From: Bacteroidota bacterium
GTDB taxonomy: Bacteria; Bacteroidota; Bacteroidia; AKYH767-A; OLB10
DNA length: 64,000 bases
Reading direction: 5' to 3'
Assembly (NCBI GenBank): GCA_031411335.1
Contig: JANOAX010000170.1
Span: forward strand, 2,306-66,305
Part shown: piece by piece, positions 1 to 64,000 of the stretch
Numbering within the stretch: the first letter of the stretch is position 1
How the letters are laid out: each line of letters opens with the position of its first letter
Translations under genes and position numbers: made by a program
Notes under the pieces: model-generated
The model's input: only the letters and a program-made list of their open reading frames with translations
Told to the model about the DNA's origin: nothing
Database searches by the model: none

Positions 1-568
1 TAATCACATTCCAAAAAGCAGTCATGTAATCTGGACGACGGTTTTGATAGTGGAGGTAATAAGCATGCTCCCAAACATCACATCCTAAGAGAGGCGTTCC
101 TTTCACTTCAGCGAGATCCATTAAAGGATTATCTTGATTTGGCGTAGAGCAAATCTCTAATTTTCCAGCACTGTTTTTGATTAACCAAGCCCATCCCGAA
201 CCGAAACGTGTAGCTCCGGCAGCATTAAACTTCGTTTTAAATTCATCGAAACTTCCAAAAGCTGCATTGATCGCATCGTTCAGTACTCCTGTCGGTAAGC
301 CACCACCGTTAGGCTTCATCACCGACCAAAACAAACTGTGGTTATAATGTCCACCGCCATTGTTGCGAACAGCCATTGGAAATTTAGAAATATTTTTGCA
401 TACTTCATCAATGCTCATCTTTTCTGCATCTGTGCCCGCAATGGCAGCATTGAGATTATTAACATAAGCTTGATGATGCTTACTATGATGAATCTCCATG
501 GTGCGCGCATCAATATGAGGTTCTAAAGCAGCATAATCGTAAGGAAGGGGGGAGAGTGTAAAAGACAT
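1..568 (-). CDS. sod: Fe/Mn-family superoxide dismutase (3' end / C-terminus cut by window edge)
   Basis: Reverse-strand translation starts [40 protein letters not shown] and ends [19 protein letters not shown] at the window edge. These are classic Fe/Mn-SOD signatures (HHxKHH; D-x-W-E-H-A-Y-Y seen as [10 protein letters not shown]). The start ATG is the reverse complement of positions 566-568. This ORF is absent from the ORF track because it is truncated. Confidence 0.85.
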
Positions 569-815
569 AATTTATATAGGTTTTATTTAATTAGAATAGC
601 AAAATTAAGCAGAAAGAGTTTACAAAAGGTCAAAAATATGGAGTAGATGGTTGAATCTCGCTATCTGACTGATTAATATTCAATCCAATTTCCGGATGTA
701 AACGCTTGTAGTCGACTAAAAACGGCTATTTTCAAGACCGATCCTAAAAAATAATTTTCCTTTGCTTTCATCGTATCGGGATTATTTCTAAATTTCAACC
801 ATCAAATCAAAACCC

Positions 816-2357
816 ATGATAAAACAACTATTCTCTATCGCCACTGTTCTCACTGTATTATTCAGTGCTTGTAACAAGCATGAAGAAACAAACCATGCTC
901 AACAAGAAGTCGTTCTCGTTGAGAAAGCAAATCCCGAAGCGATACCTCAAGGGTATTCCTTGGATAAATTAAAATTGGATCAAACCATTATTTCCAAACT
1001 AGAATCGAATAACGAATTTCATTGGGAAAACGTAGATATGAAAACACTTTGGAGTGCCGTCGTAGAGAGCGATCAAAGTGTGGCTATCGGCTATCAACCT
1101 GCCAATGCAGGCGATATCAGTACAAAAATTCATACGGTGAATGTGCAAACAGGAGCCTATAAAAAGGTTCATGATGAATTGAAGAAGTTGATTTTGGAGG
1201 AGCTAAATAAAACACCAGGCGTTTCAGTTCAATGGAATGATATTCTTATCGAAGATGATCCTATTCTTCCCATCTTAACACTACGACTTACAGATAAAAC
1301 CGTACTGACAAAACTTAGGAATTTGCAGAATGTACGTTATCTCGAGCCTATGGATTATTGGCCCAATGATTTGAATCGAGCAGGATCTGGTTGTGATGGC
1401 TCTACCTATGCATTGAATTCCATCGATTGGACAACAGTGACCCCTGGTGCTTTAGTACCATGGAATTTTAACAACCAAAATATACCATCTGCTTGGAATG
1501 TAAGTCAAGGCGAAGGAATTACCATCGGTGTGATAGATGCCGGATTGAGCACATCGCAATCGCTTTTAGGTTCACTGTTTAACAACGGAGATTCGAATGT
1601 TGGTAGATTAGTTTCTACAGATTATACGTTGGGTACAAGTGCCTATAATTCCTGCACGCACGGCACAAGCATGTGTGGATTGGCTGCAGGTCCAAGAAAT
1701 AATCAAAATGCAACTACGGGGGTGGCCTACAAAAGTGGGTTGCACTTTATTCGTGCGGCCAATGATGTGGTGTTAGATGCCTCTTCGGAGAAAACAGCAA
1801 CAAAGAATGCATTTATCAAAATGGGAAATCGTTCCGATGTGCGAATTATTTCCTTAAGCATGGGTACTCCATTCTCCAGTGGCGTGTTAAAAGACGGTGC
1901 TGACTATGCAAACAATTTAGGTAAAACCATTTTTGCTGCAGCCGGAACTTCTTTTGGTTGGACCAGTTGGTGGGGAGTAATTTATCCTGCTGCCTACAGT
2001 GCTTGCATTGCCGTTACCGGGGTGAAGGAAAATGGAAGTAAGTGCGCTTCTTGTCATGATGGAAGTGCAATTATGTATACTATCACCATGGAAAGAAGCG
2101 CGAACGACAATCGCAATTCTTTAAGTCTTGCCGCATCTGGAAGTACACCCACTTATATTGGTGGAAGCTCTTGCGCAACTGCAACAGCGGCTGGAATTGC
2201 AGCATTGGTATTAAGTACAAAGCCAAACATGAGCAAAACGCAATTGATGACTTGCTTAACTAATACTGCACAATTTTATCCTGCTAAAAACAGCACCAAA
2301 GGCTATGGCAATCTGAATGCATCAGCCGCAGTGAATTATGCCATTGCGAATTATTAA
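816..2357 (+). CDS. Subtilisin-like (peptidase S8-family-like) lipoprotein
   Basis: N-terminus is a signal peptide with a lipobox-like LFSAC. Motifs in subtilase order are GVIDAGL (Asp), CTHGTSMCGLAAG (His) and GSSCATATAAGIAALVLS (Ser, compare GTSMAxPHVAGxAAL). The AAAGTS segment aligns to the oxyanion AAAGN region with N replaced by T. Confidence 0.5.
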   Translation: MIKQLFSIATVLTVLFSACNKHEETNHAQQEVVLVEKANPEAIPQGYSLDKLKLDQTIISKLESNNEFHWENVDMKTLWSAVVESDQSVAIGYQPANAGDISTKIHTVNVQTGAYKKVHDELKKLILEELNKTPGVSVQWNDILIEDDPILPILTLRLTDKTVLTKLRNLQNVRYLEPMDYWPNDLNRAGSGCDGSTYALNSIDWTTVTPGALVPWNFNNQNIPSAWNVSQGEGITIGVIDAGLSTSQSLLGSLFNNGDSNVGRLVSTDYTLGTSAYNSCTHGTSMCGLAAGPRNNQNATTGVAYKSGLHFIRAANDVVLDASSEKTATKNAFIKMGNRSDVRIISLSMGTPFSSGVLKDGADYANNLGKTIFAAAGTSFGWTSWWGVIYPAAYSACIAVTGVKENGSKCASCHDGSAIMYTITMERSANDNRNSLSLAASGSTPTYIGGSSCATATAAGIAALVLSTKPNMSKTQLMTCLTNTAQFYPAKNSTKGYGNLNASAAVNYAIANY

Positions 2358-2398
2358 ATTCATCTAGAGTAAAGATAATTTATAAATAGTTTTAATAA

Positions 2399-2857
2399 AT
2401 GTTAGAAGGTGTATTCATTCGAGAATTTAATCAAGAAGATAAAAACAATGTTCTTGAATTATTCCGACTGAATACACCTACTTTTTTTTCACCCGATGAA
2501 GAGGAAGATTTAATTTTTTATTTAGATCATGAAATCGAGAAATACTTTGTGGTGCAATTGCATGAAAAGTTAGTGGGATGTGGTGGAATAAATTTTAAAG
2601 AGAACGGTGCGATCGGATTGTTAAGTTGGGATTTTTTACATCCTCAATATCAACGCATGGGCATTGGAACAACATTATTGAATCATCGAGTTAACATTTT
2701 AAAGTCGATTCCGACCGTAAAGAAAATAAAAGTTCGTACTTCACAACATGCCTATACTTTTTATGAAAAAGAGGGATTTGTACTCGAGGAAAAAATAAAA
2801 GATTATTGGGCTGATGGGTTTGATCTTTATTCGATGGAATTAAAATCCAAAGAATAA
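2399..2857 (+). CDS. GNAT family N-acetyltransferase
   Basis: 152 aa. The acetyl-CoA binding motif QRMGIGTTLL (Q/R-x-x-G-x-G/A) sits in a typical GNAT-length protein. Confidence 0.7.
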   Translation: MLEGVFIREFNQEDKNNVLELFRLNTPTFFSPDEEEDLIFYLDHEIEKYFVVQLHEKLVGCGGINFKENGAIGLLSWDFLHPQYQRMGIGTTLLNHRVNILKSIPTVKKIKVRTSQHAYTFYEKEGFVLEEKIKDYWADGFDLYSMELKSKE

Positions 2858-2859
2858 AA

Positions 2860-3963
2860 TTAACGACTTTCTAAAACTTTTTTAAAAACAGCTTCATACT
2901 GATCTGTAATTTTTTGCCAATTATATTCTCTTTTAATTTTCTCCAGTTGGGTGTGGAGGTACAATGTTCTAGTGGATTCTAACTTGGCTTTGTTTTCCCA
3001 AAGAGCGGCTATTGCCTCTGGCGAATTAAAATACCATGCTTGATCACCCAACACATTTCGATTAAATAAATTGTCATGTGAAATGATATAGGCACTAGAT
3101 GCCATGGCTTCTAACAAAGACGGATTCGTTCCGCCCACTGAATGTCCGTGAAAATAATATCTGCCAAAAAAACGTAGATTATTTAAATGATCTTGATTGT
3201 AGATACCACCCATGAATCGAATATGACCGCTTGATTTATATTTCGCTTTCAAGTATTCACCGTAAGAGGTTTGATGTTTTCCAATCACCAGAAAAGGCGT
3301 TTTCTCTCCCGATTGCACAATCCCATCCAAAATAATTTCAATGTTGTTTTCTTTTTCTAATCGAGCTATCAATAAATCATATTGTTTAGCTTCTATTCCA
3401 TATGAACTTAAAATAGTTTCATTGGGTGAATTGAAAATTTCAGCTCCATACGCAATAAAAGTAGAATCGAGTTGATATTCACGCTGTAAATAATTTTTGA
3501 TTTCACCATTGTCGCTAATCAAGTGATCACTATAACGAGCACCCAATGACTCAAACCATTTAGCTAGTTTTTTTACCAAGTCATTCCATTTGTCGCGCTT
3601 CCATTCTAGCCCATCCATATTGGTGACTAATATACTTTTTCGTTTTCGTAAGAATGGAAAAAATACAGAAGCAGTAGTATATCCCAACACCAACAAAATA
3701 TCACACTCCGCTTTTATCGCATGACGCATGCATTTGTAATCGTAAATAAAATTACCAACAGTTCCAATTTTCTTTTCAGGATTCCATTGCTTGATAATTT
3801 TTACGCCATGAAATTCATCTTTATCATACTCATGGTAATCGGGACTATATACACTTACCTCGTGTCCTGCTTTTACAAGTAACACCGCTAAATTTTCCGC
3901 GCATTGCTCAAACCCTCCGTAATTATTCGGAATTCCTCTAGTACCCGTAATCGCAATACGCAT
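2860..3963 (-). CDS. Glycosyltransferase (GT-B fold, family 4-like)
   Basis: N-terminus MRIAITGTRGIPNNYGGFEQCAENLA is typical of GT4/DUF1972-type sugar transferases. A C-terminal GT1-type Rossmann region follows (HGHSVGGTNPSLLEAMAS). The stop lies 2 bp from the stop of the convergent GNAT gene. Confidence 0.6.
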   Translation of the reverse strand: MRIAITGTRGIPNNYGGFEQCAENLAVLLVKAGHEVSVYSPDYHEYDKDEFHGVKIIKQWNPEKKIGTVGNFIYDYKCMRHAIKAECDILLVLGYTTASVFFPFLRKRKSILVTNMDGLEWKRDKWNDLVKKLAKWFESLGARYSDHLISDNGEIKNYLQREYQLDSTFIAYGAEIFNSPNETILSSYGIEAKQYDLLIARLEKENNIEIILDGIVQSGEKTPFLVIGKHQTSYGEYLKAKYKSSGHIRFMGGIYNQDHLNNLRFFGRYYFHGHSVGGTNPSLLEAMASSAYIISHDNLFNRNVLGDQAWYFNSPEAIAALWENKAKLESTRTLYLHTQLEKIKREYNWQKITDQYEAVFKKVLESR

Positions 3964-4122
3964 TGATTATTCTAAATTATTTTATTTAACATTTACTCTG
4001 AAGAACTTTGGAATCGATTCATAACAATCTTCAGGATTTAAGCTTTAATTCTAATCACTACTTCAATTGATATATTCAAATTGCAAGTTTTAAAGTTTTG
4101 CGACCACCAATTTGCCATTTAC

Positions 4123-4170
4123 CAACTCACCAATTCACCAATTCACCAATTCACCAATTCACCAATTCAC
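4123..4170. repeat. Octamer microsatellite (CAATTCAC)x5 plus one degenerate copy
   Basis: Direct read: caactcac caattcac caattcac caattcac caattcac caattcac. It lies immediately 3' of the thiL stop and generates the spurious ORF 4098..4334. Confidence 0.8.
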
Positions 4171-5213
4171 GAACCTCTAAACGCATCCCACCCTTGCGCC
4201 TTCAACTCATGCACATTTTGCTGACGATCAATAAAACGATATCCTGCTTCGGGTGCCGTCATATGTCCTATGATACTAATTTCTGCTCTGTCTTTTATTT
4301 TTTCATACTCTGCAAGAGAAAGCGTAAAGAGTAATTCATAATCTTCACCACCATTTAAAGCAGCAACCGTTGGATCCAATCCTAATTCTCTTCCCAACTC
4401 TGAAGTTAAATGATCAATCGGAATTTTTTCTTCATAGATCTGACAACCTGTTTTGGATTGTGTGCATAGATGCATCAACTCTGAAGCAAGTCCATCCGAA
4501 ATATCAATCATACTGCTTGGTTTTATAAACCAAGTTTCGAAACGTTGAATGATATCTAATCGCGCTTCAGGTTTTAATTGTCGCTCTAACAAATAATCGT
4601 ATCCTTTTAATTCGGGTTGAGCAACTGGGTTTTCTAAAAATATTTTTTTCTCGCGATTCAATAATTGTAATCCCATATAGGCAGCACCTAAATCGCCGGT
4701 CACACAAATTAAATCATTTTCCTTAGCTCCGTCTCTGTAAATTAATGCTTCGTTTTTCGCATGCCCAATGGCAGTAATGCTAATGACTAGTCCACTTTTT
4801 GATGAGCAAGTATCGCCCCCCACTAAATCAACTCCATATCTTTCACAGGCTAACTTAATTCCTAACATCAACTCTTCTACTGCTTCTAATGAAAAGCGAT
4901 TTGATAATGCCAAGCCGCAAACAATTTGGGTTGGGATAGCATTCATCGCACAGATATCACTGATGTTAACCACTACCGCTTTGTATCCCAAATGTTTTAA
5001 TGGCGAATAGGTTAAATCAAAGTGAACTCCTTCCAAAAGCATGTCAGTTGTGACCACCGTTCTTTCATGTCCATTGTCAATCACAGCGGCATCATCTCCA
5101 ATTCCTTTTAAACTTCCAGGATTTTGAAGTGTAATGCTTTGTTTTATATGATTAATGAGCCCGAATTCACCCAAAGTCTCTAACTCAGTTCTGTTGTCTT
5201 TATTCTCAAACAT
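4167..5213 (-). CDS. thiL: Thiamine-monophosphate kinase
   Basis: PurM/AIR-synthase-related fold with the ThiL N-terminal signature ...LGEFGLINHI...IGDDAAVI... An alternative upstream start at 5240 adds 9 aa. Confidence 0.8.
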   Translation of the reverse strand: MFENKDNRTELETLGEFGLINHIKQSITLQNPGSLKGIGDDAAVIDNGHERTVVTTDMLLEGVHFDLTYSPLKHLGYKAVVVNISDICAMNAIPTQIVCGLALSNRFSLEAVEELMLGIKLACERYGVDLVGGDTCSSKSGLVISITAIGHAKNEALIYRDGAKENDLICVTGDLGAAYMGLQLLNREKKIFLENPVAQPELKGYDYLLERQLKPEARLDIIQRFETWFIKPSSMIDISDGLASELMHLCTQSKTGCQIYEEKIPIDHLTSELGRELGLDPTVAALNGGEDYELLFTLSLAEYEKIKDRAEISIIGHMTAPEAGYRFIDRQQNVHELKAQGWDAFRGS

Positions 5214-5393
5214 GGTGCAAAGATAGTTTCTATAAATCATCTTCCACGAATAAGATACCGCTGTTTATTCGAAATGCTAATGCAGATGGATTGACATGGA
5301 ATAAGTGTTTTTTTTCTAGATGTGAATAATAATAAATTGTTAAATCGACTCTTTCTTAACATTTATTTTACTTTAGCACTTCAATTAGATATT

Positions 5394-6038
5394 ATGTCAT
5401 CATTTGGATTCTTAAAGTATTTCGTCCCTCAGGATCGAAAATTCTTCCCCCTTTTTGATAAGGCGGTTACTAATTTGCATGAGTGCGGACAAGCTATTTA
5501 TCAGCTTGTTATATGTGAAAAGTCGGAACGACCACGCTGGTTTAGAAAGATTGAACAACTGGAGCATATTGGCGATGAAATCACCCATGAGATCTTTTTG
5601 GAGTTAGGAAGAAATTTCATCACGCCTTTTGATAGAGAAGATATTCATCGTTTAGTGACCTCGTTTGATGATGTAGTGGATTTTATCCATGGTTCTGCCA
5701 AGCGTATGGAACTCTATAAAATTGAAGAATACGATAGCGACATGATTAAACTATCTGAATTGATTCAACAAAGCACGCAGGAATTGAAATCGGCGGTGTT
5801 GGAATTGAAGAATATGGATCGGATGCGTGATATCACTGCTTCTCTTGTTCGAATCAATAGCATCGAGAATCATGCGGATGATATTTTTGATCATGCCGTA
5901 GCCGGACTTTTTGCGAATGAAAAAGACGCGATAAAAATTATTATGAAGAAAGAAATTTTACATGGTCTCGAAACCGCTACAGATAAGTGCGAAGATGCAG
6001 CCAATGTAATTGAATCCATCATCATTAAGATGGCATAA
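5394..6038 (+). CDS. DUF47 / PhoU-like phosphate transport accessory protein
   Basis: MSSFGFLKYFVPQDRKFFPLFDKA... is the typical DUF47 (TIGR00153) N-terminus. The gene lies directly upstream of a PiT-family transporter, the standard pairing. The track ORF starts earlier at 5322; the internal ATG at 5394 is preferred. Confidence 0.7.
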   Translation: MSSFGFLKYFVPQDRKFFPLFDKAVTNLHECGQAIYQLVICEKSERPRWFRKIEQLEHIGDEITHEIFLELGRNFITPFDREDIHRLVTSFDDVVDFIHGSAKRMELYKIEEYDSDMIKLSELIQQSTQELKSAVLELKNMDRMRDITASLVRINSIENHADDIFDHAVAGLFANEKDAIKIIMKKEILHGLETATDKCEDAANVIESIIIKMA

Positions 6039-6046
6039 TCAGGCGT

Positions 6047-7036
6047 ATGGAGAACATGCTCATTATTGTCATTGTCATGGCGTTGATATTCGATTTTATC
6101 AATGGATTTCATGATGCTGCGAACTCAATCGCCACTGTAGTTTCTACGCAAGTATTAAGTCCAGCCGCTGCAGTAGTGTGGGCTGCGATGTTTAATTTTT
6201 TGGCGTATTGGATTTTTGAGTTAAAAGTTGCTGATACTGTTGCCAAAACAGTTCGACCAGAAAACATAACGCTCATCGTTGTGATGGCAGGATTGCTTGC
6301 TTCCATCTTTTGGAATTTATTGACGTGGTGGTATGGAATTCCTTCCAGTTCATCGCATACACTGATTGGCGGATTTGCAGGAGCAGGTATCGCACATGCA
6401 GGTGGATTCGATGCTGTGCAGTATGATAAAATAATGCCTACCGTTTATTTTATTGTGCTGGCTCCAGTATTAGGAATGATTATGTCTTATTTTATTTCTG
6501 TAATCACGTTACATGTTGCAAAAAATTCAAACCCATCTAAAGTAGATCGTATATTTCGTCGACTTCAATTGGTTTCTTCTGCAGCTTATTCATTGGGACA
6601 CGGCGGAAATGATGCACAAAAGGTGATGGGAATTATAGCTGCTGCCATGATCAGTCAACATGTGATTTCCGATATGCATGAATTACCAGGATGGGTTCCA
6701 TTGGCATGCTATACAGCCATTGCTGCTGGTACGATGATCGGAGGATGGAAAATCGTAAAAACCATGGGGCAAAAAGTAACGAAGCTTACTCCCTTCGAAG
6801 GTTTTTCTGCAGAAACAGCAGGCGCAATTACCCTCTTTGGAGCACAACATTTTAAAATTCCAGTAAGCACTACACATACTATTACAGGATCAATTGTCGG
6901 AGTCGGACTCACCAAAAGGATTTCCGCAGTACGCTGGGGAGTAACACTTCAACTCGTTTGGGCATGGGTTCTTACTATTCCTATTTCCGCCGCTTTAGCC
7001 GGATTGTTCCTCTATATTTTGGAAGCGGTATTGTAG
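6047..7036 (+). CDS. pit: Inorganic phosphate transporter, PiT (PHO4) family
   Basis: FDFINGFHDAANSIATVVST near the N-terminus and a second GNDAQKVMGII repeat are the duplicated PiT signature (GxxDAAN / GxNDAQK). The protein is polytopic. Confidence 0.8.
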   Translation: MENMLIIVIVMALIFDFINGFHDAANSIATVVSTQVLSPAAAVVWAAMFNFLAYWIFELKVADTVAKTVRPENITLIVVMAGLLASIFWNLLTWWYGIPSSSSHTLIGGFAGAGIAHAGGFDAVQYDKIMPTVYFIVLAPVLGMIMSYFISVITLHVAKNSNPSKVDRIFRRLQLVSSAAYSLGHGGNDAQKVMGIIAAAMISQHVISDMHELPGWVPLACYTAIAAGTMIGGWKIVKTMGQKVTKLTPFEGFSAETAGAITLFGAQHFKIPVSTTHTITGSIVGVGLTKRISAVRWGVTLQLVWAWVLTIPISAALAGLFLYILEAVL

Positions 7037-7187
7037 GAATTAATTTTTTTCGCAATGAATGATTGGTAAATGATAATTTTAGTCCGAATTAGATTTTCAG
7101 ACAGCTTCAAGCTTCAAGCTTCTAGCTTCAAGGTCTTGTTGGTGTATAGTATTTGTAACATAGATAGATTTTTTTAACACAAAAGGC

Positions 7188-7541
7188 ACTAGAGGACACA
7201 ATAGATCACAAGAGATTAAACTTTAGTGTACTTAGTGATCTCCAGTGTCTCAAGTGCCTGCCTGCTGCAGGCAGGTTGAAAAGAGCGCTTCTGCACGTAA
7301 TTATTTTCAAATTGAAAAAATCTAACAGCCAGCAGCTTGCAGTGAAAAATCTAGCAGCTTTTAGCACAAAAGGCACTAGAGGACAAAATAGATCACAAGA
7401 GATTAAACTTTAGTGTACTTAGTGATCTCTAGTGTCTTTAGTGCCTGCCTGCTGCAGGTAGGTTGGAAAGGTCGCTTCTGAACGAAATTATTTTCAAGTT
7501 GAAAAATCTAGTAGCTAGTAGCCAGAAGCCAGCAGCTAACA
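7188..7541. repeat. Tandem direct repeat, 2 copies of ~177 bp, each with a 19-nt palindrome
   Basis: Unit 1 (7188-7364) and unit 2 (7365-7541) share >85% identity (cacaaaaggcactagaggacaCaatagatcacaagagattaaactttagtgtacttagtgatct...). Each carries CCTGCCTGC-T-GCAGGCAGG (7257-7275; one mismatch at 7444-7462) and an imperfect long inverted repeat cactagaggacac...gtgtctcaagtg. Confidence 0.85.
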
Positions 7542-7654
7542 TAAAATGCTGATAAACAATAGGAAAGAAGCATTCCTGACCTAGAAAACATTTCCACCTT
7601 AGAATTGTTCTAAATAAGCGATTTCGCCGTACCTTTGCACTAATAGAAAAAACT

Positions 7655-7981
7655 ATGATTACAGTCACAGAAAAAGCTAAAGAAAGAGCCCTTGAATTAA
7701 TGGCAAAAGAAAGTCATCCTACTGAATCTTTTATTCGCGTAGGTGTTGCAGGTGGAGGTTGCTCCGGACTCAGTTATAGCCTTGAGTTCGATCATGAACT
7801 GAAAGCCGATGATAAACAGTTTGAAGATAAAGGCGTGAAGATCGTTTGTGATAAGAAGAGTTTTCTCTATCTCGTAGGCACTCAACTCGATTTCAGCGAT
7901 GGTCTCAACGGAAAGGGTTTTCAATTTATTAATCCAAACGCATCCCGTACTTGCGGATGTGGTGAATCATTTGCCGTTTAA
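7655..7981 (+). CDS. sufA: Fe-S cluster insertion A-type carrier (SufA/IscA/ErpA family)
   Basis: [21 protein letters not shown] ... CGCGESFAV gives the three conserved Cys of A-type carriers. It is the first gene of the suf operon. Confidence 0.75.
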
Positions 7982-8044
7982 AAGTAGAGTTCAATTTAAT
8001 CTCGTATCCTCACAACCATCAGCGATCTCCCCTAAAGAAAGATT

Positions 8045-9490
8045 ATGTCAGAAGACTTAAAAATATTAGACGAAGTAACCAACTCCGAGTACAAATACGG
8101 TTTTGTGAGTAATATCGAAAGTGATAATGCACCGAAAGGGTTGGATGAGTCTACGGTTCGATTTATTTCTGCAAAGAAGAATGAACCCGAGTGGTTGTTG
8201 GAGTGGCGCCTGAAATCATTTCGTCATTGGTTAACGTTGGACGAACCCACATGGGCAAATGTGCATTATCCAAAAATTGATTTTCAAGATATTATTTATT
8301 ATTCTGCACCGAAGAAGAAACCATCCTTGAATAGTTTGGATGAACTCGATCCAGAAATTAAAGCAACATTCGATAAATTAGGAATTTCGCTCATCGAGCA
8401 ACAACGATTAGCCGGTGTGGCAGTAGATGCTGTTATCGATAGCGTTTCTGTGAAAACAACATTTCGTGAAACGTTAGGCGAACTTGGAATTATTTTTTGT
8501 TCATTCAGTGAAGCCGTACACGATCATCCCGATTTGATAAAAAAATATTTAGGATCTGTTGTTCCTCATACCGATAATTATTACGCAGCGTTGAATAGCG
8601 CTGTGTTTAGCGATGGATCGTTTTGCTATATTCCAAAAGGTGTACGTTGTCCGATGGAGTTGAGTACGTATTTCCGTATCAATAGCGCCGGCACCGGACA
8701 ATTTGAACGTACACTGATTATTGCGGAAGAAGGTTCATTCGTGAGCTACCTCGAAGGGTGTACCGCTCCCATGCGCGACGAGAATCAATTGCATGCTGCC
8801 ATTGTTGAAATTATTTCGCATACGGATGCAACTGTGAAATACAGCACTGTGCAGAATTGGTACCCTGGTGATAAAAATGGAAAAGGGGGCATTTATAATT
8901 TCGTGACAAAGCGCGGAATTTGTATGGGCGATCGCGCAAAAATTTCCTGGACACAAGTGGAAACAGGTTCAGCCATCACTTGGAAATATCCAAGCGTAAT
9001 TTTGAAAGGAGATTATTCAGTGGGTGAATTTTATTCGGTTGCTGTCACAAATAATATGCAGCAAGCAGATACCGGAACGAAGATGATTCATCTCGGTAAG
9101 AAAACGAAAAGTATCATTATCTCAAAAGGAATTTCTTGTGGGAAGAGTCAAAATTCGTACCGTGGATTGGTTCGTATCGGAAAGAAAGCTGAGCACGCTC
9201 GTAATTTTTCACAGTGCGATTCTTTACTCATCGGCGATAAATGTGGAGCGCATACGTTCCCTTATATTGAAGTGGGAAATAAAACCGCGAAAGTGGAACA
9301 CGAAGCCACCACAAGTAAAGTGGGAGAAGATCAAATCTTTTATTGCAACCAGCGCGGAATTTCTACTGAAGATGCAGTGAACTTAATCGTGAATGGTTAT
9401 TGCAAGGAAGTTTTTAATCAATTGCCGATGGAATTTGCAGTGGAAGCTCAGAAATTATTAGCTATTTCTCTCGAAGGCTCGGTGGGTTAA
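8045..9490 (+). CDS. sufB: Fe-S cluster assembly protein SufB
   Basis: 481 aa with SufB/SufD barrel-domain sequence throughout, adjacent to sufC. Confidence 0.9.
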
Positions 9491-9543
9491 GGTAGATGGA
9501 CGTATCTGCAAAAAATAAAATTTAGAAATAAGAAAAATAAAAT

Positions 9544-10308
9544 TTGAATATGTTATCGATTAAAGATCTTAAGGCTTCAGTGGAAGGAAAACAAATCCTC
9601 AACGGATTGAATTTGGAAGTGAAGCCCGGTGAAGTGCATGCCATCATGGGGCCGAATGGCTCAGGTAAAAGTACCTTGGCTTCAGTGTTAGCCGGACGCG
9701 AAGAGTATGAAGTGGAAGGTGGGGCTGTAAATTTTTTAGGAAAGGATTTGTTGGACATGTCGCCAGAAGATCGTGCTCGTGCTGGAATGTTTTTAGCATT
9801 TCAATATCCAGTGGAAATTCCCGGCGTGAGTAACGCTAACTTTTTGAAAACCGCAGTGAACGAAGTGCGTAAGTCACGCAGCTTAGCTCCTTATGATTCG
9901 AAAGAATTTTTAAAAATAATGAAAGAAAAAATGGCGTTAGTGGAAATGGATAAAGCCATGACACAACGTTCGGTGAATGAAGGATTCAGTGGAGGAGAAA
10001 AGAAACGTAACGAAATTTTTCAAATGGCGATGTTGGAACCTACCTTGGCCATTTTAGATGAAACAGATTCTGGATTAGATATCGATGCATTGCGCATTGT
10101 CTCAAATGGTGTGAATGCGTTGCGTGATGGCAATCGTTCGTTTATCGTGATTACACATTACCAACGTTTGTTGGATTATATCGTTCCAGATTTTGTGCAC
10201 GTCTTGTACAAAGGGCGTATCGTGAAGTCGGGAACAAAAGACTTGGCACTCGAGTTGGAAGAGAAAGGATATGATTGGATTAAAGAAGAAGTAGCTGTAG
10301 GCGCTTAA
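9544..10308 (+). CDS. sufC: Fe-S cluster assembly ATPase SufC
   Basis: Walker [13 protein letters not shown] signature FSGGEKKR and Walker [11 protein letters not shown] in a 254-aa protein. Confidence 0.9.
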
Positions 10309-10314
10309 AAATTT

Positions 10315-11655
10315 ATGTCGACAATAACTAAATATCAAACAGCAAGCACCGCTTTCGTTCAAGAGGCGGAGGTGTTTGCCGATTTATACGGGAAAGATCA
10401 TCCAACGTTAGCGGCTATCCGTAAACAAGCGATGGTTGCTTTCTCAAATCGTGGTATCCCCACCATGAAGCATGAAGAGTGGAAGTATGTGAATTTAACT
10501 TCGATCGCGCAAACAGATTATCGTACTGCAAGTCCTGCCGACTCGCAAAAGTTATCAAAGTCCGACGCTGAACAATATCGTTTTGCTGGCAAGGATGCGA
10601 TTCTTTGTGTTATTGAAAATGGAAAGTTGAATGTAGCGGCATCTACCATGTCATCTATTCCTGCAGGTGTTCGCATTGGCAGTATCGATGATTTTAGTAA
10701 TGACGCTGACGTTATGTCGCACTTATTTACTCATGCTTCTTTTGAAGAGGAAGCGATGGTGGCATTGAATACGATGTTATGTTATTCACCTATCATCATT
10801 AAAGTGGATGCGAAAGTGAAATGCGACACGGTAATTCAATTGATCTTTGCAACGGTTCCTGGGGTTGATCCCTTATTGATTCCAGCACGTGTGTTAGTAG
10901 TAGCCGGAGAGCAATCGGAATTTACGGTGGTGGAGAGTTATCATACAGTAGGAGCAGGAGCATTAACTTTTAACAATGTGGTTTCTGAAGTCGTGGTTGG
11001 TAAAGCAGCTCGTGTGCATTATTCTAAAATTCAAGTGGAAGGCGATGAAGCCCAACACATCAATTATCATAAAGTGAACATGGCTCGCGATAGTTATCAG
11101 CATCTAACTACTTTAACATTGGGTGGAGCGATCGTTAGAAATAATTTAAACATCCGTTTGGATGACGAGCAAGTGAATGCTTACTTGAATGGATTATATG
11201 TATTGAATCAAAAGCAAGTAATCGATAATCATACGTTGGTTGATCATGCTATGCCGAATTGTTATAGTAATGAATTGTACAAAGGCATTATCGGTGATCA
11301 AGCACAAGGTGTATTCAATGGAAAAATTTGGGTGCGGGAAGATGCACAGAAAACAAATGCGTATCAATCAAACAAGAATTTATTGTTGAGCAATCAAGCT
11401 TCCATGAATACGAAACCACAGTTGGAAATTTATGCCGATGATGTGAAGTGTAGTCATGGTGCTACTACCGGACAACTGGACGATGAAGCTTTATTTTATC
11501 TCCGCGCTCGCGGTATTGGTGAAACCGTTGCACGATCGCTATTGAATCATGCTTTTGCTGCGGATGTGATTGAGCAAGTAGAGAATGAAGCGTTGCGTGA
11601 AAGTTTGATGCAATTGCTGGATGTGAAATTGTCGGCATTGCAGATCGAAACATAA
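10315..11655 (+). CDS. sufD: Fe-S cluster assembly protein SufD
   Basis: 446 aa. The SufB/D-family C-terminal region (...NLLLS...A...TKPQLEIYADDVKCSHGATTGQLD) follows sufC in operon order. Confidence 0.8.
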   Translation: MSTITKYQTASTAFVQEAEVFADLYGKDHPTLAAIRKQAMVAFSNRGIPTMKHEEWKYVNLTSIAQTDYRTASPADSQKLSKSDAEQYRFAGKDAILCVIENGKLNVAASTMSSIPAGVRIGSIDDFSNDADVMSHLFTHASFEEEAMVALNTMLCYSPIIIKVDAKVKCDTVIQLIFATVPGVDPLLIPARVLVVAGEQSEFTVVESYHTVGAGALTFNNVVSEVVVGKAARVHYSKIQVEGDEAQHINYHKVNMARDSYQHLTTLTLGGAIVRNNLNIRLDDEQVNAYLNGLYVLNQKQVIDNHTLVDHAMPNCYSNELYKGIIGDQAQGVFNGKIWVREDAQKTNAYQSNKNLLLSNQASMNTKPQLEIYADDVKCSHGATTGQLDDEALFYLRARGIGETVARSLLNHAFAADVIEQVENEALRESLMQLLDVKLSALQIET

Positions 11656-11750
11656 ATTATTCTGAAGGAGAGTTTCACTTTATAGAAATGGAGATGAATT
11701 CTTTTTCTTCTTTAGATGAATAGTAGAATAGAAAAGTGAACGAAAATAGT

Positions 11751-12989
11751 ATGACCCCTTTCAACATCAATAAAATTCGTAGCGAGTTTCCGATCTTGTC
11801 GGAGAAAGCGTATGGAAAACCATTGGTGTATTTTGACAATGCTGCATCTTCGCAGAAACCAAAAGTAGTCATTGACGCTCTAGTTGATTATTACAGTACG
11901 ACTAATGCCAATGTACATCGTGGTGTCCATTTTCTTAGTCAAAAAGCAAGTGCTGCATTTGATGCAGTGCGAGAGAAAGTAAAAACATTTATTAATGCAA
12001 GTTCAGAGCGAGAAATTATTTTTGTTCGTGGAACAACAGAAGCAATCAATTTGGTCGCTTCAACCTATGGTCGGAAGAACATCGGTCAGGGTGATGAAAT
12101 TTTAATTTCGGCGATGGAACATCATAGTAATATTGTTCCTTGGCAAATGTTGTGTGAAGAGAAGGGGGCGGTGCTGAAAGTAATTCCCATGAATGAGAAA
12201 GGGGAGTTGCTGATGGATCAATTGCCTGCCTTGTTAACTGACAAAACAAAGTTTGTTTCTGTAGTGCATATTTCAAATTCATTGGGAACAATGAATCCAG
12301 TGAAGGAAGTTATTCGTCAAGCTCACGCAAAGGGAATTCCCGTTTTAGTGGATGGCGCACAAAGTACAGCGCATGAAGTGATTGATGTGCAAGATCTGGA
12401 TGCTGATTTTTTCACATTTAGTGGACATAAAATATTAGCGCCAACTGGCATCGGTTGTCTCTATGGAAAACTGCATTTATTGGAAGCCATGCCGCCTTAT
12501 CAAGGTGGTGGGGAGATGATCTCTTCGGTGAGTTTTGAGAAAACAACATACAATGAAGTTCCATTTAAGTTCGAAGCGGGCACACCCAATATTGCGGATG
12601 TAATCGCCCTTGGCGCTGCCATCGATTATTGGAGTCAACTCGATCGAAAAGCCGCATGTGCTTGGGAAAAGGAGTTGCTGAATTATGCAACCAAGCTAAT
12701 TTCGGAGATCCCTACCGTTAGACTCATCGGCACCGCCGCTGAAAAAGCAAGTGTTGTATCATTTGTGATTGAAGGAGTAAATGCCATGGATGCCGGAATG
12801 TTTCTCGACACGAAAGGAATAGCAGTGCGAACAGGACATCATTGCACCGAACCCGTGATGCAGTTCTTTAAAATACCTGGAACCCTTCGTGCATCGTTTA
12901 TGTTTTACAATACCAAAGAGGAGATTGATGCGCTCGCCGAAAATCTAACCAAGGCCATCGCCTTATTGCAAACCCATTCGGTAGCATGA
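11751..12989 (+). CDS. sufS: Cysteine desulfurase SufS (class II aminotransferase V)
   Basis: MTPFNINKIRSEFPIL... is the SufS N-terminus. The PLP-lysine context FSGHKILAPTGIGCLYGK and the catalytic Cys loop RTGHHCTEP are present. An alternative start at 11736 adds 5 aa. Confidence 0.85.
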   Translation: MTPFNINKIRSEFPILSEKAYGKPLVYFDNAASSQKPKVVIDALVDYYSTTNANVHRGVHFLSQKASAAFDAVREKVKTFINASSEREIIFVRGTTEAINLVASTYGRKNIGQGDEILISAMEHHSNIVPWQMLCEEKGAVLKVIPMNEKGELLMDQLPALLTDKTKFVSVVHISNSLGTMNPVKEVIRQAHAKGIPVLVDGAQSTAHEVIDVQDLDADFFTFSGHKILAPTGIGCLYGKLHLLEAMPPYQGGGEMISSVSFEKTTYNEVPFKFEAGTPNIADVIALGAAIDYWSQLDRKAACAWEKELLNYATKLISEIPTVRLIGTAAEKASVVSFVIEGVNAMDAGMFLDTKGIAVRTGHHCTEPVMQFFKIPGTLRASFMFYNTKEEIDALAENLTKAIALLQTHSVA

Positions 12990-13411
12990 ATACAATGTTA
13001 GAAATAGAAAAGGAAATTCTTTCCGACTTCGAGTTATTCGATACATGGGAAGAAAAATACCATTATATCATTGAGCTCGGTCAAAAGTTAGGTCCACTCG
13101 AGGATAAATATAAAATTGACGAGTATAAAATCAAAGGATGTCAAAGTTCAGTGTGGCTGAACGGAGAAGAGCGCGACGGAAAATTATACTTTAGCGCCGA
13201 TAGCGATTCTACTTTTGTAAAAGGTGAAATTGCATTGCTGATGATGGTCTTGTCGGGGCAAACTCCAGAAGATGTACTCGATGCAAAATTAGAATTCATC
13301 GATGCCCTTGGATTGCGTCAACACATTGCCGTGACTCGCGCCAACGGATTAGCATCCATGATTAAACAAATGAAGACTTATGCGTTTGCCATGACAAGCG
13401 CTAACAAATAA
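12986..13411 (+). CDS. sufE: Cysteine desulfuration protein SufE
   Basis: 141 aa. The sulfur-acceptor Cys motif KIKGCQSSVWL is the SufE signature. A 4-bp overlap with the sufS stop indicates translational coupling. Confidence 0.8.
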   Translation: MNTMLEIEKEILSDFELFDTWEEKYHYIIELGQKLGPLEDKYKIDEYKIKGCQSSVWLNGEERDGKLYFSADSDSTFVKGEIALLMMVLSGQTPEDVLDAKLEFIDALGLRQHIAVTRANGLASMIKQMKTYAFAMTSANK

Positions 13412-13418
13412 TTGAAGT

Positions 13419-13787
13419 ATGACCGAGGCAGAAACTACGACGACCGAAACTACAATGACCGAAACGAATCCCATTCCCGAAGTAAAATCATTACGCGATC
13501 GCATCATCGATGTATTGAAGTCGTGCTATGATCCGGAAATTCCAGTTGACATTTGGGAGTTGGGTTTGATTTACGAAATCAATATCAACGAAGGCAATGA
13601 TGTACACATCATGATGACGTTAACGTCACCTGCCTGCCCCGTTGCCGAAACACTTCCTCCCGACGTAGAACAAAAAGTACGCGATATCCCCGACGTAAAC
13701 ACCGCCAAAGTAGAAATCACCTTCAATCCCCCCTGGGAAAAAGACATGATGAGCGAAGAAGCAAGGTTGGAGTTGGGGATGTGGTAG
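13419..13787 (+). CDS. sufT: DUF59 / SufT-like Fe-S assembly protein
   Basis: DPEIPVDIWELGLIYEI...LTSPACPVAE matches the DUF59 (MIP18/SufT) core with its conserved Cys. Confidence 0.7.
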   Translation: MTEAETTTTETTMTETNPIPEVKSLRDRIIDVLKSCYDPEIPVDIWELGLIYEININEGNDVHIMMTLTSPACPVAETLPPDVEQKVRDIPDVNTAKVEITFNPPWEKDMMSEEARLELGMW

Positions 13788-13792
13788 ATTTT

Positions 13793-13824
13793 AATTAAGA
13801 ATTAAGAATTAAGAATTAAGAATT
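13793..13824. repeat. Heptamer microsatellite (AATTAAG / AAGAATT) x ~4.5
   Basis: aattaagaattaagaattaagaattaagaatt begins 6 nt after the sufT stop. Confidence 0.8.
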
Positions 13825-13857
13825 GGTGTCATTTAGCATGTTTATTCGAATTGATAA

Positions 13858-13926
13858 ATTTCGCTTTTTCGCATTTCGTGTTTATTCGCATTTCGCATCA
13901 TTCGCATTTCGTGTTTATTCGCATTT
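13858..13926. repeat. Imperfect tandem repeat built from TTCGCATTTCG words
   Basis: cgctttttcgcatttcgtgtttattcgcatttcgcatcattcgcatttcgtgtttattcgcatttcgcg: a ~30-nt unit repeated twice, itself made of an 11-mer word. Confidence 0.75.
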
Positions 13927-13982
13927 CGCGTCCAAAATTTGTACGTGAAAGAAATCCCTTCACAAAAACCATTTCTCCAGCG

Positions 13983-14486
13983 ATGATAGAAAATAAAATC
14001 TCCGCCTCCTCTCTCCTCACCCTCGATCTCGAAGAGTGGTATCCTGAATCCGATGTGATGGAATTGGATATTGCTTCATTGCTGGTGGAAGGATTGTTGC
14101 TGCGCGAGAAAGATTTTAGAGCTTTTATTTCGGAGAACGATTGGAAACAATATCAAGACAAACACGTCGCCTTATTTTGTTCTACTGATGCAATTATTCC
14201 ACGGTGGGCTTGGATGCTTTTGAGTACTTCTTTGCATCCTTATGCAAAAACTATTGTTTTCGGTAATCCAGAAACGTTAGTGGAGGAGTTGTATCGTGAG
14301 AAGATCGCAACTTTGAATATTGAAGAATATCGCGACCAACGCGTCGTAATAAAAGGCTGTAGTAAGAAGGCAGTTCCGGTTCAGGCTTTTGTTCAATTGA
14401 CGGCTCGATTGAGTCCAGTAGTGAAAAGCATCATGTACGGAGAGCCCTGCAGCACTGTTCCTGTATTTAAGAAGGCTAAGAGCTGA
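13983..14486 (+). CDS. Conserved hypothetical protein (DUF2480-like, often follows suf genes in Bacteroidota)
   Basis: The ORF is co-directional and immediately downstream of sufT. The start is placed at the internal ATG 13983 (MIENKISASS...), because the longer track ORF (13851) would read through the tandem repeat. The DUF assignment is from memory, not a search. Confidence 0.45.
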   Translation: MIENKISASSLLTLDLEEWYPESDVMELDIASLLVEGLLLREKDFRAFISENDWKQYQDKHVALFCSTDAIIPRWAWMLLSTSLHPYAKTIVFGNPETLVEELYREKIATLNIEEYRDQRVVIKGCSKKAVPVQAFVQLTARLSPVVKSIMYGEPCSTVPVFKKAKS

Positions 14487-14540
14487 CTTTGTTTTGAGTT
14501 TTTTAAAAGTGTATCTTCGTTATCTAATCTTATATTCCTT

Positions 14541-14942
14541 ATGAAAAACATCTTGTTTATCCTATTGTTTATTTTACCGATTGTTGGATATTCACAGGAA
14601 AACTCTAAAAAGGATCCAAAGAGTGAGAGAATTTATACTTCTGTTGACATAAATCCTGAATTCCCAGGTGGAGAAGAAGAGTTTTACAAGTACCTTTCTA
14701 AGAATATTAAATACCCAAAGAAGGATCGTAGAAAGGGTATCACTGGGAGAGTGTTTTTAACTTTTGTAGTAACTGATGTTGGGGGAATTCGGGATGCTAG
14801 AGTGCTACGTGGCGTAAGTAAAGCTATCGACGAAGAAGCTCTTCGTGTAATAAATAGTATGCCAAAGTGGAAGCCTGGGACTCAAAATGGTACGCCAGTA
14901 AATGTGCAATTCAATATTCCAATTAATTTTACTTTGAAATAA
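14541..14942 (+). CDS. Secreted TonB C-terminal-domain protein
   Basis: 133 aa with a signal peptide. EFPGGEEEFYKYLSKNIKYPKK...GRVFLTFVV...G.I....VLRGV...EALRVINSMPKWKPG...NG.PV matches the TonB_C (PF03544) pattern. There is no N-terminal TM or Pro-rich region. Confidence 0.65.
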   Translation: MKNILFILLFILPIVGYSQENSKKDPKSERIYTSVDINPEFPGGEEEFYKYLSKNIKYPKKDRRKGITGRVFLTFVVTDVGGIRDARVLRGVSKAIDEEALRVINSMPKWKPGTQNGTPVNVQFNIPINFTLK

Positions 14943-15146
14943 TTGTTTAATGATCCTCTTGACGATAGGATGTAGTTGAAATTTTTCTACCAGTAACCTT
15001 TTTATGAAAAAAAAACGTTTGTGACCTATCGTGAAAAGGTAAAGTAAACTTATCGTGTTGGTTTTTTCTCATTTTTTAGAGTACACAAGGCTATTTTACG
15101 CTGGATTTCTCCAAATAGCTTATCTTCGTTACCAAATATAAATGCT

Positions 15147-15548
15147 ATGAAAAAGCTCTTATTTATCCTCATTTGTTTTTTGCCCATCACTGTATTTTCT
15201 CAGAATTCTGCAGAAACAGATACTTCGAATGAAAAAATATTTACTTATGTAGAAGAGATGCCTGAATTTCCTGGAGGCGACGAAGCACTTTTCAAATATT
15301 TAGCTCAAAGTATCAAGTATCCAAAGGGTACCGCAGATGCAAAAATTCAGGGAAGAGTATATATAACCTTTGTTATATCAAAAGAGGGAAAAACCGAACA
15401 GGTAAAAGTAATGAGAGGAATAGGGACTTCATTCGATCAAGAGGCAATTCGCGTTATAAAAGAAATGCCGAATTGGAAGCCTGGGACACAAAATGGGAAG
15501 GCGGTAAATGTCCAGTATAGTCTTCCGATTAATTTTAAATTAGATTAG
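15147..15548 (+). CDS. Secreted TonB C-terminal-domain protein (paralog of 14541..14942)
   Basis: Same 133-aa length and architecture, roughly 50% identical to the upstream paralog (EFPGGDEALFKYLAQSIKYPKG...GRVYITFVI...MPNWKPGTQNGKAVNVQY). Confidence 0.65.
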   Translation: MKKLLFILICFLPITVFSQNSAETDTSNEKIFTYVEEMPEFPGGDEALFKYLAQSIKYPKGTADAKIQGRVYITFVISKEGKTEQVKVMRGIGTSFDQEAIRVIKEMPNWKPGTQNGKAVNVQYSLPINFKLD

Positions 15549-15554
15549 TTTTTT

Positions 15555-16532
15555 ATGTCCATCTCCCTTGATGAAATCAAACATCCCATCCGAAAGGAAA
15601 TGGAGGAGTTTGAATTGAAATTTCGCAAGGCGATGCAAAGTTCTGTGCCCCTTCTCGATCGCATCATGCATTATATTGTGAAACGAAAAGGAAAACAGAT
15701 GCGTCCCATGTTTGTATTTTTATCGGCCGGATTAAATGGAGGTATTTCCGAAAGTACTTACCGTGCTGCATCGCTCATCGAATTGTTGCACACCGCCACC
15801 TTAGTGCACGATGATGTTGTAGATGATAGTAATTTGCGAAGAGGATTTTTTTCGATCAATGCCATCTGGAAAAATAAAATTGCAGTACTTGTTGGCGATT
15901 ATCTCTTATCACGCGGATTATTACTCTCTGTTGAACACGAAGAATTTGAATTGCTGAAAATTGTTTCAACGGCAGTCCGTAAAATGAGCGAAGGAGAATT
16001 ATTGCAAATAGAAAAAGCAAGAAAGCTCGACATCAACGAAGAAATTTATTACGATATCATCCAAGCGAAAACGGCATCACTCATTGCGAGTTGTTGTGCA
16101 ACGGGTGCATCTTCTGTAAAAGCCAACCAAGAAAATGTAACACGAATGCATGATTTTGGTCAAGCCGTGGGAATGGCATTTCAAATTAAAGATGATCTTT
16201 TCGATTATGAACAAGCCGAAAAAACCGGAAAACCGCGCGGCATCGACATTAAAGAACATAAAATGACCTTGCCGCTCATCTATGCACTGAATAATTCCTC
16301 ATCCAAAGACAAGCGATTTATCATCAATACCGTGAAAAGTTATAGCGATGATAAGGCTCGTGTGGAGCAAGTGATTAATATGGTGATGGCTGCAGGTGGA
16401 TTGAAGTATGCCAAGGAGAAAATGCATCAATATCAAGATCAGGCATTTACTATATTGAATACTTTTCCTTCGTCTGTCTATAAAGATTCATTGGAACAGC
16501 TAGTTAGGTTTACCACCGAGCGAAATCACTAA
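15555..16532 (+). CDS. Polyprenyl diphosphate synthase (trans-isoprenyl diphosphate synthase, IspB-like)
   Basis: First Asp-rich motif LVHDDVVDDSNLRRG and second motif FQIKDDLFDY are characteristic of trans-IPPS long-chain synthases. Confidence 0.8.
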   Translation: MSISLDEIKHPIRKEMEEFELKFRKAMQSSVPLLDRIMHYIVKRKGKQMRPMFVFLSAGLNGGISESTYRAASLIELLHTATLVHDDVVDDSNLRRGFFSINAIWKNKIAVLVGDYLLSRGLLLSVEHEEFELLKIVSTAVRKMSEGELLQIEKARKLDINEEIYYDIIQAKTASLIASCCATGASSVKANQENVTRMHDFGQAVGMAFQIKDDLFDYEQAEKTGKPRGIDIKEHKMTLPLIYALNNSSSKDKRFIINTVKSYSDDKARVEQVINMVMAAGGLKYAKEKMHQYQDQAFTILNTFPSSVYKDSLEQLVRFTTERNH

Positions 16533-16575
16533 TTTTTGGTGGGAGATTTTATCGCCTGACGTATCTTTACCCTCC

Positions 16576-18534
16576 ATGATTAACAATAACACCAAACAGC
16601 AAATTCTTGAAACCGTTCGCATCGAAGAGGTGATAGGGGATTTTGTTTCGTTGAAAAAGCGTGGTGCTAATTTATTGGGGAATTGTCCTTTTCATAATGA
16701 ACGTACGCCATCGTTCACCGTATCGCCTGTAAAAGGATTTTATAAGTGTTTTGGTTGTGGTAAAGCAGGCGACTCGGTTACCTTCGTGATGGAACATGAA
16801 CATTTTACTTTTCCAGAAGCTTTGCGTTATTTGGCAAAAAAGTACAGCATTGCCATTGAAGAGGAAGCACCAACGGCAGAGTTCATCGAACAACAAACGC
16901 AACGTGAAAATTTATTTACGGTAACTGCATTTGCTGAAAAATTTTATCAAGATTATTTATGGGAGAATGAAGAAGGTAAAGCGATTGGATTGAGTTATTT
17001 TCGAGAGCGTGGATTCACCGATGATGTGATTCGCCGATTTAATTTAGGTTTCGCTCCCGATAAATGGGATGGTTTGGTCACTGCAGCAGAAGCAGCAGGA
17101 CATCAACAAGAGTTGCTGGAAAAAACGGGATTGATCATCGTTCAGGAAAATAAAAAGTACGATCGTTTTCGTGGTCGTGTCATTTTTCCCATTCATAATT
17201 TAACAGGTCGTGTTGTTGCTTTTGGTGCGCGTATCTTAAAAACGGATCCTAAAAGTCCTAAGTATTTAAATTCTCCCGAGACGGAGATTTACTATAAGAG
17301 TAAAAATTTATACGGCATCGCACAAGCGAGAAAATCGATTGCTGCTTTTGATTCTTGTTATTTGGTGGAAGGATATACAGATGTAGTATCGATGCATCAA
17401 GCAGGAATTGAAAATGTAGTGGCATCGAGCGGTACTGCATTAACGATTGAGCAAATTCGATTGATTGGAAGGTACACGCGAAATATTTCGGTGTTGTATG
17501 ATGGTGACCCTGCTGGAATCAAAGCTTCGCTTCGTGGAATAGATTTGATTTTGGAAGAAGGAATGAATGTGCGTGTGGTTTTGTTTCCGGATGGAGAAGA
17601 CCCCGACTCCTATGCAAAACGAGTTACGACCGAAGAGCTCAAAGCATTTTTGAAAGAGCAAGCCGTAGATTTTATCACTTTCAAAACAAAATTATTACTC
17701 TCCGATGCATCCGGCGATCCCATCAAAAAGGCAGCGCTCATTCGCGATATCGTAGAGACCATTGCTAAAGTTCCCGATGCCATTACGCGCTCCACATACA
17801 TCAAGCATACTTCGGATTTGATGGAGATGAGCGAAACTGTTTTAATTGGTGAGCTCAATAAAATTTTACGTCAACAAGATAAAAAAAGAGAAGGTACACC
17901 TCCACCCAATGCAGGTGATCCTTTCTTACCTCCACCCACAGAAGAAGAGTTTCAAGAGCAAGAAGAGCCGATTAATTATTTAGATGCAACGATACAAGAA
18001 GAAGAAATAATTCGCGTGCTGTTGCATTATGCCGAAGAGCAATTTGATTTTATGGATTTAGGATCGGTAGAAGTGGAGCCTGTTCGTTATCGAGTAATCG
18101 ATTTTGTGATCAGCGTACTTCGCGATGATGGTATTCATTTTACCAACGAAGCCTATGCTGGATTACTTGCAGCATTCTCCGTTCAGTTTGATGAAGGGAA
18201 ATCATACAATCAGCAAGAATTTCTGCAAGAACTAGAACCTCAAATAAAAAATACGGCGATTCATTTATTAACGCCGCCCTATGAACTTGCCGATTGGGCA
18301 GCCCATCAAGTAGAAGTAAGAGAAGAGAGAACCGTTTTACACAAAGCCGTTATCGATCCCATCATGTACATCAAGAAAAAGCAGTTGGGGAAAATGCGTG
18401 AAGAATTATTGCAACAACTCAAAGCAAGAATCGAAGCCGAATTACCTTACGATGAATTACTCGAAGATTTTAATCGCCTTAATCAATTGCAAGCGCAATT
18501 AAATCGCTATACCAATACAGTAATTCAGAAATAA
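16576..18534 (+). CDS. dnaG: DNA primase
   Basis: Zinc-binding CHC2 motif CPFHNERTPSF...CFGCG, then a TOPRIM region (YLVEGYTDVVSMHQAGIENVVAS...LYDGDPAG) and a C-terminal helicase-interaction region. Total length 652 aa. Confidence 0.9.
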   Translation: MINNNTKQQILETVRIEEVIGDFVSLKKRGANLLGNCPFHNERTPSFTVSPVKGFYKCFGCGKAGDSVTFVMEHEHFTFPEALRYLAKKYSIAIEEEAPTAEFIEQQTQRENLFTVTAFAEKFYQDYLWENEEGKAIGLSYFRERGFTDDVIRRFNLGFAPDKWDGLVTAAEAAGHQQELLEKTGLIIVQENKKYDRFRGRVIFPIHNLTGRVVAFGARILKTDPKSPKYLNSPETEIYYKSKNLYGIAQARKSIAAFDSCYLVEGYTDVVSMHQAGIENVVASSGTALTIEQIRLIGRYTRNISVLYDGDPAGIKASLRGIDLILEEGMNVRVVLFPDGEDPDSYAKRVTTEELKAFLKEQAVDFITFKTKLLLSDASGDPIKKAALIRDIVETIAKVPDAITRSTYIKHTSDLMEMSETVLIGELNKILRQQDKKREGTPPPNAGDPFLPPPTEEEFQEQEEPINYLDATIQEEEIIRVLLHYAEEQFDFMDLGSVEVEPVRYRVIDFVISVLRDDGIHFTNEAYAGLLAAFSVQFDEGKSYNQQEFLQELEPQIKNTAIHLLTPPYELADWAAHQVEVREERTVLHKAVIDPIMYIKKKQLGKMREELLQQLKARIEAELPYDELLEDFNRLNQLQAQLNRYTNTVIQK

Positions 18535-18609
18535 AATTAAGAATTAAGAATTAAGAATTAAGAATTAAGAATTAAGAATTAAGAATTAAGAATTAAGAAT
18601 TAAGAATTA
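18535..18609. repeat. Heptamer microsatellite (AATTAAG / AAGAATT) x ~10.5
   Basis: It starts one base after the dnaG TAA stop and uses the same heptamer as the 13793 locus. Confidence 0.85.
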
Positions 18610-18679
18610 AAATATTTTAGATGTATTTTTCCTTTTTATCTGTTTCAATATACCTTTGATAATTTTATCAGTAAATTAC

Positions 18680-18990
18680 ATCAGTGCGAGAAACTTTAGT
18701 TAATTTACAGCCTAAGCGAACTTATCTTAGCGCAGCCTTTGCGTTTTGCGCCTTTGCGAGAAATTTGGCGAAGAGAAATCTGTCGAAGAGAAAAGCATTA
18801 TTCGAATGCGATTAAATTATTGCAAGCCTATTGTTCAAGCCTCTCCCTAGCCCTCTCCAAGGGAGAGGGAATTAAATAATTAATTTTATTTGATAAAATT
18901 TTGAATTAAACATAGAAATCTCTGCGTCCCGATAGCTATCGGGCTTAGGAGAAACTTTAGCGAAGCTAGAAGCGACCGAATGGCTTTTGT
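18680..18990. repeat. Composite intergenic repeat region (families shared with 21030-21190, 43255-43420 and 54484/56466)
   Basis: It contains cgagaaactttag, tagcgcagcctttgcg, ctttgcgagaaa and gcgaagagaaa..tcgaagagaaaa modules, which are homologous to 21040-21180. It also contains the hairpin aagcctctccctagccctctccaagggagaggg (18838-18870) and the palindrome gcgtCCCGATAGCTATCGGG (18918-18933). Confidence 0.8.
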
Positions 18991-18999
18991 TGGCAAATA

Positions 19000-20889
19000 T
19001 TATTCTTTCATCACTTTTAATATTGCTTTTTTATCACCGGATCGTACTTCAATAAAGTACACACCAGCTTCTCCTGGTATGTTGAGTTGCAATAAAGATG
19101 AGTTGTTGAAATTTTTAGTGTGAACTATTTGCCCTAATACATTGCTTACGATTACTGAAACATTATTGTAGTTTGAACCTAAATCAATGCTCATCTCTCC
19201 GTTAGTCGGGTTAGGATAAAACGTTAGTGTATTGCTAAAACTGTTTTCCAAAACACCCACATTGTTTACTGCTTCACAGGTTGAAGTATCAATACAACCA
19301 TTTTGTGTAACAGCAACAGCATAACTTCCATTTATTATTGCTGTGTAACTTTGGTTAGTTGCTCCGCTTATTACAGCAAAACTGTTTCCACAATCCAGCC
19401 ATTGGTAGGTTGCTCCTGTTGCATTGGCGGTAAGCATTGTTGAGTTATGGGTTACACCTACATTCACCGTGTTGATGGTGATGTTAATGGTCAATACACT
19501 ATCGCAACCAGCCTGGTTGAGAATAGTATCCATTACCGTTTGTGAAGAAGTGTAGGTTTCATCGCCACTCGGAACTGTGTAGTTGTCGCAAGCAGTAACG
19601 GAAAAAGAAGAAGTTGTTGGAGAGCAAAAGGAATACACCCTCGTATGGCCGGACCCAATCCCGTTCCCATCATTTAATGGAGCTCCAATTGCAACCGTAT
19701 TGATATCAGGCATGGTCACCGTCCAACCTGACCTGTCATCTGCTGCTTCCCCATCTATATCAATTCCTTTTTGCAACCATGTCCCGCCATTTGCGGGATT
19801 CCAAGCATATATGCGTACATGACCTGCCCAGTGTCCGTTACCATTATTGGTTGACGCAGCAATGGCAACGGTATTGCTGTCTGGCATGCATACCGACCAT
19901 CCTGACACGTCATCGGTTGCTTCCCCGTCAATATTACCTCCTTTTTGCAACCATATCCCTCCATTCGCTGGATTCCAGGTATATATACGCACGCGGCCTG
20001 CATTAAATCCGTTTCCATCATTGTTTGGTGCGCCAATGGCAACGGTATTGCTATCGGGCATACTTACCGAGTGACCTGATATGTCAAATATTGCTTCTCC
20101 ATCAATATCGTTTCCTTTTTGCACCCAAGACCCGCCATTGGCCGGATTCCAACGGTATATGCGCACATGGCCAGCATCATTGAAACTTCCATCATTTGTG
20201 TAGGCTCCAATGGCAATGGTATTGCTGTCAGGCATACTAACCGAGAAGCCTGAAAAGTCATATGCTGCTTCTCCATCAATATCGTTTCCTTTTTGCACCC
20301 AAGACCCGCCATTGGCCGGATTCCAACGGTATATGCGAACATGACCTGCACTGGTTCCATTTCCATCATTGAATACTGTCCCAATAGCAACGGTATTACT
20401 ATCAGGCATGCTTACTGACTGGCCTGACTTGTCATTTACTGCTTCCCCATCAATGTCTGTTCCTTTTTGAACCCATATGCCCCCATTAGCGGGATTCCAT
20501 CGATATATGCGTACATGACCAGAAAAGGCAACGTTTCCACTGTTGGATGGTGCCCCAATGGCAACGGTATTGCTGTCGGGCATGCATACCGAGAAACCTG
20601 ATTCGTCACCAGCCGCTTCCCCATCAATGTCAATTCCTTTGTGCACCCATGTCCCGCCATTAGCGGAATTCCAGCGGTAAATGCGCACATGACCCGCATC
20701 TAATCCGTTTCCATCATTATAATGTGACCCTATGGCAACTGTGTTGATGTCGGGCATACTTACAGACACACCTGAGTAGTCCCATGTTGCTTCCCCATCA
20801 ATGTCAATTCCTTTTTGTAAAAAAATTTGTGCATTGCTTATGTTAACTATTGTGAATGTTGCAAGGAGTAGTGTGATTGTCTTTTTCAT
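19000..20889 (-). CDS. T9SS cargo protein with 8 tandem FG-GAP-like (integrin-alpha-type beta-propeller) repeats
   Basis: Signal peptide MKKTITLLLATFTIVNISNA. Eight ~57-aa repeats read WVQKGxDIDGEAxxDxSGxSVSMPDSNTVAIGAPxNDGNGxxAGHVRIYRWNPANGG (compare FG-GAP FGxSV..D.NGDG..D..VGAP....G.VY.F). The C-terminus is T9SS CTD-like (FYPNPTNGEMSIDLG...GVYFIEVRSGDKKAILKVMKE). The repeats are near-identical at DNA level. Confidence 0.6.
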   Translation of the reverse strand: MKKTITLLLATFTIVNISNAQIFLQKGIDIDGEATWDYSGVSVSMPDINTVAIGSHYNDGNGLDAGHVRIYRWNSANGGTWVHKGIDIDGEAAGDESGFSVCMPDSNTVAIGAPSNSGNVAFSGHVRIYRWNPANGGIWVQKGTDIDGEAVNDKSGQSVSMPDSNTVAIGTVFNDGNGTSAGHVRIYRWNPANGGSWVQKGNDIDGEAAYDFSGFSVSMPDSNTIAIGAYTNDGSFNDAGHVRIYRWNPANGGSWVQKGNDIDGEAIFDISGHSVSMPDSNTVAIGAPNNDGNGFNAGRVRIYTWNPANGGIWLQKGGNIDGEATDDVSGWSVCMPDSNTVAIAASTNNGNGHWAGHVRIYAWNPANGGTWLQKGIDIDGEAADDRSGWTVTMPDINTVAIGAPLNDGNGIGSGHTRVYSFCSPTTSSFSVTACDNYTVPSGDETYTSSQTVMDTILNQAGCDSVLTINITINTVNVGVTHNSTMLTANATGATYQWLDCGNSFAVISGATNQSYTAIINGSYAVAVTQNGCIDTSTCEAVNNVGVLENSFSNTLTFYPNPTNGEMSIDLGSNYNNVSVIVSNVLGQIVHTKNFNNSSLLQLNIPGEAGVYFIEVRSGDKKAILKVMKE

Positions 20890-21029
20890 TGTTGAGCGTT
20901 TTTTAGGAGATGTCATATTCTCATTTGCTGACAGTTTTCAAATATACTAATTGCCAACGCACCAAAGTTAGTGTAGCCTTATTGGTCTTCCGAAAGTAGA
21001 TTCTGCAAAAAAAACTTATTACCCTCGTC

Positions 21030-21190
21030 AATGTGTACGAGAAACTTTAGCATAGCGCAGCCTCAGCGTCCCGATAGCTATCGGGATTGCATAGCGCAGC
21101 CTTTGCGGCTCTGCGACTTTGCGAGAAAAAATAGCGAAGAGAAAACTATCGAAGAGAAAATTTGCGTAGCGTAGCCTAAGCCCTCTTTAC
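21030..21190. repeat. Intergenic repeat module homologous to 18680-18800, containing the 16-bp palindrome
   Basis: cgagaaactttagcatagcgcagcc...gcgtCCCGATAGCTATCGGG(21070-21085)...tagcgcagcctttgcggctctgcgactttgcgagaaaaaatagcgaagagaaaactatcgaagagaaaa. Confidence 0.8.
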
Positions 21191-21481
21191 AAGAAAATTT
21201 CTTTCTTCATTTTTTTCTTCCTTTAAGTATAAAATAATCAAGCAACACTTACTTTTCGAATTGATAATTGGTATTGCTAAGTTAAAGTTCATAAAATGGC
21301 TCGCAAAGTCGCAAAGTCGCAAAGAAATCATAATCTGATTCTAAAGAAAAGCAAATCCGTATTTATCATATTTATCCGCGTCATCAGTGTTCAAATTTCT
21401 GAATCTTTATGGTAAATAATTTAAATAAAATAGTTTAGCACAATTAAAATCGAAATGCAAACAAAGTGATTCAAAAATAAA

Positions 21482-22726
21482 TTAGTGATTAACCACCACT
21501 TTCTGCAGATGAATTTTTCCGTTCTCTTCCGTAAATCTAATCTGATAAATCCCACTCGCCACCGATTGTAAATCAATTCGGTTTCCTTCTCTTTCTAGAC
21601 TGGAAATAAGTCTCCCACGTACATCCCACATTTCAATTTTTTGTAGAGGCTGTATAGATTCAATGAAAAGATAGTTGGAGCATGGATTTGGATAGAGTAG
21701 TAGGCTAGGCGTCGCCGTTAGTGAATGCACTCCCGTCAATAAAGAAGGATCTAAAATAAATAAACCTCCTGTTTGTGTACCAATCCATAATTTTTGATCA
21801 TGCGCCATGCAAAGGGTTTGAATCACATTATCGGTAAGCGATGAATTGGAAGTATCGTATTGCACAAAGTTATTTCCATTCTTGTAAAGAAGTCCATGGG
21901 TGTTGGTTCCCGTCCAGGGTTGGTCAATTGCATCTAACACCACAGAATTAAGACTCGCTGTTGGAATATTAGATGAAACCAAATTATACGTCAACCATCC
22001 AAATCCATTTAGTTTTACGGCTAATCCATTCCCAGGAGTAGCCAAATAAAAATTTTGATTTGCATCCATGTCGATGCCAAGAACGGTATTATCCGGAATA
22101 CCTGAATTCTGAATGGTGAAGGAAGTGAGGTTGGTATCTTTCTCGATGAGCAGCAATCCACCGTTTACGGTTCCTACCCATTTATCATCGGTATTTTGAT
22201 TTACATAAATACAAGCAATGTTGTTCGAACCGAGTACACTATTCCACATGGTATACACATTCCAATTATTAGCAGAATCTATTTTTGCTAAACCACCAAC
22301 CGTACCAATCCATTTGGTGTTGTTTTGATCAATCGCCAAACTTCTTACAAAGTCATCCGGTAATGATGAATTAAAAGTATTGTAGATGGTCCATATCGTA
22401 TCATTAAATACACTGACCCCATTGGCAAAGGTGCCAATCCACTTCACATGATTCGTGTCAATAGCGATACTCCGAATGTCGTTATTTCCAATTCCTGAAT
22501 TGGAAGTATTGAATATGGTCCACACCCCATTGCTGAATTTAGCTAAACCGAAGTCAGTTCCAATCCATGCTGTACTATCATTCTCAAAGGCAATGCAACG
22601 AACCGAGTTGTTGGGCAGTCCAGAATTGCTCATATCAAATTGGGTCCACGCTATCGATTGAGCAGAGGATGTGTTTCCTTGAAAGATGAAAATCAAGAAG
22701 ACGAAATAGAGAAATGGATTTTTCAT
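21482..22726 (-). CDS. T9SS cargo protein with two-component-regulator-propeller (Reg_prop-like) beta-propeller repeats
   Basis: Signal peptide MKNPFLYFVFLIFIFQGNTSSAQ. Repeats of the form W.GT..GL..F....W..(Y/F)N.SNSGLP.N.(I/V)..I..D are the Reg_prop/Y_Y_Y-type propeller motif, present without any kinase domain. C-terminal CTD: LLLYPNPCSNYLFIE...GIYQIRFTEENGKIHLQKVVVNH. Confidence 0.6.
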   Translation of the reverse strand: MKNPFLYFVFLIFIFQGNTSSAQSIAWTQFDMSNSGLPNNSVRCIAFENDSTAWIGTDFGLAKFSNGVWTIFNTSNSGIGNNDIRSIAIDTNHVKWIGTFANGVSVFNDTIWTIYNTFNSSLPDDFVRSLAIDQNNTKWIGTVGGLAKIDSANNWNVYTMWNSVLGSNNIACIYVNQNTDDKWVGTVNGGLLLIEKDTNLTSFTIQNSGIPDNTVLGIDMDANQNFYLATPGNGLAVKLNGFGWLTYNLVSSNIPTASLNSVVLDAIDQPWTGTNTHGLLYKNGNNFVQYDTSNSSLTDNVIQTLCMAHDQKLWIGTQTGGLFILDPSLLTGVHSLTATPSLLLYPNPCSNYLFIESIQPLQKIEMWDVRGRLISSLEREGNRIDLQSVASGIYQIRFTEENGKIHLQKVVVNH

Positions 22727-22804
22727 GGGTTGTGGTCTATGGTACAAAAGTACGAAGCCGTTCCTTTATTCAAAGAACGGCTTCGCATGATTTGTATTAG
22801 TTAG

Positions 22805-25800
22805 TTATTCAATGATTAAACGTTTCGCAATGGATTTACCATCTTGCTTAACACTTACCACATAAACACCTTTTGTGAATTCACGAACATCTAGTTTATA
22901 AGAGTTTATTCCATATTCCACTTTTATTTCTTGTGAGTATACAGATTGTCCTAAAATATTGTCAATTCTTAATACTCCGTCTTTATTCAACAAACTTTGG
23001 AATTGTATTTCTACAAAAGAGGAAGCAGGATTTGGCAATAACGAAACATTAGCTTCTGTGTTTTCATCAGACACTTTTGCACAAGCACTAACAGTAACGG
23101 ATTTTGCTTTGGTAGCTGAAACTCCACATGCATTCGTTGCGGTTACTTTTATGTTACCTGAAGCTGCGTTGGCATTAAAATCTACCAGGATTGCATTTGA
23201 TCCTTGACCCGAAGCAATAGTAGAATTTGTTGGGCTTGTCCAATTGTATGAACTTGTACCATACACCGAAGAAACGCTATAGGCTATTCCCGTTTGACCA
23301 GCACATACACTAGCAGCCCCAGTAATTGTTGAAGGAAAATTAGGTACAGCTTTCACCGTCTTTGTTCTTGCTGTACTTGTACCACATCCATTTGTTGCAC
23401 TCACTGAAATAGTTCCCATGGCAAAGCTCGGAGCAAATTGAACGGAAATTGCATTGCTTCCTTGACCAGAGACGATGGTAGCACCCGATGGAACCGACCA
23501 AACATAAGTAATTCCAGCTACTGAAGTAACACTGTATGATTCTAAACTATTACATACACCAGAAGCATTACCAAGCATTGAAGATGGAGTTGCTGGCAAA
23601 TTTAAACTAAGTGCTTTGTAGCGAATTACACTAGTACCACATGCATTTGATGCAGTAACCTTTAAATTTCCACCAGTAAATCCAGCATTGAATTGTAGTG
23701 AGATAGTATTCGTTCCATTGCCTGAAAGAATAATTGTACCAGCAGGACCAATCCAGTTGTAAGAAGTTGCATCTGCTCCTTGTGCAACACTATATGAAAC
23801 GACAGAACCATTACATGCTTTCGCTGCTCCAGAAACTGTAGCAGGCTTAGCAGGTGCATTCACATTTGAAACTACAGCCTTACATGCTGCAGCACTACTT
23901 CCACAATTATTAGAAGCAGCAACACAAATAGTACCATTTGCAGTACTTGTTGAAACTTCTAAAGTGGTAGTTCCTTGTCCAGAAAGAATGGTTACACCAT
24001 TAGGAACTGACCAAGTATAAGAATTTGCATTGTTTGCCGCGCTTACAGAATAGAATTCACTTGCAGAAGCACAAAGATTCGCTGCTCCAGAAACAGCAGA
24101 AACTGCAGCAGGAATATCATTAACACTTACATTTGAGAGTGCAGATCCTGTGCATCCATTGATATCTGTTCCTACAACAGTGTAGTTAGTAGATGATGCA
24201 GGAGATGCAATTACCGTTGTTCCGGTTGCTTGATTTAAACCTGTACTTGGACTCCATGAATAAGTAAGTGCACCATTTGCAGTTAAGTTCGCACTTTGTC
24301 CTACACAAATACTTGTACCAGCAGTTGCCGTAACGTTTGGTAAATTATTTACCGTTACCGTTACATTACTACTTGCTGAACAACCGTTGCTACTTCCTGT
24401 TATGGTATAAGTAGTCGTTTGTGATGGAGACGCATTTACTAAATTTCCAGAAGTAACATCTAAACCAGTTGCTGGACTCCAACTTAAGTTGGACGCACCC
24501 GTTGCTTGAAGTGCTACGGAGTTCCCCGCGCAAATACTTGCATTTCCTGTATTCGTAATAGTAGGCGGTGTATTTACAACTAATGTAACATAAGAAGTAT
24601 CTACACATCCAGCACTTGTACCAATTACCATGTAAGAGGTCGTTTGTGATGGATTAGCAGTAACATTAGCACCGGTTGTTGCACTTAATCCTGTACTTGG
24701 ACTCCATGAATAGTTGTCGGCACCACTTGCAGAAAGTGTTGCACTTTGTCCATTACAAATTGGAGCAGGAGTATTGGTAGTAACATTTAAATTATTTCCA
24801 ACATTAACGGTAACTGAATTTGAACCACTACATCCACTACCGCTTTCTGTAGCTACTACCGTATATGTAGTAGTTGTAGTAGGAGAAGCGCTTGTGTTTT
24901 GATTTGGATTATTAAATCCTGCAGGACTTGAAGTCCAGTTGTAACTTACGGTAGTTGGAACAACATTGTTCAATGACAAGGTCCATGTATTAAGTGTCCC
25001 TACATCTGTACCCGCTAAGTCACTTACTTTTAAAATCCAAGTTCCATTTACATTTCCTGTTAATGAAGAAAATGCTCCGTCAGGACGATAGGTCCCAGCA
25101 AAAGGAGCAGAACCAGCAGAGATAAGTGTAGCGGCATTCGCAGTAAATAAAGTATTATTGAAATTATCACCGCTTCCACCACGACGATTACTTAAGTTGA
25201 TCGTGTTTTGTGATGGAGAAATTAATTGTACTAATAAATCACCATCATAAGTATGCGTAATATTTAATCGAACGGATACAATCGTGTTTGAATTTAATGT
25301 TGCAGGATTGATGTTGCTTACTGTTATTGGACTCGATATTCCGGTTGCATTGTTGTCAGGAATAGAAAACACAGCACTATTTGTTAAAGCAACCACTTGA
25401 TTGGTGGTTCCGCCTGCAGTTGCAGAGGAAGATAATTGAACCAAATCACCTGCACAAATTGAATTGCTAGAAGAAGAAGCAGTAACAGGAATTTGTGAAA
25501 CGGTAACTACGGTGGTAGCAGATGTTGCAGAACAACTAGCTCCATTTCCAACAGTCACACTGTAGCTTCCTGATTGATTTACGGTGATTGATTGTGTAGT
25601 GGCACCATTCGACCATAAATAATTAGCACCAGAGGTAGCCGTTAAAGAAACACTTCCACCTTGACAAAAAGATGTAGATCCACTCGCAGTTACTGTTGGT
25701 ACAGATCCACCTTGTTGTGTAAGGTTTACCTGAACCGCCATTACATTATTATTTTCGTTACTTTCTAAAAAGACATTGTAAGGATCCAATTGAACCACTA

Positions 25801-26599
25801 ACCAATAAGTACCATTACATAATCCTGGAGGTAAGTTTACCCACATTCCATCTAATGACTGATAGTAAATATCTGTGTAACCAGAAGAAATTCCTTGTAC
25901 CGTTGGAGAACAACCATAACTTCCGCCTCCTAAACCATAGTTCGGGAAGTTTGCATTTAGCATGGTGTTATTTGCACTATCTCTGCAATGTCCGTTATAG
26001 GTTGAACAAGAACCATAATCCATCAAACAAAAAGCAAGCTTTGAACCTGTACCAATTACTGGCCAATTCAACGGATTTGGATCTGCCGTTGCGTTGCGTA
26101 ATGTATAAATTCCCCAATCATCCACATGCATGTGACCATGGCTAGGATGATAAGTCATTGTTCCAGCATAACGATCATACGATGTCATGGTATTGCCGTT
26201 TTTATGATAAACGCGCTGATTTAATATCGTCTTTAACGGTTGACCGTTTGGACAAGTAAAATTACTTGCTACATTATAAAATGTATCTGTACCGCAAATT
26301 GCAGTAGAGGTAGAACGAACTTCTAACGCACCAAATCCAATGTTAGGAGTTGATACCGAAACACGAAGACGACCATCATTACCACTACAAGGAGGATTAC
26401 AAACTTGTGGGTACTCTACGTGCCCACTTGTTCCATAAACACTGAGAGGTGGAGGAGCAACATGAATGTCTGGTAATAAATCGCAATTGGTAGTACCATC
26501 TTTACAAGCGCAAGTGGTTGCATTAGTCGTTGTGCATTGTGAATAACCTAAAAATGGAAACATCATTAAGGTAATCCAAAATAGTAATTGTTTTTTCAT
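22805..26599 (-). CDS. Large T9SS cargo: lysyl-oxidase-like catalytic domain, proprotein-convertase P-domain, ~9 Ig-like repeats and a T9SS C-terminal sorting domain
   Basis: Signal peptide [21 protein letters not shown]. Residues ~40-290 align to the LOX catalytic domain (details in findings). Residues ~415-545 match the P-domain ([15 protein letters not shown]...[19 protein letters not shown]...[25 protein letters not shown]). Ig-like repeats follow the pattern C.G.S..L.A.GA..YSWSP.TGL. C-terminal CTD: [14 protein letters not shown]...[21 protein letters not shown]. Confidence 0.6.
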   Translation of the reverse strand: [1264 protein letters not shown]

Positions 26600-26905
26600 G
26601 TGTTGTTTTTTGATTTGTTTCAGAAAGATTAAATTCTGAAAAGAGAGGAATTTGTGTGTGTTAGAATAAATTTTTTAAAGGTTTTCTGAGGAAGAACATT
26701 TGCATATTTTTCGCCTCCAAATATCCGAAAAACTTAAGGTAGTCCTTCTCACTTATAGGTTAATGAACAATAAAATAGGGTTGATAGACCGCATTTATAG
26801 GTGAATGGAAATGGTTGAATAGAGCTAAAAGAGATATTTAACTTGATTTTTGGGTTAAAAAGGGTTAACGAATTCAATTTAAATTATTGATATTCAGATA
26901 AATAA

Positions 26906-28057
26906 TTAGCGTAAAAGGCGATCAAGTGTTCTATTGAAGTCGAATTTATATTTTTCCCATTCCTCACCCGTAGCAGGACCTGAAAATCCGCTATGAACCT
27001 TTACAATATTCCCTTTTCGATCGACAAATAAGGTTGTCGGATAGGAGAAAAAATTTTGTATAGATGGTAAAACTTTTTGTACATCTCCTTTTTTATTGGT
27101 TCCTGCAATCAATAATGGATAGTGAATATTTAATCGCTTTTGCATTTTCATGACTCCTTTTTTTGCGATATTGAAATCGGATGAACGCTCAAATGCCAAT
27201 CCAAAAATAGTTAAACCTTCCTCTTTTCGAGCAGAATAAACACTGTCTAAAAAAATACTTTCGTCCATGCAGTTGGGGCACCAAGTTCCAAAGAGTTGAA
27301 TTATTTTCACATGATGACGGTACCCCACATCCGTTAGTGAAATCATATTGCTGTCTACATCTGGAAGTGTAAAATTAATTTCTCCAATGGCTTGAGTTAG
27401 GGTGGATGGATCCCTGAGTTGGATAGAATTATTTTTTTTGGCTCGAAAAGGTGCTTTGTAAGAATTCCCGGCGTAGTACATCCCTTGCATTTCTTCGCCT
27501 TGTACTTTTGCTAAATATAAATAAGCATGGGTTCCATCAAATACGCTTAGTTTTAAACTATCTTGATCAACGATTCCCTCTAAAAATCGATGATCGCCTG
27601 ATTCAGTTAAGAAGGTTCCGAATACTTTATTTCCATTTCTTTTAAATTTTCCGATGGCTAATGATGAATCGGCGGTACCTGCATCAAACCATGTTTCCCA
27701 AGATCCTTCTAATAGAATTGGAGAAGAAATGTTGGAGGAAACGGGAAAGCGATGTTCTACATTTTTAGTTGCCGTAAATGGAATACTAGTTGGCACTTTT
27801 CTTCCGTGGTTATACCAATTTCCAGTTAACGATTCATTCCCAACCTTCAATCGAAATTCGGAGTTGTAGAGTGGAAGTTTGATGAAGATGGAATCCCCTT
27901 GCATTGTAATTTCATCACAAATAATTCGTTCATCCGCATTGTGAATAATCATGACCGGTGTTCCATCGTGTTGCTTCAATTCAAATTGAAAAGGTAAGGA
28001 TGCATCAGGAAGTTGGAGGATTCCCAACCAGAATCCAAGGAGTAGGGAGATGGGCAT
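26906..28057 (-). CDS. Secreted TlpA-like thioredoxin-fold thiol:disulfide oxidoreductase with N-terminal extra domain
   Basis: C-terminal thioredoxin fold carries the active site FGTWCPNCMDE (WCxxC), AhpC/TSA/TlpA-like. N-terminal signal peptide. An N-terminal domain of ~240 aa has unknown function. Confidence 0.65.
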   Translation of the reverse strand: MPISLLLGFWLGILQLPDASLPFQFELKQHDGTPVMIIHNADERIICDEITMQGDSIFIKLPLYNSEFRLKVGNESLTGNWYNHGRKVPTSIPFTATKNVEHRFPVSSNISSPILLEGSWETWFDAGTADSSLAIGKFKRNGNKVFGTFLTESGDHRFLEGIVDQDSLKLSVFDGTHAYLYLAKVQGEEMQGMYYAGNSYKAPFRAKKNNSIQLRDPSTLTQAIGEINFTLPDVDSNMISLTDVGYRHHVKIIQLFGTWCPNCMDESIFLDSVYSARKEEGLTIFGLAFERSSDFNIAKKGVMKMQKRLNIHYPLLIAGTNKKGDVQKVLPSIQNFFSYPTTLFVDRKGNIVKVHSGFSGPATGEEWEKYKFDFNRTLDRLLR

Positions 28058-28067
28058 TTCTGTTTTT

Positions 28068-28604
28068 TTATGGAATGAATTTTACGTTGATTTCAAAGCG
28101 TGAAGGATCGGATAAAACCATATGTTGTTCTCCTCGGATGTGATATCCGAGAAGATGATTGTAGATGAGTTTTCTTTTTAACGAAAACCAAGGATTTGTT
28201 TTTTCAAATTCGATTTCAATTTTCTGAATTTGTTCATGTACGTAATCGATTTGCATTCTTCGTACTGGTGCTTTTTCATCTAATGCAACATATACAATTT
28301 GCAGAAGTGAGTCGGTTTGTACCGTGTCGCATTCGTATGCTAAATGCCAAGCTGGCTTATCTATATCACTTTCGAAAAAAGGTTTGAGTTCATGTTCCCA
28401 GTTTGGCGTATCAATATTTTTCGATTCTTTCACTTCGTCTCTAATGACTTCTTTTGCTAAACGCGTTTTTAACTTTTGATGTTGTTTAATTTCTTCATTC
28501 AAAAATGAGGAAATAGAAAAATAAGATGAATGTTGAACAATAGGTTCATCGGCACAACTTATTAAAAGAAAGAAAGAAATAATTAAAAGAAATAATTTTT
28601 TCAT
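28068..28604 (-). CDS. Hypothetical lipoprotein
   Basis: MKKLFLLIISFFLLISCADE is a lipoprotein signal. No recognisable domain. A 4-bp overlap with the upstream gene indicates coupling. Confidence 0.4.
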   Translation of the reverse strand: MKKLFLLIISFFLLISCADEPIVQHSSYFSISSFLNEEIKQHQKLKTRLAKEVIRDEVKESKNIDTPNWEHELKPFFESDIDKPAWHLAYECDTVQTDSLLQIVYVALDEKAPVRRMQIDYVHEQIQKIEIEFEKTNPWFSLKRKLIYNHLLGYHIRGEQHMVLSDPSRFEINVKFIP

Positions 28605-30718
28605 AAGTTAGCTCCCAAGCTTCGTGCTTTTTGGAAATAGAGATTTGCTTTTGCTGTGTCTCCAGTATTTTGCAATGTAACTGCTAAATTCATTAACGCT
28701 TTTACATTGTTTGGATCTACATCGACGGAGCGTTGAAAGTAGATGAGTGCACTATCAAATTTTTGAAGCATCACGTAGCAATTCCCACTGTTATTGAGTG
28801 CATCGGTATACGAAGCATTAATGCTTAACGCTAATCGATATTCTTTTAGTGCTTCTTGATATTTGCCCACCTTCGCCCAAGCATTTCCTTTGTTATAAAT
28901 GGCTTTTTGAAAATTAGGTTTTAAGGATATTGATTTGTCTAAGGCAATGAGCGCCTCTTCAAATTTTCCAGCTTCACTGAGATAAAGTCCGTAGTTATTC
29001 CAATTGTCGGGTTCATTGGGTTCGAGTTTTACTGCAGTGGAAAGATCTGCTAGTGCTTTTTCGTATTGACCATCGATTCCATAAGCAACACCCGCGCTGG
29101 AAAAACGACTTGCTTCAGTAAAGGCCTTATACGATCTTGCTTTTTCAAAACAAGCAATTGCATTTTTCGCATCTCTTTTATCTTTGTAAGCAACACCCAA
29201 ATTGTACCAAGCGTCATTGTAGTTCGGTAAAATGGAAACGCCTTTAGTAAGTTCTACAATGGCTTGATCCAGTAAATTATTTCTTTCTGTACTCCCTTCA
29301 GGTGCAAGTAAGGCTTCTTCTACGAGTAGTGTACTTCCCAACGCATATCGAATACGTGCACTCTCCGGAGAGATTTTTACATCATGCTGCAATAAAGTCA
29401 AATTGTTTTTCCAGTTTAAATTTCGGCTATACGTTCGTCCTGCAAAAAGTAATAGTACGATTAAACTCGGGACAAATAAAATATTTTTTGTGATGGATGG
29501 TATTGTTAAATGGGTCTCTAATTTTTTATTTTTCTTAGCTAAGATGGAATTGGCCATCGCACCAACCAAGACACATAAACCCAATGTGGGTGTAAAAATA
29601 AATCGTTCGGCCATGGTAGCTTCAATCAGGAAAAATACATTGCTTACGAGTGAAACGGTTCCTAAAAAGAAAAGGATTCCGAACGCTGAGGCGGAACGCT
29701 GAGGTAAACTTCTAATGCTGTATATTAATCCAAATGCCAATGCAATCAATGTCAAAAGCACACCTGGATTCGAAAAAGTAACATTGGGAATGGTATTGTA
29801 ACTGTAATCGAAAACTAAGGTAACAGGCAATACAAATAGATACAAATATTTTCCAAGAATAGAAATAGCCGTAGCAATTTGAGAAGAAAAATTAGTAGCT
29901 CCCACCATACTATTATTGACGAGCATCAATTGATAATCACTTCCCCCTTCTCCTAAAATGAGTTGCCGAATGATTAAGTAAAGAACTATAAGTCCCACAT
30001 ACATCGAACTCAACGAAATTGTTTTTTTCAAACTTTCATTCGTGAAACACCAAATAGCTAAAGGAATTACTCCGGCCCATGTTACCGAATTTTCTTTCGA
30101 AAGTAATCCGAGAAAGAAAACGATGAATGATGCGATGAGTGCGTTCATTTTTTTTGAATCGAGGTGCAACATCAAAAAGCGCAACGTTAAAATGCCGAAG
30201 AAAAAACTCAACAGTTCATCTCTACTTTTAATATTGGCAACAACTTCCGTATGTACTGGATGAAAAACCCAAATGAATGTTACCAGAAGTGGAATGAAAG
30301 GATGCATTTTGTGAAGGAGTGAACGCATCAAAGAAAATAAGACCACTGCTGTCAGCGCATAGATAAATACATTCATAAAATGCCCAAGCCAAGGTTGCTC
30401 TGGTGCGATGGCCCATTCAATAGCAAACATGGCTACGGAAATAGGACGGTACAATCCTTCTGTTCTGTCCCAATACCCTGCTCGATAGGAAGAGGTAAAA
30501 ATTTCATCTAACCCCGACAATCCTTGAACCGTGAATTTGTTGTTCTTAATTACTGTGGTATCATCTACTGTATAATCATGACCAAGAGTATTTGCATAAA
30601 GAAGGAAGGCACCTATTCCAATGAAAATGTATAGGAATTTTTTGTTGAGAGGCTTCTCTGCGGAAACACTTGAAGTAGGAGTGTTGGTGTTAGGTGATTT
30701 TTTCTGTTTCACTTTCAT
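28601..30718 (-). CDS. Polytopic membrane protein with C-terminal TPR repeats (TMTC/PMT_2-like, DUF1736-type)
   Basis: The N-terminal ~450 aa hold multiple TM helices, including the LYANTLGHDYTVDDTTVIKNN motif typical of TMTC-like putative glycosyltransferases. The C-terminal ~250 aa are TPR repeats (AWYNLGVAYKD..., AIYNKGNAWAKVGKYQEALKEY...). Confidence 0.55.
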   Translation of the reverse strand: MKVKQKKSPNTNTPTSSVSAEKPLNKKFLYIFIGIGAFLLYANTLGHDYTVDDTTVIKNNKFTVQGLSGLDEIFTSSYRAGYWDRTEGLYRPISVAMFAIEWAIAPEQPWLGHFMNVFIYALTAVVLFSLMRSLLHKMHPFIPLLVTFIWVFHPVHTEVVANIKSRDELLSFFFGILTLRFLMLHLDSKKMNALIASFIVFFLGLLSKENSVTWAGVIPLAIWCFTNESLKKTISLSSMYVGLIVLYLIIRQLILGEGGSDYQLMLVNNSMVGATNFSSQIATAISILGKYLYLFVLPVTLVFDYSYNTIPNVTFSNPGVLLTLIALAFGLIYSIRSLPQRSASAFGILFFLGTVSLVSNVFFLIEATMAERFIFTPTLGLCVLVGAMANSILAKKNKKLETHLTIPSITKNILFVPSLIVLLLFAGRTYSRNLNWKNNLTLLQHDVKISPESARIRYALGSTLLVEEALLAPEGSTERNNLLDQAIVELTKGVSILPNYNDAWYNLGVAYKDKRDAKNAIACFEKARSYKAFTEASRFSSAGVAYGIDGQYEKALADLSTAVKLEPNEPDNWNNYGLYLSEAGKFEEALIALDKSISLKPNFQKAIYNKGNAWAKVGKYQEALKEYRLALSINASYTDALNNSGNCYVMLQKFDSALIYFQRSVDVDPNNVKALMNLAVTLQNTGDTAKANLYFQKARSLGANL

Positions 30719-30981
30719 GGGTTAAGGGTGAACAAAGATGAAGATACAATCTTTTAATGGATTCATATTTGTCTTTATGTTCGAATTTGATTGATTGATT
30801 TTTGTTTGATTCCATAATAATGGGATAAAAATACTGATTGCAGATAGAATGGAAGTTTATTTGAAAAACTATCTATAGAATCGTAATATACTGAAAATAA
30901 GACATTAACATATAATATTATTTAACTGATCTTGTCCTTGAATAGGTTCCTTTTTTATTTTGGTTTGAATATAATAAGATT

Positions 30982-30989
30982 TATATTTG
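30982..30989 (+). promoter_or_regulatory. Candidate Bacteroidota -7 promoter element (TAnnTTTG) for the 31024 gene
   Basis: tatatttg lies 34 nt upstream of the ATG, with a TTTG (-33-like) at 30964-30967. The spacing is a little short of the consensus, so the call is tentative. Confidence 0.3.
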
Positions 30990-31023
30990 CCTCAACTAAG
31001 AATTAAGATAAATTAAAAAAATT

Positions 31024-31362
31024 ATGAAAAAAATTGCACTCCCTATTTTAGTAGTTTGCACTATGGCATTATCATCGTGTACTACTCGTTTGATTGACTT
31101 TACAGTAATCAGTTCTAAAAATGTAACCTTGAGATTACCAAATGATGCTAAAGGTCCTCGCACAGAAGGTAAAGATTTTAAATGGTCTTGTGCTGGAATG
31201 CCTAACATTAAAGCTGCAACTGATAATGCTATTGAGAAAGCAGGTCCAGGTTATGACGCTTTAATCGATGGGGTTCTTTCTTATAAAAACTTGTACTTTA
31301 AAGGTGGTTATATCATTACTGGTACTCCTATCAAAACAAGTAAACTTAAAGCTAGCGAATAA
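31024..31362 (+). CDS. Hypothetical small lipoprotein
   Basis: Signal peptide plus lipobox MALSSCTT. 112 aa. No recognisable domain. Confidence 0.4.
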   Translation: MKKIALPILVVCTMALSSCTTRLIDFTVISSKNVTLRLPNDAKGPRTEGKDFKWSCAGMPNIKAATDNAIEKAGPGYDALIDGVLSYKNLYFKGGYIITGTPIKTSKLKASE

Positions 31363-31365
31363 TTC

Positions 31366-31434
31366 GTTAACTAAATCAAATAAAAAAGGCTGACTTCTTT
31401 CGAAGACAGCCTTTTTTATTTGATTTAGTTAAAC
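31366..31434. terminator. Bidirectional rho-independent terminator embedded in a ~69-bp near-perfect palindrome
   Basis: Stem ggctgacttc/gaagacagcc with loop tttc, flanked by an A6 run 5' and a T6 run 3'. The palindrome arms extend to gttaactaaatcaaataaaaaagg on both sides (~32-nt arms, 2 mismatches). It lies between convergent genes 31024..31362(+) and 31587..32192(-). Confidence 0.6.
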
Positions 31435-31586
31435 ATCCTATAAATTACAAACGACTTTATTAGAAAAACGCAATTATGTAAAGTAGAATTCGATTCAGGT
31501 CAGGGAAAAGAAACGAATTAAAATTAAATTGACTTCAACAATTAAATTATTTTAAATCGTTCTTCTAAAAATTCACATCTTTTAAA

Positions 31587-32192
31587 TTATAGTTCTAATA
31601 GTCCTTTGGAACAACTAGCTCTCGAGCCCGAGTCATTCTGATGTTTCCATCTTCGTTTACCATTTTTATCTACAATTACTTCACCTCTTATCCAACGATT
31701 ATTGTCTGTTGAATGTTTTTCCCATTTTACCTGAATAGGAATATGTAATTCCATAGCAGCATCATCACGATAAACATCAGCAAAGAAAATTTCAGTGTAT
31801 TGATTGACGCAATTGCCAACACATTTTTCTAATACTTTTGCACCGGCATTTTTGGCTACGGCCTCTACGAAGGATGCCGTTTCATTGTCATTTACATCAA
31901 ATTTTCCTTTAAACACAGATGGGATATTTTCTGACTCAGCGCTTGAATTTGATTTAGGAATTGCGGCGAAAGTATCTTCCGATCCATTCGCATATTTAAT
32001 TTTAGTGAGGTCACTTAAGGGAACTGTATAAGTAGGACCTTCTAAATTGTCAGTTTTTTTGTACTTTACGAATTCAGGGGTTAGTTCTAAAATTTTTGCT
32101 TTCACAGTTCGCCCATCATTTAAGGTGATCACATCTTGTGAAAAACCAATGGTGGAAACAAATAAAATTGCAATTAGAATAATTTTTTTCAT
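31587..32192 (-). CDS. Hypothetical secreted protein
   Basis: Signal peptide MKKIILIAILFVSTIGFSQ. 201 aa. It is the last gene of the minus-strand run that starts at the pyrophosphatase. Confidence 0.4.
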   Translation of the reverse strand: MKKIILIAILFVSTIGFSQDVITLNDGRTVKAKILELTPEFVKYKKTDNLEGPTYTVPLSDLTKIKYANGSEDTFAAIPKSNSSAESENIPSVFKGKFDVNDNETASFVEAVAKNAGAKVLEKCVGNCVNQYTEIFFADVYRDDAAMELHIPIQVKWEKHSTDNNRWIRGEVIVDKNGKRRWKHQNDSGSRASCSKGLLEL

Positions 32193-32251
32193 AGGGATTT
32201 AACGTATTTTAAGTGTTTAAAATTAAGCTTAATTTTTAATTTAGGCAAGTT

Positions 32252-33211
32252 TTATTTTATTTCTGACAAATTCCAAACATTAAGATTTCCATCAAATCGA
32301 CTAGCAACTAGACTCTTACCATCAGGAGAAAATTCTAATTGTAGAATTGCTTGGCCACCAATGGATAATCTGAATTTCTCTTGTTGTGTGGTAACATCCC
32401 ATACTATTAAAACGCCATCTACGGATGCACTCGCAATTAGTTGATCGTTGGGAGAAAGTGAAAGTGCAGCAATACCATCTTTATGTCCTGTTAAAGTATG
32501 AAGTAGTTTTCCGGTTTTAAAGTCCCAAATTTTAATGGTCTGATCAAAACTTCCGGTTATTAAGGTTTTCATATCCTTCGTTATTTTTGCTCCATAAACC
32601 CAATCCGTATGCCCAGCAAATGTTTTGACGATATTACCTGTTTTCAGATCCCAAACTTTTACAGTATTAGCATGATTGCAAGAAATCACATAATTACCAT
32701 CTGGTGTAAATATGGCATCGTCAGTCCAAATAGATTCTGACAATTCAATAACTTGTTTTAAGGTTGAGCTTTCCCAAATAACAAGTGCATTGTCTTTCCA
32801 ACTACTGCTGACAATGAATTGGTCGTCAGGTGAAAAATTTCCCGATTTCACATAAGTGGCATGTGCTTTTTTCTTACTTGTGATTCTTTTGAAATTAGAG
32901 CTTTTGTAAATTTGTAAACATTGCATACTGCCAATTGAAATTTTGTCACCTTTATGATTGTAATGAAGTGCAGTAATGGGATCATCTCCGAAAGAAAATT
33001 CTTTGATGACCTTGTAATTTTGCGCGACATCCCACACTTTTAATGCGCCATCTTTACTACCACTAATCAATGTTTTTCCATCTGGTGAAAAACTGCAAAC
33101 ATTAACGCCCGACTTATGTCCAGTTAATGTGAGCGGTTGTAATTCCTGTGCCATCATGACCGTTGGAAATATGAAGAGTAGAAGAAAATAGTTTATTGCT
33201 TTTTGAATCAT
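32252..33211 (-). CDS. Secreted WD40-repeat beta-propeller protein
   Basis: Signal peptide, then ~7 WD40 repeats (LTGHKSGVNVCSFSPDGKTLISGSKDGALKVWD; FAGHTDWVYGAKITKDMKTLITGSFDQTIKIWD; LTGHKDGIAALSLSPNDQLIASASVDGVLIVWD). Confidence 0.7.
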   Translation of the reverse strand: MIQKAINYFLLLFIFPTVMMAQELQPLTLTGHKSGVNVCSFSPDGKTLISGSKDGALKVWDVAQNYKVIKEFSFGDDPITALHYNHKGDKISIGSMQCLQIYKSSNFKRITSKKKAHATYVKSGNFSPDDQFIVSSSWKDNALVIWESSTLKQVIELSESIWTDDAIFTPDGNYVISCNHANTVKVWDLKTGNIVKTFAGHTDWVYGAKITKDMKTLITGSFDQTIKIWDFKTGKLLHTLTGHKDGIAALSLSPNDQLIASASVDGVLIVWDVTTQQEKFRLSIGGQAILQLEFSPDGKSLVASRFDGNLNVWNLSEIK

Positions 33212-33213
33212 GA

Positions 33214-34122
33214 TTATTTGGATAAGTGAACATTGGAAATAAATGTACTAAAGGAGATCATTTCAGATTTTAATTGATCGTTGTAATTTCTTTTTCTGAT
33301 ATAATTTTTTGGTGGTACAATATATCCAGATTGATTGGCTCCACCAAAATAGAAATATAAAAATAAATAGACACCTGCCGTGGCGGCAGTGATGTAATTT
33401 GCTTGTAGCACATTGTAAACGCCAAATGTGGCACTTCCACTCGTTAATAAAAGACTTAAAAATCCTTTTGAATAATTTCCGTTGTAGGCTTGGCCTAATC
33501 CCGGAAAGATCAATGACAACGTTTTTGCTTTATTGATACTCCTTAACTTGGGTTGGAGGGATGGGTCGTAAATGGAATCTAATGTTTGCTTCAGCACTAT
33601 TTTATTTTCTGCAGTGAACATCTTATTATTTTGAATGTAATCACTCATTACTTGATGGGCTTGATTCCATTTTCCTAATTCATCTAATATAAAAGTGTAA
33701 AGCAAAACGGAATTTAACTGAGTGTTAGTATGGAATGATTCAAGGTTAAATGAAGGCAAGATGTTTTTTTCGGCGAGCTCGAAATTGTCGCTGAGGTAAT
33801 AACCTAATGCTTTTTGAAAATAAATTTCTTGTTTTAAACTATCACTTAAGACTGATAATTCAATACGGGAAAGTAGACTTCCAATTTGTTCAAATTTTTG
33901 CTGTGCTTTTAAACAATTTGTTTTGGACAGTAGTGTAGTAGCTAAAAAATAGGCATCTCCCGGACGCTCATAAATAGCGCGCTCATACATCAATGATGCT
34001 TGATCAAATTGCTGTATTGCAAATAAACTGTCGGCCGATTCCAGCGTTTGTGTAAACGCTTTAGTGGAAAATACGGTCAACAGGAACATGCAAGCCCACC
34101 CTGATGTTATGCTGTATCTCAT
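33214..34122 (-). CDS. Hypothetical secreted/membrane protein; C-terminal LIxPGLGQxYNG domain (DUF5683-like), N-terminal TPR-like region
   Basis: Signal peptide MRYSITSGWACMFLLTVFSTKAFTQ. C-terminal ...LSLIFPGLGQAYNGNYSKGFLSLLL...GVYLFLYFYFGG is hydrophobic. It is a paralog of the upstream gene. The DUF name is from memory. Confidence 0.4.
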   Translation of the reverse strand: MRYSITSGWACMFLLTVFSTKAFTQTLESADSLFAIQQFDQASLMYERAIYERPGDAYFLATTLLSKTNCLKAQQKFEQIGSLLSRIELSVLSDSLKQEIYFQKALGYYLSDNFELAEKNILPSFNLESFHTNTQLNSVLLYTFILDELGKWNQAHQVMSDYIQNNKMFTAENKIVLKQTLDSIYDPSLQPKLRSINKAKTLSLIFPGLGQAYNGNYSKGFLSLLLTSGSATFGVYNVLQANYITAATAGVYLFLYFYFGGANQSGYIVPPKNYIRKRNYNDQLKSEMISFSTFISNVHLSK

Positions 34123-34942
34123 CTACTTTTTCTTGATAAACAATTTGCGCACTGATTGAGCTTCCCCATATTCCACCAATATAGAAGAGTGAAAATAAGG
34201 AACCAAAGATATAGAACTGTACATTTTTGAATCCACCATGGAGGTAGTTCTCCGCTGTTATAATTCCAAGTGGTACTACTTTTAAGAAGGAAGCCAAGGC
34301 TTGGCCTGGCAAACCCGTATACACCTTCCCTAATCCTGGAATTAGGGCCGATAATGCTCCGGCTACAAACCCTGATTTCTTTTTCATGTTTTGTAGGAGG
34401 TAACTATAGTCACTTAAATATTTTAATTCAGTACGAATGGTTGAATCTTCTGGAAAAAATCCGGTAGCTAAAAGATCAAACTGTTCATAGTCTTTTTGAA
34501 GTAAGGATAATCCCGCTAATTCAAATATGCGTAACTCATAAAGTATTCCCGATTCTGCTTCGGGAGCATCGTAAATTTTTTGATAAGCTAAGTCGTATTT
34601 ATGTTCATCCATCTCCATTAAACCTGAAGTATAGGCAGATGGTATTTTAAAAACAGAATAGATGCTTACCAAATCAAAATAATGACGCGCCTTGATTGTA
34701 TTTTTAAAATCAGCGAATAAAGTTCCACTGGCAAAAGCCACAGAGTCGCGAAAATCTTGTGTAAAAGCAATCGTATCGTTTAGTAGTTGGTTACTATAAA
34801 ATTCTAAATCATCGATCTGTTTACTTTCACCTAAATGAAAAATAAAATTCAACTCATCCCGGAGTTGAATGGTATCTTCTTGTGCGAAACCGATGAATGG
34901 AAACAAAAAACACATCCATAAAACGATGAATTTTATTTTCAT
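34061..34942 (-). CDS. Hypothetical secreted/membrane protein, paralog of 33214..34122
   Basis: Signal peptide MKIKFIVLWMCFLFPFIGFAQ. C-terminal ...LSALIPGLGKVYTGLPGQALASFLKV...SLFSLFYIGGIWG. It overlaps the next gene by 62 nt in another frame. Confidence 0.4.
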   Translation of the reverse strand: MKIKFIVLWMCFLFPFIGFAQEDTIQLRDELNFIFHLGESKQIDDLEFYSNQLLNDTIAFTQDFRDSVAFASGTLFADFKNTIKARHYFDLVSIYSVFKIPSAYTSGLMEMDEHKYDLAYQKIYDAPEAESGILYELRIFELAGLSLLQKDYEQFDLLATGFFPEDSTIRTELKYLSDYSYLLQNMKKKSGFVAGALSALIPGLGKVYTGLPGQALASFLKVVPLGIITAENYLHGGFKNVQFYIFGSLFSLFYIGGIWGSSISAQIVYQEKVDEIQHNIRVGLHVPVDRIFH

Positions 34943-35493
34943 TCGTGCGTATGTTTCTTTAATCGATAGTAGGAAGGGAAATCGATAATGTTTCCTTTTT
35001 CATTCATCCGAAGGGCATGAATTTGTTTTATCGTCGATTTAGTGCAACGCGTTAATCGATCTGCACTAAGTGCTAAACCTTTTATCAATCCAAATTCTTG
35101 TATGCTTTGCTTACTGAATGCTGAACATGAAACTTCGTAAGGGCAATCGGCAGCAATTTGTGAAGAGATCACCGCTTGGTAGGTATAGAGCATCCCACCA
35201 AAAAACAGACTCACGGGATTATATTTTATAATATTTCTTTTTCCTACAATTAAAAAACTTGGTTTCTTTTTAATGGGGTAAGGATTTTTCCTTTCGTGGG
35301 TTGCCATTAATTCAAAATCGCTTTTTGGATTATCGTTAGTCGAGGTGGCAACATTTAGTAAACTATCTTCTGATTCAATTGAAAAATAAGAAACATCTGC
35401 AAAAGCCATCGAAGCAGTAGATAAAAACAATACTCCCATCAACAGGAAAAATGTTGACCATTTCAGAGGAGATATTGAATAAATTTTAACCAC
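34939..35493 (-). CDS. YidD-like (membrane protein insertion efficiency factor family) protein with N-terminal extension
   Basis: YTYQAVISSQIAADCPYEVSCSAFSKQSIQEFGLIKGLALSADRLTRC matches the YidD/haemolytic-domain core (Y.YQ..IS...C.F.PSCS.Y...A...G...G..L...R..RC). At 184 aa it is about twice the usual length, with a signal/TM helix at the N-terminus. Confidence 0.5.
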   Translation of the reverse strand: MVKIYSISPLKWSTFFLLMGVLFLSTASMAFADVSYFSIESEDSLLNVATSTNDNPKSDFELMATHERKNPYPIKKKPSFLIVGKRNIIKYNPVSLFFGGMLYTYQAVISSQIAADCPYEVSCSAFSKQSIQEFGLIKGLALSADRLTRCTKSTIKQIHALRMNEKGNIIDFPSYYRLKKHTHE

Positions 35494-35585
35494 TATACAA
35501 AGTTAAGGATTTTAGAGGAAGCACGATCGAAAAACAGAAAAGCCTGCGATCGAATCACAGGCTCTTCATTATTAGGAAGTAAATA

Positions 35586-38288
35586 TTATTTACAGCAATT
35601 TTCTTTTTGACCCTTGCAAGCCATGCCTTTGTCTTCACACATCTTCATGCAAGCCGCATCACAACCATTGGCACAACTGTGGTTGGCATCCGATTGATGC
35701 ATCGGACATGGTTTTCCATTTCCGCATTCGATGCCTTTTTCTTTGCACATTTTCATGCAATCATTATCGCAACCTTTAGCAGAGCTGGAATGCATCGGGC
35801 AAGGTTTTCCATTTCCGCATTCAATGCCTTTTTCTTTGCACATTTTCATGCATTCACTATCGCAACTTGCTTTTTTGTTTTTGCAACAATCAGCACCTGT
35901 GATTTTTTCACAAGAAGACGATTTCATATGACATTTGCCATTTTCCATCTTAACACAGTCGGTCGAATCGCATTTTCCTTCAGCCATCCATGCTGCGCAA
36001 GTAGCTGAATCAATCACGCAATTTCCTTCTGCATCCATATCACAGGCACTTTCCATGTCCATATGACATTCCATCTTGTCTTTGCTTGCACAACAATCGT
36101 CAGCACCCATTCCTGAACCTACACCATGACCACCATTCACGGCGATTAATGGAGCAATGGTTAATCCTACTAGAGAAGAAAGTTTAATTAAAATATTCAT
36201 CGACGGACCTGAAGTATCTTTAAAAGGATCACCTACGGTATCACCTACAACAGCCGCTTTATGTGGTTCTGATTTTTTGTAATACATAACGCCGTCAATG
36301 TTCACTCCTTTTTCAAATGCTTTCTTTGCATTATCCCAAGCACCACCAGCGTTGTTTTGGAAAATTGCCCACAGCACTCCGCTCACGGTTACACCAGCCA
36401 TATACGCACCTAATGCTTCAGCACCCATTACTAATCCAACAATAATTGGAGTTACAATTGTGATTACGCCCGGTAACATCATTTCGCGCAAAGCAGCCTT
36501 CGTAGAAATTTCTACACAACGACTATAATCTGGTTTTCCGGTTCCTTCCATAATACCTGGAATTTCGCGGAACTGACGACGTACTTCATTCACCATTTCC
36601 ATAGCCGCTTTACCAACAGAATTCATAGCCAATGCAGAGAATACTACAGGAATCATTCCACCAATAAATAAGGCAGCTAATACTTTCGCATCGAAAATAT
36701 TGATTCCGTTAATGCCAGTCAATGTTACATAAGCAGCAAATAATGCTAATGCAGTTAATGCAGCAGAAGCAATCGCAAATCCTTTTCCGATAGCGGCGGT
36801 TGTATTTCCTACTGAATCTAAAATATCTGTTTTCTCACGTACATCAGCAGGAAGTTCACTCATCTCTGCTATACCACCTGCATTATCTGCAATGGGTCCA
36901 AAAGCATCAATTGCTAATTGCATAGCAGTAGTTGCCATCATCGCAGACGCTGCAATTCCTACTCCGTAAAATCCAGCTAATGCATAAGCGCCCCAAATAG
37001 CACCGGCAAATAAAATTACGGGGAATGCAGTAGAAAGCATTCCGGTTCCAAGTCCTGCAATGATATTTGTTGCAGCTCCTGTTGCCGATTTTTCTACAAT
37101 GTTTAATACAGGTCTTTTATTTAATCCTGTATAAAATTCTGTGATGTATGAAATAGCAGCTCCTACAAACATTCCGATGACTACCGACCAAAACACATTC
37201 ATGGAAGAAGTGTAAAGCGTTGTGAATTCACCACCTGAAAATGCGCTCATCGTCATTTGGTCAGGAAGCATCATATCAATTAAGAAATAAGAGGCGATCA
37301 AAGCAATGATGATGGAAACCCAGTTTCCGCGATTTAATGCTGATTGTACTGAATCAGTAGTAGCAGCAGCCGTTTCTTTGATACTCACTAACCACGATCC
37401 AACGATTGAAGCAACAATACCAAAACCAGCAATACATAATGGTAATAGAATGGGACCAATTCCGCCAAACGCATCTTCTATACCACCCATGTCGCGAATG
37501 ATATAATTTCCTAATACCATCGATGCAAGAACAGTCGCCACATAAGAACCAAATAAATCGGCACCCATACCAGCAACGTCACCTACGTTATCACCTACGT
37601 TATCTGCAATCGTAGCTGGATTACGTGGATCATCTTCAGGAATTCCAGCTTCTACTTTTCCTACTAAGTCAGCACCTACGTCAGCAGCTTTGGTATAAAT
37701 ACCACCACCTACACGAGCAAAGAGTGCAATCGACTCAGCACCTAATGAGAATCCTGCAAGTACTTCTAATACTTGAGTCATCTGTTCTGTGCTTGTCATT
37801 TGACTTCCCATGAAAAAACTGTAGAGGAAAATGAACATTAAACTTAATCCAAGTACTGCTAATCCAGCAACACCTAAACCCATTACCATTCCGCCCGAGA
37901 AAGAAACTTTCAATGCTTTCGCAAGAGATGTACGTGCAGCTTGTGTCGTGCGAACATTTGCTTTAGTAGCAACGCGCATTCCGCTGTAGCCTGCAATGGC
38001 ACTAAATACACCACCACAAATAAATGCAGCAACGATTAAGATGTGTGAGCTGGCTACTACTTGACTTAATATTCCTAAGCCAATACTTGCAATAACCATA
38101 AAGATGGCGAGTATTCTATATTCTGATTTCAAGAATGCCATTGCGCCTTCTGCAATTGCGGTTGAAATGGTTTGCATTTTTTCATCACCCGCATCTTGTT
38201 TATTCACCCAACTGGATTTAATAAACATGTAGATTAATCCAAGTACGCCAAGGGCAGGTACGATATATACGAAATTTTCCATAGTCAT
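35586..38288 (-). CDS. hppA: Membrane-bound H+/Na+-translocating pyrophosphatase (K+-dependent type) fused to a ~175-aa Cys/Met/His-rich C-terminal tail
   Basis: Hallmark [19 protein letters not shown] plus DNVGDNVGD and 15-16 TM helices. [10 protein letters not shown] carries Ala at the K+-dependence position. The C-terminal tail from ...[10 protein letters not shown] to the end contains ~40 Cys and repeated [21 protein letters not shown] units. Confidence 0.85.
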
Positions 38289-38716
38289 TATTTAAGGGCT
38301 GCGAAGGTAGTTTTTAAATAGAAAGTAGGCAAATATGAATAGGTATATTATTAATTTATAGTGATTTATAGGAGCTAGTTGTGATGTATTGGGGTTACGG
38401 GGAGATGGGCTTTAAAGTCATTAAGTTAATTTAAGTATTGATTAACAATGATTTATATAAAATGTACTACTTTGAGGGGCTCTAGGTTAAATCAATCTTA
38501 TTTTTTGGGAAATAAGCTCAATTGATGAGAATTATTGATTGAATTAAGAGTAAAAGAGGATTCTTCTATAAGGGAACTAATTTTTCAGCCTTGAAATATA
38601 TTTTGATTTATTGGAAACTATCTTCCTGCCATGCATGTCGGCAGGCAGGCACGGAAAACACAAAAAAAGGCGCGGAGTAATTATTGTTAAATTCCAATTA
38701 TATTTCACCTTTTCTT

Positions 38717-38752
38717 TCTTACTCCTTACTCCTTACTCCTTACTCCTTACTT
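38717..38752. repeat. Heptamer microsatellite (CCTTACT) x ~5
   Basis: cttactccttactccttactccttactccttactttgcg inside the 900-bp non-coding region, followed by a ctttgcgactttgcgcc module. Confidence 0.8.
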
Positions 38753-39139
38753 TGCGACTTTGCGCCTTAGCGAGCTATTTTATGAACTTAATTTTGGAAA
38801 TACTAATTATCAAATCGAAAAATAAGTGTCAAATGCTAATTCTTCATTCTAAAGTGACTCAAAGTTTTCACTCTGCCAAATTTTCTCGCGAGGCGCAAAG
38901 TTTTCTTGCAACTAAATCTCTCACAAATGGGACACAAAGAAGGTACGAAGGAACACAGAGAAATTATTTTGGATCCTATTTTATTTGTAATGAGTAAAAG
39001 ACTGTGACCTCTGTGAAAAACTTTGTGTCCTTTGTGTTTAAAGAAAGTATTCAAAAGAAAAGATATATTATGTAATTGGAATCATTAAAAAAGCATAGAG
39101 AAGACGGCATAAAAGGATAGTTTCTAGTTTATAGGATAA

Positions 39140-39176
39140 AAAAAGGCCCCTGAAGATTCAAGAGCCTTGTCCATAA
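39140..39176 (-). terminator. Candidate rho-independent terminator for 39190..42033
   Basis: The minus-strand read aaggctcttgaatcttcaggggcctt forms an imperfect ~7-bp stem and is followed by TTTTTTT, 15-50 nt downstream of the stop. Confidence 0.35.
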
Positions 39177-39189
39177 TCAAATTTTTATG

Positions 39190-42033
39190 TTAATGTTGAA
39201 CGGTAAATTTTGATGTACTTATTTTCCCTTGATGGATGATTTGAATAAAATAAATTCCATTTGCTAAATGCTGTACTGGTATCGCTAAATTTTGTTGATC
39301 CAATAATCCTTTCTTCAAACTACTTCCTTTGGTGTCGATGATATTAAATGAAGTAGATGCATTCGCCGATGCAAATTGAATAGTTAAGTATTCATTCGCA
39401 GGATTTGGATAAATAGAAATAACAACTCCATCAATTTCTTGTAATCCGGTACAAAGATCAATGGTGATCGTATCCGATGCGCTGGCTAAGCAGAAGTTGG
39501 TATCAACATACATATAGGTTACTTCATAACTTCCCGGCGGCAAGGAGGAAGGTTCAAACTGACTTCCGTTCACACCTAAACCAGACCAAAATCCACCGCT
39601 CGGATTTTCTCCAAATAAATCGATGAATGACCAATTGATACAAACTGTAGTATCTAATGTTAACGTTACTAACGGTAATGGATGTACGATAAGATGAGTA
39701 TAGATGGTACTATCGCATCCATTGGATGAAGTAGATAAATCGATGAAGTCACCATCGGCATACTGCCATGTACCTGCTAAGAACAAACTATCGCCTTGAC
39801 AAATTGAAACATCTACCGAGTCATAAGCTGCTGCAAAGTAATCTAACGAAGTATGAACAATACTATCGCATCCTTGTGCACTAATTAATGAATCGGTATA
39901 TAAACCCGCTAACGTCTGCCACGCACCTTCTACAAATAAACTATCACCGAAGCAGATGGAAACTACTAATTGTTCGTCGTACACGGGGTAAAACTGTAAG
40001 CGTGTGGTATAACTACTGTCACAACCATCAAGGGTTGAATATACATTGCTATAATCACCAGGTATCGTTTGCCAAACGGAAAGGATGAATGCACTATCTC
40101 CCGGACAAATATTAACACTATCTAAAAACAGATAGGAAGGATTTACCGTGATGGATTGTGTAGTTATCGCTCCAGTTCCGCATTGATTGCTGGCTTGAAC
40201 AGTGATATTTCCTGAGGTGGCCGAGGCACCTAAAGTTAAAGTAGCAGAAGTGTCACCAGAACTCGTTAAGATTCCATCGGTCCCTGTGAAATTCCAGGTA
40301 TATGTACTCATTCCATCAACTGGAGTAATGGTATAAACTTCGATGCTATTTTGACAAACCGTTGTGTTTCCCGAATTTAAAACGGGTAATGCCGGTGTAT
40401 CTCCAATTTGAAGTACTGCTTCCAATGAAGTATCGGGAGGAGCACAAACTCCAGAAACAATACAACGATATAAATTATTTGACAAAGCGATGGATGGATT
40501 CGTAATGGTTAATGTATCATTATTAAATCCAGTGTAAGGCACTGCATTGGGCACGTTCGTATAACCGGAACCGTTATTGACTTCCCAACGATAACTAATA
40601 GCAGAGCCGTAAGCATTGATGGCAAATGAAGTTGAATTTCCGACGCAAATACTATCTGATACAGGTTCTAACGTAATGGTCGGTGTTCGATCTACCACAA
40701 TAAATACGGAATTAGAAATAGCAGGTGGAGCGCAAGTTCCCGTCACAATACAACGGTAATTGGTAAGATGTAATGAATACGGAGTAGCAGTGATGAGTAA
40801 AGCTGCTCCGGTGGTATTCGAATAAGGTGGCGTATTGGTTAAGTTGATCCAACCCGAACCATTATCGTATTGCCATTGAAAAGTTAATCCCGCACCAACA
40901 GTACTCACGCTGAAAGAAACATTTAATCCTTCGCAAATAGAGCGTGATGGGGTTTGTGCCGTAATAGCAGGTAGACGAATTAAACTAACAGTTGCGGAGT
41001 TACTAATTGCTTGTGGAGGCGCTTGTCCAGAAACAACGCAACGATACACACTTGCATTTAAAATAAAGGGTGCCCCAGTGATGTGAAGTGTATCAGTAGT
41101 GCTTCCACTGAAGGGAACAGTGTCCAATACATTGTTCCAAGTTCCGCTAATGTTTCGCTGCCATTGATAGGAAGTAGCATTGGTTGCCACCACGGAAAGA
41201 TGAATGGTACTCAACTCACATACATTTACTGATATAGGTTGTTGTGTAATTTGTGGAACAGGTAAAGCACATCCAGAAAAAGTGCAAGGAACAGGTAGCT
41301 GAAAATTATTTGGAATAGGAGGAAGAGAAGTAGTATCCAAATTCCAATTCAACCCATCGGTTAAAGCGGTTAATAACGAAAGTGTGTCACCCGTAGTGAT
41401 GGAGCAATTGTATTGAGCATTGTTAGCGCCGGTAGAAAGAGCAAGTCCAAGCGTGGAAAGTGTTGAAGGCAATGTGGATTTAATGGATGTAAGGTCACAA
41501 CTATCTAGAACCAAATCCCAAGTACGATTTATACTAATAGCAGCAATGAATTCGGGAGCACTTATGGTTCCTTGATAAGCGAAAACTTGATCACCATTTC
41601 CGTTGAGACTCACGTACACATTGCTATTATTGAAGGTGCCAAGAATGGGTGTTACCGTTCCCAAATTTGCAGTCAGCGCTTTTCGGCAATTGATGCTTAT
41701 TTGTGTTCCACAATATAAAACTGTTGTGCTATGCCACTGAATAATTCCATCAGAAAGAGCTCCCGTGTTTGCACCACAAGCATTCGGTGTTTGAAAAGTA
41801 TTAGCGTCGGTCCAGCCGAAATCAGTAAAATTGACCACTGTATTTACATCAATGTCTTTTAACAACACAAATGAAATAACATCATCTTGTGTTACGTTGT
41901 TATCATCGACAGTAATGTATCCTGAAAAGGAAATGTCGCCGGCTTGAAGTAGAGTTTGTGCTGAACTATAGGTGGTGCTGAATAAAGTAGTAAGCAATAA
42001 GATGAATTTGGGGAGGAGATTAGTTTTGATCAC
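39190..42033 (-). CDS. Large T9SS cargo protein with Ig-like repeats (adhesin-like)
   Basis: Signal peptide MIKTNLLPKFILLLTTLFSTTYSSAQ. Repeats with a Cys pair and W..QY.NG.G pattern (CVVSG..PP..SN.A.V). C-terminal CTD: ISIYPNPANEYLTIQF...GIYFIQIIHQGKISTSKFTVQH. Confidence 0.55.
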   Translation of the reverse strand: MIKTNLLPKFILLLTTLFSTTYSSAQTLLQAGDISFSGYITVDDNNVTQDDVISFVLLKDIDVNTVVNFTDFGWTDANTFQTPNACGANTGALSDGIIQWHSTTVLYCGTQISINCRKALTANLGTVTPILGTFNNSNVYVSLNGNGDQVFAYQGTISAPEFIAAISINRTWDLVLDSCDLTSIKSTLPSTLSTLGLALSTGANNAQYNCSITTGDTLSLLTALTDGLNWNLDTTSLPPIPNNFQLPVPCTFSGCALPVPQITQQPISVNVCELSTIHLSVVATNATSYQWQRNISGTWNNVLDTVPFSGSTTDTLHITGAPFILNASVYRCVVSGQAPPQAISNSATVSLIRLPAITAQTPSRSICEGLNVSFSVSTVGAGLTFQWQYDNGSGWINLTNTPPYSNTTGAALLITATPYSLHLTNYRCIVTGTCAPPAISNSVFIVVDRTPTITLEPVSDSICVGNSTSFAINAYGSAISYRWEVNNGSGYTNVPNAVPYTGFNNDTLTITNPSIALSNNLYRCIVSGVCAPPDTSLEAVLQIGDTPALPVLNSGNTTVCQNSIEVYTITPVDGMSTYTWNFTGTDGILTSSGDTSATLTLGASATSGNITVQASNQCGTGAITTQSITVNPSYLFLDSVNICPGDSAFILSVWQTIPGDYSNVYSTLDGCDSSYTTRLQFYPVYDEQLVVSICFGDSLFVEGAWQTLAGLYTDSLISAQGCDSIVHTSLDYFAAAYDSVDVSICQGDSLFLAGTWQYADGDFIDLSTSSNGCDSTIYTHLIVHPLPLVTLTLDTTVCINWSFIDLFGENPSGGFWSGLGVNGSQFEPSSLPPGSYEVTYMYVDTNFCLASASDTITIDLCTGLQEIDGVVISIYPNPANEYLTIQFASANASTSFNIIDTKGSSLKKGLLDQQNLAIPVQHLANGIYFIQIIHQGKISTSKFTVQH

Positions 42034-42162
42034 GGATGGTTTTTTATTAAAAATGATTTGATTGGCAAAAATAGTAAAGACTATGTCTTTTTATTTAATT
42101 TTCTCTGAATTAAATCAGAATAAACTTTTGATGACAAAAGAGATTTGCTTAACTTTGATACA

Positions 42163-43245
42163 ATGAACCGCTGCATGTTTATTATCTTACTGATATTTGC
42201 CTCTTTAGAGGGGAAATCGCAGTTTTCAGGTGGGGTTCGATACCTTCCAATGCCGGTGCAGTTTGTGGTGGTGAATGGTGATTTTGATCAGACCACCGTG
42301 TATTTGCGTCGAGGCGGCGAAACGGTAGGCGCCTTTAAAGGGCAGAAGAAAATGAATATGCGGCTCGAATACAATTCCGAATATCAACTGGATTTTACGA
42401 AGCCCGGATATATCACCAAATCCATTCATGTAAATACTACGGTTCCTGAAGAGCGTAGAAAGTACGGATTTGATTCCTACAAAATTGGTGTTCGACTGTT
42501 TAAACAGTATGAAGGAGTGAACATTGTAATTTATAATCAACCCGTAGCTTCTATCAAATATTTGCCTGAGTTGGATGAAATTGGTTACGATACGGATTAC
42601 ACCCGCTCCATTTTATCATTGCTCACCCAAACAGAAGAAATTCTAGAGCAAAAAGCGAAGGAAGAAGTGTTAGAGCAAAAAGCAAAAGAGAAGGAAAAGA
42701 AATTAGTTAAACCAGCTCCAACTGAAATTGCTGTTGCACCTCCAGCCCCTCCTCAAGAGAAAAAAGTAGAAACAGTTGAGCCGCCAAAACCAACACCGCC
42801 TGCTGCAAAAATTAATGAAGTGGATTCATTCCAACAAATGGTAAACACATTGCCTGTGAATGTTGGTGATGATCCAAATCCAAAAAACAAACCTGCTGTT
42901 GGTAGTGATCCAACAATTGGAATTGATGTGCAAGCTGGAACCGAAAAAATGCAACCAGGCAAAGGAGAAGATGGAAATGATTTTTGGAAAGTAGAAAAAC
43001 CGGTGAGTACAGGTGTGGAGCCAAAACCAATTATTCTTCTAACTCCCGACACCATTAGCAGAACCGTTGAAAGAATAGTTGAACCCAATCGTGTAATTAC
43101 TTTGTTACGTGTAAAGGAAGGTGATCAAATAAAAGAGTACCGATCTGTCACTTACTCTTGGGGTGGAAAATATTTTTTTATGGATAAAAATTATTCGATA
43201 TCGGAGCAGCTTTTTAATTATTTGATAAATAGTGGGGCTAAATAA
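42163..43245 (+). CDS. Hypothetical secreted protein with central Pro/Lys/Glu-rich low-complexity region
   Basis: Signal peptide MNRCMFIILLIFASLEG. The internal repeat EQKAKEEVLEQKAKEKEKK is followed by PAPTEIAVAPPAPPQEKKVETVEPPKPTPPAAK. No recognisable domain. Confidence 0.4.
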   Translation: MNRCMFIILLIFASLEGKSQFSGGVRYLPMPVQFVVVNGDFDQTTVYLRRGGETVGAFKGQKKMNMRLEYNSEYQLDFTKPGYITKSIHVNTTVPEERRKYGFDSYKIGVRLFKQYEGVNIVIYNQPVASIKYLPELDEIGYDTDYTRSILSLLTQTEEILEQKAKEEVLEQKAKEKEKKLVKPAPTEIAVAPPAPPQEKKVETVEPPKPTPPAAKINEVDSFQQMVNTLPVNVGDDPNPKNKPAVGSDPTIGIDVQAGTEKMQPGKGEDGNDFWKVEKPVSTGVEPKPIILLTPDTISRTVERIVEPNRVITLLRVKEGDQIKEYRSVTYSWGGKYFFMDKNYSISEQLFNYLINSGAK

Positions 43246-43254
43246 TTTGTGGTA

Positions 43255-43420
43255 GGTTACGAACTTACGAAGACGCGAAATGCGAATGAACACGATCCCG
43301 ATAGCTATCGGGAGCGAAATATGTTTTCCGAGAGGTTTTAAAATTCTAGCTCTTATATTATTTGCAGCTTAACCGCTAGGAACGCAAGGAAGGCGCAAGG
43401 GGCGCAGGGAATCCGTGTAA
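43255..43420. repeat. Intergenic repeat module with the 16-bp palindrome CCCGATAGCTATCGGG and stuttering GCGCAAGG words
   Basis: ttacgaacttacgaagacgcgaaatgcgaatgaacacgatCCCGATAGCTATCGGG (43297-43312) ... gctaggaacgcaaggaaggcgcaaggggcgcaggg. Confidence 0.75.
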
Positions 43421-43525
43421 ATCATATTTATCCGAGTTATCCGCGTTCTATTGATAGAACTACATGCTTCGATAAATTATCATAAAAAATCATCAACATC
43501 ATAATAAATCAGTGTTCCATCAAAA

Positions 43526-44194
43526 TCACTTCATCACAATCTTACTTCTTCCTTTCTTAATTTTATTCGTACTGTAAATAATCACAGGCGTTAAAATTAC
43601 CGTGGGCGCTAACCACGCAATAAAACTTGGATTGGTTTGTACATTTTGTACGAGGAACGCCGTTAAAGTTGCGATGTATCCACCCATCATTCCAACTATA
43701 TGCTTTAATAACCAATGATTTTTTTCAGTAGGCGGAATGGTAAATCGCTTATAATCTTGTTTCACTCCCGACAACATCACCCATCCAAAAACAAAAGGCA
43801 CTAATCCAAATGAATTGCTTTTACTAAAATACATCCAAACACCCATCGCAATAAGTCCAATGCCTGCAATCAATGAAATAATTAAAATGATCCAATCTAT
43901 TTTCTCCGCTTTTTGTCCGCGGTGCAACATCTTTAATTTTAATGCACGATATCCCGTCAATACTAAGTAACAACTAAAAATACCGACCATAAATAGAAAC
44001 CAATTTTCTCGAACAATGGAAAGAATGATGGAACTCACAAAAATGAACATCATCGAGTAGAAATAAATGATTCCACTTTTGCGATGTAGCTTTCCACCAT
44101 CTTGATTAAACATAGCGATCGGACCTGCTACTAATGCTAATCCGCCAGCTACTATATGCGTGTAAAGAATTCCAGTAAAGAGTTGCTCGTTCAT
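43526..44194 (-). CDS. Hypothetical polytopic membrane protein
   Basis: 5-6 predicted TM helices (LFTGILYTHIVAGGLALVAGPIAMF...). Start placed at the MNEQLF ATG. No recognisable family. Confidence 0.4.
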   Translation of the reverse strand: MNEQLFTGILYTHIVAGGLALVAGPIAMFNQDGGKLHRKSGIIYFYSMMFIFVSSIILSIVRENWFLFMVGIFSCYLVLTGYRALKLKMLHRGQKAEKIDWIILIISLIAGIGLIAMGVWMYFSKSNSFGLVPFVFGWVMLSGVKQDYKRFTIPPTEKNHWLLKHIVGMMGGYIATLTAFLVQNVQTNPSFIAWLAPTVILTPVIIYSTNKIKKGRSKIVMK

Positions 44195-44380
44195 AATTTT
44201 TCGATTTTGTTTGACAAAGAAAGTCGTTGTACAAGCCATATCAAATTAATAGGGGTAAATAACAAAATTTGGGATGGAAATCAAGGGTTGGGATGAATGG
44301 GGAGGGAGATGGGATGAAAAATTCAATTGTTTTATAATATTTCAAATTTATTTCTGTAATATTGACTTTGATTTATCTCT

Positions 44381-45784
44381 ATGCGTAAACTATTTTTTCT
44401 GCTTTTTCTTTGCTTCTGCTCTCCAGCAAGAGCTCAAAATACTTTTGAAAAGGTGATAGATACTTTGGGATGCGTTTCAGCATTGTGTATTCAGGAAACA
44501 TTTGATGGTGGATATATTTTTGGCGGAACAAGTTCATTAAATGGTAACGATGTTATGGTAGTTAAACTGGATTCCATCGGAACTATTGAATGGGCGAAAA
44601 CATATTTTGGAGCAGGCGCAGAGGGTGTTATGTATTTAGAGCAAACACCCGATAGTGGTTATATGATAAATGTTGTAGATGTTACAAATGCCAAAACCTG
44701 TCTTTATCGACTTAATAGTATTGGCGATACCCTTTGGACAAAATCGTATTCTGCGGGTGTTGGCTCAACTAATGTAGTTTTCCCAAATAGCATGGCTTCA
44801 GTTTATAATAACAATCTTTATGGGCTTATAGGATATTATTCCAACGGAGGTATACTTTCCACTTTTTTTATGGCTGTTTTAAGTAATGGTACAATATTAT
44901 CAACTAAAGTTTACAATACTGGCATGTTAGGAAATGGTTCTCGAGCTCTTGATAATACTTTTGATGGCGGCTTTATTATGACAGGTACAATAAGTGCTAT
45001 TTCTTCAGGCAGCAATATTTATTTAATCAGAACCAATACTTATGGTGATACATTATGGACAAGACATTACGATAAATCACAAACAGATGCTGGGCAAGCA
45101 GTAATACAAACTATCGATAGTGGCTTTGCTATTGCTGCTTATGTTTATAATGGTCAATATAACGACATATATCTTATTAAAACAGATTCTATAGGCGATA
45201 CCCTTTGGACGAAAACTTATAATTTTTATTCAGATCAATTCCCGAATACAATACAACAAACTACGGATGGAGGGTATATTATAGTAGGAAGTGTTATGGA
45301 TGTTTCATTGGGAGCAAGAAAAGTTTATTTGATAAGAACAAATTTAACTGGTGATACTTTGTGGACTAGAAATTATGGCGGAGTTCCATGGACAAGTTAT
45401 GGATATTTCGTTCGGCAGACAATAGATGGAGGTTTCATAATTTCTGGTTCAACAGGAAATTTTGGTACCGGTACTTATATTATCAAAACTGACAGTATGG
45501 GAAATGTTTCTATGCCCACTGGAATAGCTGAATCAAATACTCAAGCGGACTTTTTAGTTTATCCAAATCCTTCTAATGGGAACTTTACTATACAAATTGA
45601 TAATATCCAATTTAAAACCACAGAAATCGAAATTTACAATATAATAAGCGAAAGCGTATTTAATTGCCAAGTGAATAATAAAACTGAAAACATAAATTTA
45701 ACCCATCTTCAAAACGGACTTTACTTTGTAGTACTTCGACAAAAGGATAAGATCGTATCTAAGAAAATTTTAATAAATAAGTAG
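44381..45784 (+). CDS. T9SS cargo protein with beta-propeller-type repeats (GDTLWT.xY)
   Basis: Signal peptide MRKLFFLLFLCFCSPARAQ. About 7 repeats of the form ..GG(Y/F)I..G.......D.(Y/M)L(I/V)(K/R)(T/L)(D/N)..GDTLWT(K/R).Y. C-terminal CTD: FLVYPNPSNGNFTIQI...GLYFVVLRQKDKIVSKKILINK. Confidence 0.55.
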   Translation: MRKLFFLLFLCFCSPARAQNTFEKVIDTLGCVSALCIQETFDGGYIFGGTSSLNGNDVMVVKLDSIGTIEWAKTYFGAGAEGVMYLEQTPDSGYMINVVDVTNAKTCLYRLNSIGDTLWTKSYSAGVGSTNVVFPNSMASVYNNNLYGLIGYYSNGGILSTFFMAVLSNGTILSTKVYNTGMLGNGSRALDNTFDGGFIMTGTISAISSGSNIYLIRTNTYGDTLWTRHYDKSQTDAGQAVIQTIDSGFAIAAYVYNGQYNDIYLIKTDSIGDTLWTKTYNFYSDQFPNTIQQTTDGGYIIVGSVMDVSLGARKVYLIRTNLTGDTLWTRNYGGVPWTSYGYFVRQTIDGGFIISGSTGNFGTGTYIIKTDSMGNVSMPTGIAESNTQADFLVYPNPSNGNFTIQIDNIQFKTTEIEIYNIISESVFNCQVNNKTENINLTHLQNGLYFVVLRQKDKIVSKKILINK

Positions 45785-45880
45785 CCTAGATTTTATAGAT
45801 GTACAATTGTTCATTGATTGTAGGCAACATGAACATATCAATAGGGAAAATTGCAGTTAAGAAATAGATAGTAATGCTGC

Positions 45881-46756
45881 TTACTTCGACAACCGACTAT
45901 CAATATCTTCATTCAAATTTCGTGAAACAGGAATAACGGTATCCGAGCTGTCCAATACTAAACGATAGCCTTGTGAATTTCCTGATACGGAAATAACACG
46001 ATCTAGATTTACAATCCATGCGCGGTGACAACGGTAAAAAGCAGTGTAGGTTCTTAAGTCTTCTTTAGCATTTTTTAAAGTGCTGCGAAGTAATTTATGT
46101 GCTTCTTTTCCTTGCTCTAAATAGGTTACGGAAATATAATTGTCGGCAGAAGTGATGTACAATAAACTCTTCGCGGGGATTTGCAATTCTTCATTTTTAT
46201 TGTCTGACTTTAAAGTCACCATCGCATCGGGCGCCGACTCCAACCTTTTTTTATGATGCATGTGTTTGCTGATCTCCTCAGCGCTCTTTGCATTCCGATG
46301 GTTAAGTAAGGATTGCATCACCATCACATTGATAGAAACAGGAAGTATGGCCACCAAAATCGTGAATGCTTGAAACATGGCAACGTACTCAACCGATAAA
46401 GTATCGGTAAAAACAAAGCCCGAGTAAAATGCGTTGGCGAGTCCGATGGTGAATATAATCCACATGATAAATAAAATCTCTCTCCTTACTGACCATCCAC
46501 TTTCACGAAAGAACTTTGGGAAAAGTTTCGTTAACAAAAACACATTCAGCAAAACCATGATGCATGTAACAATTCCATACCCTGCTGTAATTTGTAAAGC
46601 AAACAAATTCTCGAATCGATATAAATTAAAGGGACGGAAAATAAATAGAAAAACAAACACAAGGAACCCTGAAAATAACGCCGATTTAACTCTACGCGAA
46701 GAACTCTCGTAATAAGGGAAGGGTTTATCGAAGAGGGCTTTCAACATAACGAACAA
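45881..46756 (-). CDS. Membrane-anchored LytTR-domain DNA-binding protein
   Basis: 4 N-terminal TM helices, then a C-terminal LytTR domain (LLYITSADNYISVTYLE...FYRCHRAWIVNLDRVISVSGNS.GYRLVL). No receiver or kinase domain. Confidence 0.65.
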   Translation of the reverse strand: MFVMLKALFDKPFPYYESSSRRVKSALFSGFLVFVFLFIFRPFNLYRFENLFALQITAGYGIVTCIMVLLNVFLLTKLFPKFFRESGWSVRREILFIMWIIFTIGLANAFYSGFVFTDTLSVEYVAMFQAFTILVAILPVSINVMVMQSLLNHRNAKSAEEISKHMHHKKRLESAPDAMVTLKSDNKNEELQIPAKSLLYITSADNYISVTYLEQGKEAHKLLRSTLKNAKEDLRTYTAFYRCHRAWIVNLDRVISVSGNSQGYRLVLDSSDTVIPVSRNLNEDIDSRLSK

Positions 46757-46772
46757 CGTTCAATCAAAATTT

Positions 46773-49457
46773 CTACTGCAAGTACTTTTCTTGAAAAAAT
46801 TGACTGTAATTTTTGATGTCTTTCGTGCGTGTAAGCTCCGACAAGTTTTGTTGGGAGATCACATAATATTGAACTTGCTGCGGATCGAATTGGTTTACCA
46901 AATTTTCTTCGGAAACAATACTTTCGTAATAGGCCATCGCATCATCCTTATTGGGGAATGACATCACCGCAATATATTGTATGTTTAAATCAATATTTCC
47001 ATTATTCACAGTAAGCGGAAGATTTGAAAAATCCCTCGAGTTGAATGCTTTTATTTTTGTAATGAGTTCTGCCGATTGTATCAAACCTTTGGGAGATAAA
47101 ATCACAAAGAAATGCGTGGCATCTACATCATGAATATATTTTGCAGATGCCGCAAAAGGATCTTTCAAATTATTGGTATCAACCGCTGCGGTATCAAGTG
47201 TAGTTTTTTGAATGTTGTTTCCTTGAATGTAATCTAAAATTTCTTTTGCTTTAATACTCACCGAATCTTTTGGGTAACGACGAATCACATCTTCCAACTC
47301 AAATTGAAAATCATTCAGTGTTCTCGTTTTCCCAACGGCTAATGCTTTTAAGAAGGAGAACTTTGGCGACAAGGGATTGTTCACAGGGAAACTCTCATCT
47401 GCATATTGCTTTCGCTCAATCACCAAAGCATATTGACGATTCAAATAAGCGCGGTATGTGTTTTCGTAAAACACTTCAATCACCTCCGACTTCCGTTTCA
47501 TCTCTAAATAAAAATTCGGATTTAATATTAATCGTGCATAATCCGACTCTGGTGCATTGGCTAAAATGTAATTTTTATACACATTCGCTTTCACCGAATC
47601 TTTCATTGCGCTGTACGAGCGGTACAAATTGTAGTAAGAAGGTAATTTAAATTTATTATTCGGGAAACGTTGATCTAAGGTTTCAAAACTCTTATTGCTC
47701 TCGGGAATATTAGTTAATTGCTCTTTGTAAATAATTCCACAATTATAATAGGCTTCAATAATTTTTGAATTGGATGCTTCAATCTGCGCTGATGAATTCG
47801 GAATTTGTCCGAGGTAAGCTTCTTTTCTGGATTTAGAATCCAACTTAGCAATGGAATCATTAATGGCTTGCTGATTGTTCACTGTACTATCTACAGTCAC
47901 GGTTTCTACTACTTCACCAATCACTAAATCTTTATCACTTCTTCTCCAGTTATCTTCTAATTTACGAGTGCCCCATCGTTTCAAAAATTCACTCAGTCCG
48001 AAACTAATAGCAGATGGATTATAAAAATACCAAGCGCCTGCTGTTGCTGAAGCTGGTGTAGTTAATGATCGCGGCTGACTCTTTAACGTTTTCTCCTCTA
48101 GAATTTCCTGCTCTTCGATGCGTTGCTCATTTTCTTTTTCAATCTTCTGACGCTCCTTTTCAGCATCTTCCGCTTCTACAATTTTTCCAATGATTTCAGC
48201 ACGTTGCTCTGGCGACAAGGAAGCTAATTGTTGTAAGCTGTCCTCGTTGATGATGATTTTTAAATTTTTAACAAGTCGATCTAAGCTATTTCTCTTCGCT
48301 TGAATATCGGCATACTCTGGATGATCATTTGTTAAATTCGTTAAGCAACTATCGTAGTAAGCCGCTGCGGGCATATAACTCGGTTGCGCTAAATAAATAT
48401 TGGCCAACTCTAAATAACTCACCGCTTTTTGAGTGGTATTGCTTGTCGATGCTTGCACCGATTTATTCAATAACTCAATTGCCAAAGGTTCATCCTGTTC
48501 TTGTTTTGCAACACCTGCTAAAGCGTAATAAATTTGATCGCGATATTCTTTGTTCTTCTCATCTTTCAGCATTTTTTGCAACTCCTTTTTCACGAGTGCC
48601 GATTTTCCACTACCAGCATCAAAACAACGCGCTCGATTTATACGTGCGTTGAAAGCCATTTCATAAGGTGGATTTAACTTAATCACATTTTGATAAGCTA
48701 AGAAAGCTTGAGGTAATGAATCTGCTTTTTGTTGTAGCTGTCCTAAAATAAAATAATAGCGTGCTCTGTCGTCTTTCTTCTTCGAACTCGCAGCTGCCAT
48801 CTTCAAGGCTTCTGCACCTCGAAATACATCATTTCTTTGCAAATGGTATTGTGCTAAAACCGCATGATAATATCCTGTAAGCTTCACGGATAATTTTTTA
48901 TCGGCTTTTAAATAATCGAGCAAATATTCTGCATCGGTCATCTTTCCTAACTCTAAATAAGAGCGAGTTAACCAGATCAACGCCTCTGGTCGAATTTCAT
49001 CATCCTGATATTCTGAGCTGATATATTGAAAGGTCTCAATAGCTGTCCAAAAATCATGTTTGTAAAATTGACTTTGCCCAATCACCATGTAACATTCCGG
49101 AATCCATCGATTATGTTCCTTGATCGCACGATCTTTCTTTCCTTTTACATAGATGGAATGACGGGTAATTGAAATGGAAACTTTTTTTATGGCTTCGTCA
49201 AAATCAGGAAAAACGGCTTTTGCTTTGTTGAGATCTCCAATCTTAAAAATGGAAAGGACACGGTCATACTTATCTTCATGTGCCTCCGCTAAAGTAGCAG
49301 CACCTTGCTTCAAGCGTTCACGACCATTGAAATAGAAGTTGTAGTGAGTAGTAGTGCCATGGTAGGCACGACTGATAATATTATTTTTCTTCACACTACA
49401 TCCTCCTAAAAGAACGATCGTAAGGAGAATAAGAAGATTAAAGCGCAAACTTTTCAC
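46773..49457 (-). CDS. Large TPR-repeat lipoprotein, possibly SprE/PorW-like T9SS-associated protein
   Basis: Lipoprotein signal LLTIVLLGGCS. Multiple TPR-like helical repeats, a central EEQ-rich coiled-coil, then the motif AWYFYNPSAISFGLSEFLKRWGTRKLEDNWRRS. Size (894 aa) and architecture fit the SprE/PorW family. The family link is from memory only. Confidence 0.4.
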   Translation of the reverse strand: MKSLRFNLLILLTIVLLGGCSVKKNNIISRAYHGTTTHYNFYFNGRERLKQGAATLAEAHEDKYDRVLSIFKIGDLNKAKAVFPDFDEAIKKVSISITRHSIYVKGKKDRAIKEHNRWIPECYMVIGQSQFYKHDFWTAIETFQYISSEYQDDEIRPEALIWLTRSYLELGKMTDAEYLLDYLKADKKLSVKLTGYYHAVLAQYHLQRNDVFRGAEALKMAAASSKKKDDRARYYFILGQLQQKADSLPQAFLAYQNVIKLNPPYEMAFNARINRARCFDAGSGKSALVKKELQKMLKDEKNKEYRDQIYYALAGVAKQEQDEPLAIELLNKSVQASTSNTTQKAVSYLELANIYLAQPSYMPAAAYYDSCLTNLTNDHPEYADIQAKRNSLDRLVKNLKIIINEDSLQQLASLSPEQRAEIIGKIVEAEDAEKERQKIEKENEQRIEEQEILEEKTLKSQPRSLTTPASATAGAWYFYNPSAISFGLSEFLKRWGTRKLEDNWRRSDKDLVIGEVVETVTVDSTVNNQQAINDSIAKLDSKSRKEAYLGQIPNSSAQIEASNSKIIEAYYNCGIIYKEQLTNIPESNKSFETLDQRFPNNKFKLPSYYNLYRSYSAMKDSVKANVYKNYILANAPESDYARLILNPNFYLEMKRKSEVIEVFYENTYRAYLNRQYALVIERKQYADESFPVNNPLSPKFSFLKALAVGKTRTLNDFQFELEDVIRRYPKDSVSIKAKEILDYIQGNNIQKTTLDTAAVDTNNLKDPFAASAKYIHDVDATHFFVILSPKGLIQSAELITKIKAFNSRDFSNLPLTVNNGNIDLNIQYIAVMSFPNKDDAMAYYESIVSEENLVNQFDPQQVQYYVISQQNLSELTRTKDIKNYSQFFQEKYLQ

Positions 49458-49575
49458 AGGCAGATCTTGGTATGTTATCCAGAATAAACTGAATACTTTT
49501 TAATTTAGTATAGGATTGCAAATATAACGATTGAAACAAGCGGTCGAAAGCCTGAACTTTGCGATATTTGCACAT

Positions 49576-50451
49576 ATGCCGATTCTTAAAGCCCGAAGGA
49601 AAAAAATAGTTAAGAATTTACGCAACAAATTCAGGCTGGTTGTCATGAACGACCAGACATTAGAGGAGAAATTCGCCTTGCGACTCACTCCTATGAATAT
49701 TATTGTTTTTGGTGGCACTTTCGCTCTGAGCTTGATTACACTTACTTTATACTTAATTGCTTTCACACCGTTACGTGAATATATCCCCGGTTATACGGAT
49801 GTGAATATTCGTCGTAATTTACTCACGGTTAGCTTAAAAGCTGACTCGCTTGATAATCAGATGAATGCTCAGAACAAGTATTTGGCGAATTTACTTAATG
49901 TATTGAACGACAAGATAGATACAACTTCTTATAATCCCTCTACAAATAGTCTCGGATACGCTGATTCAATCCGTAAATTGGATAAATCAGAGTCGGATTC
50001 TCTATTACGCATGCAAATGGAAGGGTCGGATCGTTTTGAATTAGAAGAAACAACCGAAAAGTCGTTTTCTACTGGTATAGGAAGTATCGCTTTTTTTACG
50101 CCCCTAAAAGGAACCATCACCACTAAGTTTAATACGGTTCAAAAACATTTTGGAATTGATATCGTGGCCGGTGCCAATGAAGTGATTAAATCGGCTATGG
50201 ATGGAACGGTTATCATGTCGAATTTTACGAGTGAAACAGGCTATGTAATCGGCATCCAACACAATAATAATATTTTTACTTTGTATAAGCATAATTCGGC
50301 CCTTTTAAAACGAATTGGCGATCATGTTAAAGCAGGAGAAGTAGTAGCCATCATTGGAAATACAGGCGAGTTTAGTACGGGTCCACACCTCCATTTTGAA
50401 CTTTGGTATAATGGTAGTCCAGTAAATCCTCTCGATTTTATTAATTTTTAA
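49576..50451 (+). CDS. M23-family (LytM-like) metallopeptidase
   Basis: FGIDIVAGANEVIKSAMDGTV...GNTGEFSTGPHLHFELWYNGSPVNP gives the HxxxD and HxH zinc motifs of M23 peptidases. The N-terminal ...LRNKFRLVVMNDQTLEEKF is conserved in this family. Start moved to the ATG at 49576; the track ORF starts at 49531. Confidence 0.75.
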   Translation: MPILKARRKKIVKNLRNKFRLVVMNDQTLEEKFALRLTPMNIIVFGGTFALSLITLTLYLIAFTPLREYIPGYTDVNIRRNLLTVSLKADSLDNQMNAQNKYLANLLNVLNDKIDTTSYNPSTNSLGYADSIRKLDKSESDSLLRMQMEGSDRFELEETTEKSFSTGIGSIAFFTPLKGTITTKFNTVQKHFGIDIVAGANEVIKSAMDGTVIMSNFTSETGYVIGIQHNNNIFTLYKHNSALLKRIGDHVKAGEVVAIIGNTGEFSTGPHLHFELWYNGSPVNPLDFINF

Positions 50452-50571
50452 TTTAACGAAAGGTTTTATAAGGGTTTCTTATTCAATCATCTTACCTTCT
50501 TGTCAATTTTATTGTTCATAGACAATATTTTTAAGCAGATTTCATTAATAGTCTAACCATAATTTTGTGAC

Positions 50572-53079
50572 GTGAGTAAACGGAAAAGAATTTTAATCAT
50601 TATTGCTTCCACTATAGGTGGTTTGCTGATGGTCTTGTTGGCCATTGGATGGTTTCTCGGTCCTAAAATTAAAGACATGGCTGTGGAACAAATCAATGCG
50701 AATCTCACCGTTCCTGTTCAAGTGGGTGACATTGACTTCTCTCTCTTGCGCAAATTTCCTTACGCCAGTGTTAATTTTCAAGAGGTAATGACAAAAGGAA
50801 AAAAAACTGTTGGAAATCAAGAACCATTATTGGTTGCAAAAAATGTGTTCCTGCTATTTTCTTGGTGGGATGTTTTTTCAGATGATGTGCGATTGAAAAG
50901 TATTAGTATCGAACATGCATCATGTAATCTTTTTGTAGATAAAAATGGAGATGAAAATTACGACATCTTTAAGAAATCAGAAAACAAAAGCAGCACATTC
51001 AATTTACAACTTCAAGAAATTATTTTGAAAGAAACCAATATTCGATATCATACTATTCAAACAGCGCGCGACTATTCTTTTTTTGCTGAGAACATGAATT
51101 GGAAAGGACAATTTACGAGCGATATTTATAATTTGAGTGGAAGCGGAAATTTGATGGTGGAGCGTTTTCAAACCAATGGTGTGAATTATATTCATCATAA
51201 AGAAACGACCATCGATCTAAATATCCATATTGATCGTCAACGTAAATTGTATGAAATAAAAGAGAGTTCTTTGAAAGTTGCAGCGTTGGAGTTTGGGGTA
51301 GATGGGTTTTTCCGCGATGAGAAAGCATCTACTTTTATGGATGTAAATATTAAAAGTAAAAAGGCAGGATTGAAGGAAATTTTGTCCTTGATTCCCGGTG
51401 TGTATACCGAAAAATTATCGCAGTACGATTATTCAGGAATTGTTCAGTTTGACTTGCAAGTGAAAGGACAAGTTGGCGAAAATGAATCTCCATTGATCCA
51501 TGCTCAGTTTAGTACAGAGAAAGCTTCTTTAGCTCCCAAAGGAACACCTTATGCATTGAGCAATATTTCTTTTAAAGGAAGTTACGCGAATCGAATTTCA
51601 ACGTCCCGACCTGTCGAACGATTGCAAATTGCAAATGCAAAAGGGGTGTTGGAGAATCAATCTTTTCAATTGAATTTGTTGATGGAAGATTTTGCAAATC
51701 CCTGGATAAATGTATCTGCGAAGAGTAATGTAAATTTAGAAGTGTTTAGCAAATTTTATATGCCTGATACCATGGAAGGGATGTGGGGTAGGCTTGTTGT
51801 AGATGCACAATTAAAAGGAAGAGTGAAGGAGTCGAACAGTTGGATCAGCAGTGGAAACATCGAGCTGAAAGACGCTGGATTTAAATTGAAGAAAAGCCGA
51901 GTAGAATTTTCTGGAATTCAAGGATTTATGTCGCTCGTTGGAAATCGTTTAACATTAACAGATATGCAAGGCAAAGCTGCCGGAAGCGATTTTAAAGTGG
52001 ATGGAAGCTTTGATAACGCTTATGCTTATCTGCTTTCAAAAGATGAAATGGTTCATGGTGATGCGCGTATCGTTTGTCGCAATCTGGATCTGAATGAATT
52101 GTTAGAGGATAAATCGTTGGCTGCATCTGCGGATACCACCTATCGACTTGATTTCAGACATCGTATTCGGATGAACCTGAATGTTCAAATTGGAGTGCTT
52201 TCGTTTCGAAAATTTCAAGCATGGCAACTGAAGGGACAACTCGATCTTCGCAATAAAATTTTGTACGGAAATGCGATTTCGTTTAAAGCGTTTGAAGGAA
52301 ATGTATTGATGAGTGGAGCCATGGATGCTTCACGTACCGATAGTATCCTTATTTCCTGCGATGCGCAAATGAAAAAACTAGACGTGACGGAAGTGTTTAC
52401 TCAACTTGGTAATTTCGGTCAGGAAGTGATGATGGATAAAAATGTAAAAGGGAAACTTACCGCAACTGCACAGTTTGTTTCTACATGGAGTAAAGATCTA
52501 CATTGTAATTTTAATAAAATTTATGCGCGTAGTAATATTTTAATCGAGAATGGTGAACTCTTGAACTTCGAACCCATGCTTGCGCTCTCCAAGTATTTGA
52601 AAAGTGCCGATCTGAAAAATATAAAGTTTCAAACGTTGCAAAATGAAATTGAGATCAGCAATCAAGTAATCAAAATTCCTTCGATGGAAATAAAATCGAG
52701 TGTGATGGATCTGACAGCTTCAGGTACCCATTCTTTCGAAAATATAGTCGACTACAAATTGCAACTTGATCTTTCACAAATTCTGGGACGTAAAGTAAAA
52801 GCGCAAAATTCAGAGTTCGGTACGATCGAAGATGATGGTTTGGGCCGCATGCGGATTTTCTTAAGTATGAAGGGTCCATTGGCGAATCCCAAAATTACGT
52901 ACGACCGTAAGGCCATCGAACAGAAAATTGTACAAGAAGTAAAGCAGGAAAAACAAGATTTGAAAAAGATTTTGAATAAGGAATTTGGTTGGTTTAAGAA
53001 GGATTCGGCCGTCAACAAAGCACCTGTCAATATTCCTAAGAAAAAGGAAGAACTGGAGTTGGAACTGGATGAAGAGTAG
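50572..53079 (+). CDS. AsmA-family outer-membrane biogenesis protein
   Basis: GTG start. Single N-terminal TM (ILIIIASTIGGLLMVLLAIGWFLGPKIKDMAVEQINANL), then a long beta-rich periplasmic region of 835 aa. The AsmA-like C-terminal region is GELLNFEPMLALSKYL. Confidence 0.6.
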   Translation: MSKRKRILIIIASTIGGLLMVLLAIGWFLGPKIKDMAVEQINANLTVPVQVGDIDFSLLRKFPYASVNFQEVMTKGKKTVGNQEPLLVAKNVFLLFSWWDVFSDDVRLKSISIEHASCNLFVDKNGDENYDIFKKSENKSSTFNLQLQEIILKETNIRYHTIQTARDYSFFAENMNWKGQFTSDIYNLSGSGNLMVERFQTNGVNYIHHKETTIDLNIHIDRQRKLYEIKESSLKVAALEFGVDGFFRDEKASTFMDVNIKSKKAGLKEILSLIPGVYTEKLSQYDYSGIVQFDLQVKGQVGENESPLIHAQFSTEKASLAPKGTPYALSNISFKGSYANRISTSRPVERLQIANAKGVLENQSFQLNLLMEDFANPWINVSAKSNVNLEVFSKFYMPDTMEGMWGRLVVDAQLKGRVKESNSWISSGNIELKDAGFKLKKSRVEFSGIQGFMSLVGNRLTLTDMQGKAAGSDFKVDGSFDNAYAYLLSKDEMVHGDARIVCRNLDLNELLEDKSLAASADTTYRLDFRHRIRMNLNVQIGVLSFRKFQAWQLKGQLDLRNKILYGNAISFKAFEGNVLMSGAMDASRTDSILISCDAQMKKLDVTEVFTQLGNFGQEVMMDKNVKGKLTATAQFVSTWSKDLHCNFNKIYARSNILIENGELLNFEPMLALSKYLKSADLKNIKFQTLQNEIEISNQVIKIPSMEIKSSVMDLTASGTHSFENIVDYKLQLDLSQILGRKVKAQNSEFGTIEDDGLGRMRIFLSMKGPLANPKITYDRKAIEQKIVQEVKQEKQDLKKILNKEFGWFKKDSAVNKAPVNIPKKKEELELELDEE

Positions 53080-53200
53080 TCATTCTTTTTTAAATCAATC
53101 AGTATCACATATTTCCTTCTTCATTAGCACCTCAATGTTTCGTCTTTTGAAGGTTCATCATTTGAATTAAAGCCCTATTTTTGCCCTAGATTTTGAAGTA

Positions 53201-54355
53201 GTGAATATTTACACCCGTAAGCAGCGCTGGAAATTGGTCCTTTTAATTATGGCTTTACTCATTGGAGTAGGCTCGCTGTTGTATACCAATCAGTTGGTCA
53301 AAAAGCTGTCGGAAGAAGAACGTAAGAAAGTAGAACTCTGGGCCGAAGCTACCCGCCAAATTTCCGATATCAACGCCGAACCCGGCGATATCAGCTTTGC
53401 TTTATCGGTGTTGACAGATAATAATACGGTGCCTGTCATTCTTACAGATGAAGCAAATAATATCATCTCCACTCGAAATTTGGATTCTTTGCGCTTAGAT
53501 GACACGTTGTATTTGTCGAGCGAATTGGTCATCATGAAGGAACAACATCCTTCCATTGATATTTCCTTCGCTGCCGATCAAAAGAATTTTATTTATTACA
53601 AAGATTCTTATCTCCTCACGCAATTGCGCTATTATCCTTTTTTCCAACTTGCCGTAATTGCCTTGTTTTTGATTGTTTCATACTTGGCCTTTTCAACATC
53701 GCGCAAAGCAGAGCAGAATCAGGTGTGGGTAGGAATGGCGAAGGAAACTGCACATCAGTTGGGAACACCATTGTCATCACTAATGGCCTGGTTAGAATAT
53801 TTGAAATCGAAGCCGCAGCCGGAAGAACATCTTCCCGAAATTGAAAAAGATATTGAGCGTCTCAATACAATCACCGAACGTTTTTCTAAGATTGGTTCTG
53901 CTCCAGCTTTGAAAAAGGAAAACATGACGAAGGTGATTGAAGATGCTATCGACTACATTCGTACAAGAGCTTCTTCACGAGTGAATTTTAAGCTGGAAAA
54001 TTTTCAGAACTATGATGTGGATGCTCCACTAAATGTACATTTATTCGATTGGGTACTCGAAAATCTTTTCAAAAACGCGATTGATGCCATGAGTGGTGAA
54101 GGTGAAATTAGTATTCGTATCACCGATCAAAATCAATTTGTGTACCTCGACATAAGCGATACAGGTAAGGGTGTTCCAAAGTCGAAGTACAAAACTATTT
54201 TTAAGCCAGGCTATACTAGTAAAAATCGCGGTTGGGGTTTAGGACTTTCGCTTTCAAAACGAATTGTAGAAGAGTACCATGGCGGTCAAATTTTTGTGAA
54301 GAGTTCCGAACATAACAAAGGAACTACATTTAGAATCGTGTTAAAGAAAACGTAA
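53201..54355 (+). CDS. Sensor histidine kinase (orphan)
   Basis: Two TM helices. HisKA H-box AHQLGTPLSSLMAWLEYL. HATPase_c N-box/G-boxes (NLFKNAIDAM; DTGKGVP; GWGLGLSLSKRIV). No response regulator is adjacent. Confidence 0.75.
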   Translation: MNIYTRKQRWKLVLLIMALLIGVGSLLYTNQLVKKLSEEERKKVELWAEATRQISDINAEPGDISFALSVLTDNNTVPVILTDEANNIISTRNLDSLRLDDTLYLSSELVIMKEQHPSIDISFAADQKNFIYYKDSYLLTQLRYYPFFQLAVIALFLIVSYLAFSTSRKAEQNQVWVGMAKETAHQLGTPLSSLMAWLEYLKSKPQPEEHLPEIEKDIERLNTITERFSKIGSAPALKKENMTKVIEDAIDYIRTRASSRVNFKLENFQNYDVDAPLNVHLFDWVLENLFKNAIDAMSGEGEISIRITDQNQFVYLDISDTGKGVPKSKYKTIFKPGYTSKNRGWGLGLSLSKRIVEEYHGGQIFVKSSEHNKGTTFRIVLKKT

Positions 54356-54483
54356 GCCCAATTGGATTAATATTTTAGTCCGAGATTCTTTTTTTACAAT
54401 ATCAATCATCATGTATTTAATATTTACTGCATAGGCCGAGCCGATACCTCATATTTAAATGATAGGAATAATTTATATGTAGA

Positions 54484-54548
54484 GTCAGAATAAATTCCTC
54501 CTCTCTTTTGGAGAGGAGGCTAGGAGGAGAGGCTTGAACAATAGGTCT
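54484..54548. repeat. ~65-bp hairpin-containing repeat, left copy
   Basis: cagaataaattCCTCCTCTCttttgGAGAGGAGGctaggaggagaggcttgaacaata: a 9-bp stem, 5-nt loop hairpin plus a third GAGGAG copy. It is ~93% identical to 56469-56533 and homologous, in inverse orientation, to 18838-18870. Confidence 0.85.
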
Positions 54549-54676
54549 ACTTGAATTTGTATTTAGCAAGAGACTAATACCATTCGCCTTCTTTTTTGGA
54601 AGGTTTACGGAATAGATTTTTTCTTTTGTGATTTCTCCAAAATTTATTTCTAAATTCGAAATTCAAAAATTGGTTT

Positions 54677-56434
54677 ATGAAATATATCAAATCTTTATCG
54701 CTGCTTTTTTTCACTATGTTTTGGGTGAATTTTACGCATGCACAACAGTTAAATTTCTCATGGGCAAATGCCATGGGAGCTCCAAACACGATTGGCAATG
54801 CCTCTGCCGTTGGGATTAGTATTGCTCACGATAATTTTGGAAATGTATTTTTAGCAGGTACTTTTCAAGATACAATTGATTTTGATCCAGGCGCAGGAAC
54901 TGCTTGGTTATCTTCTGTAGGAGCATATGATGTTTTTATTGCAAAATTCAATTTACAAGGAAATCTTATTTGGATAAAAGCACTAGCCGGAACTTCTATT
55001 GATGGTCCGGTTGGATTGGTTGTTGATAATAGCGGTAACCCCATTATCCTCGGGCAATTTCAGCAAACATTGGATGCAAATCCGGATCCCAATTTATCAA
55101 ATTCATTGGTGAGTTATGGCGATGAAGATGTGTTCTTAGTGAAATTGGATTCGATGGGAAATTATGTATGGTCAAAACAATTTGGTGGTGTTAATTCTGA
55201 TTATCCAACGATGCTGAGAAATGACAACTTAGGAAACCTAATTATTTCAGGAACTTTTCGTGATTCCATCGATACAGATCCTTCTGCAAATGTTCAAAAT
55301 TTGGTGAGTAGTGGTAATGTAGATGGATTTTTGTTGAAGTTAAATAATCTTGGAAATTATGTTTGGTCTAAGAAAGTAGGAGCTAATTTTGGAGATGCGA
55401 TTACAGGAATTGATGTAGATGTAAATAATAATATTTATGCCTGCGGATCATTTGTCGGCACTGTCGATTTCGACCCAGGTGTAAATGTTTTTAATTTAAC
55501 GGCTACTTCCAATACGGTAGGATCTTTTGTTTTTAAATGGGATGCGGCGGGTAATTTTGTTTTTGCAAAACCTTTTTTATCGACGACAGTAAGTGGAAAT
55601 ATTACAGCAAGTTATTTGAATTTAGATGCCACAGGAAATATATTTGTAATTGGTGATTTTAATCGACAAGTTGATTTTAATCCCGATGCAGTTGCTGTTG
55701 ATACGTTAACTTCAAGCTCGAATTCTCAAGATGTATTTCTTACTAAGTTTAGTAATGCTGGAGTGTATCAATGGACCCGAATATTTGGTAATAGTAATAT
55801 CGATTTCGCAACAGCAATTGTAAATGACGCACAAGGCAACGTTTATTTTAAAGGAGCATTTACAGGAATTATTGATATTAATCCGCATCCTGTCGATACC
55901 ATGATCTTGAATTCTGTTGGAGGAATTGGTGGTCGATCGGATTATATCTGCACATTAAATCCCGCAGGTGGATATGCCTGGGGAACAAAAGTATTTGGCT
56001 TTGTGAATGGTTACCGTGGACCTACACTGGATATCGTCCAAAATAGATTTTACCACGCTGGTCAATTTACCGGTACTGGTGATTTTGATCCAGGCCCAGG
56101 TGTGTATAATTTGTCAGGTGTGGCTGGAACAGGCACTGCCTTTTTTGTGCAATTGATTCGAACAAACGTTGGCTTGGCCGAACAATTGGAGCAACACGGA
56201 TTTTCTCTTTATCCAAATCCCACACATGATTTCTTGAACATTGTTTCAAAGGAGGAATTGCAAAACGCTCAAATTTCACTTTGTAATTTGAATGGTCAAG
56301 TGATCGCTTTGGAAAAAAATGTAAATGGTAAGAGTTTCGGTTTGCAGGTAGATGGTTTTGCAGAAGGAATGTATTTATTGCAGATTCGTTCCGAGAAATC
56401 AATTGCTACGTTAAAAGTAATCATTACTTATTAG
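54677..56434 (+). CDS. T9SS cargo protein with SBBP-like beta-propeller repeats
   Basis: Signal peptide. About 9 repeats of the form D..GN......F...IDFDPG........G..D.F(L/I).K.(N/D)..GN..W.K (SBBP/PF06739-like). C-terminal CTD: FSLYPNPTHDFLNIV...GMYLLQIRSEKSIATLKVIITY. Confidence 0.55.
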   Translation: MKYIKSLSLLFFTMFWVNFTHAQQLNFSWANAMGAPNTIGNASAVGISIAHDNFGNVFLAGTFQDTIDFDPGAGTAWLSSVGAYDVFIAKFNLQGNLIWIKALAGTSIDGPVGLVVDNSGNPIILGQFQQTLDANPDPNLSNSLVSYGDEDVFLVKLDSMGNYVWSKQFGGVNSDYPTMLRNDNLGNLIISGTFRDSIDTDPSANVQNLVSSGNVDGFLLKLNNLGNYVWSKKVGANFGDAITGIDVDVNNNIYACGSFVGTVDFDPGVNVFNLTATSNTVGSFVFKWDAAGNFVFAKPFLSTTVSGNITASYLNLDATGNIFVIGDFNRQVDFNPDAVAVDTLTSSSNSQDVFLTKFSNAGVYQWTRIFGNSNIDFATAIVNDAQGNVYFKGAFTGIIDINPHPVDTMILNSVGGIGGRSDYICTLNPAGGYAWGTKVFGFVNGYRGPTLDIVQNRFYHAGQFTGTGDFDPGPGVYNLSGVAGTGTAFFVQLIRTNVGLAEQLEQHGFSLYPNPTHDFLNIVSKEELQNAQISLCNLNGQVIALEKNVNGKSFGLQVDGFAEGMYLLQIRSEKSIATLKVIITY

Positions 56435-56468
56435 TGAGTTTTAGAAAATAAAAGTTGCTTACAAATTT

Positions 56469-56533
56469 ATAGGTAACGTCAGTATAAATTCCTCCTCTCC
56501 TTTGGAGAGGAGGCAAGGAGGAGAGGCTTAAAC
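56469..56533. repeat. ~65-bp hairpin-containing repeat, right copy
   Basis: cagtataaattCCTCCTCTCctttgGAGAGGAGGcaaggaggagaggcttaaacaata, a direct repeat of 54484-54548 that brackets the 54677..56434 gene. Confidence 0.85.
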
Positions 56534-56631
56534 AATATGGAATCGTGAATTTTTATTTGGCAATAAACTAAAGCCATTAATAATTTATATTTATCGTCTG
56601 TATAATTTCTTTTTGCGTTCTTTGTACCATC

Positions 56632-57759
56632 ATGGCAGGAATTTATTTGCATATCCCATTCTGTAAACAAGCATGTCACTATTGCGACTTTCATTTTTCT
56701 ACGTCCCAACGTGGGAGAGAGGATTTGTTAGATGCAATGTTGATGGAGTTGAAGCGGAGAGCATCCGAATTGCAAGGACAAGAAGTAAAAACCATTTATT
56801 TTGGTGGAGGTACACCGTCACTGCTTTCTTATGATGAGTTGATGCGTTTTTTTGAAGAGATGTATTCTTTGTTTACTGTAGATGCACAAGCCGAAATTAC
56901 GATGGAAGCGAATCCCGATGATTTGACAAAAACGTATTTAAAGTTATTAAAGCAATCGCCCATCAATCGCTTGAGTGTGGGTGTGCAATCGTTTCGTGAA
57001 GAAGATTTGTTAAGTATGAATCGTGCACATAATAAGGAGCAAGCTTTGTCGTGTATTCCTAACGCTGCCGACATGGGTTTCGAGAATATTTCAATGGATT
57101 TAATTTTTGGCTGGCCTAAATTGGAATTGCCCGATTGGATCAAAAATGTAGAAACTGCCCTCGCACTTCCCATCACACATCTTTCTTGTTATGGATTAAC
57201 GGTGGAATCAAAAACTGCACTAAGTTGGCAAATTATAAAGGGATTGATTGAAGTGCCCGACGATGAAAAAGCAGCACAACAATATGAATATTTACTCGCC
57301 GAAGCAGAGCGTTTGGGATTTCCGTGGTATGAGATTTCGAATTTTAGCAAGCAAGGTTTTGAATCGAAGCATAATCGTGCCTACTGGGAAGGAACTCCGT
57401 ACTTAGGAATTGGCCCCTCTGCTCATTCTTTTGATGGGGAGAAACGAAGCTGGAATGTGAAAAGCAATGGCGCTTATGTGGCAGCCTTACAAAGAGGGGA
57501 ACGTGAATTTGAAGTGGAAATTTTAACACATAAGGCGAAGTTTCATGAATTCATTTTAACATCTTTGCGTATGCGAAAAGGAATTAGCTTGAGTGCCCTG
57601 CGTACTGCCTATGGAGATGGTATTGCTGGACAATTATTGGAAGCCGCTCAGCCTTTCGTTGAAAAACGTTGGCTGATACGTGATGGGAATCAACTTCGAT
57701 TAAGTCAAGATGGATTGTTGTTCGCCGATAAAATTACTTCTGAATTATTTGTCATCTAA
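56632..57759 (+). CDS. hemW: Radical SAM heme chaperone HemW (coproporphyrinogen-III-oxidase-like)
   Basis: MAGIYLHIPFCKQACHYCDFHFS has the CxxxCxxC radical-SAM cluster motif in HemN-like context. 375 aa (HemW size, lacking the HemN N-terminal extension). C-terminal HemN_C-like region. Confidence 0.8.
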   Translation: MAGIYLHIPFCKQACHYCDFHFSTSQRGREDLLDAMLMELKRRASELQGQEVKTIYFGGGTPSLLSYDELMRFFEEMYSLFTVDAQAEITMEANPDDLTKTYLKLLKQSPINRLSVGVQSFREEDLLSMNRAHNKEQALSCIPNAADMGFENISMDLIFGWPKLELPDWIKNVETALALPITHLSCYGLTVESKTALSWQIIKGLIEVPDDEKAAQQYEYLLAEAERLGFPWYEISNFSKQGFESKHNRAYWEGTPYLGIGPSAHSFDGEKRSWNVKSNGAYVAALQRGEREFEVEILTHKAKFHEFILTSLRMRKGISLSALRTAYGDGIAGQLLEAAQPFVEKRWLIRDGNQLRLSQDGLLFADKITSELFVI

Positions 57760-57762
57760 ACT

Positions 57763-58512
57763 ATGAAAGTTTCAGTTACGCATAAGAATAATTCTTACCA
57801 AGTGGATCTCTCAAAACCGATGGATATTTGTATTCCATTCGAAGCAGGAGAAGGACATGTGATCGCTTGGTATCAAGGTCCAGTGAAGATGGAACCCGTT
57901 CGAATGGGTGATTGGGTTGGATCTGTGAAGGAAGGAGCAGGTGTGAATTTCAATAATATTTTTTTTAATCCCCATGCACACGGAACACATACAGAAACGG
58001 TCGGACATATTTCTAAAGAAGTAGAATCCATCAATACGCATTTCAAGGAATATTTTTGTTTCGCCAATTTAGTTTCAATACAACCCGAAAAGAGAGAGGA
58101 TGATTTAGTAATTACACTTGATCAAGTAAAAAGTGCTTGCAGTGAACCTGCCGACTCATTCATCATACGTACTTTGCCCAATGATAGAAATAAGCTTTCT
58201 AAAAATTATTCCAGTTCTAATCCGCCCTACCTAGAAGATGCTGCTGCAACCTGGCTTCGTGAGCAAGGCGTTCGTCATTTAATGATTGATTTGCCTTCTG
58301 TGGATCGGGAAGAGGACGGAGGAAAATTATTAGCACATCATGCGTTTTGGAATCATCCGCAAGCAACACGCTTGGATGCTACCATTACTGAATTGGTTTT
58401 TGTTGCTGATGAAATCAATGACGGATTGTATTTTATGAATTTACAGGTTGCTCCCTTCGTAAATGATGCAGCTCCTTCTCGTCCACTCTTATTCGAGTTA
58501 ATAAAAGTATAA
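57763..58512 (+). CDS. Putative cyclase-family protein (kynurenine-formamidase-like fold)
   Basis: NPHAHGTHTETVGH resembles the cyclase HxGTHxDxPxH metal motif. LMIDLPSVD resembles the family's IGIDTPSVD. Confidence 0.45.
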   Translation: MKVSVTHKNNSYQVDLSKPMDICIPFEAGEGHVIAWYQGPVKMEPVRMGDWVGSVKEGAGVNFNNIFFNPHAHGTHTETVGHISKEVESINTHFKEYFCFANLVSIQPEKREDDLVITLDQVKSACSEPADSFIIRTLPNDRNKLSKNYSSSNPPYLEDAAATWLREQGVRHLMIDLPSVDREEDGGKLLAHHAFWNHPQATRLDATITELVFVADEINDGLYFMNLQVAPFVNDAAPSRPLLFELIKV

Positions 58513-58514
58513 AT

Positions 58515-58976
58515 ATGAAAAATATAATATTATTGTTCAGCATCACTTCTGTATTATTAGTTTCTTCCTGTAAGAATGAGCCTAAAAAAGAAGGCAAAGA
58601 AGAAAAGAAGGAAATCAACATCACTAAAAAAGTAAAACCAGGTGATGCGCGAGAAGCAGATGAAAATCTTAAAATTGTAGATGATTTTTATGTGGCCATC
58701 ACCGCACGTGATTCTGCACAACTCATCAATTGTCTAGATGAAGATTGTAAAATGTATGGAACAGATCCCAGCGAAGATTGGAATTTGGATCAGATAAAAA
58801 CATACATCTCAGAAAAGGCAAAAGATATCTCTACTAAAACTGTTTTTAAAGTTAAGAAGCGATCGGTACATATCATCAATGATTTGATGTATGTGGTGGA
58901 TGTGTTGGATGTAAGCACTACCGCAGTTCCTTTTCGATGTGTGACCATCACGAAGAAATCGAAAGATGGAGATTGA
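58515..58976 (+). CDS. Hypothetical lipoprotein
   Basis: Lipoprotein signal ...LLVSSCKNEPKK. 153 aa. No confident family. Confidence 0.35.
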   Translation: MKNIILLFSITSVLLVSSCKNEPKKEGKEEKKEINITKKVKPGDAREADENLKIVDDFYVAITARDSAQLINCLDEDCKMYGTDPSEDWNLDQIKTYISEKAKDISTKTVFKVKKRSVHIINDLMYVVDVLDVSTTAVPFRCVTITKKSKDGD

Positions 58977-59076
58977 ATCATGATGGCTGAATTTTCTGCA
59001 CTTGTGAAAAATGAGGACATGGCAAAAGTGGCTGAGTTTTTTAAGGCAAAATAAAATTGAAAACGAACTCGAAAAA

Positions 59077-59427
59077 ATGAAAAAAATATATCATTCCAGT
59101 ACTTGCACCACCAACCAACGAATTCTTAAGGAAATAAAGCCGAAGAAGGACGTGATCATGCAAGATATAAAAACCGAAGCCATCACTCCTGCGCAAATCG
59201 ACGAAATGAAAAAGTTGGCGGGATCTTATGAGGCTTTGTTTAGCAGAATAGCATTGAAGTATCGTTCGATGGGATTAAATGAAAAAGTATTGACAGAAAA
59301 GGATTATCGAAAATTAATTTTAAGCGAGTATACATTTTTAAAGCGCCCCGTGATGATTGTGGATGATGTAATTTTTATTGGCAATACGAAAAAGGTAGTA
59401 GAAAGTGCGAAGCAAGCCATGAAATGA
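59077..59427 (+). CDS. ArsC/Spx/YffB-family protein (thioredoxin-fold, arsenate-reductase-like)
   Basis: MKKIYHSSTCTTNQRIL matches the family N-terminal IY.....C...R.A motif with a single Cys. 116 aa from the internal ATG; the track ORF starts at 59011. Confidence 0.5.
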   Translation: MKKIYHSSTCTTNQRILKEIKPKKDVIMQDIKTEAITPAQIDEMKKLAGSYEALFSRIALKYRSMGLNEKVLTEKDYRKLILSEYTFLKRPVMIVDDVIFIGNTKKVVESAKQAMK

Positions 59428-60326
59428 CCCGTAGCTTTAAAGCCCACATAGCAGTATTAACTGCAAACATTATTTACAGTGCGAATTATTCGATCGCAAA
59501 GGAGGTAATGCCTAGTTTTATTAAGCCATTTGGATTCATTGTGATTCGAGTTTGTGTAGCCGCTATTTTATTTTTTGTGGCCGCTAAATTATTTTTTCAT
59601 GAAAAAATTGAAAAGTCAGATTGGCCCCGACTCATTGCCTGTGCCGTTTTTGGGGTTGCGGTAAATCAATTATTGTTTTTTAAAGGATTGTCGTTAACCA
59701 GTCCCATCAATGCCGGACTCATGATGGTAACAAATCCCATTTTCGTTTTGGGATTGTCGGTCATGTTTTTAGGAGAAGTAATTAATTTAAATCGTTTCAT
59801 CGGCATCATCTGCGGAATTTCAGGAGCCATAATATTAATCATTTACGGAAATCGTTTTTCTTCAATACAAAGTGATCCTTTTGGTGATTTATGCATCTTG
59901 CTGAATTCACTTTCTTATGCGATGTATATCATCTTGGTTTTACCCTTAATGAAAAAGTATCATCCCATTACCATCATGCAAATTGTTTTTGCATTGGGCT
60001 CATTGTTGGTATTGCCTTTTGGATGGGAGGAATTTAGGAGTATTGAATGGAATACATTCCCGACCAATACCTGGTGGAGCGTTATTTTTGTAGTGATCGG
60101 AACTACTTTTTTCGCCTATCTCCTCAATACACTCGCCTTGCGCGAACTCAGTGCAGGGGTGGTGAGTGTTTATATTTATTTGCAACCCTTAATGGCAGCA
60201 GGATTTGCTATGTTGTTTGGAAAAGATGTTCCCAACGTTTTACATTTAATAGCAGCCCTATTAATTTTTATCGGAGTATGGCTTACAACAAAAAGTGTTG
60301 TGAAAAAACAAGTAAATAGTATTTAA
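59424..60326 (+). CDS. EamA/DMT-family transporter
   Basis: 10 predicted TM helices in two 5-TM halves, typical of the drug/metabolite transporter superfamily. 4-bp overlap with the upstream gene. Confidence 0.7.
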   Translation: MTRSFKAHIAVLTANIIYSANYSIAKEVMPSFIKPFGFIVIRVCVAAILFFVAAKLFFHEKIEKSDWPRLIACAVFGVAVNQLLFFKGLSLTSPINAGLMMVTNPIFVLGLSVMFLGEVINLNRFIGIICGISGAIILIIYGNRFSSIQSDPFGDLCILLNSLSYAMYIILVLPLMKKYHPITIMQIVFALGSLLVLPFGWEEFRSIEWNTFPTNTWWSVIFVVIGTTFFAYLLNTLALRELSAGVVSVYIYLQPLMAAGFAMLFGKDVPNVLHLIAALLIFIGVWLTTKSVVKKQVNSI

Positions 60327-60512
60327 TAAGTTATTCCCCACACCCGCGACCGCCGCGAAACCGTTGCGACCGTCGCGTTTAAACTGTAAATATTATGGAT
60401 CCACGAGCTTTTTCGACATAGACACTTCATGTTTTTCCGAAAAATTAAATAATTTTGTCGCTCTCTTTAATAGTAATTACCCGGAGAAAATTAGTAGAAC
60501 AAGAACCACCCC

Positions 60513-60968
60513 ATGATTTTTAGACAAGCCACCCAAGAAGATATCCTCCCCATGCAAGTGGTGAGAAATGCCGTAAAGGAAAATGTTTTATCTGATCCTT
60601 CCGTTATTTCAAATGCTTCTTATATCCCTTATTTAGAAACGCGCGGAATGGGTTGGGTGTGCTCTATAAAAAATCAAATTGTTGGATTTGCCATTTTAGA
60701 TAATCAAGAAAAAAATGTTTGGGCATTGTTCGTGTCACCCAACTTTGAAGGTCGAGGCATAGCTCAAGAACTGCAGCGTATCATGTTGAAAGAATATTTC
60801 GCGCATACGCAAGAAGCCTTATGGTTAGGGACAGCTCCTACTACTCGCGCAGAAAATTTTTACAGAGAATCTGGCTGGAAGGATATAGGAATGCATGGTA
60901 AGAACGAAATTAAGTTCGAAATGACCTACGATGTTTGGAATAGTAAGTTTAACCGCCGGCTTTTATAG
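60513..60968 (+). CDS. GNAT family N-acetyltransferase
   Basis: 151 aa. The VSPNFEGRGIAQEL motif (R-x-x-G-x-A) is the acetyl-CoA binding segment. Confidence 0.6.
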   Translation: MIFRQATQEDILPMQVVRNAVKENVLSDPSVISNASYIPYLETRGMGWVCSIKNQIVGFAILDNQEKNVWALFVSPNFEGRGIAQELQRIMLKEYFAHTQEALWLGTAPTTRAENFYRESGWKDIGMHGKNEIKFEMTYDVWNSKFNRRLL

Positions 60969-61097
60969 TTAGGTGATAAGTGAAGATTTTCAGGCTGTTT
61001 TTATAATTGCTGTTACTAGAGAAGACTGAGGAGAGGACCTCCCCCTGTATTTTATTATCTCCTCGAAAAAATGTATTTTTGCGCATAAATCAATATT

Positions 61098-61970
61098 ATG
61101 GTACGATCAATGACAGGCTATGGTAACGCCAAAGGTCTCGTAGGAAACCAAAACGTTACAGTAGAAATCCGATCTCTCAACAGTAAATTTCTGGAATTGA
61201 ATCTTCGGATGCCCATGCAGTTTCGTGATCGCGAATTAGAACTTCGTTCCGATTTAAGTAAGCAACTGGAAAGAGGAAAAGCGGATTTAAGCATTTCTTT
61301 TGAAAGCAATGAACTCGCTAAACGTAGTTCTGTAAACAAGGAAATTTTTAATGCCTATTACGAAGAACTTTCTGCGTTAGGAAAGGAATATAATTTGAAT
61401 GATGTCAATTTGCTGGATTGTATTTTAAAACTTCCTGCGGTGATGAATGCCGAACGTCAAGAATCGGATGAAGAGCAATGGAAAGAATTGAAGGTGGTAA
61501 TTAACGCTGCTCTCGAGCGCTTCAATGCTTTTCGTGATAATGAAGGTGCCGCATTGAGTAAAGATATTACCATGCGTGTAGATACCATCTCGAATTGCAT
61601 TCCGCAACTAGAAGAGTTTGAGACAAAGCGAGTAGAAGGTGTGCGTGCAAAAATAAGTAAAGCGATCAATGAATTGATTGAGCAAACGTCCATTGACCGG
61701 AATCGCTTCGAGCAAGAATTGATTTATTATATTGAAAAGTTAGATATCAGCGAAGAGAAAGTTCGTTTGCGTAGTCACTGCGAATATTTTGTGCAAACCA
61801 TTGCTAATCCCGAAGCCAACGGAAAAAAATTGGGATTCATCACCCAGGAAATAGGAAGAGAAATTAATACCATCGGCGCCAAAGCCAATGATGCACCCAT
61901 GCAACGTATCGTGGTTGAAATGAAAGATGAATTGGAAAAATTAAAAGAACAACTGGCAAACGTACTTTGA
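61098..61970 (+). CDS. yicC: YicC-family stress-induced protein
   Basis: N-terminus MVRSMTGYG (compare YicC MIRSMTGFG). 290 aa. C-terminal DUF1732-like region (EKLDISEEKVRLRSH...GFITQEIGREINTIGAKAND). The usual yicC-gmk arrangement is present. Confidence 0.75.
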   Translation: MVRSMTGYGNAKGLVGNQNVTVEIRSLNSKFLELNLRMPMQFRDRELELRSDLSKQLERGKADLSISFESNELAKRSSVNKEIFNAYYEELSALGKEYNLNDVNLLDCILKLPAVMNAERQESDEEQWKELKVVINAALERFNAFRDNEGAALSKDITMRVDTISNCIPQLEEFETKRVEGVRAKISKAINELIEQTSIDRNRFEQELIYYIEKLDISEEKVRLRSHCEYFVQTIANPEANGKKLGFITQEIGREINTIGAKANDAPMQRIVVEMKDELEKLKEQLANVL

Positions 61971-62578
61971 AAACCAACCCTAACTTCCTTCATAAGCTGG
62001 TGCTGTTCTGCGGTCCAAGTGGGAGCGGAAAAACAACCATTGTTCATCATTTGATGCAACAGTTTCCGATGATGCGTTTTAGTGTGTCGGCAACAACGCG
62101 TGAAAAACGTGCGAATGAAGAACACGGAAAAGATTATTATTTTTTGAGTGTAGATGAATTCAAAGAAAAAATTAATAACAACGAATTTTTAGAGTGGGAG
62201 GAAGTCTATAAAGATCGATTTTATGGAACGCTGAAAAACGAAGTGGAGCGTATTTTAAATGATGGTTACGTGGCTATTTTTGATGTGGATGTGGAAGGCG
62301 GATTGCATATTCGAAAACAATTTGGTCGACAATTACTCGACGTTTTTGTAATGCCACCCTCTGTGGATGATTTGCATAAACGATTAGTGGCAAGGGCTAC
62401 GGAGTCGGAAGATTCGTTGTTTAAGCGATTAGACAAAGCAGAGAAGGAAATGAATTATGCCTTTCGTTTCAATCATGTCATTGTGAATTCGGTTTTAGAA
62501 GATGCAAAATTAGAGGCAGTGAAAATAGTAAAGGAATTTTTAGAAGATACCATCCCTGAACCGGATGAGGAATCATAA
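61967..62578 (+). CDS. gmk: Guanylate kinase
   Basis: P-loop GPSGSGKTT followed by SVSATTR...R..E..G.DY.F, the guanylate kinase signature. 4-bp overlap with yicC. Confidence 0.85.
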   Translation: MKTNPNFLHKLVLFCGPSGSGKTTIVHHLMQQFPMMRFSVSATTREKRANEEHGKDYYFLSVDEFKEKINNNEFLEWEEVYKDRFYGTLKNEVERILNDGYVAIFDVDVEGGLHIRKQFGRQLLDVFVMPPSVDDLHKRLVARATESEDSLFKRLDKAEKEMNYAFRFNHVIVNSVLEDAKLEAVKIVKEFLEDTIPEPDEES

Positions 62579-62594
62579 ACTGTAAGTTCATCAC

Positions 62595-63170
62595 ATGAAA
62601 ATCGGACTTTACTTCGGCTCTTTTAATCCCATTCACAGCGGACATCTGGTGATTGCGGGATACATGGCTGAGTTTAGTGATTTGAAGCAAGTGTGGATGG
62701 TGGTATCGCCGCACAATCCACTAAAGCCTGCTGGAACATTACTGCAAGATTACCATCGCTTTCATTTAGTAGAGCTCGGAATCGGCAACAATAAAAAATT
62801 GAAAGCGTCTAAAATTGAATTTGAATTAGCGCGTCCATCGTATACTGTAGTTACGCTCGCTTATTTGCAGGATAAATATCCAAAGCATGAATTTTCACTC
62901 ATCATGGGTGCCGATAATTTAGAGAATTTACACAAATGGAAAAATTTTGAATTGATATTAGAGCATCACGATATCTACGTGTACCCTCGACCAAATCACG
63001 ACGGAGGCAATCTAAAAGATCATTCACGCGTGAAATGGATCGATGCACCGCAAATGGAAATATCATCCTCCTTCATTCGTAAATCCATCAAGGAAGGAAA
63101 AGACGTGCGCTACATGATGCCCGAAACCGTTGGTGATTATATTGATGAAATGAATTTTTATAAAAAATAA
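62595..63170 (+). CDS. nadD: Nicotinate-nucleotide adenylyltransferase
   Basis: GLYFGSFNPIHSGHL has the (H/T)xGH nucleotidyltransferase motif in NadD context. ISSSFIR is the C-terminal SxxxxR motif. Confidence 0.8.
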   Translation: MKIGLYFGSFNPIHSGHLVIAGYMAEFSDLKQVWMVVSPHNPLKPAGTLLQDYHRFHLVELGIGNNKKLKASKIEFELARPSYTVVTLAYLQDKYPKHEFSLIMGADNLENLHKWKNFELILEHHDIYVYPRPNHDGGNLKDHSRVKWIDAPQMEISSSFIRKSIKEGKDVRYMMPETVGDYIDEMNFYKK

Positions 63171-63240
63171 TTTTTTAGAAGAGGTATCACAGAACTTCTC
63201 GTTTGGCTCGAAATTTCAATTGTTAAATATTAATTCAGTT

Positions 63241-63290
63241 TTAACACTAAAGCCACTAGAGAACACTAGAGAACACTTTAGGACACTTGT
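63241..63290. repeat. Tandem CACTAGAGAACAC words related to the 7188-7541 repeat unit
   Basis: aaagccactagagaacactagagaacactttaggacacttg, compare aaaggcactagaggacacaatag at 7193 and 7370. Confidence 0.6.
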
Positions 63291-63425
63291 TAGCACGAAG
63301 TCTTTTATTTAGTTATGAATAAATCTGCGCCAATCCGATTTATCCCTTTTATCCGTGTTCAAATTTTCAGCAATCAAGTTTCTTACTTCTTGTTTGCTGT
63401 TATCGCGAAGCCTTGCGAAAAGAAA

Positions 63426-64000
63426 CTACGCAAGAACCGTATTTAATATCGAATCAAAAATCATCTTCCCATCCGTATTACCCAGCACTGCATCACTTGC
63501 TCTCTCCGGATGTGGCATCATTCCAAAAACATTTCTATTGCGGTTGCAAATACCCGCGATGTTTTCGATTGCTCCGTTCGGATTACTTTCTTTGGTGACG
63601 TTTCCATCCGCATCGCAATAACGAAACAACACCTGATTGTTTTTATTGATCTCGGTTAATGTAGGCTCGTCACAATAAAATCTTCCTTCGCCGTGTGCAA
63701 TCGGAATTTGAATGGTTTTGCCAATTTTAAATTTCGAAGTGATCACCGATTCATCGGTCTCGCAACGAATGTTTACATTCTTGCAAACGAATTGATGATT
63801 ATCGTTGCTCAATAAAGCGCCGGGTAATAAATGTGATTCCGTTAAAATTTGAAATCCGTTGCAAATACCAAAAACAAATCCACCCTTATCCGCAAATTCA
63901 ATGATCTCTTGCATCAATGGAGAAAAACGAGCAATGGCACCACTGCGTAAATAATCGCCGTACGAAAATCCACCGGGCAATAAAATAAAATCACATCCTT
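63426..64000 (-). CDS. purQ: Phosphoribosylformylglycinamidine synthase subunit PurQ (glutaminase), 5' end beyond window
   Basis: ...LLPGGFSYGDYLRSGAIARF...FGICNGFQIL...MMPHPERA carries the class-I glutamine amidotransferase triad context (GICNGFQ Cys; HPE His/Glu) of PurQ. The reading frame continues past position 64000. Confidence 0.8.
   Translation of the reverse strand, partial: GCDFILLPGGFSYGDYLRSGAIARFSPLMQEIIEFADKGGFVFGICNGFQILTESHLLPGALLSNDNHQFVCKNVNIRCETDESVITSKFKIGKTIQIPIAHGEGRFYCDEPTLTEINKNNQVLFRYCDADGNVTKESNPNGAIENIAGICNRNRNVFGMMPHPERASDAVLGNTDGKMIFDSILNTVLA

Follow-up and report, generated by a model that had tools for sequence, protein, structure and literature searches.

A Modular Cysteine-Rich C-Terminal Extension Fused to Membrane Pyrophosphatases of an Uncultured Bacteroidota Clade

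Membrane pyrophosphatases (M-PPases) are regarded as 16-helix pumps complete in themselves, and, to our knowledge, the extra domains mentioned in reviews of these enzymes are rare ones only, for example an OmpA-like domain. The hydrolytic center of M-PPases is cytoplasmic, with the gate (K16.50) and the exit channel oriented toward the periplasm (PMC5150537). Position-based rules are available for the signatures of the M-PPase subclasses (PMC10897367, PMC6882861), among which Ala rather than Lys at position 12.46, within the sequence GNTT-A-A, marks the K+-dependent enzymes (PMC10897367). The OmpA-like domain occupies the same C-terminal position in another M-PPase (PMC11210485) as the extension described here. 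Outside this family, CC motifs in the C-terminal tail of the plant pump HMA4 confer nanomolar affinity for Zn (PMC6255694), and the periplasmic proteins Csp1 and NGO1701 are Cu(I) stores built from Cys-lined helices (PMC12510493).

Here, we describe an M-PPase gene from the window, by which we mean the whole 64,000-nucleotide stretch of Bacteroidota DNA that was analyzed. A single unbroken ORF (35586..38288, minus strand) encodes 900 amino acids, comprising a complete M-PPase and a 172-aa tail. The reading frame runs on past the last transmembrane helix (TM16) and a linker through 35589..36104 before reaching a TAA stop codon, as the initial annotation had noted, putting the tail at ~175 residues. 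The features relevant to our analysis are as follows:

36141..38288, minus strand: M-PPase core, aa 1–716, with 16 TM helices (PF03030; alignment to 4A01 and 4AV3)
36105..36140, minus strand: Gly-rich linker after TM16, aa 717–728 (translation; AF2 pLDDT below 50 in both models)
36045..36104, minus strand: tail leader, 20 aa, with conserved DCC and KMEC motifs (alignment; modeled as disordered)
35910..36044, minus strand: module A, aa 749–793, 45 aa, modeled as β-hairpin, helix, β-hairpin, helix (AF2)
35865..35909, minus strand: spacer, 15 aa, with the second CC pair (translation)
35772..35864, minus strand: B unit 1, 31 aa (TRF period 93)
35679..35771, minus strand: B unit 2, 31 aa, the duplicated copy (93% nucleotide identity to unit 1)
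35589..35678, minus strand: B unit 3, 30 aa, a diverged copy with the terminal CC (translation)
35537..35567, minus strand: hairpin and T-run resembling an intrinsic terminator (14-pair stem with 6 GC pairs, then TGTTTTT), starting 19 nt beyond the tail stop codon
35607..36008, plus strand: shadow ORF of 133 aa, lying opposite the tail and not a gene (inside the conserved minus frame)
28601..30718, minus strand: TPR705, a polytopic membrane protein whose C-terminal part carries TPRs (possibly associated downstream trio)
28068..28604, minus strand: hyp178 (downstream trio)
26906..28057, minus strand: ResA/TlpA-like exported protein of the thioredoxin fold, bearing a WCPNC motif, the third member of the trio (Pfam, NCBIfam, PDB)

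The Pyrophosphatase Core and Its Membrane Topology

The PF03030 (H_PPase) profile spans aa 15–710 of the window protein (E = 1.4e-263) and is covered from position 1 to 644 of 645, NCBIfam NF001955 scores the 900-aa protein at 1210 bits, and the catalytic Asp/Lys motifs of PF03030 are all found, identifying the protein as a full-length member of the family. The core aligns with few gaps to residues 139–760 of 766 in VrPPase (4A01), and to TmPPase (4AV3), and the signature residues read from this alignment are E185 (E5.43), G6.53, A6.57, A12.46, N16.46, and K16.50. E185 stands opposite VrPPase S235, which is position 5.43 by counting from R242 (5.50), and, with Gly at 6.53 and Ala at 6.57, the Glu is at neither of these two positions. 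The Ala 12.46 motif, in turn, is shared by the window protein and 156 of 156 relatives, placing them in the K+-dependent subclass, such that the initial assignment of the core as a K+-dependent M-PPase is borne out both by this residue and by the full-length PF03030 match. Because the combination of E5.43, G6.53, and A12.46 is the Flavobacterium johnsoniae-type signature, the core is probably a K+-dependent H+ pump of this type. The NCBIfam label on the window protein reads “sodium-translocating”, and, judging from the same signature, the use of this label for pumps with the E5.43 H+-type signature is a probable systematic misannotation.

The final hydrophobic segment of the protein is TM16 (aa 699–717). 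Because TM16 alone separates the cytoplasmic catalytic loop from the tail, the tail lacks any hydrophobic segment of its own (maximum KD 0.51), and the tail begins where the solved PPases end in the alignment, the tail should be non-cytoplasmic by homology to these structures, that is, on the periplasmic side and beside the ion exit, the initial annotation having likewise placed it in the periplasm. The tail starts ~27 residues past the gate Lys16.50, on the helix lining the exit channel. At this same position, sister PPases bear YceI and FKBP_N/FKBP domains, which are periplasmic elsewhere.

An In-Frame Fusion Conserved Across Genomes and Under Selection

The region contains a tandem repeat, and frameshifts are found close to the tail in three long-read MAG contigs (L005, L007, and L013), as might be expected if the extension were an artifact, be it an assembly chimera, a lost stop or frameshift joining a small gene to the PPase, or junk generated by the repeat. 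This reading is effectively refuted by several observations. The PPase and the tail share one reading frame in 28 of 29 independent species-level Bacteroidota MAGs (GTDB species representatives), the lone exception (L007) being a nanopore contig with a frameshift, and the in-frame junction is also found on many short-read contigs (JGI, ENA, NCBI, and Logan). The initial annotation had pointed to a stop codon or a frameshift where PPase and tail meet, or a separate small gene in related genomes, as possible signs of such an artifact; independent assemblies have neither stop nor frameshift there except in the indel-prone nanopore contigs, and no separate tail gene is present at any of the 29 genome loci. 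Similarly, an exhaustive profile search of 1.84 billion representatives returned only PPase C-termini or contig-end fragments and no free-standing copy of the tail, and each short protein match that was checked lies at the end of a contig. A word-indexed homology search with the tail alone gave three matches and missed tails that the full-length search showed, and is thus too insensitive for this purpose. Looking for the tail in other PPases, as had also been proposed, yields the same tail family on ~45 full-length database proteins.

The tail also evolves as a coding sequence. The dN/dS ratio is 0.05 in comparison to both L003 and L006, there are no non-synonymous changes in 172 codons in comparison to L001, and purifying selection extends to tail residues other than Cys and Met. 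The GC content of the tail (42%) is similar to that of the core (41%), and tail indels comprise whole codons (93 bp), both of which argue against an artifact. We conclude that the tail fusion is real, conserved, and selected. As the minus frame is conserved in 28 genomes and under purifying selection, the plus-strand ORF lying wholly inside it is a shadow ORF, in agreement with its initial dismissal as an artifact.

Architecture and Variation of the Tail

The window tail contains 29 Cys (rather than the ~40 initially reported), 16 Met, 5 His, and 24 Lys, such that Cys accounts for 16.9% of the tail compared to 0.4% of the core (3 Cys in 728 aa), and Cys and Met together for ~26% (45 of 172 residues). 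The initial description of the tail as rich in Met and His is therefore apt for Met, but not for His, and of the CxxC and CC pairs that it listed, three CC pairs are present but no CxxC; the remaining spacings comprise seven Cx3C and no CxC. Within the leader, the opening Cys of DCC shows a conservation of 90% or more in the family alignment. Module A has invariant Gly, Asp, Ser, Trp, and two Cys residues, and is modeled by AF2 with a pLDDT of ~90 from the tail alone, with the same secondary structure in the full-length model, the mean pLDDT of which is 54 and which was built on a shallow, near-identical alignment.

The B units follow the consensus C-x3-C-M-K-x-C-K-E-x-G-[IVM]-x-C-G-x-G-K-x-C-P (80 units). 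Each unit has five Cys, three of which line one face of a helix (positions i, i+4, and i+8) ahead of a G-x-x-C-G-x-G-K-x-C-P-M-H loop, and Met residues neighbor Cys (CMKMC, PCPMH). AF2 models these units with low confidence (pLDDT 55–70) as three isolated 9-residue helices that do not form a bundle, although the helices might pack together upon metal binding. The conservation of Gly, Pro, Lys, and Glu in addition to Cys hints that the units have a defined fold, unlike a plastic metallothionein. The tandem duplication initially described as a 75-bp repeat is present, but with a period of 93 bp (31 codons) at 35697..35866 (TRF score 305, 1.8 copies, 93% matches), the two near-identical blocks being 77 nt each with 5 mismatches. 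B unit 2 is at most 84% identical at the nucleotide level to any unit of other genomes, compared to the 93% it shares with unit 1, and is missing in L003, L005, L006, and P0001. The duplication is thus lineage-specific and fairly recent, in keeping with the initial view of its age.

More broadly, the tail is modular, consisting of the 45-aa fold and zero to three copies of the five-Cys unit, with three in the window protein. Module A is present in duplicate in P0026, P0038, and P0039, P0024 and P0025 have each lost both of its first two Cys, and the number of B units differs even inside a single 90%-identity cluster (841–897 aa). Of the 149 distinct tails carried by the closest relatives, 125 are rich in Cys, and CC occurs within ~5 residues of the C-terminus in 45 of these 125, including tails of other types. 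The family-A tails (n = 60) comprise 14.6% Cys, 8.7% Met, 3.7% His, 11.6% Lys, 0.5% Arg, 0.6% Leu, and no Phe, and therefore have no ordinary hydrophobic core; their Cys spacings are CxC 0, CxxC 3, Cx3C 230, Cx6C 322, and Cx7C 216. Even Cys counts are found in 25 of 60 family-A tails and in 73 of 125 tails overall (p = 0.07), which is not a significant parity bias. Some sister tails have His-rich ends (e.g., HDHGDHSH and HEHEGHEHH), and other sister PPases carry at this position tails of unrelated sequence, Cys-free tails, the YceI or FKBP domains, or, in some cases, almost no tail. A Cys/Met/His-rich extension is the rule in one large, environmentally widespread, uncultured Bacteroidota PPase clade (the MAGs come from activated sludge, lakes, and rivers, among other sources), in which the tails are modular and under selection, vary in copy number, and are exchanged through recombination.

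The tail alone has no Pfam or NCBIfam match at E ≤ 1, including to the metallothionein, DUF326, and Csp models, and six tails of other types likewise have no match in either database. A Foldseek search of the tail model against the PDB gave no fold match (best E 2.2), and the best hit in a profile search against PDB sequences was a chance match to an RNase (E 0.18). The tail would thus appear to be new, with no known homologue in the databases searched, as part of an accessory-domain variant of a known pump. The initial suggestion that the fusion is unprecedented holds insofar as we found no published description of Cys-rich or metal-binding M-PPase C-terminal extensions in the literature searched, but not at the level of sequences, as such tails are the clade's rule and the proteins have already been deposited in NCBI, JGI, and ENA under generic names.

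The product of the ResA-like gene in the downstream trio matches Redoxin/AhpC-TSA in Pfam, ResA/DsbE/TlpA in NCBIfam, and ResA in the PDB. The trio (26906..30718) lies downstream of the tailed PPase in 21–25 of 29 family-A loci, directly adjoining it in distant ones, with the reductase gene itself downstream in 21 of 29. This linkage is not seen for the type-B and type-C Cys-rich tails, and the association may therefore be plain synteny or phylogenetic inertia; it stands as an observation on family A, the type-D locus being uninformative, with no genes listed beyond its PPase. No metal-homeostasis genes adjoin the window gene, and no methionine sulfoxide reductase is encoded near it.

Possible Functions of the Tail and Comparison with Known Systems

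We tentatively read the window protein as an E5.43 H+-PPase with a genuine modular periplasmic tail that most likely binds or buffers soft metals. The tail would be displayed in the periplasm where TM16 leaves the ion-exit channel, with Cys thiolates, Met thioethers, and His binding soft metals at the outer face of the inner membrane, Cu(I) in the first instance, and possibly also Zn or Cd. The PPase dimer, being abundant and stable, would serve mainly as a membrane anchor, the metal capacity would be set by the number of B units, and the neighboring ResA/TlpA-like reductase may hold the tail thiols reduced. Such binding, like reduced thiols and a part for the reductase, is an inference; it is plausible in view of the placement of Met beside Cys, the Cys/Met/His/Lys-rich composition of the family-A tails, the His-rich ends of sister tails, the lack of an even-Cys bias, the five-Cys units, their variable number, and the downstream ResA-like gene. 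We note, however, that several observations point the other way. CxC and CxxC are the usual thiolate-cluster motifs, and are found zero and three times, respectively, in the 60 family-A tails. The periplasm is normally oxidizing, such that many of the tail Cys may be disulfides. Furthermore, module A is modeled confidently without metal, and the tail has neither Pfam, NCBIfam, or PDB similarity to metal-binding families nor adjoining metal-homeostasis genes.

A rival reading, which we consider only somewhat less likely, gives the tail no part in metal binding and sees in it a structural or adaptor domain stapled by disulfides, in which module A and the helical Cx3Cx3C units are cystine-stabilized mini-folds similar to helix-hairpin peptides. 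They would cap the PPase dimer rigidly on its periplasmic side or offer a platform for protein-protein interaction, possibly cross-linking protomers or tethering partners. The predicted periplasmic location and the predominance of helical Cys spacings over CxC and CxxC would suit such a domain, as would the ligand-free fold of module A, the conservation of Gly, Pro, and Lys in the units, and the ordinary folded periplasmic domains that other PPases of the clade bear at this site, and the joint loss of the first two Cys of module A (C1 and C2) is as expected for a disulfide pair. While the odd Cys count of the window tail (29) could be met by an inter-protomer disulfide in the homodimer, the absence of a parity bias across 60 tails and the five Cys per unit fit this reading poorly, disulfide scaffolding leaves both the Met enrichment and the His-rich sister tail ends unexplained, and the conserved neighbor is a reductase-type (ResA-like) thioredoxin rather than an oxidase.

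The position of the tail at the mouth of the exit channel, so soon after the gate Lys16.50, also invites the idea of a regulatory sensor, through which periplasmic redox state, metal load, or pH would tune or gate H+ pumping and PPi hydrolysis, and the flexible linker, the lack of free-standing tails in the searches, and the conserved DCC just after TM16 are in line with this. We nevertheless consider it improbable: as the tails of sister PPases at this position are so varied, an anchoring site fits better than a conserved regulatory interface, variable unit copy number is not typical of a regulator, and the poor full-length AF2 model is uninformative about contact between tail and core. Less probable still is a sacrificial oxidant sink that scavenges HOCl, H2O2, or chloramine, protects the pump, and is recycled by the ResA-like reductase. 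While the high Cys and Met content, habitats that include activated sludge, lakes, and rivers, and the conserved thioredoxin-fold neighbor would accommodate such a role, there is no methionine sulfoxide reductase nearby, the precise conserved motifs and the folded module argue for a specific structure, and purifying selection also acts on residues other than Cys and Met.

Returning to soft-metal binding, a more far-reaching form of this reading, which we regard as doubtful, is that the tails constitute an undescribed class of membrane-tethered periplasmic Cu(I) stores, functionally analogous to Csp1 but unrelated to it in sequence, and held in the reduced state by the co-located ResA/TlpA-like reductase. 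Pumping could acidify the surroundings of the tails, placed as they are at the proton exit, and thereby free metal from thiolate and imidazole ligands, in which case pyrophosphate energy would be coupled to the buffering or delivery of metal in the periplasm. A weaker, though still new, reading is simply that most Bacteroidota F. johnsoniae-type H+-PPases carry such tails, which are absent from the M-PPase literature searched. If the tail binds metal, it would represent a new family of extracytoplasmic metal-buffering domains and the first accessory function tied to an M-PPase, with a bearing on how Bacteroidota of wastewater and fresh water deal with copper and zinc. A tail that proves to be disulfide-based would instead provide a new small cystine-stabilized fold and a handy marker of periplasmic oxidative folding in Bacteroidota.

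In comparison to known systems, the window core shares E5.43, Gly 6.53, Ala 6.57, Ala 12.46, the 16 TM helices, and all catalytic motifs with the F. johnsoniae-type H+-PPase, to which it is likened by signature residues; the window protein carries in addition, as a possible difference, the 172-aa Cys-rich, predicted periplasmic tail. PPases fused to OmpA-like (Paucibacter, PMC11210485), YceI, or FKBP modules similarly carry a soluble module after TM16 of a canonical pump, on the non-cytoplasmic side; however, those modules belong to known Pfam families, whereas the window tail is unmatched, poor in hydrophobic residues, ~17% Cys, and built from repeats. The initial label “metallothionein-like” is apt in terms of composition: as in the eukaryotic metallothioneins and SmtA/BmtA, Cys is abundant, Lys greatly exceeds Arg, aromatic and aliphatic residues are few, no ordinary fold is matched, and size varies by unit duplication. 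It is misleading in other respects, since metallothioneins are free cytosolic proteins with ~30% Cys, whereas the window tail should be periplasmic and membrane-tethered, with 17% Cys, abundant Met, and a conserved Trp-containing α/β module. A true metallothionein is rejected, with CxC 0, CxxC 0, and CC 3 in the window tail, and no match to a metallothionein family in Pfam.

The Csp copper stores offer a further analogy, with Cys at i and i+4 (and i+8) along helices, auxiliary Met and His ligands, and an extracytoplasmic location, making Cu(I) storage by the tail plausible by analogy (PMC12510493). Membership of the Csp family (DUF326/TAT_Cys_rich) was rejected, with no match at E ≤ 1 in Pfam or NCBIfam. 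AF2 models, at low confidence, short single helices and loops rather than a four-helix bundle. Exported Csp is a soluble Tat substrate, whereas the window tail belongs, as its C-terminal portion, to a polytopic membrane protein with which it would be exported. Finally, the plant P1B-ATPases HMA4 and HMA2 are likewise ion pumps with long C-terminal tails bearing CC motifs, and a terminal His stretch is found in sister PPase tails; however, the tail of HMA4 is cytosolic and binds the transported metal, whereas the window tail would lie in the periplasm, on a pump predicted to move H+ driven by PPi.

The Tailed Pyrophosphatase Gene

A single unbroken open reading frame of 900 aa occupies 35586..38288 on the minus strand. 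Its residues 15–710 match Pfam PF03030 (H_PPase) end to end (E = 1.4e-263), NCBIfam NF001955 matches the frame at 1210 bits, and past the last hydrophobic helix the frame continues into a Cys-rich tail.

Features of the gene, with the basis of each in parentheses
aa 699–717, minus strand: last hydrophobic helix (hydropathy)
between last helix and tail, minus strand: Gly-rich linker, 12 aa (translation)
35589..36104, minus strand: tail, 172 aa in frame, ending at a TAA stop (translation)
N-terminal part of tail, minus strand: leader with conserved DCC and KMEC (alignment A2)
35910..36044, minus strand: module A, 45 aa, the part of the tail predicted to fold (alignment A2 and AlphaFold2)
35772..35864, minus strand: B1, repeated Cys-rich unit 1 of 3
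35679..35771, minus strand: B2, unit 2 of 3
35589..35678, minus strand: B3, unit 3 of 3, diverged
35567..35537, minus strand: hairpin with 14-bp stem and T-run, 3' of the frame (sequence)

A second terminator-like hairpin lies upstream, at 39168..39143. The Cys-rich in-frame extension and internal repeat reported in the initial annotation are both present at the site it gave, and the observation is real, although its numbers and motifs needed correction. The tail contains 29 Cys (not about 40), 16 Met, 5 His, 24 Lys, and 29 Asp+Glu, with only three Cys in the 728-aa core; the two parts are similar in GC content (tail 42%, core 41%). CC occurs three times and Cx3C seven times, with no CxC and none of the CxxC pairs previously claimed. 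Tandem Repeats Finder returns one array (35697..35866, period 93 bp, 1.8 copies, 93% matches), and two 77-nt blocks differ by 5 mismatches in blastn; the near-identical block of about 75 nt thus stands, but the true period of the duplication is 93 bp (31 codons).

In the HMMER alignment with 4A01, the PPase of Vigna radiata (query 82 to 720, target 139 to 760 of 766), the tail starts where the solved membrane pyrophosphatase (M-PPase) stops. E185 aligns with VrPPase S235, to which our own count from R242 = 5.50 assigns position 5.43; the core also has Gly at 6.53, Ala at 6.57 and 12.46, and both N16.46 and K16.50. The K+ dependence of M-PPases is defined by A12.46, and the unusual K+-dependent H+-PPase of Flavobacterium johnsoniae is marked out by a semi-conserved Glu at 5.43 (PMC10897367, PMC6882861). 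Among 156 near-full-length relatives, E5.43 is found in 155 and G6.53 and A12.46 in all. Judged by sequence, the core is an M-PPase of the K+-dependent subclass and matches the F. johnsoniae H+ type in its signature; this E5.43/G6.53/A12.46 combination makes the pump probably an H+-PPase despite the names "sodium-translocating" and "K+-stimulated sodium pump". NCBI, JGI, and NCBIfam call both it and its relatives (database proteins P0004–P0123) sodium-translocating, which is probably a systematic misannotation.

A tail-derived pattern scan, with one genome per GTDB species, gave 29 loci, all from Bacteroidia or Bacteroidota MAGs of activated sludge, lakes, and rivers. Tail and core share one open frame in 28 of these, as expected of the in-frame fusion originally proposed; only in L007, a nanopore "tig", do they part, with the core in frame 3 and the tail in frame 2. 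A frameshift or stop at the junction is effectively ruled out by the 28 in-frame loci. We note that the nanopore loci L005 and L013 carry indel damage similar to that of L007, and that the frameshifts in the PPase or tail frame of these contigs (L005 ~10400, L007 ~9970–10001, L013 ~9170) are likely homopolymer indel errors in A-rich Lys codons rather than biology. A full-length search retrieved ~45 database proteins of 800–934 aa with a tail of the same sequence family (family A), from JGI, ENA, NCBI, and Logan assemblies. An exhaustive search of the tail profile against 1.84 billion cluster representatives gave only 10 hits, and the sequence upstream of them, wherever visible, is a PPase C-terminus. 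The two short hits looked up are fragments, since each starts 20–25 nt from a contig end (contigs of 573 and 799 bp). Neither this search nor the 29 loci yielded a free-standing tail gene, the arrangement in relatives that would contradict a fusion.

The tail has a dN/dS (Nei–Gojobori) of 0.050 against L003 and 0.047 against L006, shows no amino acid change against L001, and differs in length by whole codons. Because the tail is under selection (dN/dS ~0.05) and changes length in this manner, the plus-strand frame 35607..36008 is a shadow of its coding region, and was rightly dismissed as an artefact.

Tail Architecture, Duplication, and Spread

The anatomy of the tail was derived from an alignment of 37 tails (A2), regex module extraction, and unit statistics. 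Module A has an invariant Gly, Asp, Ser, Trp, and two Cys, and AlphaFold2, supplied with this alignment, predicts a β-hairpin, helix, β-hairpin, helix order (pLDDT ~90), which recurs in the poor full-length model; P0026, P0038, and P0039 have two copies. Its D-S-(A/T/S/L) motif is invariant (IDSATC at 36004..36012, aa 760–762; also aa 774–776). The general O-glycosylation motif of non-cytoplasmic Bacteroidota proteins is D-S/T-A/L/V/I/M/T (PMC12871550, PMC8550257), and the tail may be glycosylated here, although a helix N-cap would explain the motif equally well. The B units number 0 to 3 per tail and have a consensus opening (G)C-[DE]-x-[DA]-C-M-K-x-C-K-E-x-G-[IVM]; each is modeled as a 9-residue helix with Cys at i, i+4, and i+8, followed by a loop (pLDDT 55–70). 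Tails often end [DE]CC[KH].

DNA identity between B1 and B2 is 93%, while either is at most 84% identical to units in other genomes, and B2 is missing from L003, L005, L006, and P0001, so that the duplication, already described as recent, is lineage-specific and fairly recent. L001 has the B1/B2 pair; L004 (83%) and L009/L010 (71%) have older pairs of their own. Unit number changes repeatedly, with one 90%-identity cluster covering 841–897 aa. Against L001, the core DNA is 91–97% identical (dS 0.26) and the tail 99–100% (9097..9612 in L001; 3 synonymous differences), and the DNA downstream of the PPase is unrelated. L003 is just as close in the core (dS 0.27) and retains downstream synteny, but its tail (10001..10426) is only 80–83% identical (dS ~1.6). 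From these identity profiles, recombination appears to exchange tail alleles older than the surrounding gene.

Of 149 distinct tails, taken from the closest near-full-length PPases, 125 are Cys-rich (at least 8% Cys), 18 are other extensions, and 6 are essentially absent. Family A accounts for 60 tails, and at least three further Cys/His-rich types exist, for which no Pfam match was found; examples outside family A are CDMSKCxxMTxEECAAxCDS..., MEKCHGHEMMMDCHGGGH...DCCKK, and MKDCCAKP...TWDD...GHDHSxH. One isolated case, possibly coincidence, is L038 (188..6205), where the gene immediately upstream of a PPase carrying another kind of Cys/His-rich tail (P0065) encodes a 2005-aa T9SS-secreted protein with a Cu-binding_MopE domain (PF11617). 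Separately, the taxonomic labels of four MAG records look wrong: under the titles Bifidobacterium sp., Bifidobacterium breve, or Chitinophaga pinensis, these records contain the Bacteroidia-type locus (PPase identity 84–96% for L008, L011, and L012, and 63% for L027).

Membrane Side and Gene Neighborhood

M-PPases have their hydrolytic centre on the cytoplasmic side; located toward the periplasm are the coupling funnel, the gate (K16.50), and the exit channel (PMC5150537). TM16 alone stands between the catalytic loop and the tail, and with a 19-residue hydropathy maximum of 0.51 the tail has no extra TM segment. The non-cytoplasmic placement originally proposed is upheld on these grounds, and by homology to solved M-PPases the tail would be periplasmic. 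At the same position sister PPases have a fused YceI (P0073, P0102) or FKBP_N+FKBP (P0119), domains that are periplasmic in other proteins, and a Paucibacter M-PPase with an OmpA-like domain has been described in a 2024 review (PMC11210485). In tail-less or Cys-free relatives (L030–L034, L039) a YceI gene lies 13 bp past the PPase stop or overlaps it, which shows a possible origin of such fusions. It looks as if periplasmic domains are captured preferentially at the PPase C-terminus.

Downstream genes, all between the PPase and the trio except the last entry
within 31587..35493, minus strand: YidD-domain protein, 184 aa, with 100-aa N-terminal extension
within 31587..35493, minus strand: reading frame, 293 aa
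within 31587..35493, minus strand: DUF5683-like protein, 302 aa
within 31587..35493, minus strand: WD40 β-propeller, 319 aa, with signal-like N-terminus
within 31587..35493, minus strand: reading frame, 201 aa
26906..30718, minus strand: trio of TPR protein, hyp178, and ResA/TlpA-like protein (gene order in 29 family-A loci)

The polytopic TPR protein, with a sub-threshold TMTC_DUF1736 match, is downstream of the PPase in 25 of the 29 family-A loci, and hyp178 (178 aa, no family) in 16. It is followed by the exported thioredoxin-fold ResA/TlpA-like gene (WCPNC; 26906..28057; 21/29), whose 383-aa product has an N-terminal 220-aa domain of no known family. In the most distant family-A loci the trio adjoins the PPase, the TPR protein being the next gene. 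The five genes that separate them in the window are present in eight close loci and missing from distant ones. Upstream, at 39190..42033 (minus strand), is a 947-aa T9SS cargo protein (PKD-like and Ig-like domains, Por_Secre_tail), found in 13/29 related loci with 74–88% identity in the closest.

Possible Functions and Known Systems

Pfam, NCBIfam, PDB sequences, and Foldseek against PDB were all negative for the tail. Our best, though tentative, reading of its sequence is that the tail binds or buffers soft metals (Cu(I)-type), with the PPase as anchor. The family-A composition (C 14.6%, M 8.7%, H 3.7%, K 11.6%, R 0.5%, F 0, L 0.6%) excludes an ordinary hydrophobic core, Met stands beside Cys, and sister tails have His-rich ends. 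Each unit has five Cys, even Cys counts (25/60) show no even-number bias, B-unit copy number is variable, and the ResA/TlpA-like gene recurs downstream. Precedents are the periplasmic helical Cys-lined Cu(I) stores Csp1 and NGO1701 (PMC12510493) and the di-Cys C-terminal tail of plant HMA4, which confers nanomolar Zn affinity (PMC6255694). Against metal binding, CxC is absent and CxxC occurs 3 times in 60 family-A tails, versus 230 Cx3C and 322 Cx6C, and the B units conserve Gly, Pro, and Lys as well. No metal genes lie near the PPase in the window, and the reductase linkage was not found with the type-B and type-C tails; for the type-D tail no genes were listed downstream of the PPase.

The periplasm is an oxidising compartment, which also counts against metal binding, as do the confident modeling of module A without metal and the joint loss of its first two Cys in P0024 and P0025. 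A purely disulfide-stabilised structural or adaptor domain is a somewhat less likely alternative, against which the lack of an even-number bias in the Cys counts speaks. It is quite possible that the tail is mixed, with module A disulfide-bonded and the B units metal-binding. That the tail senses redox state or metal and thereby tunes the pump seems improbable, and a role as oxidant sink more improbable still.

The initial interpretation keeps its fusion, membrane side, and duplication, but not "metallothionein-like". Public databases already contain tailed PPases, generically named, and our literature search, of partial coverage, found no paper on such M-PPase tails. The tail resembles metallothioneins in composition only: CxC and CxxC are missing from it, and motif and family tests fail. 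With no DUF326 match and no Tat export, and with isolated 9-residue helices rather than a bundle in a model of low confidence there, it is probably not a Csp, and it differs from the HMA4 extension in compartment and in logic. The gene is best filed as a known pump, an M-PPase, with a new accessory domain.
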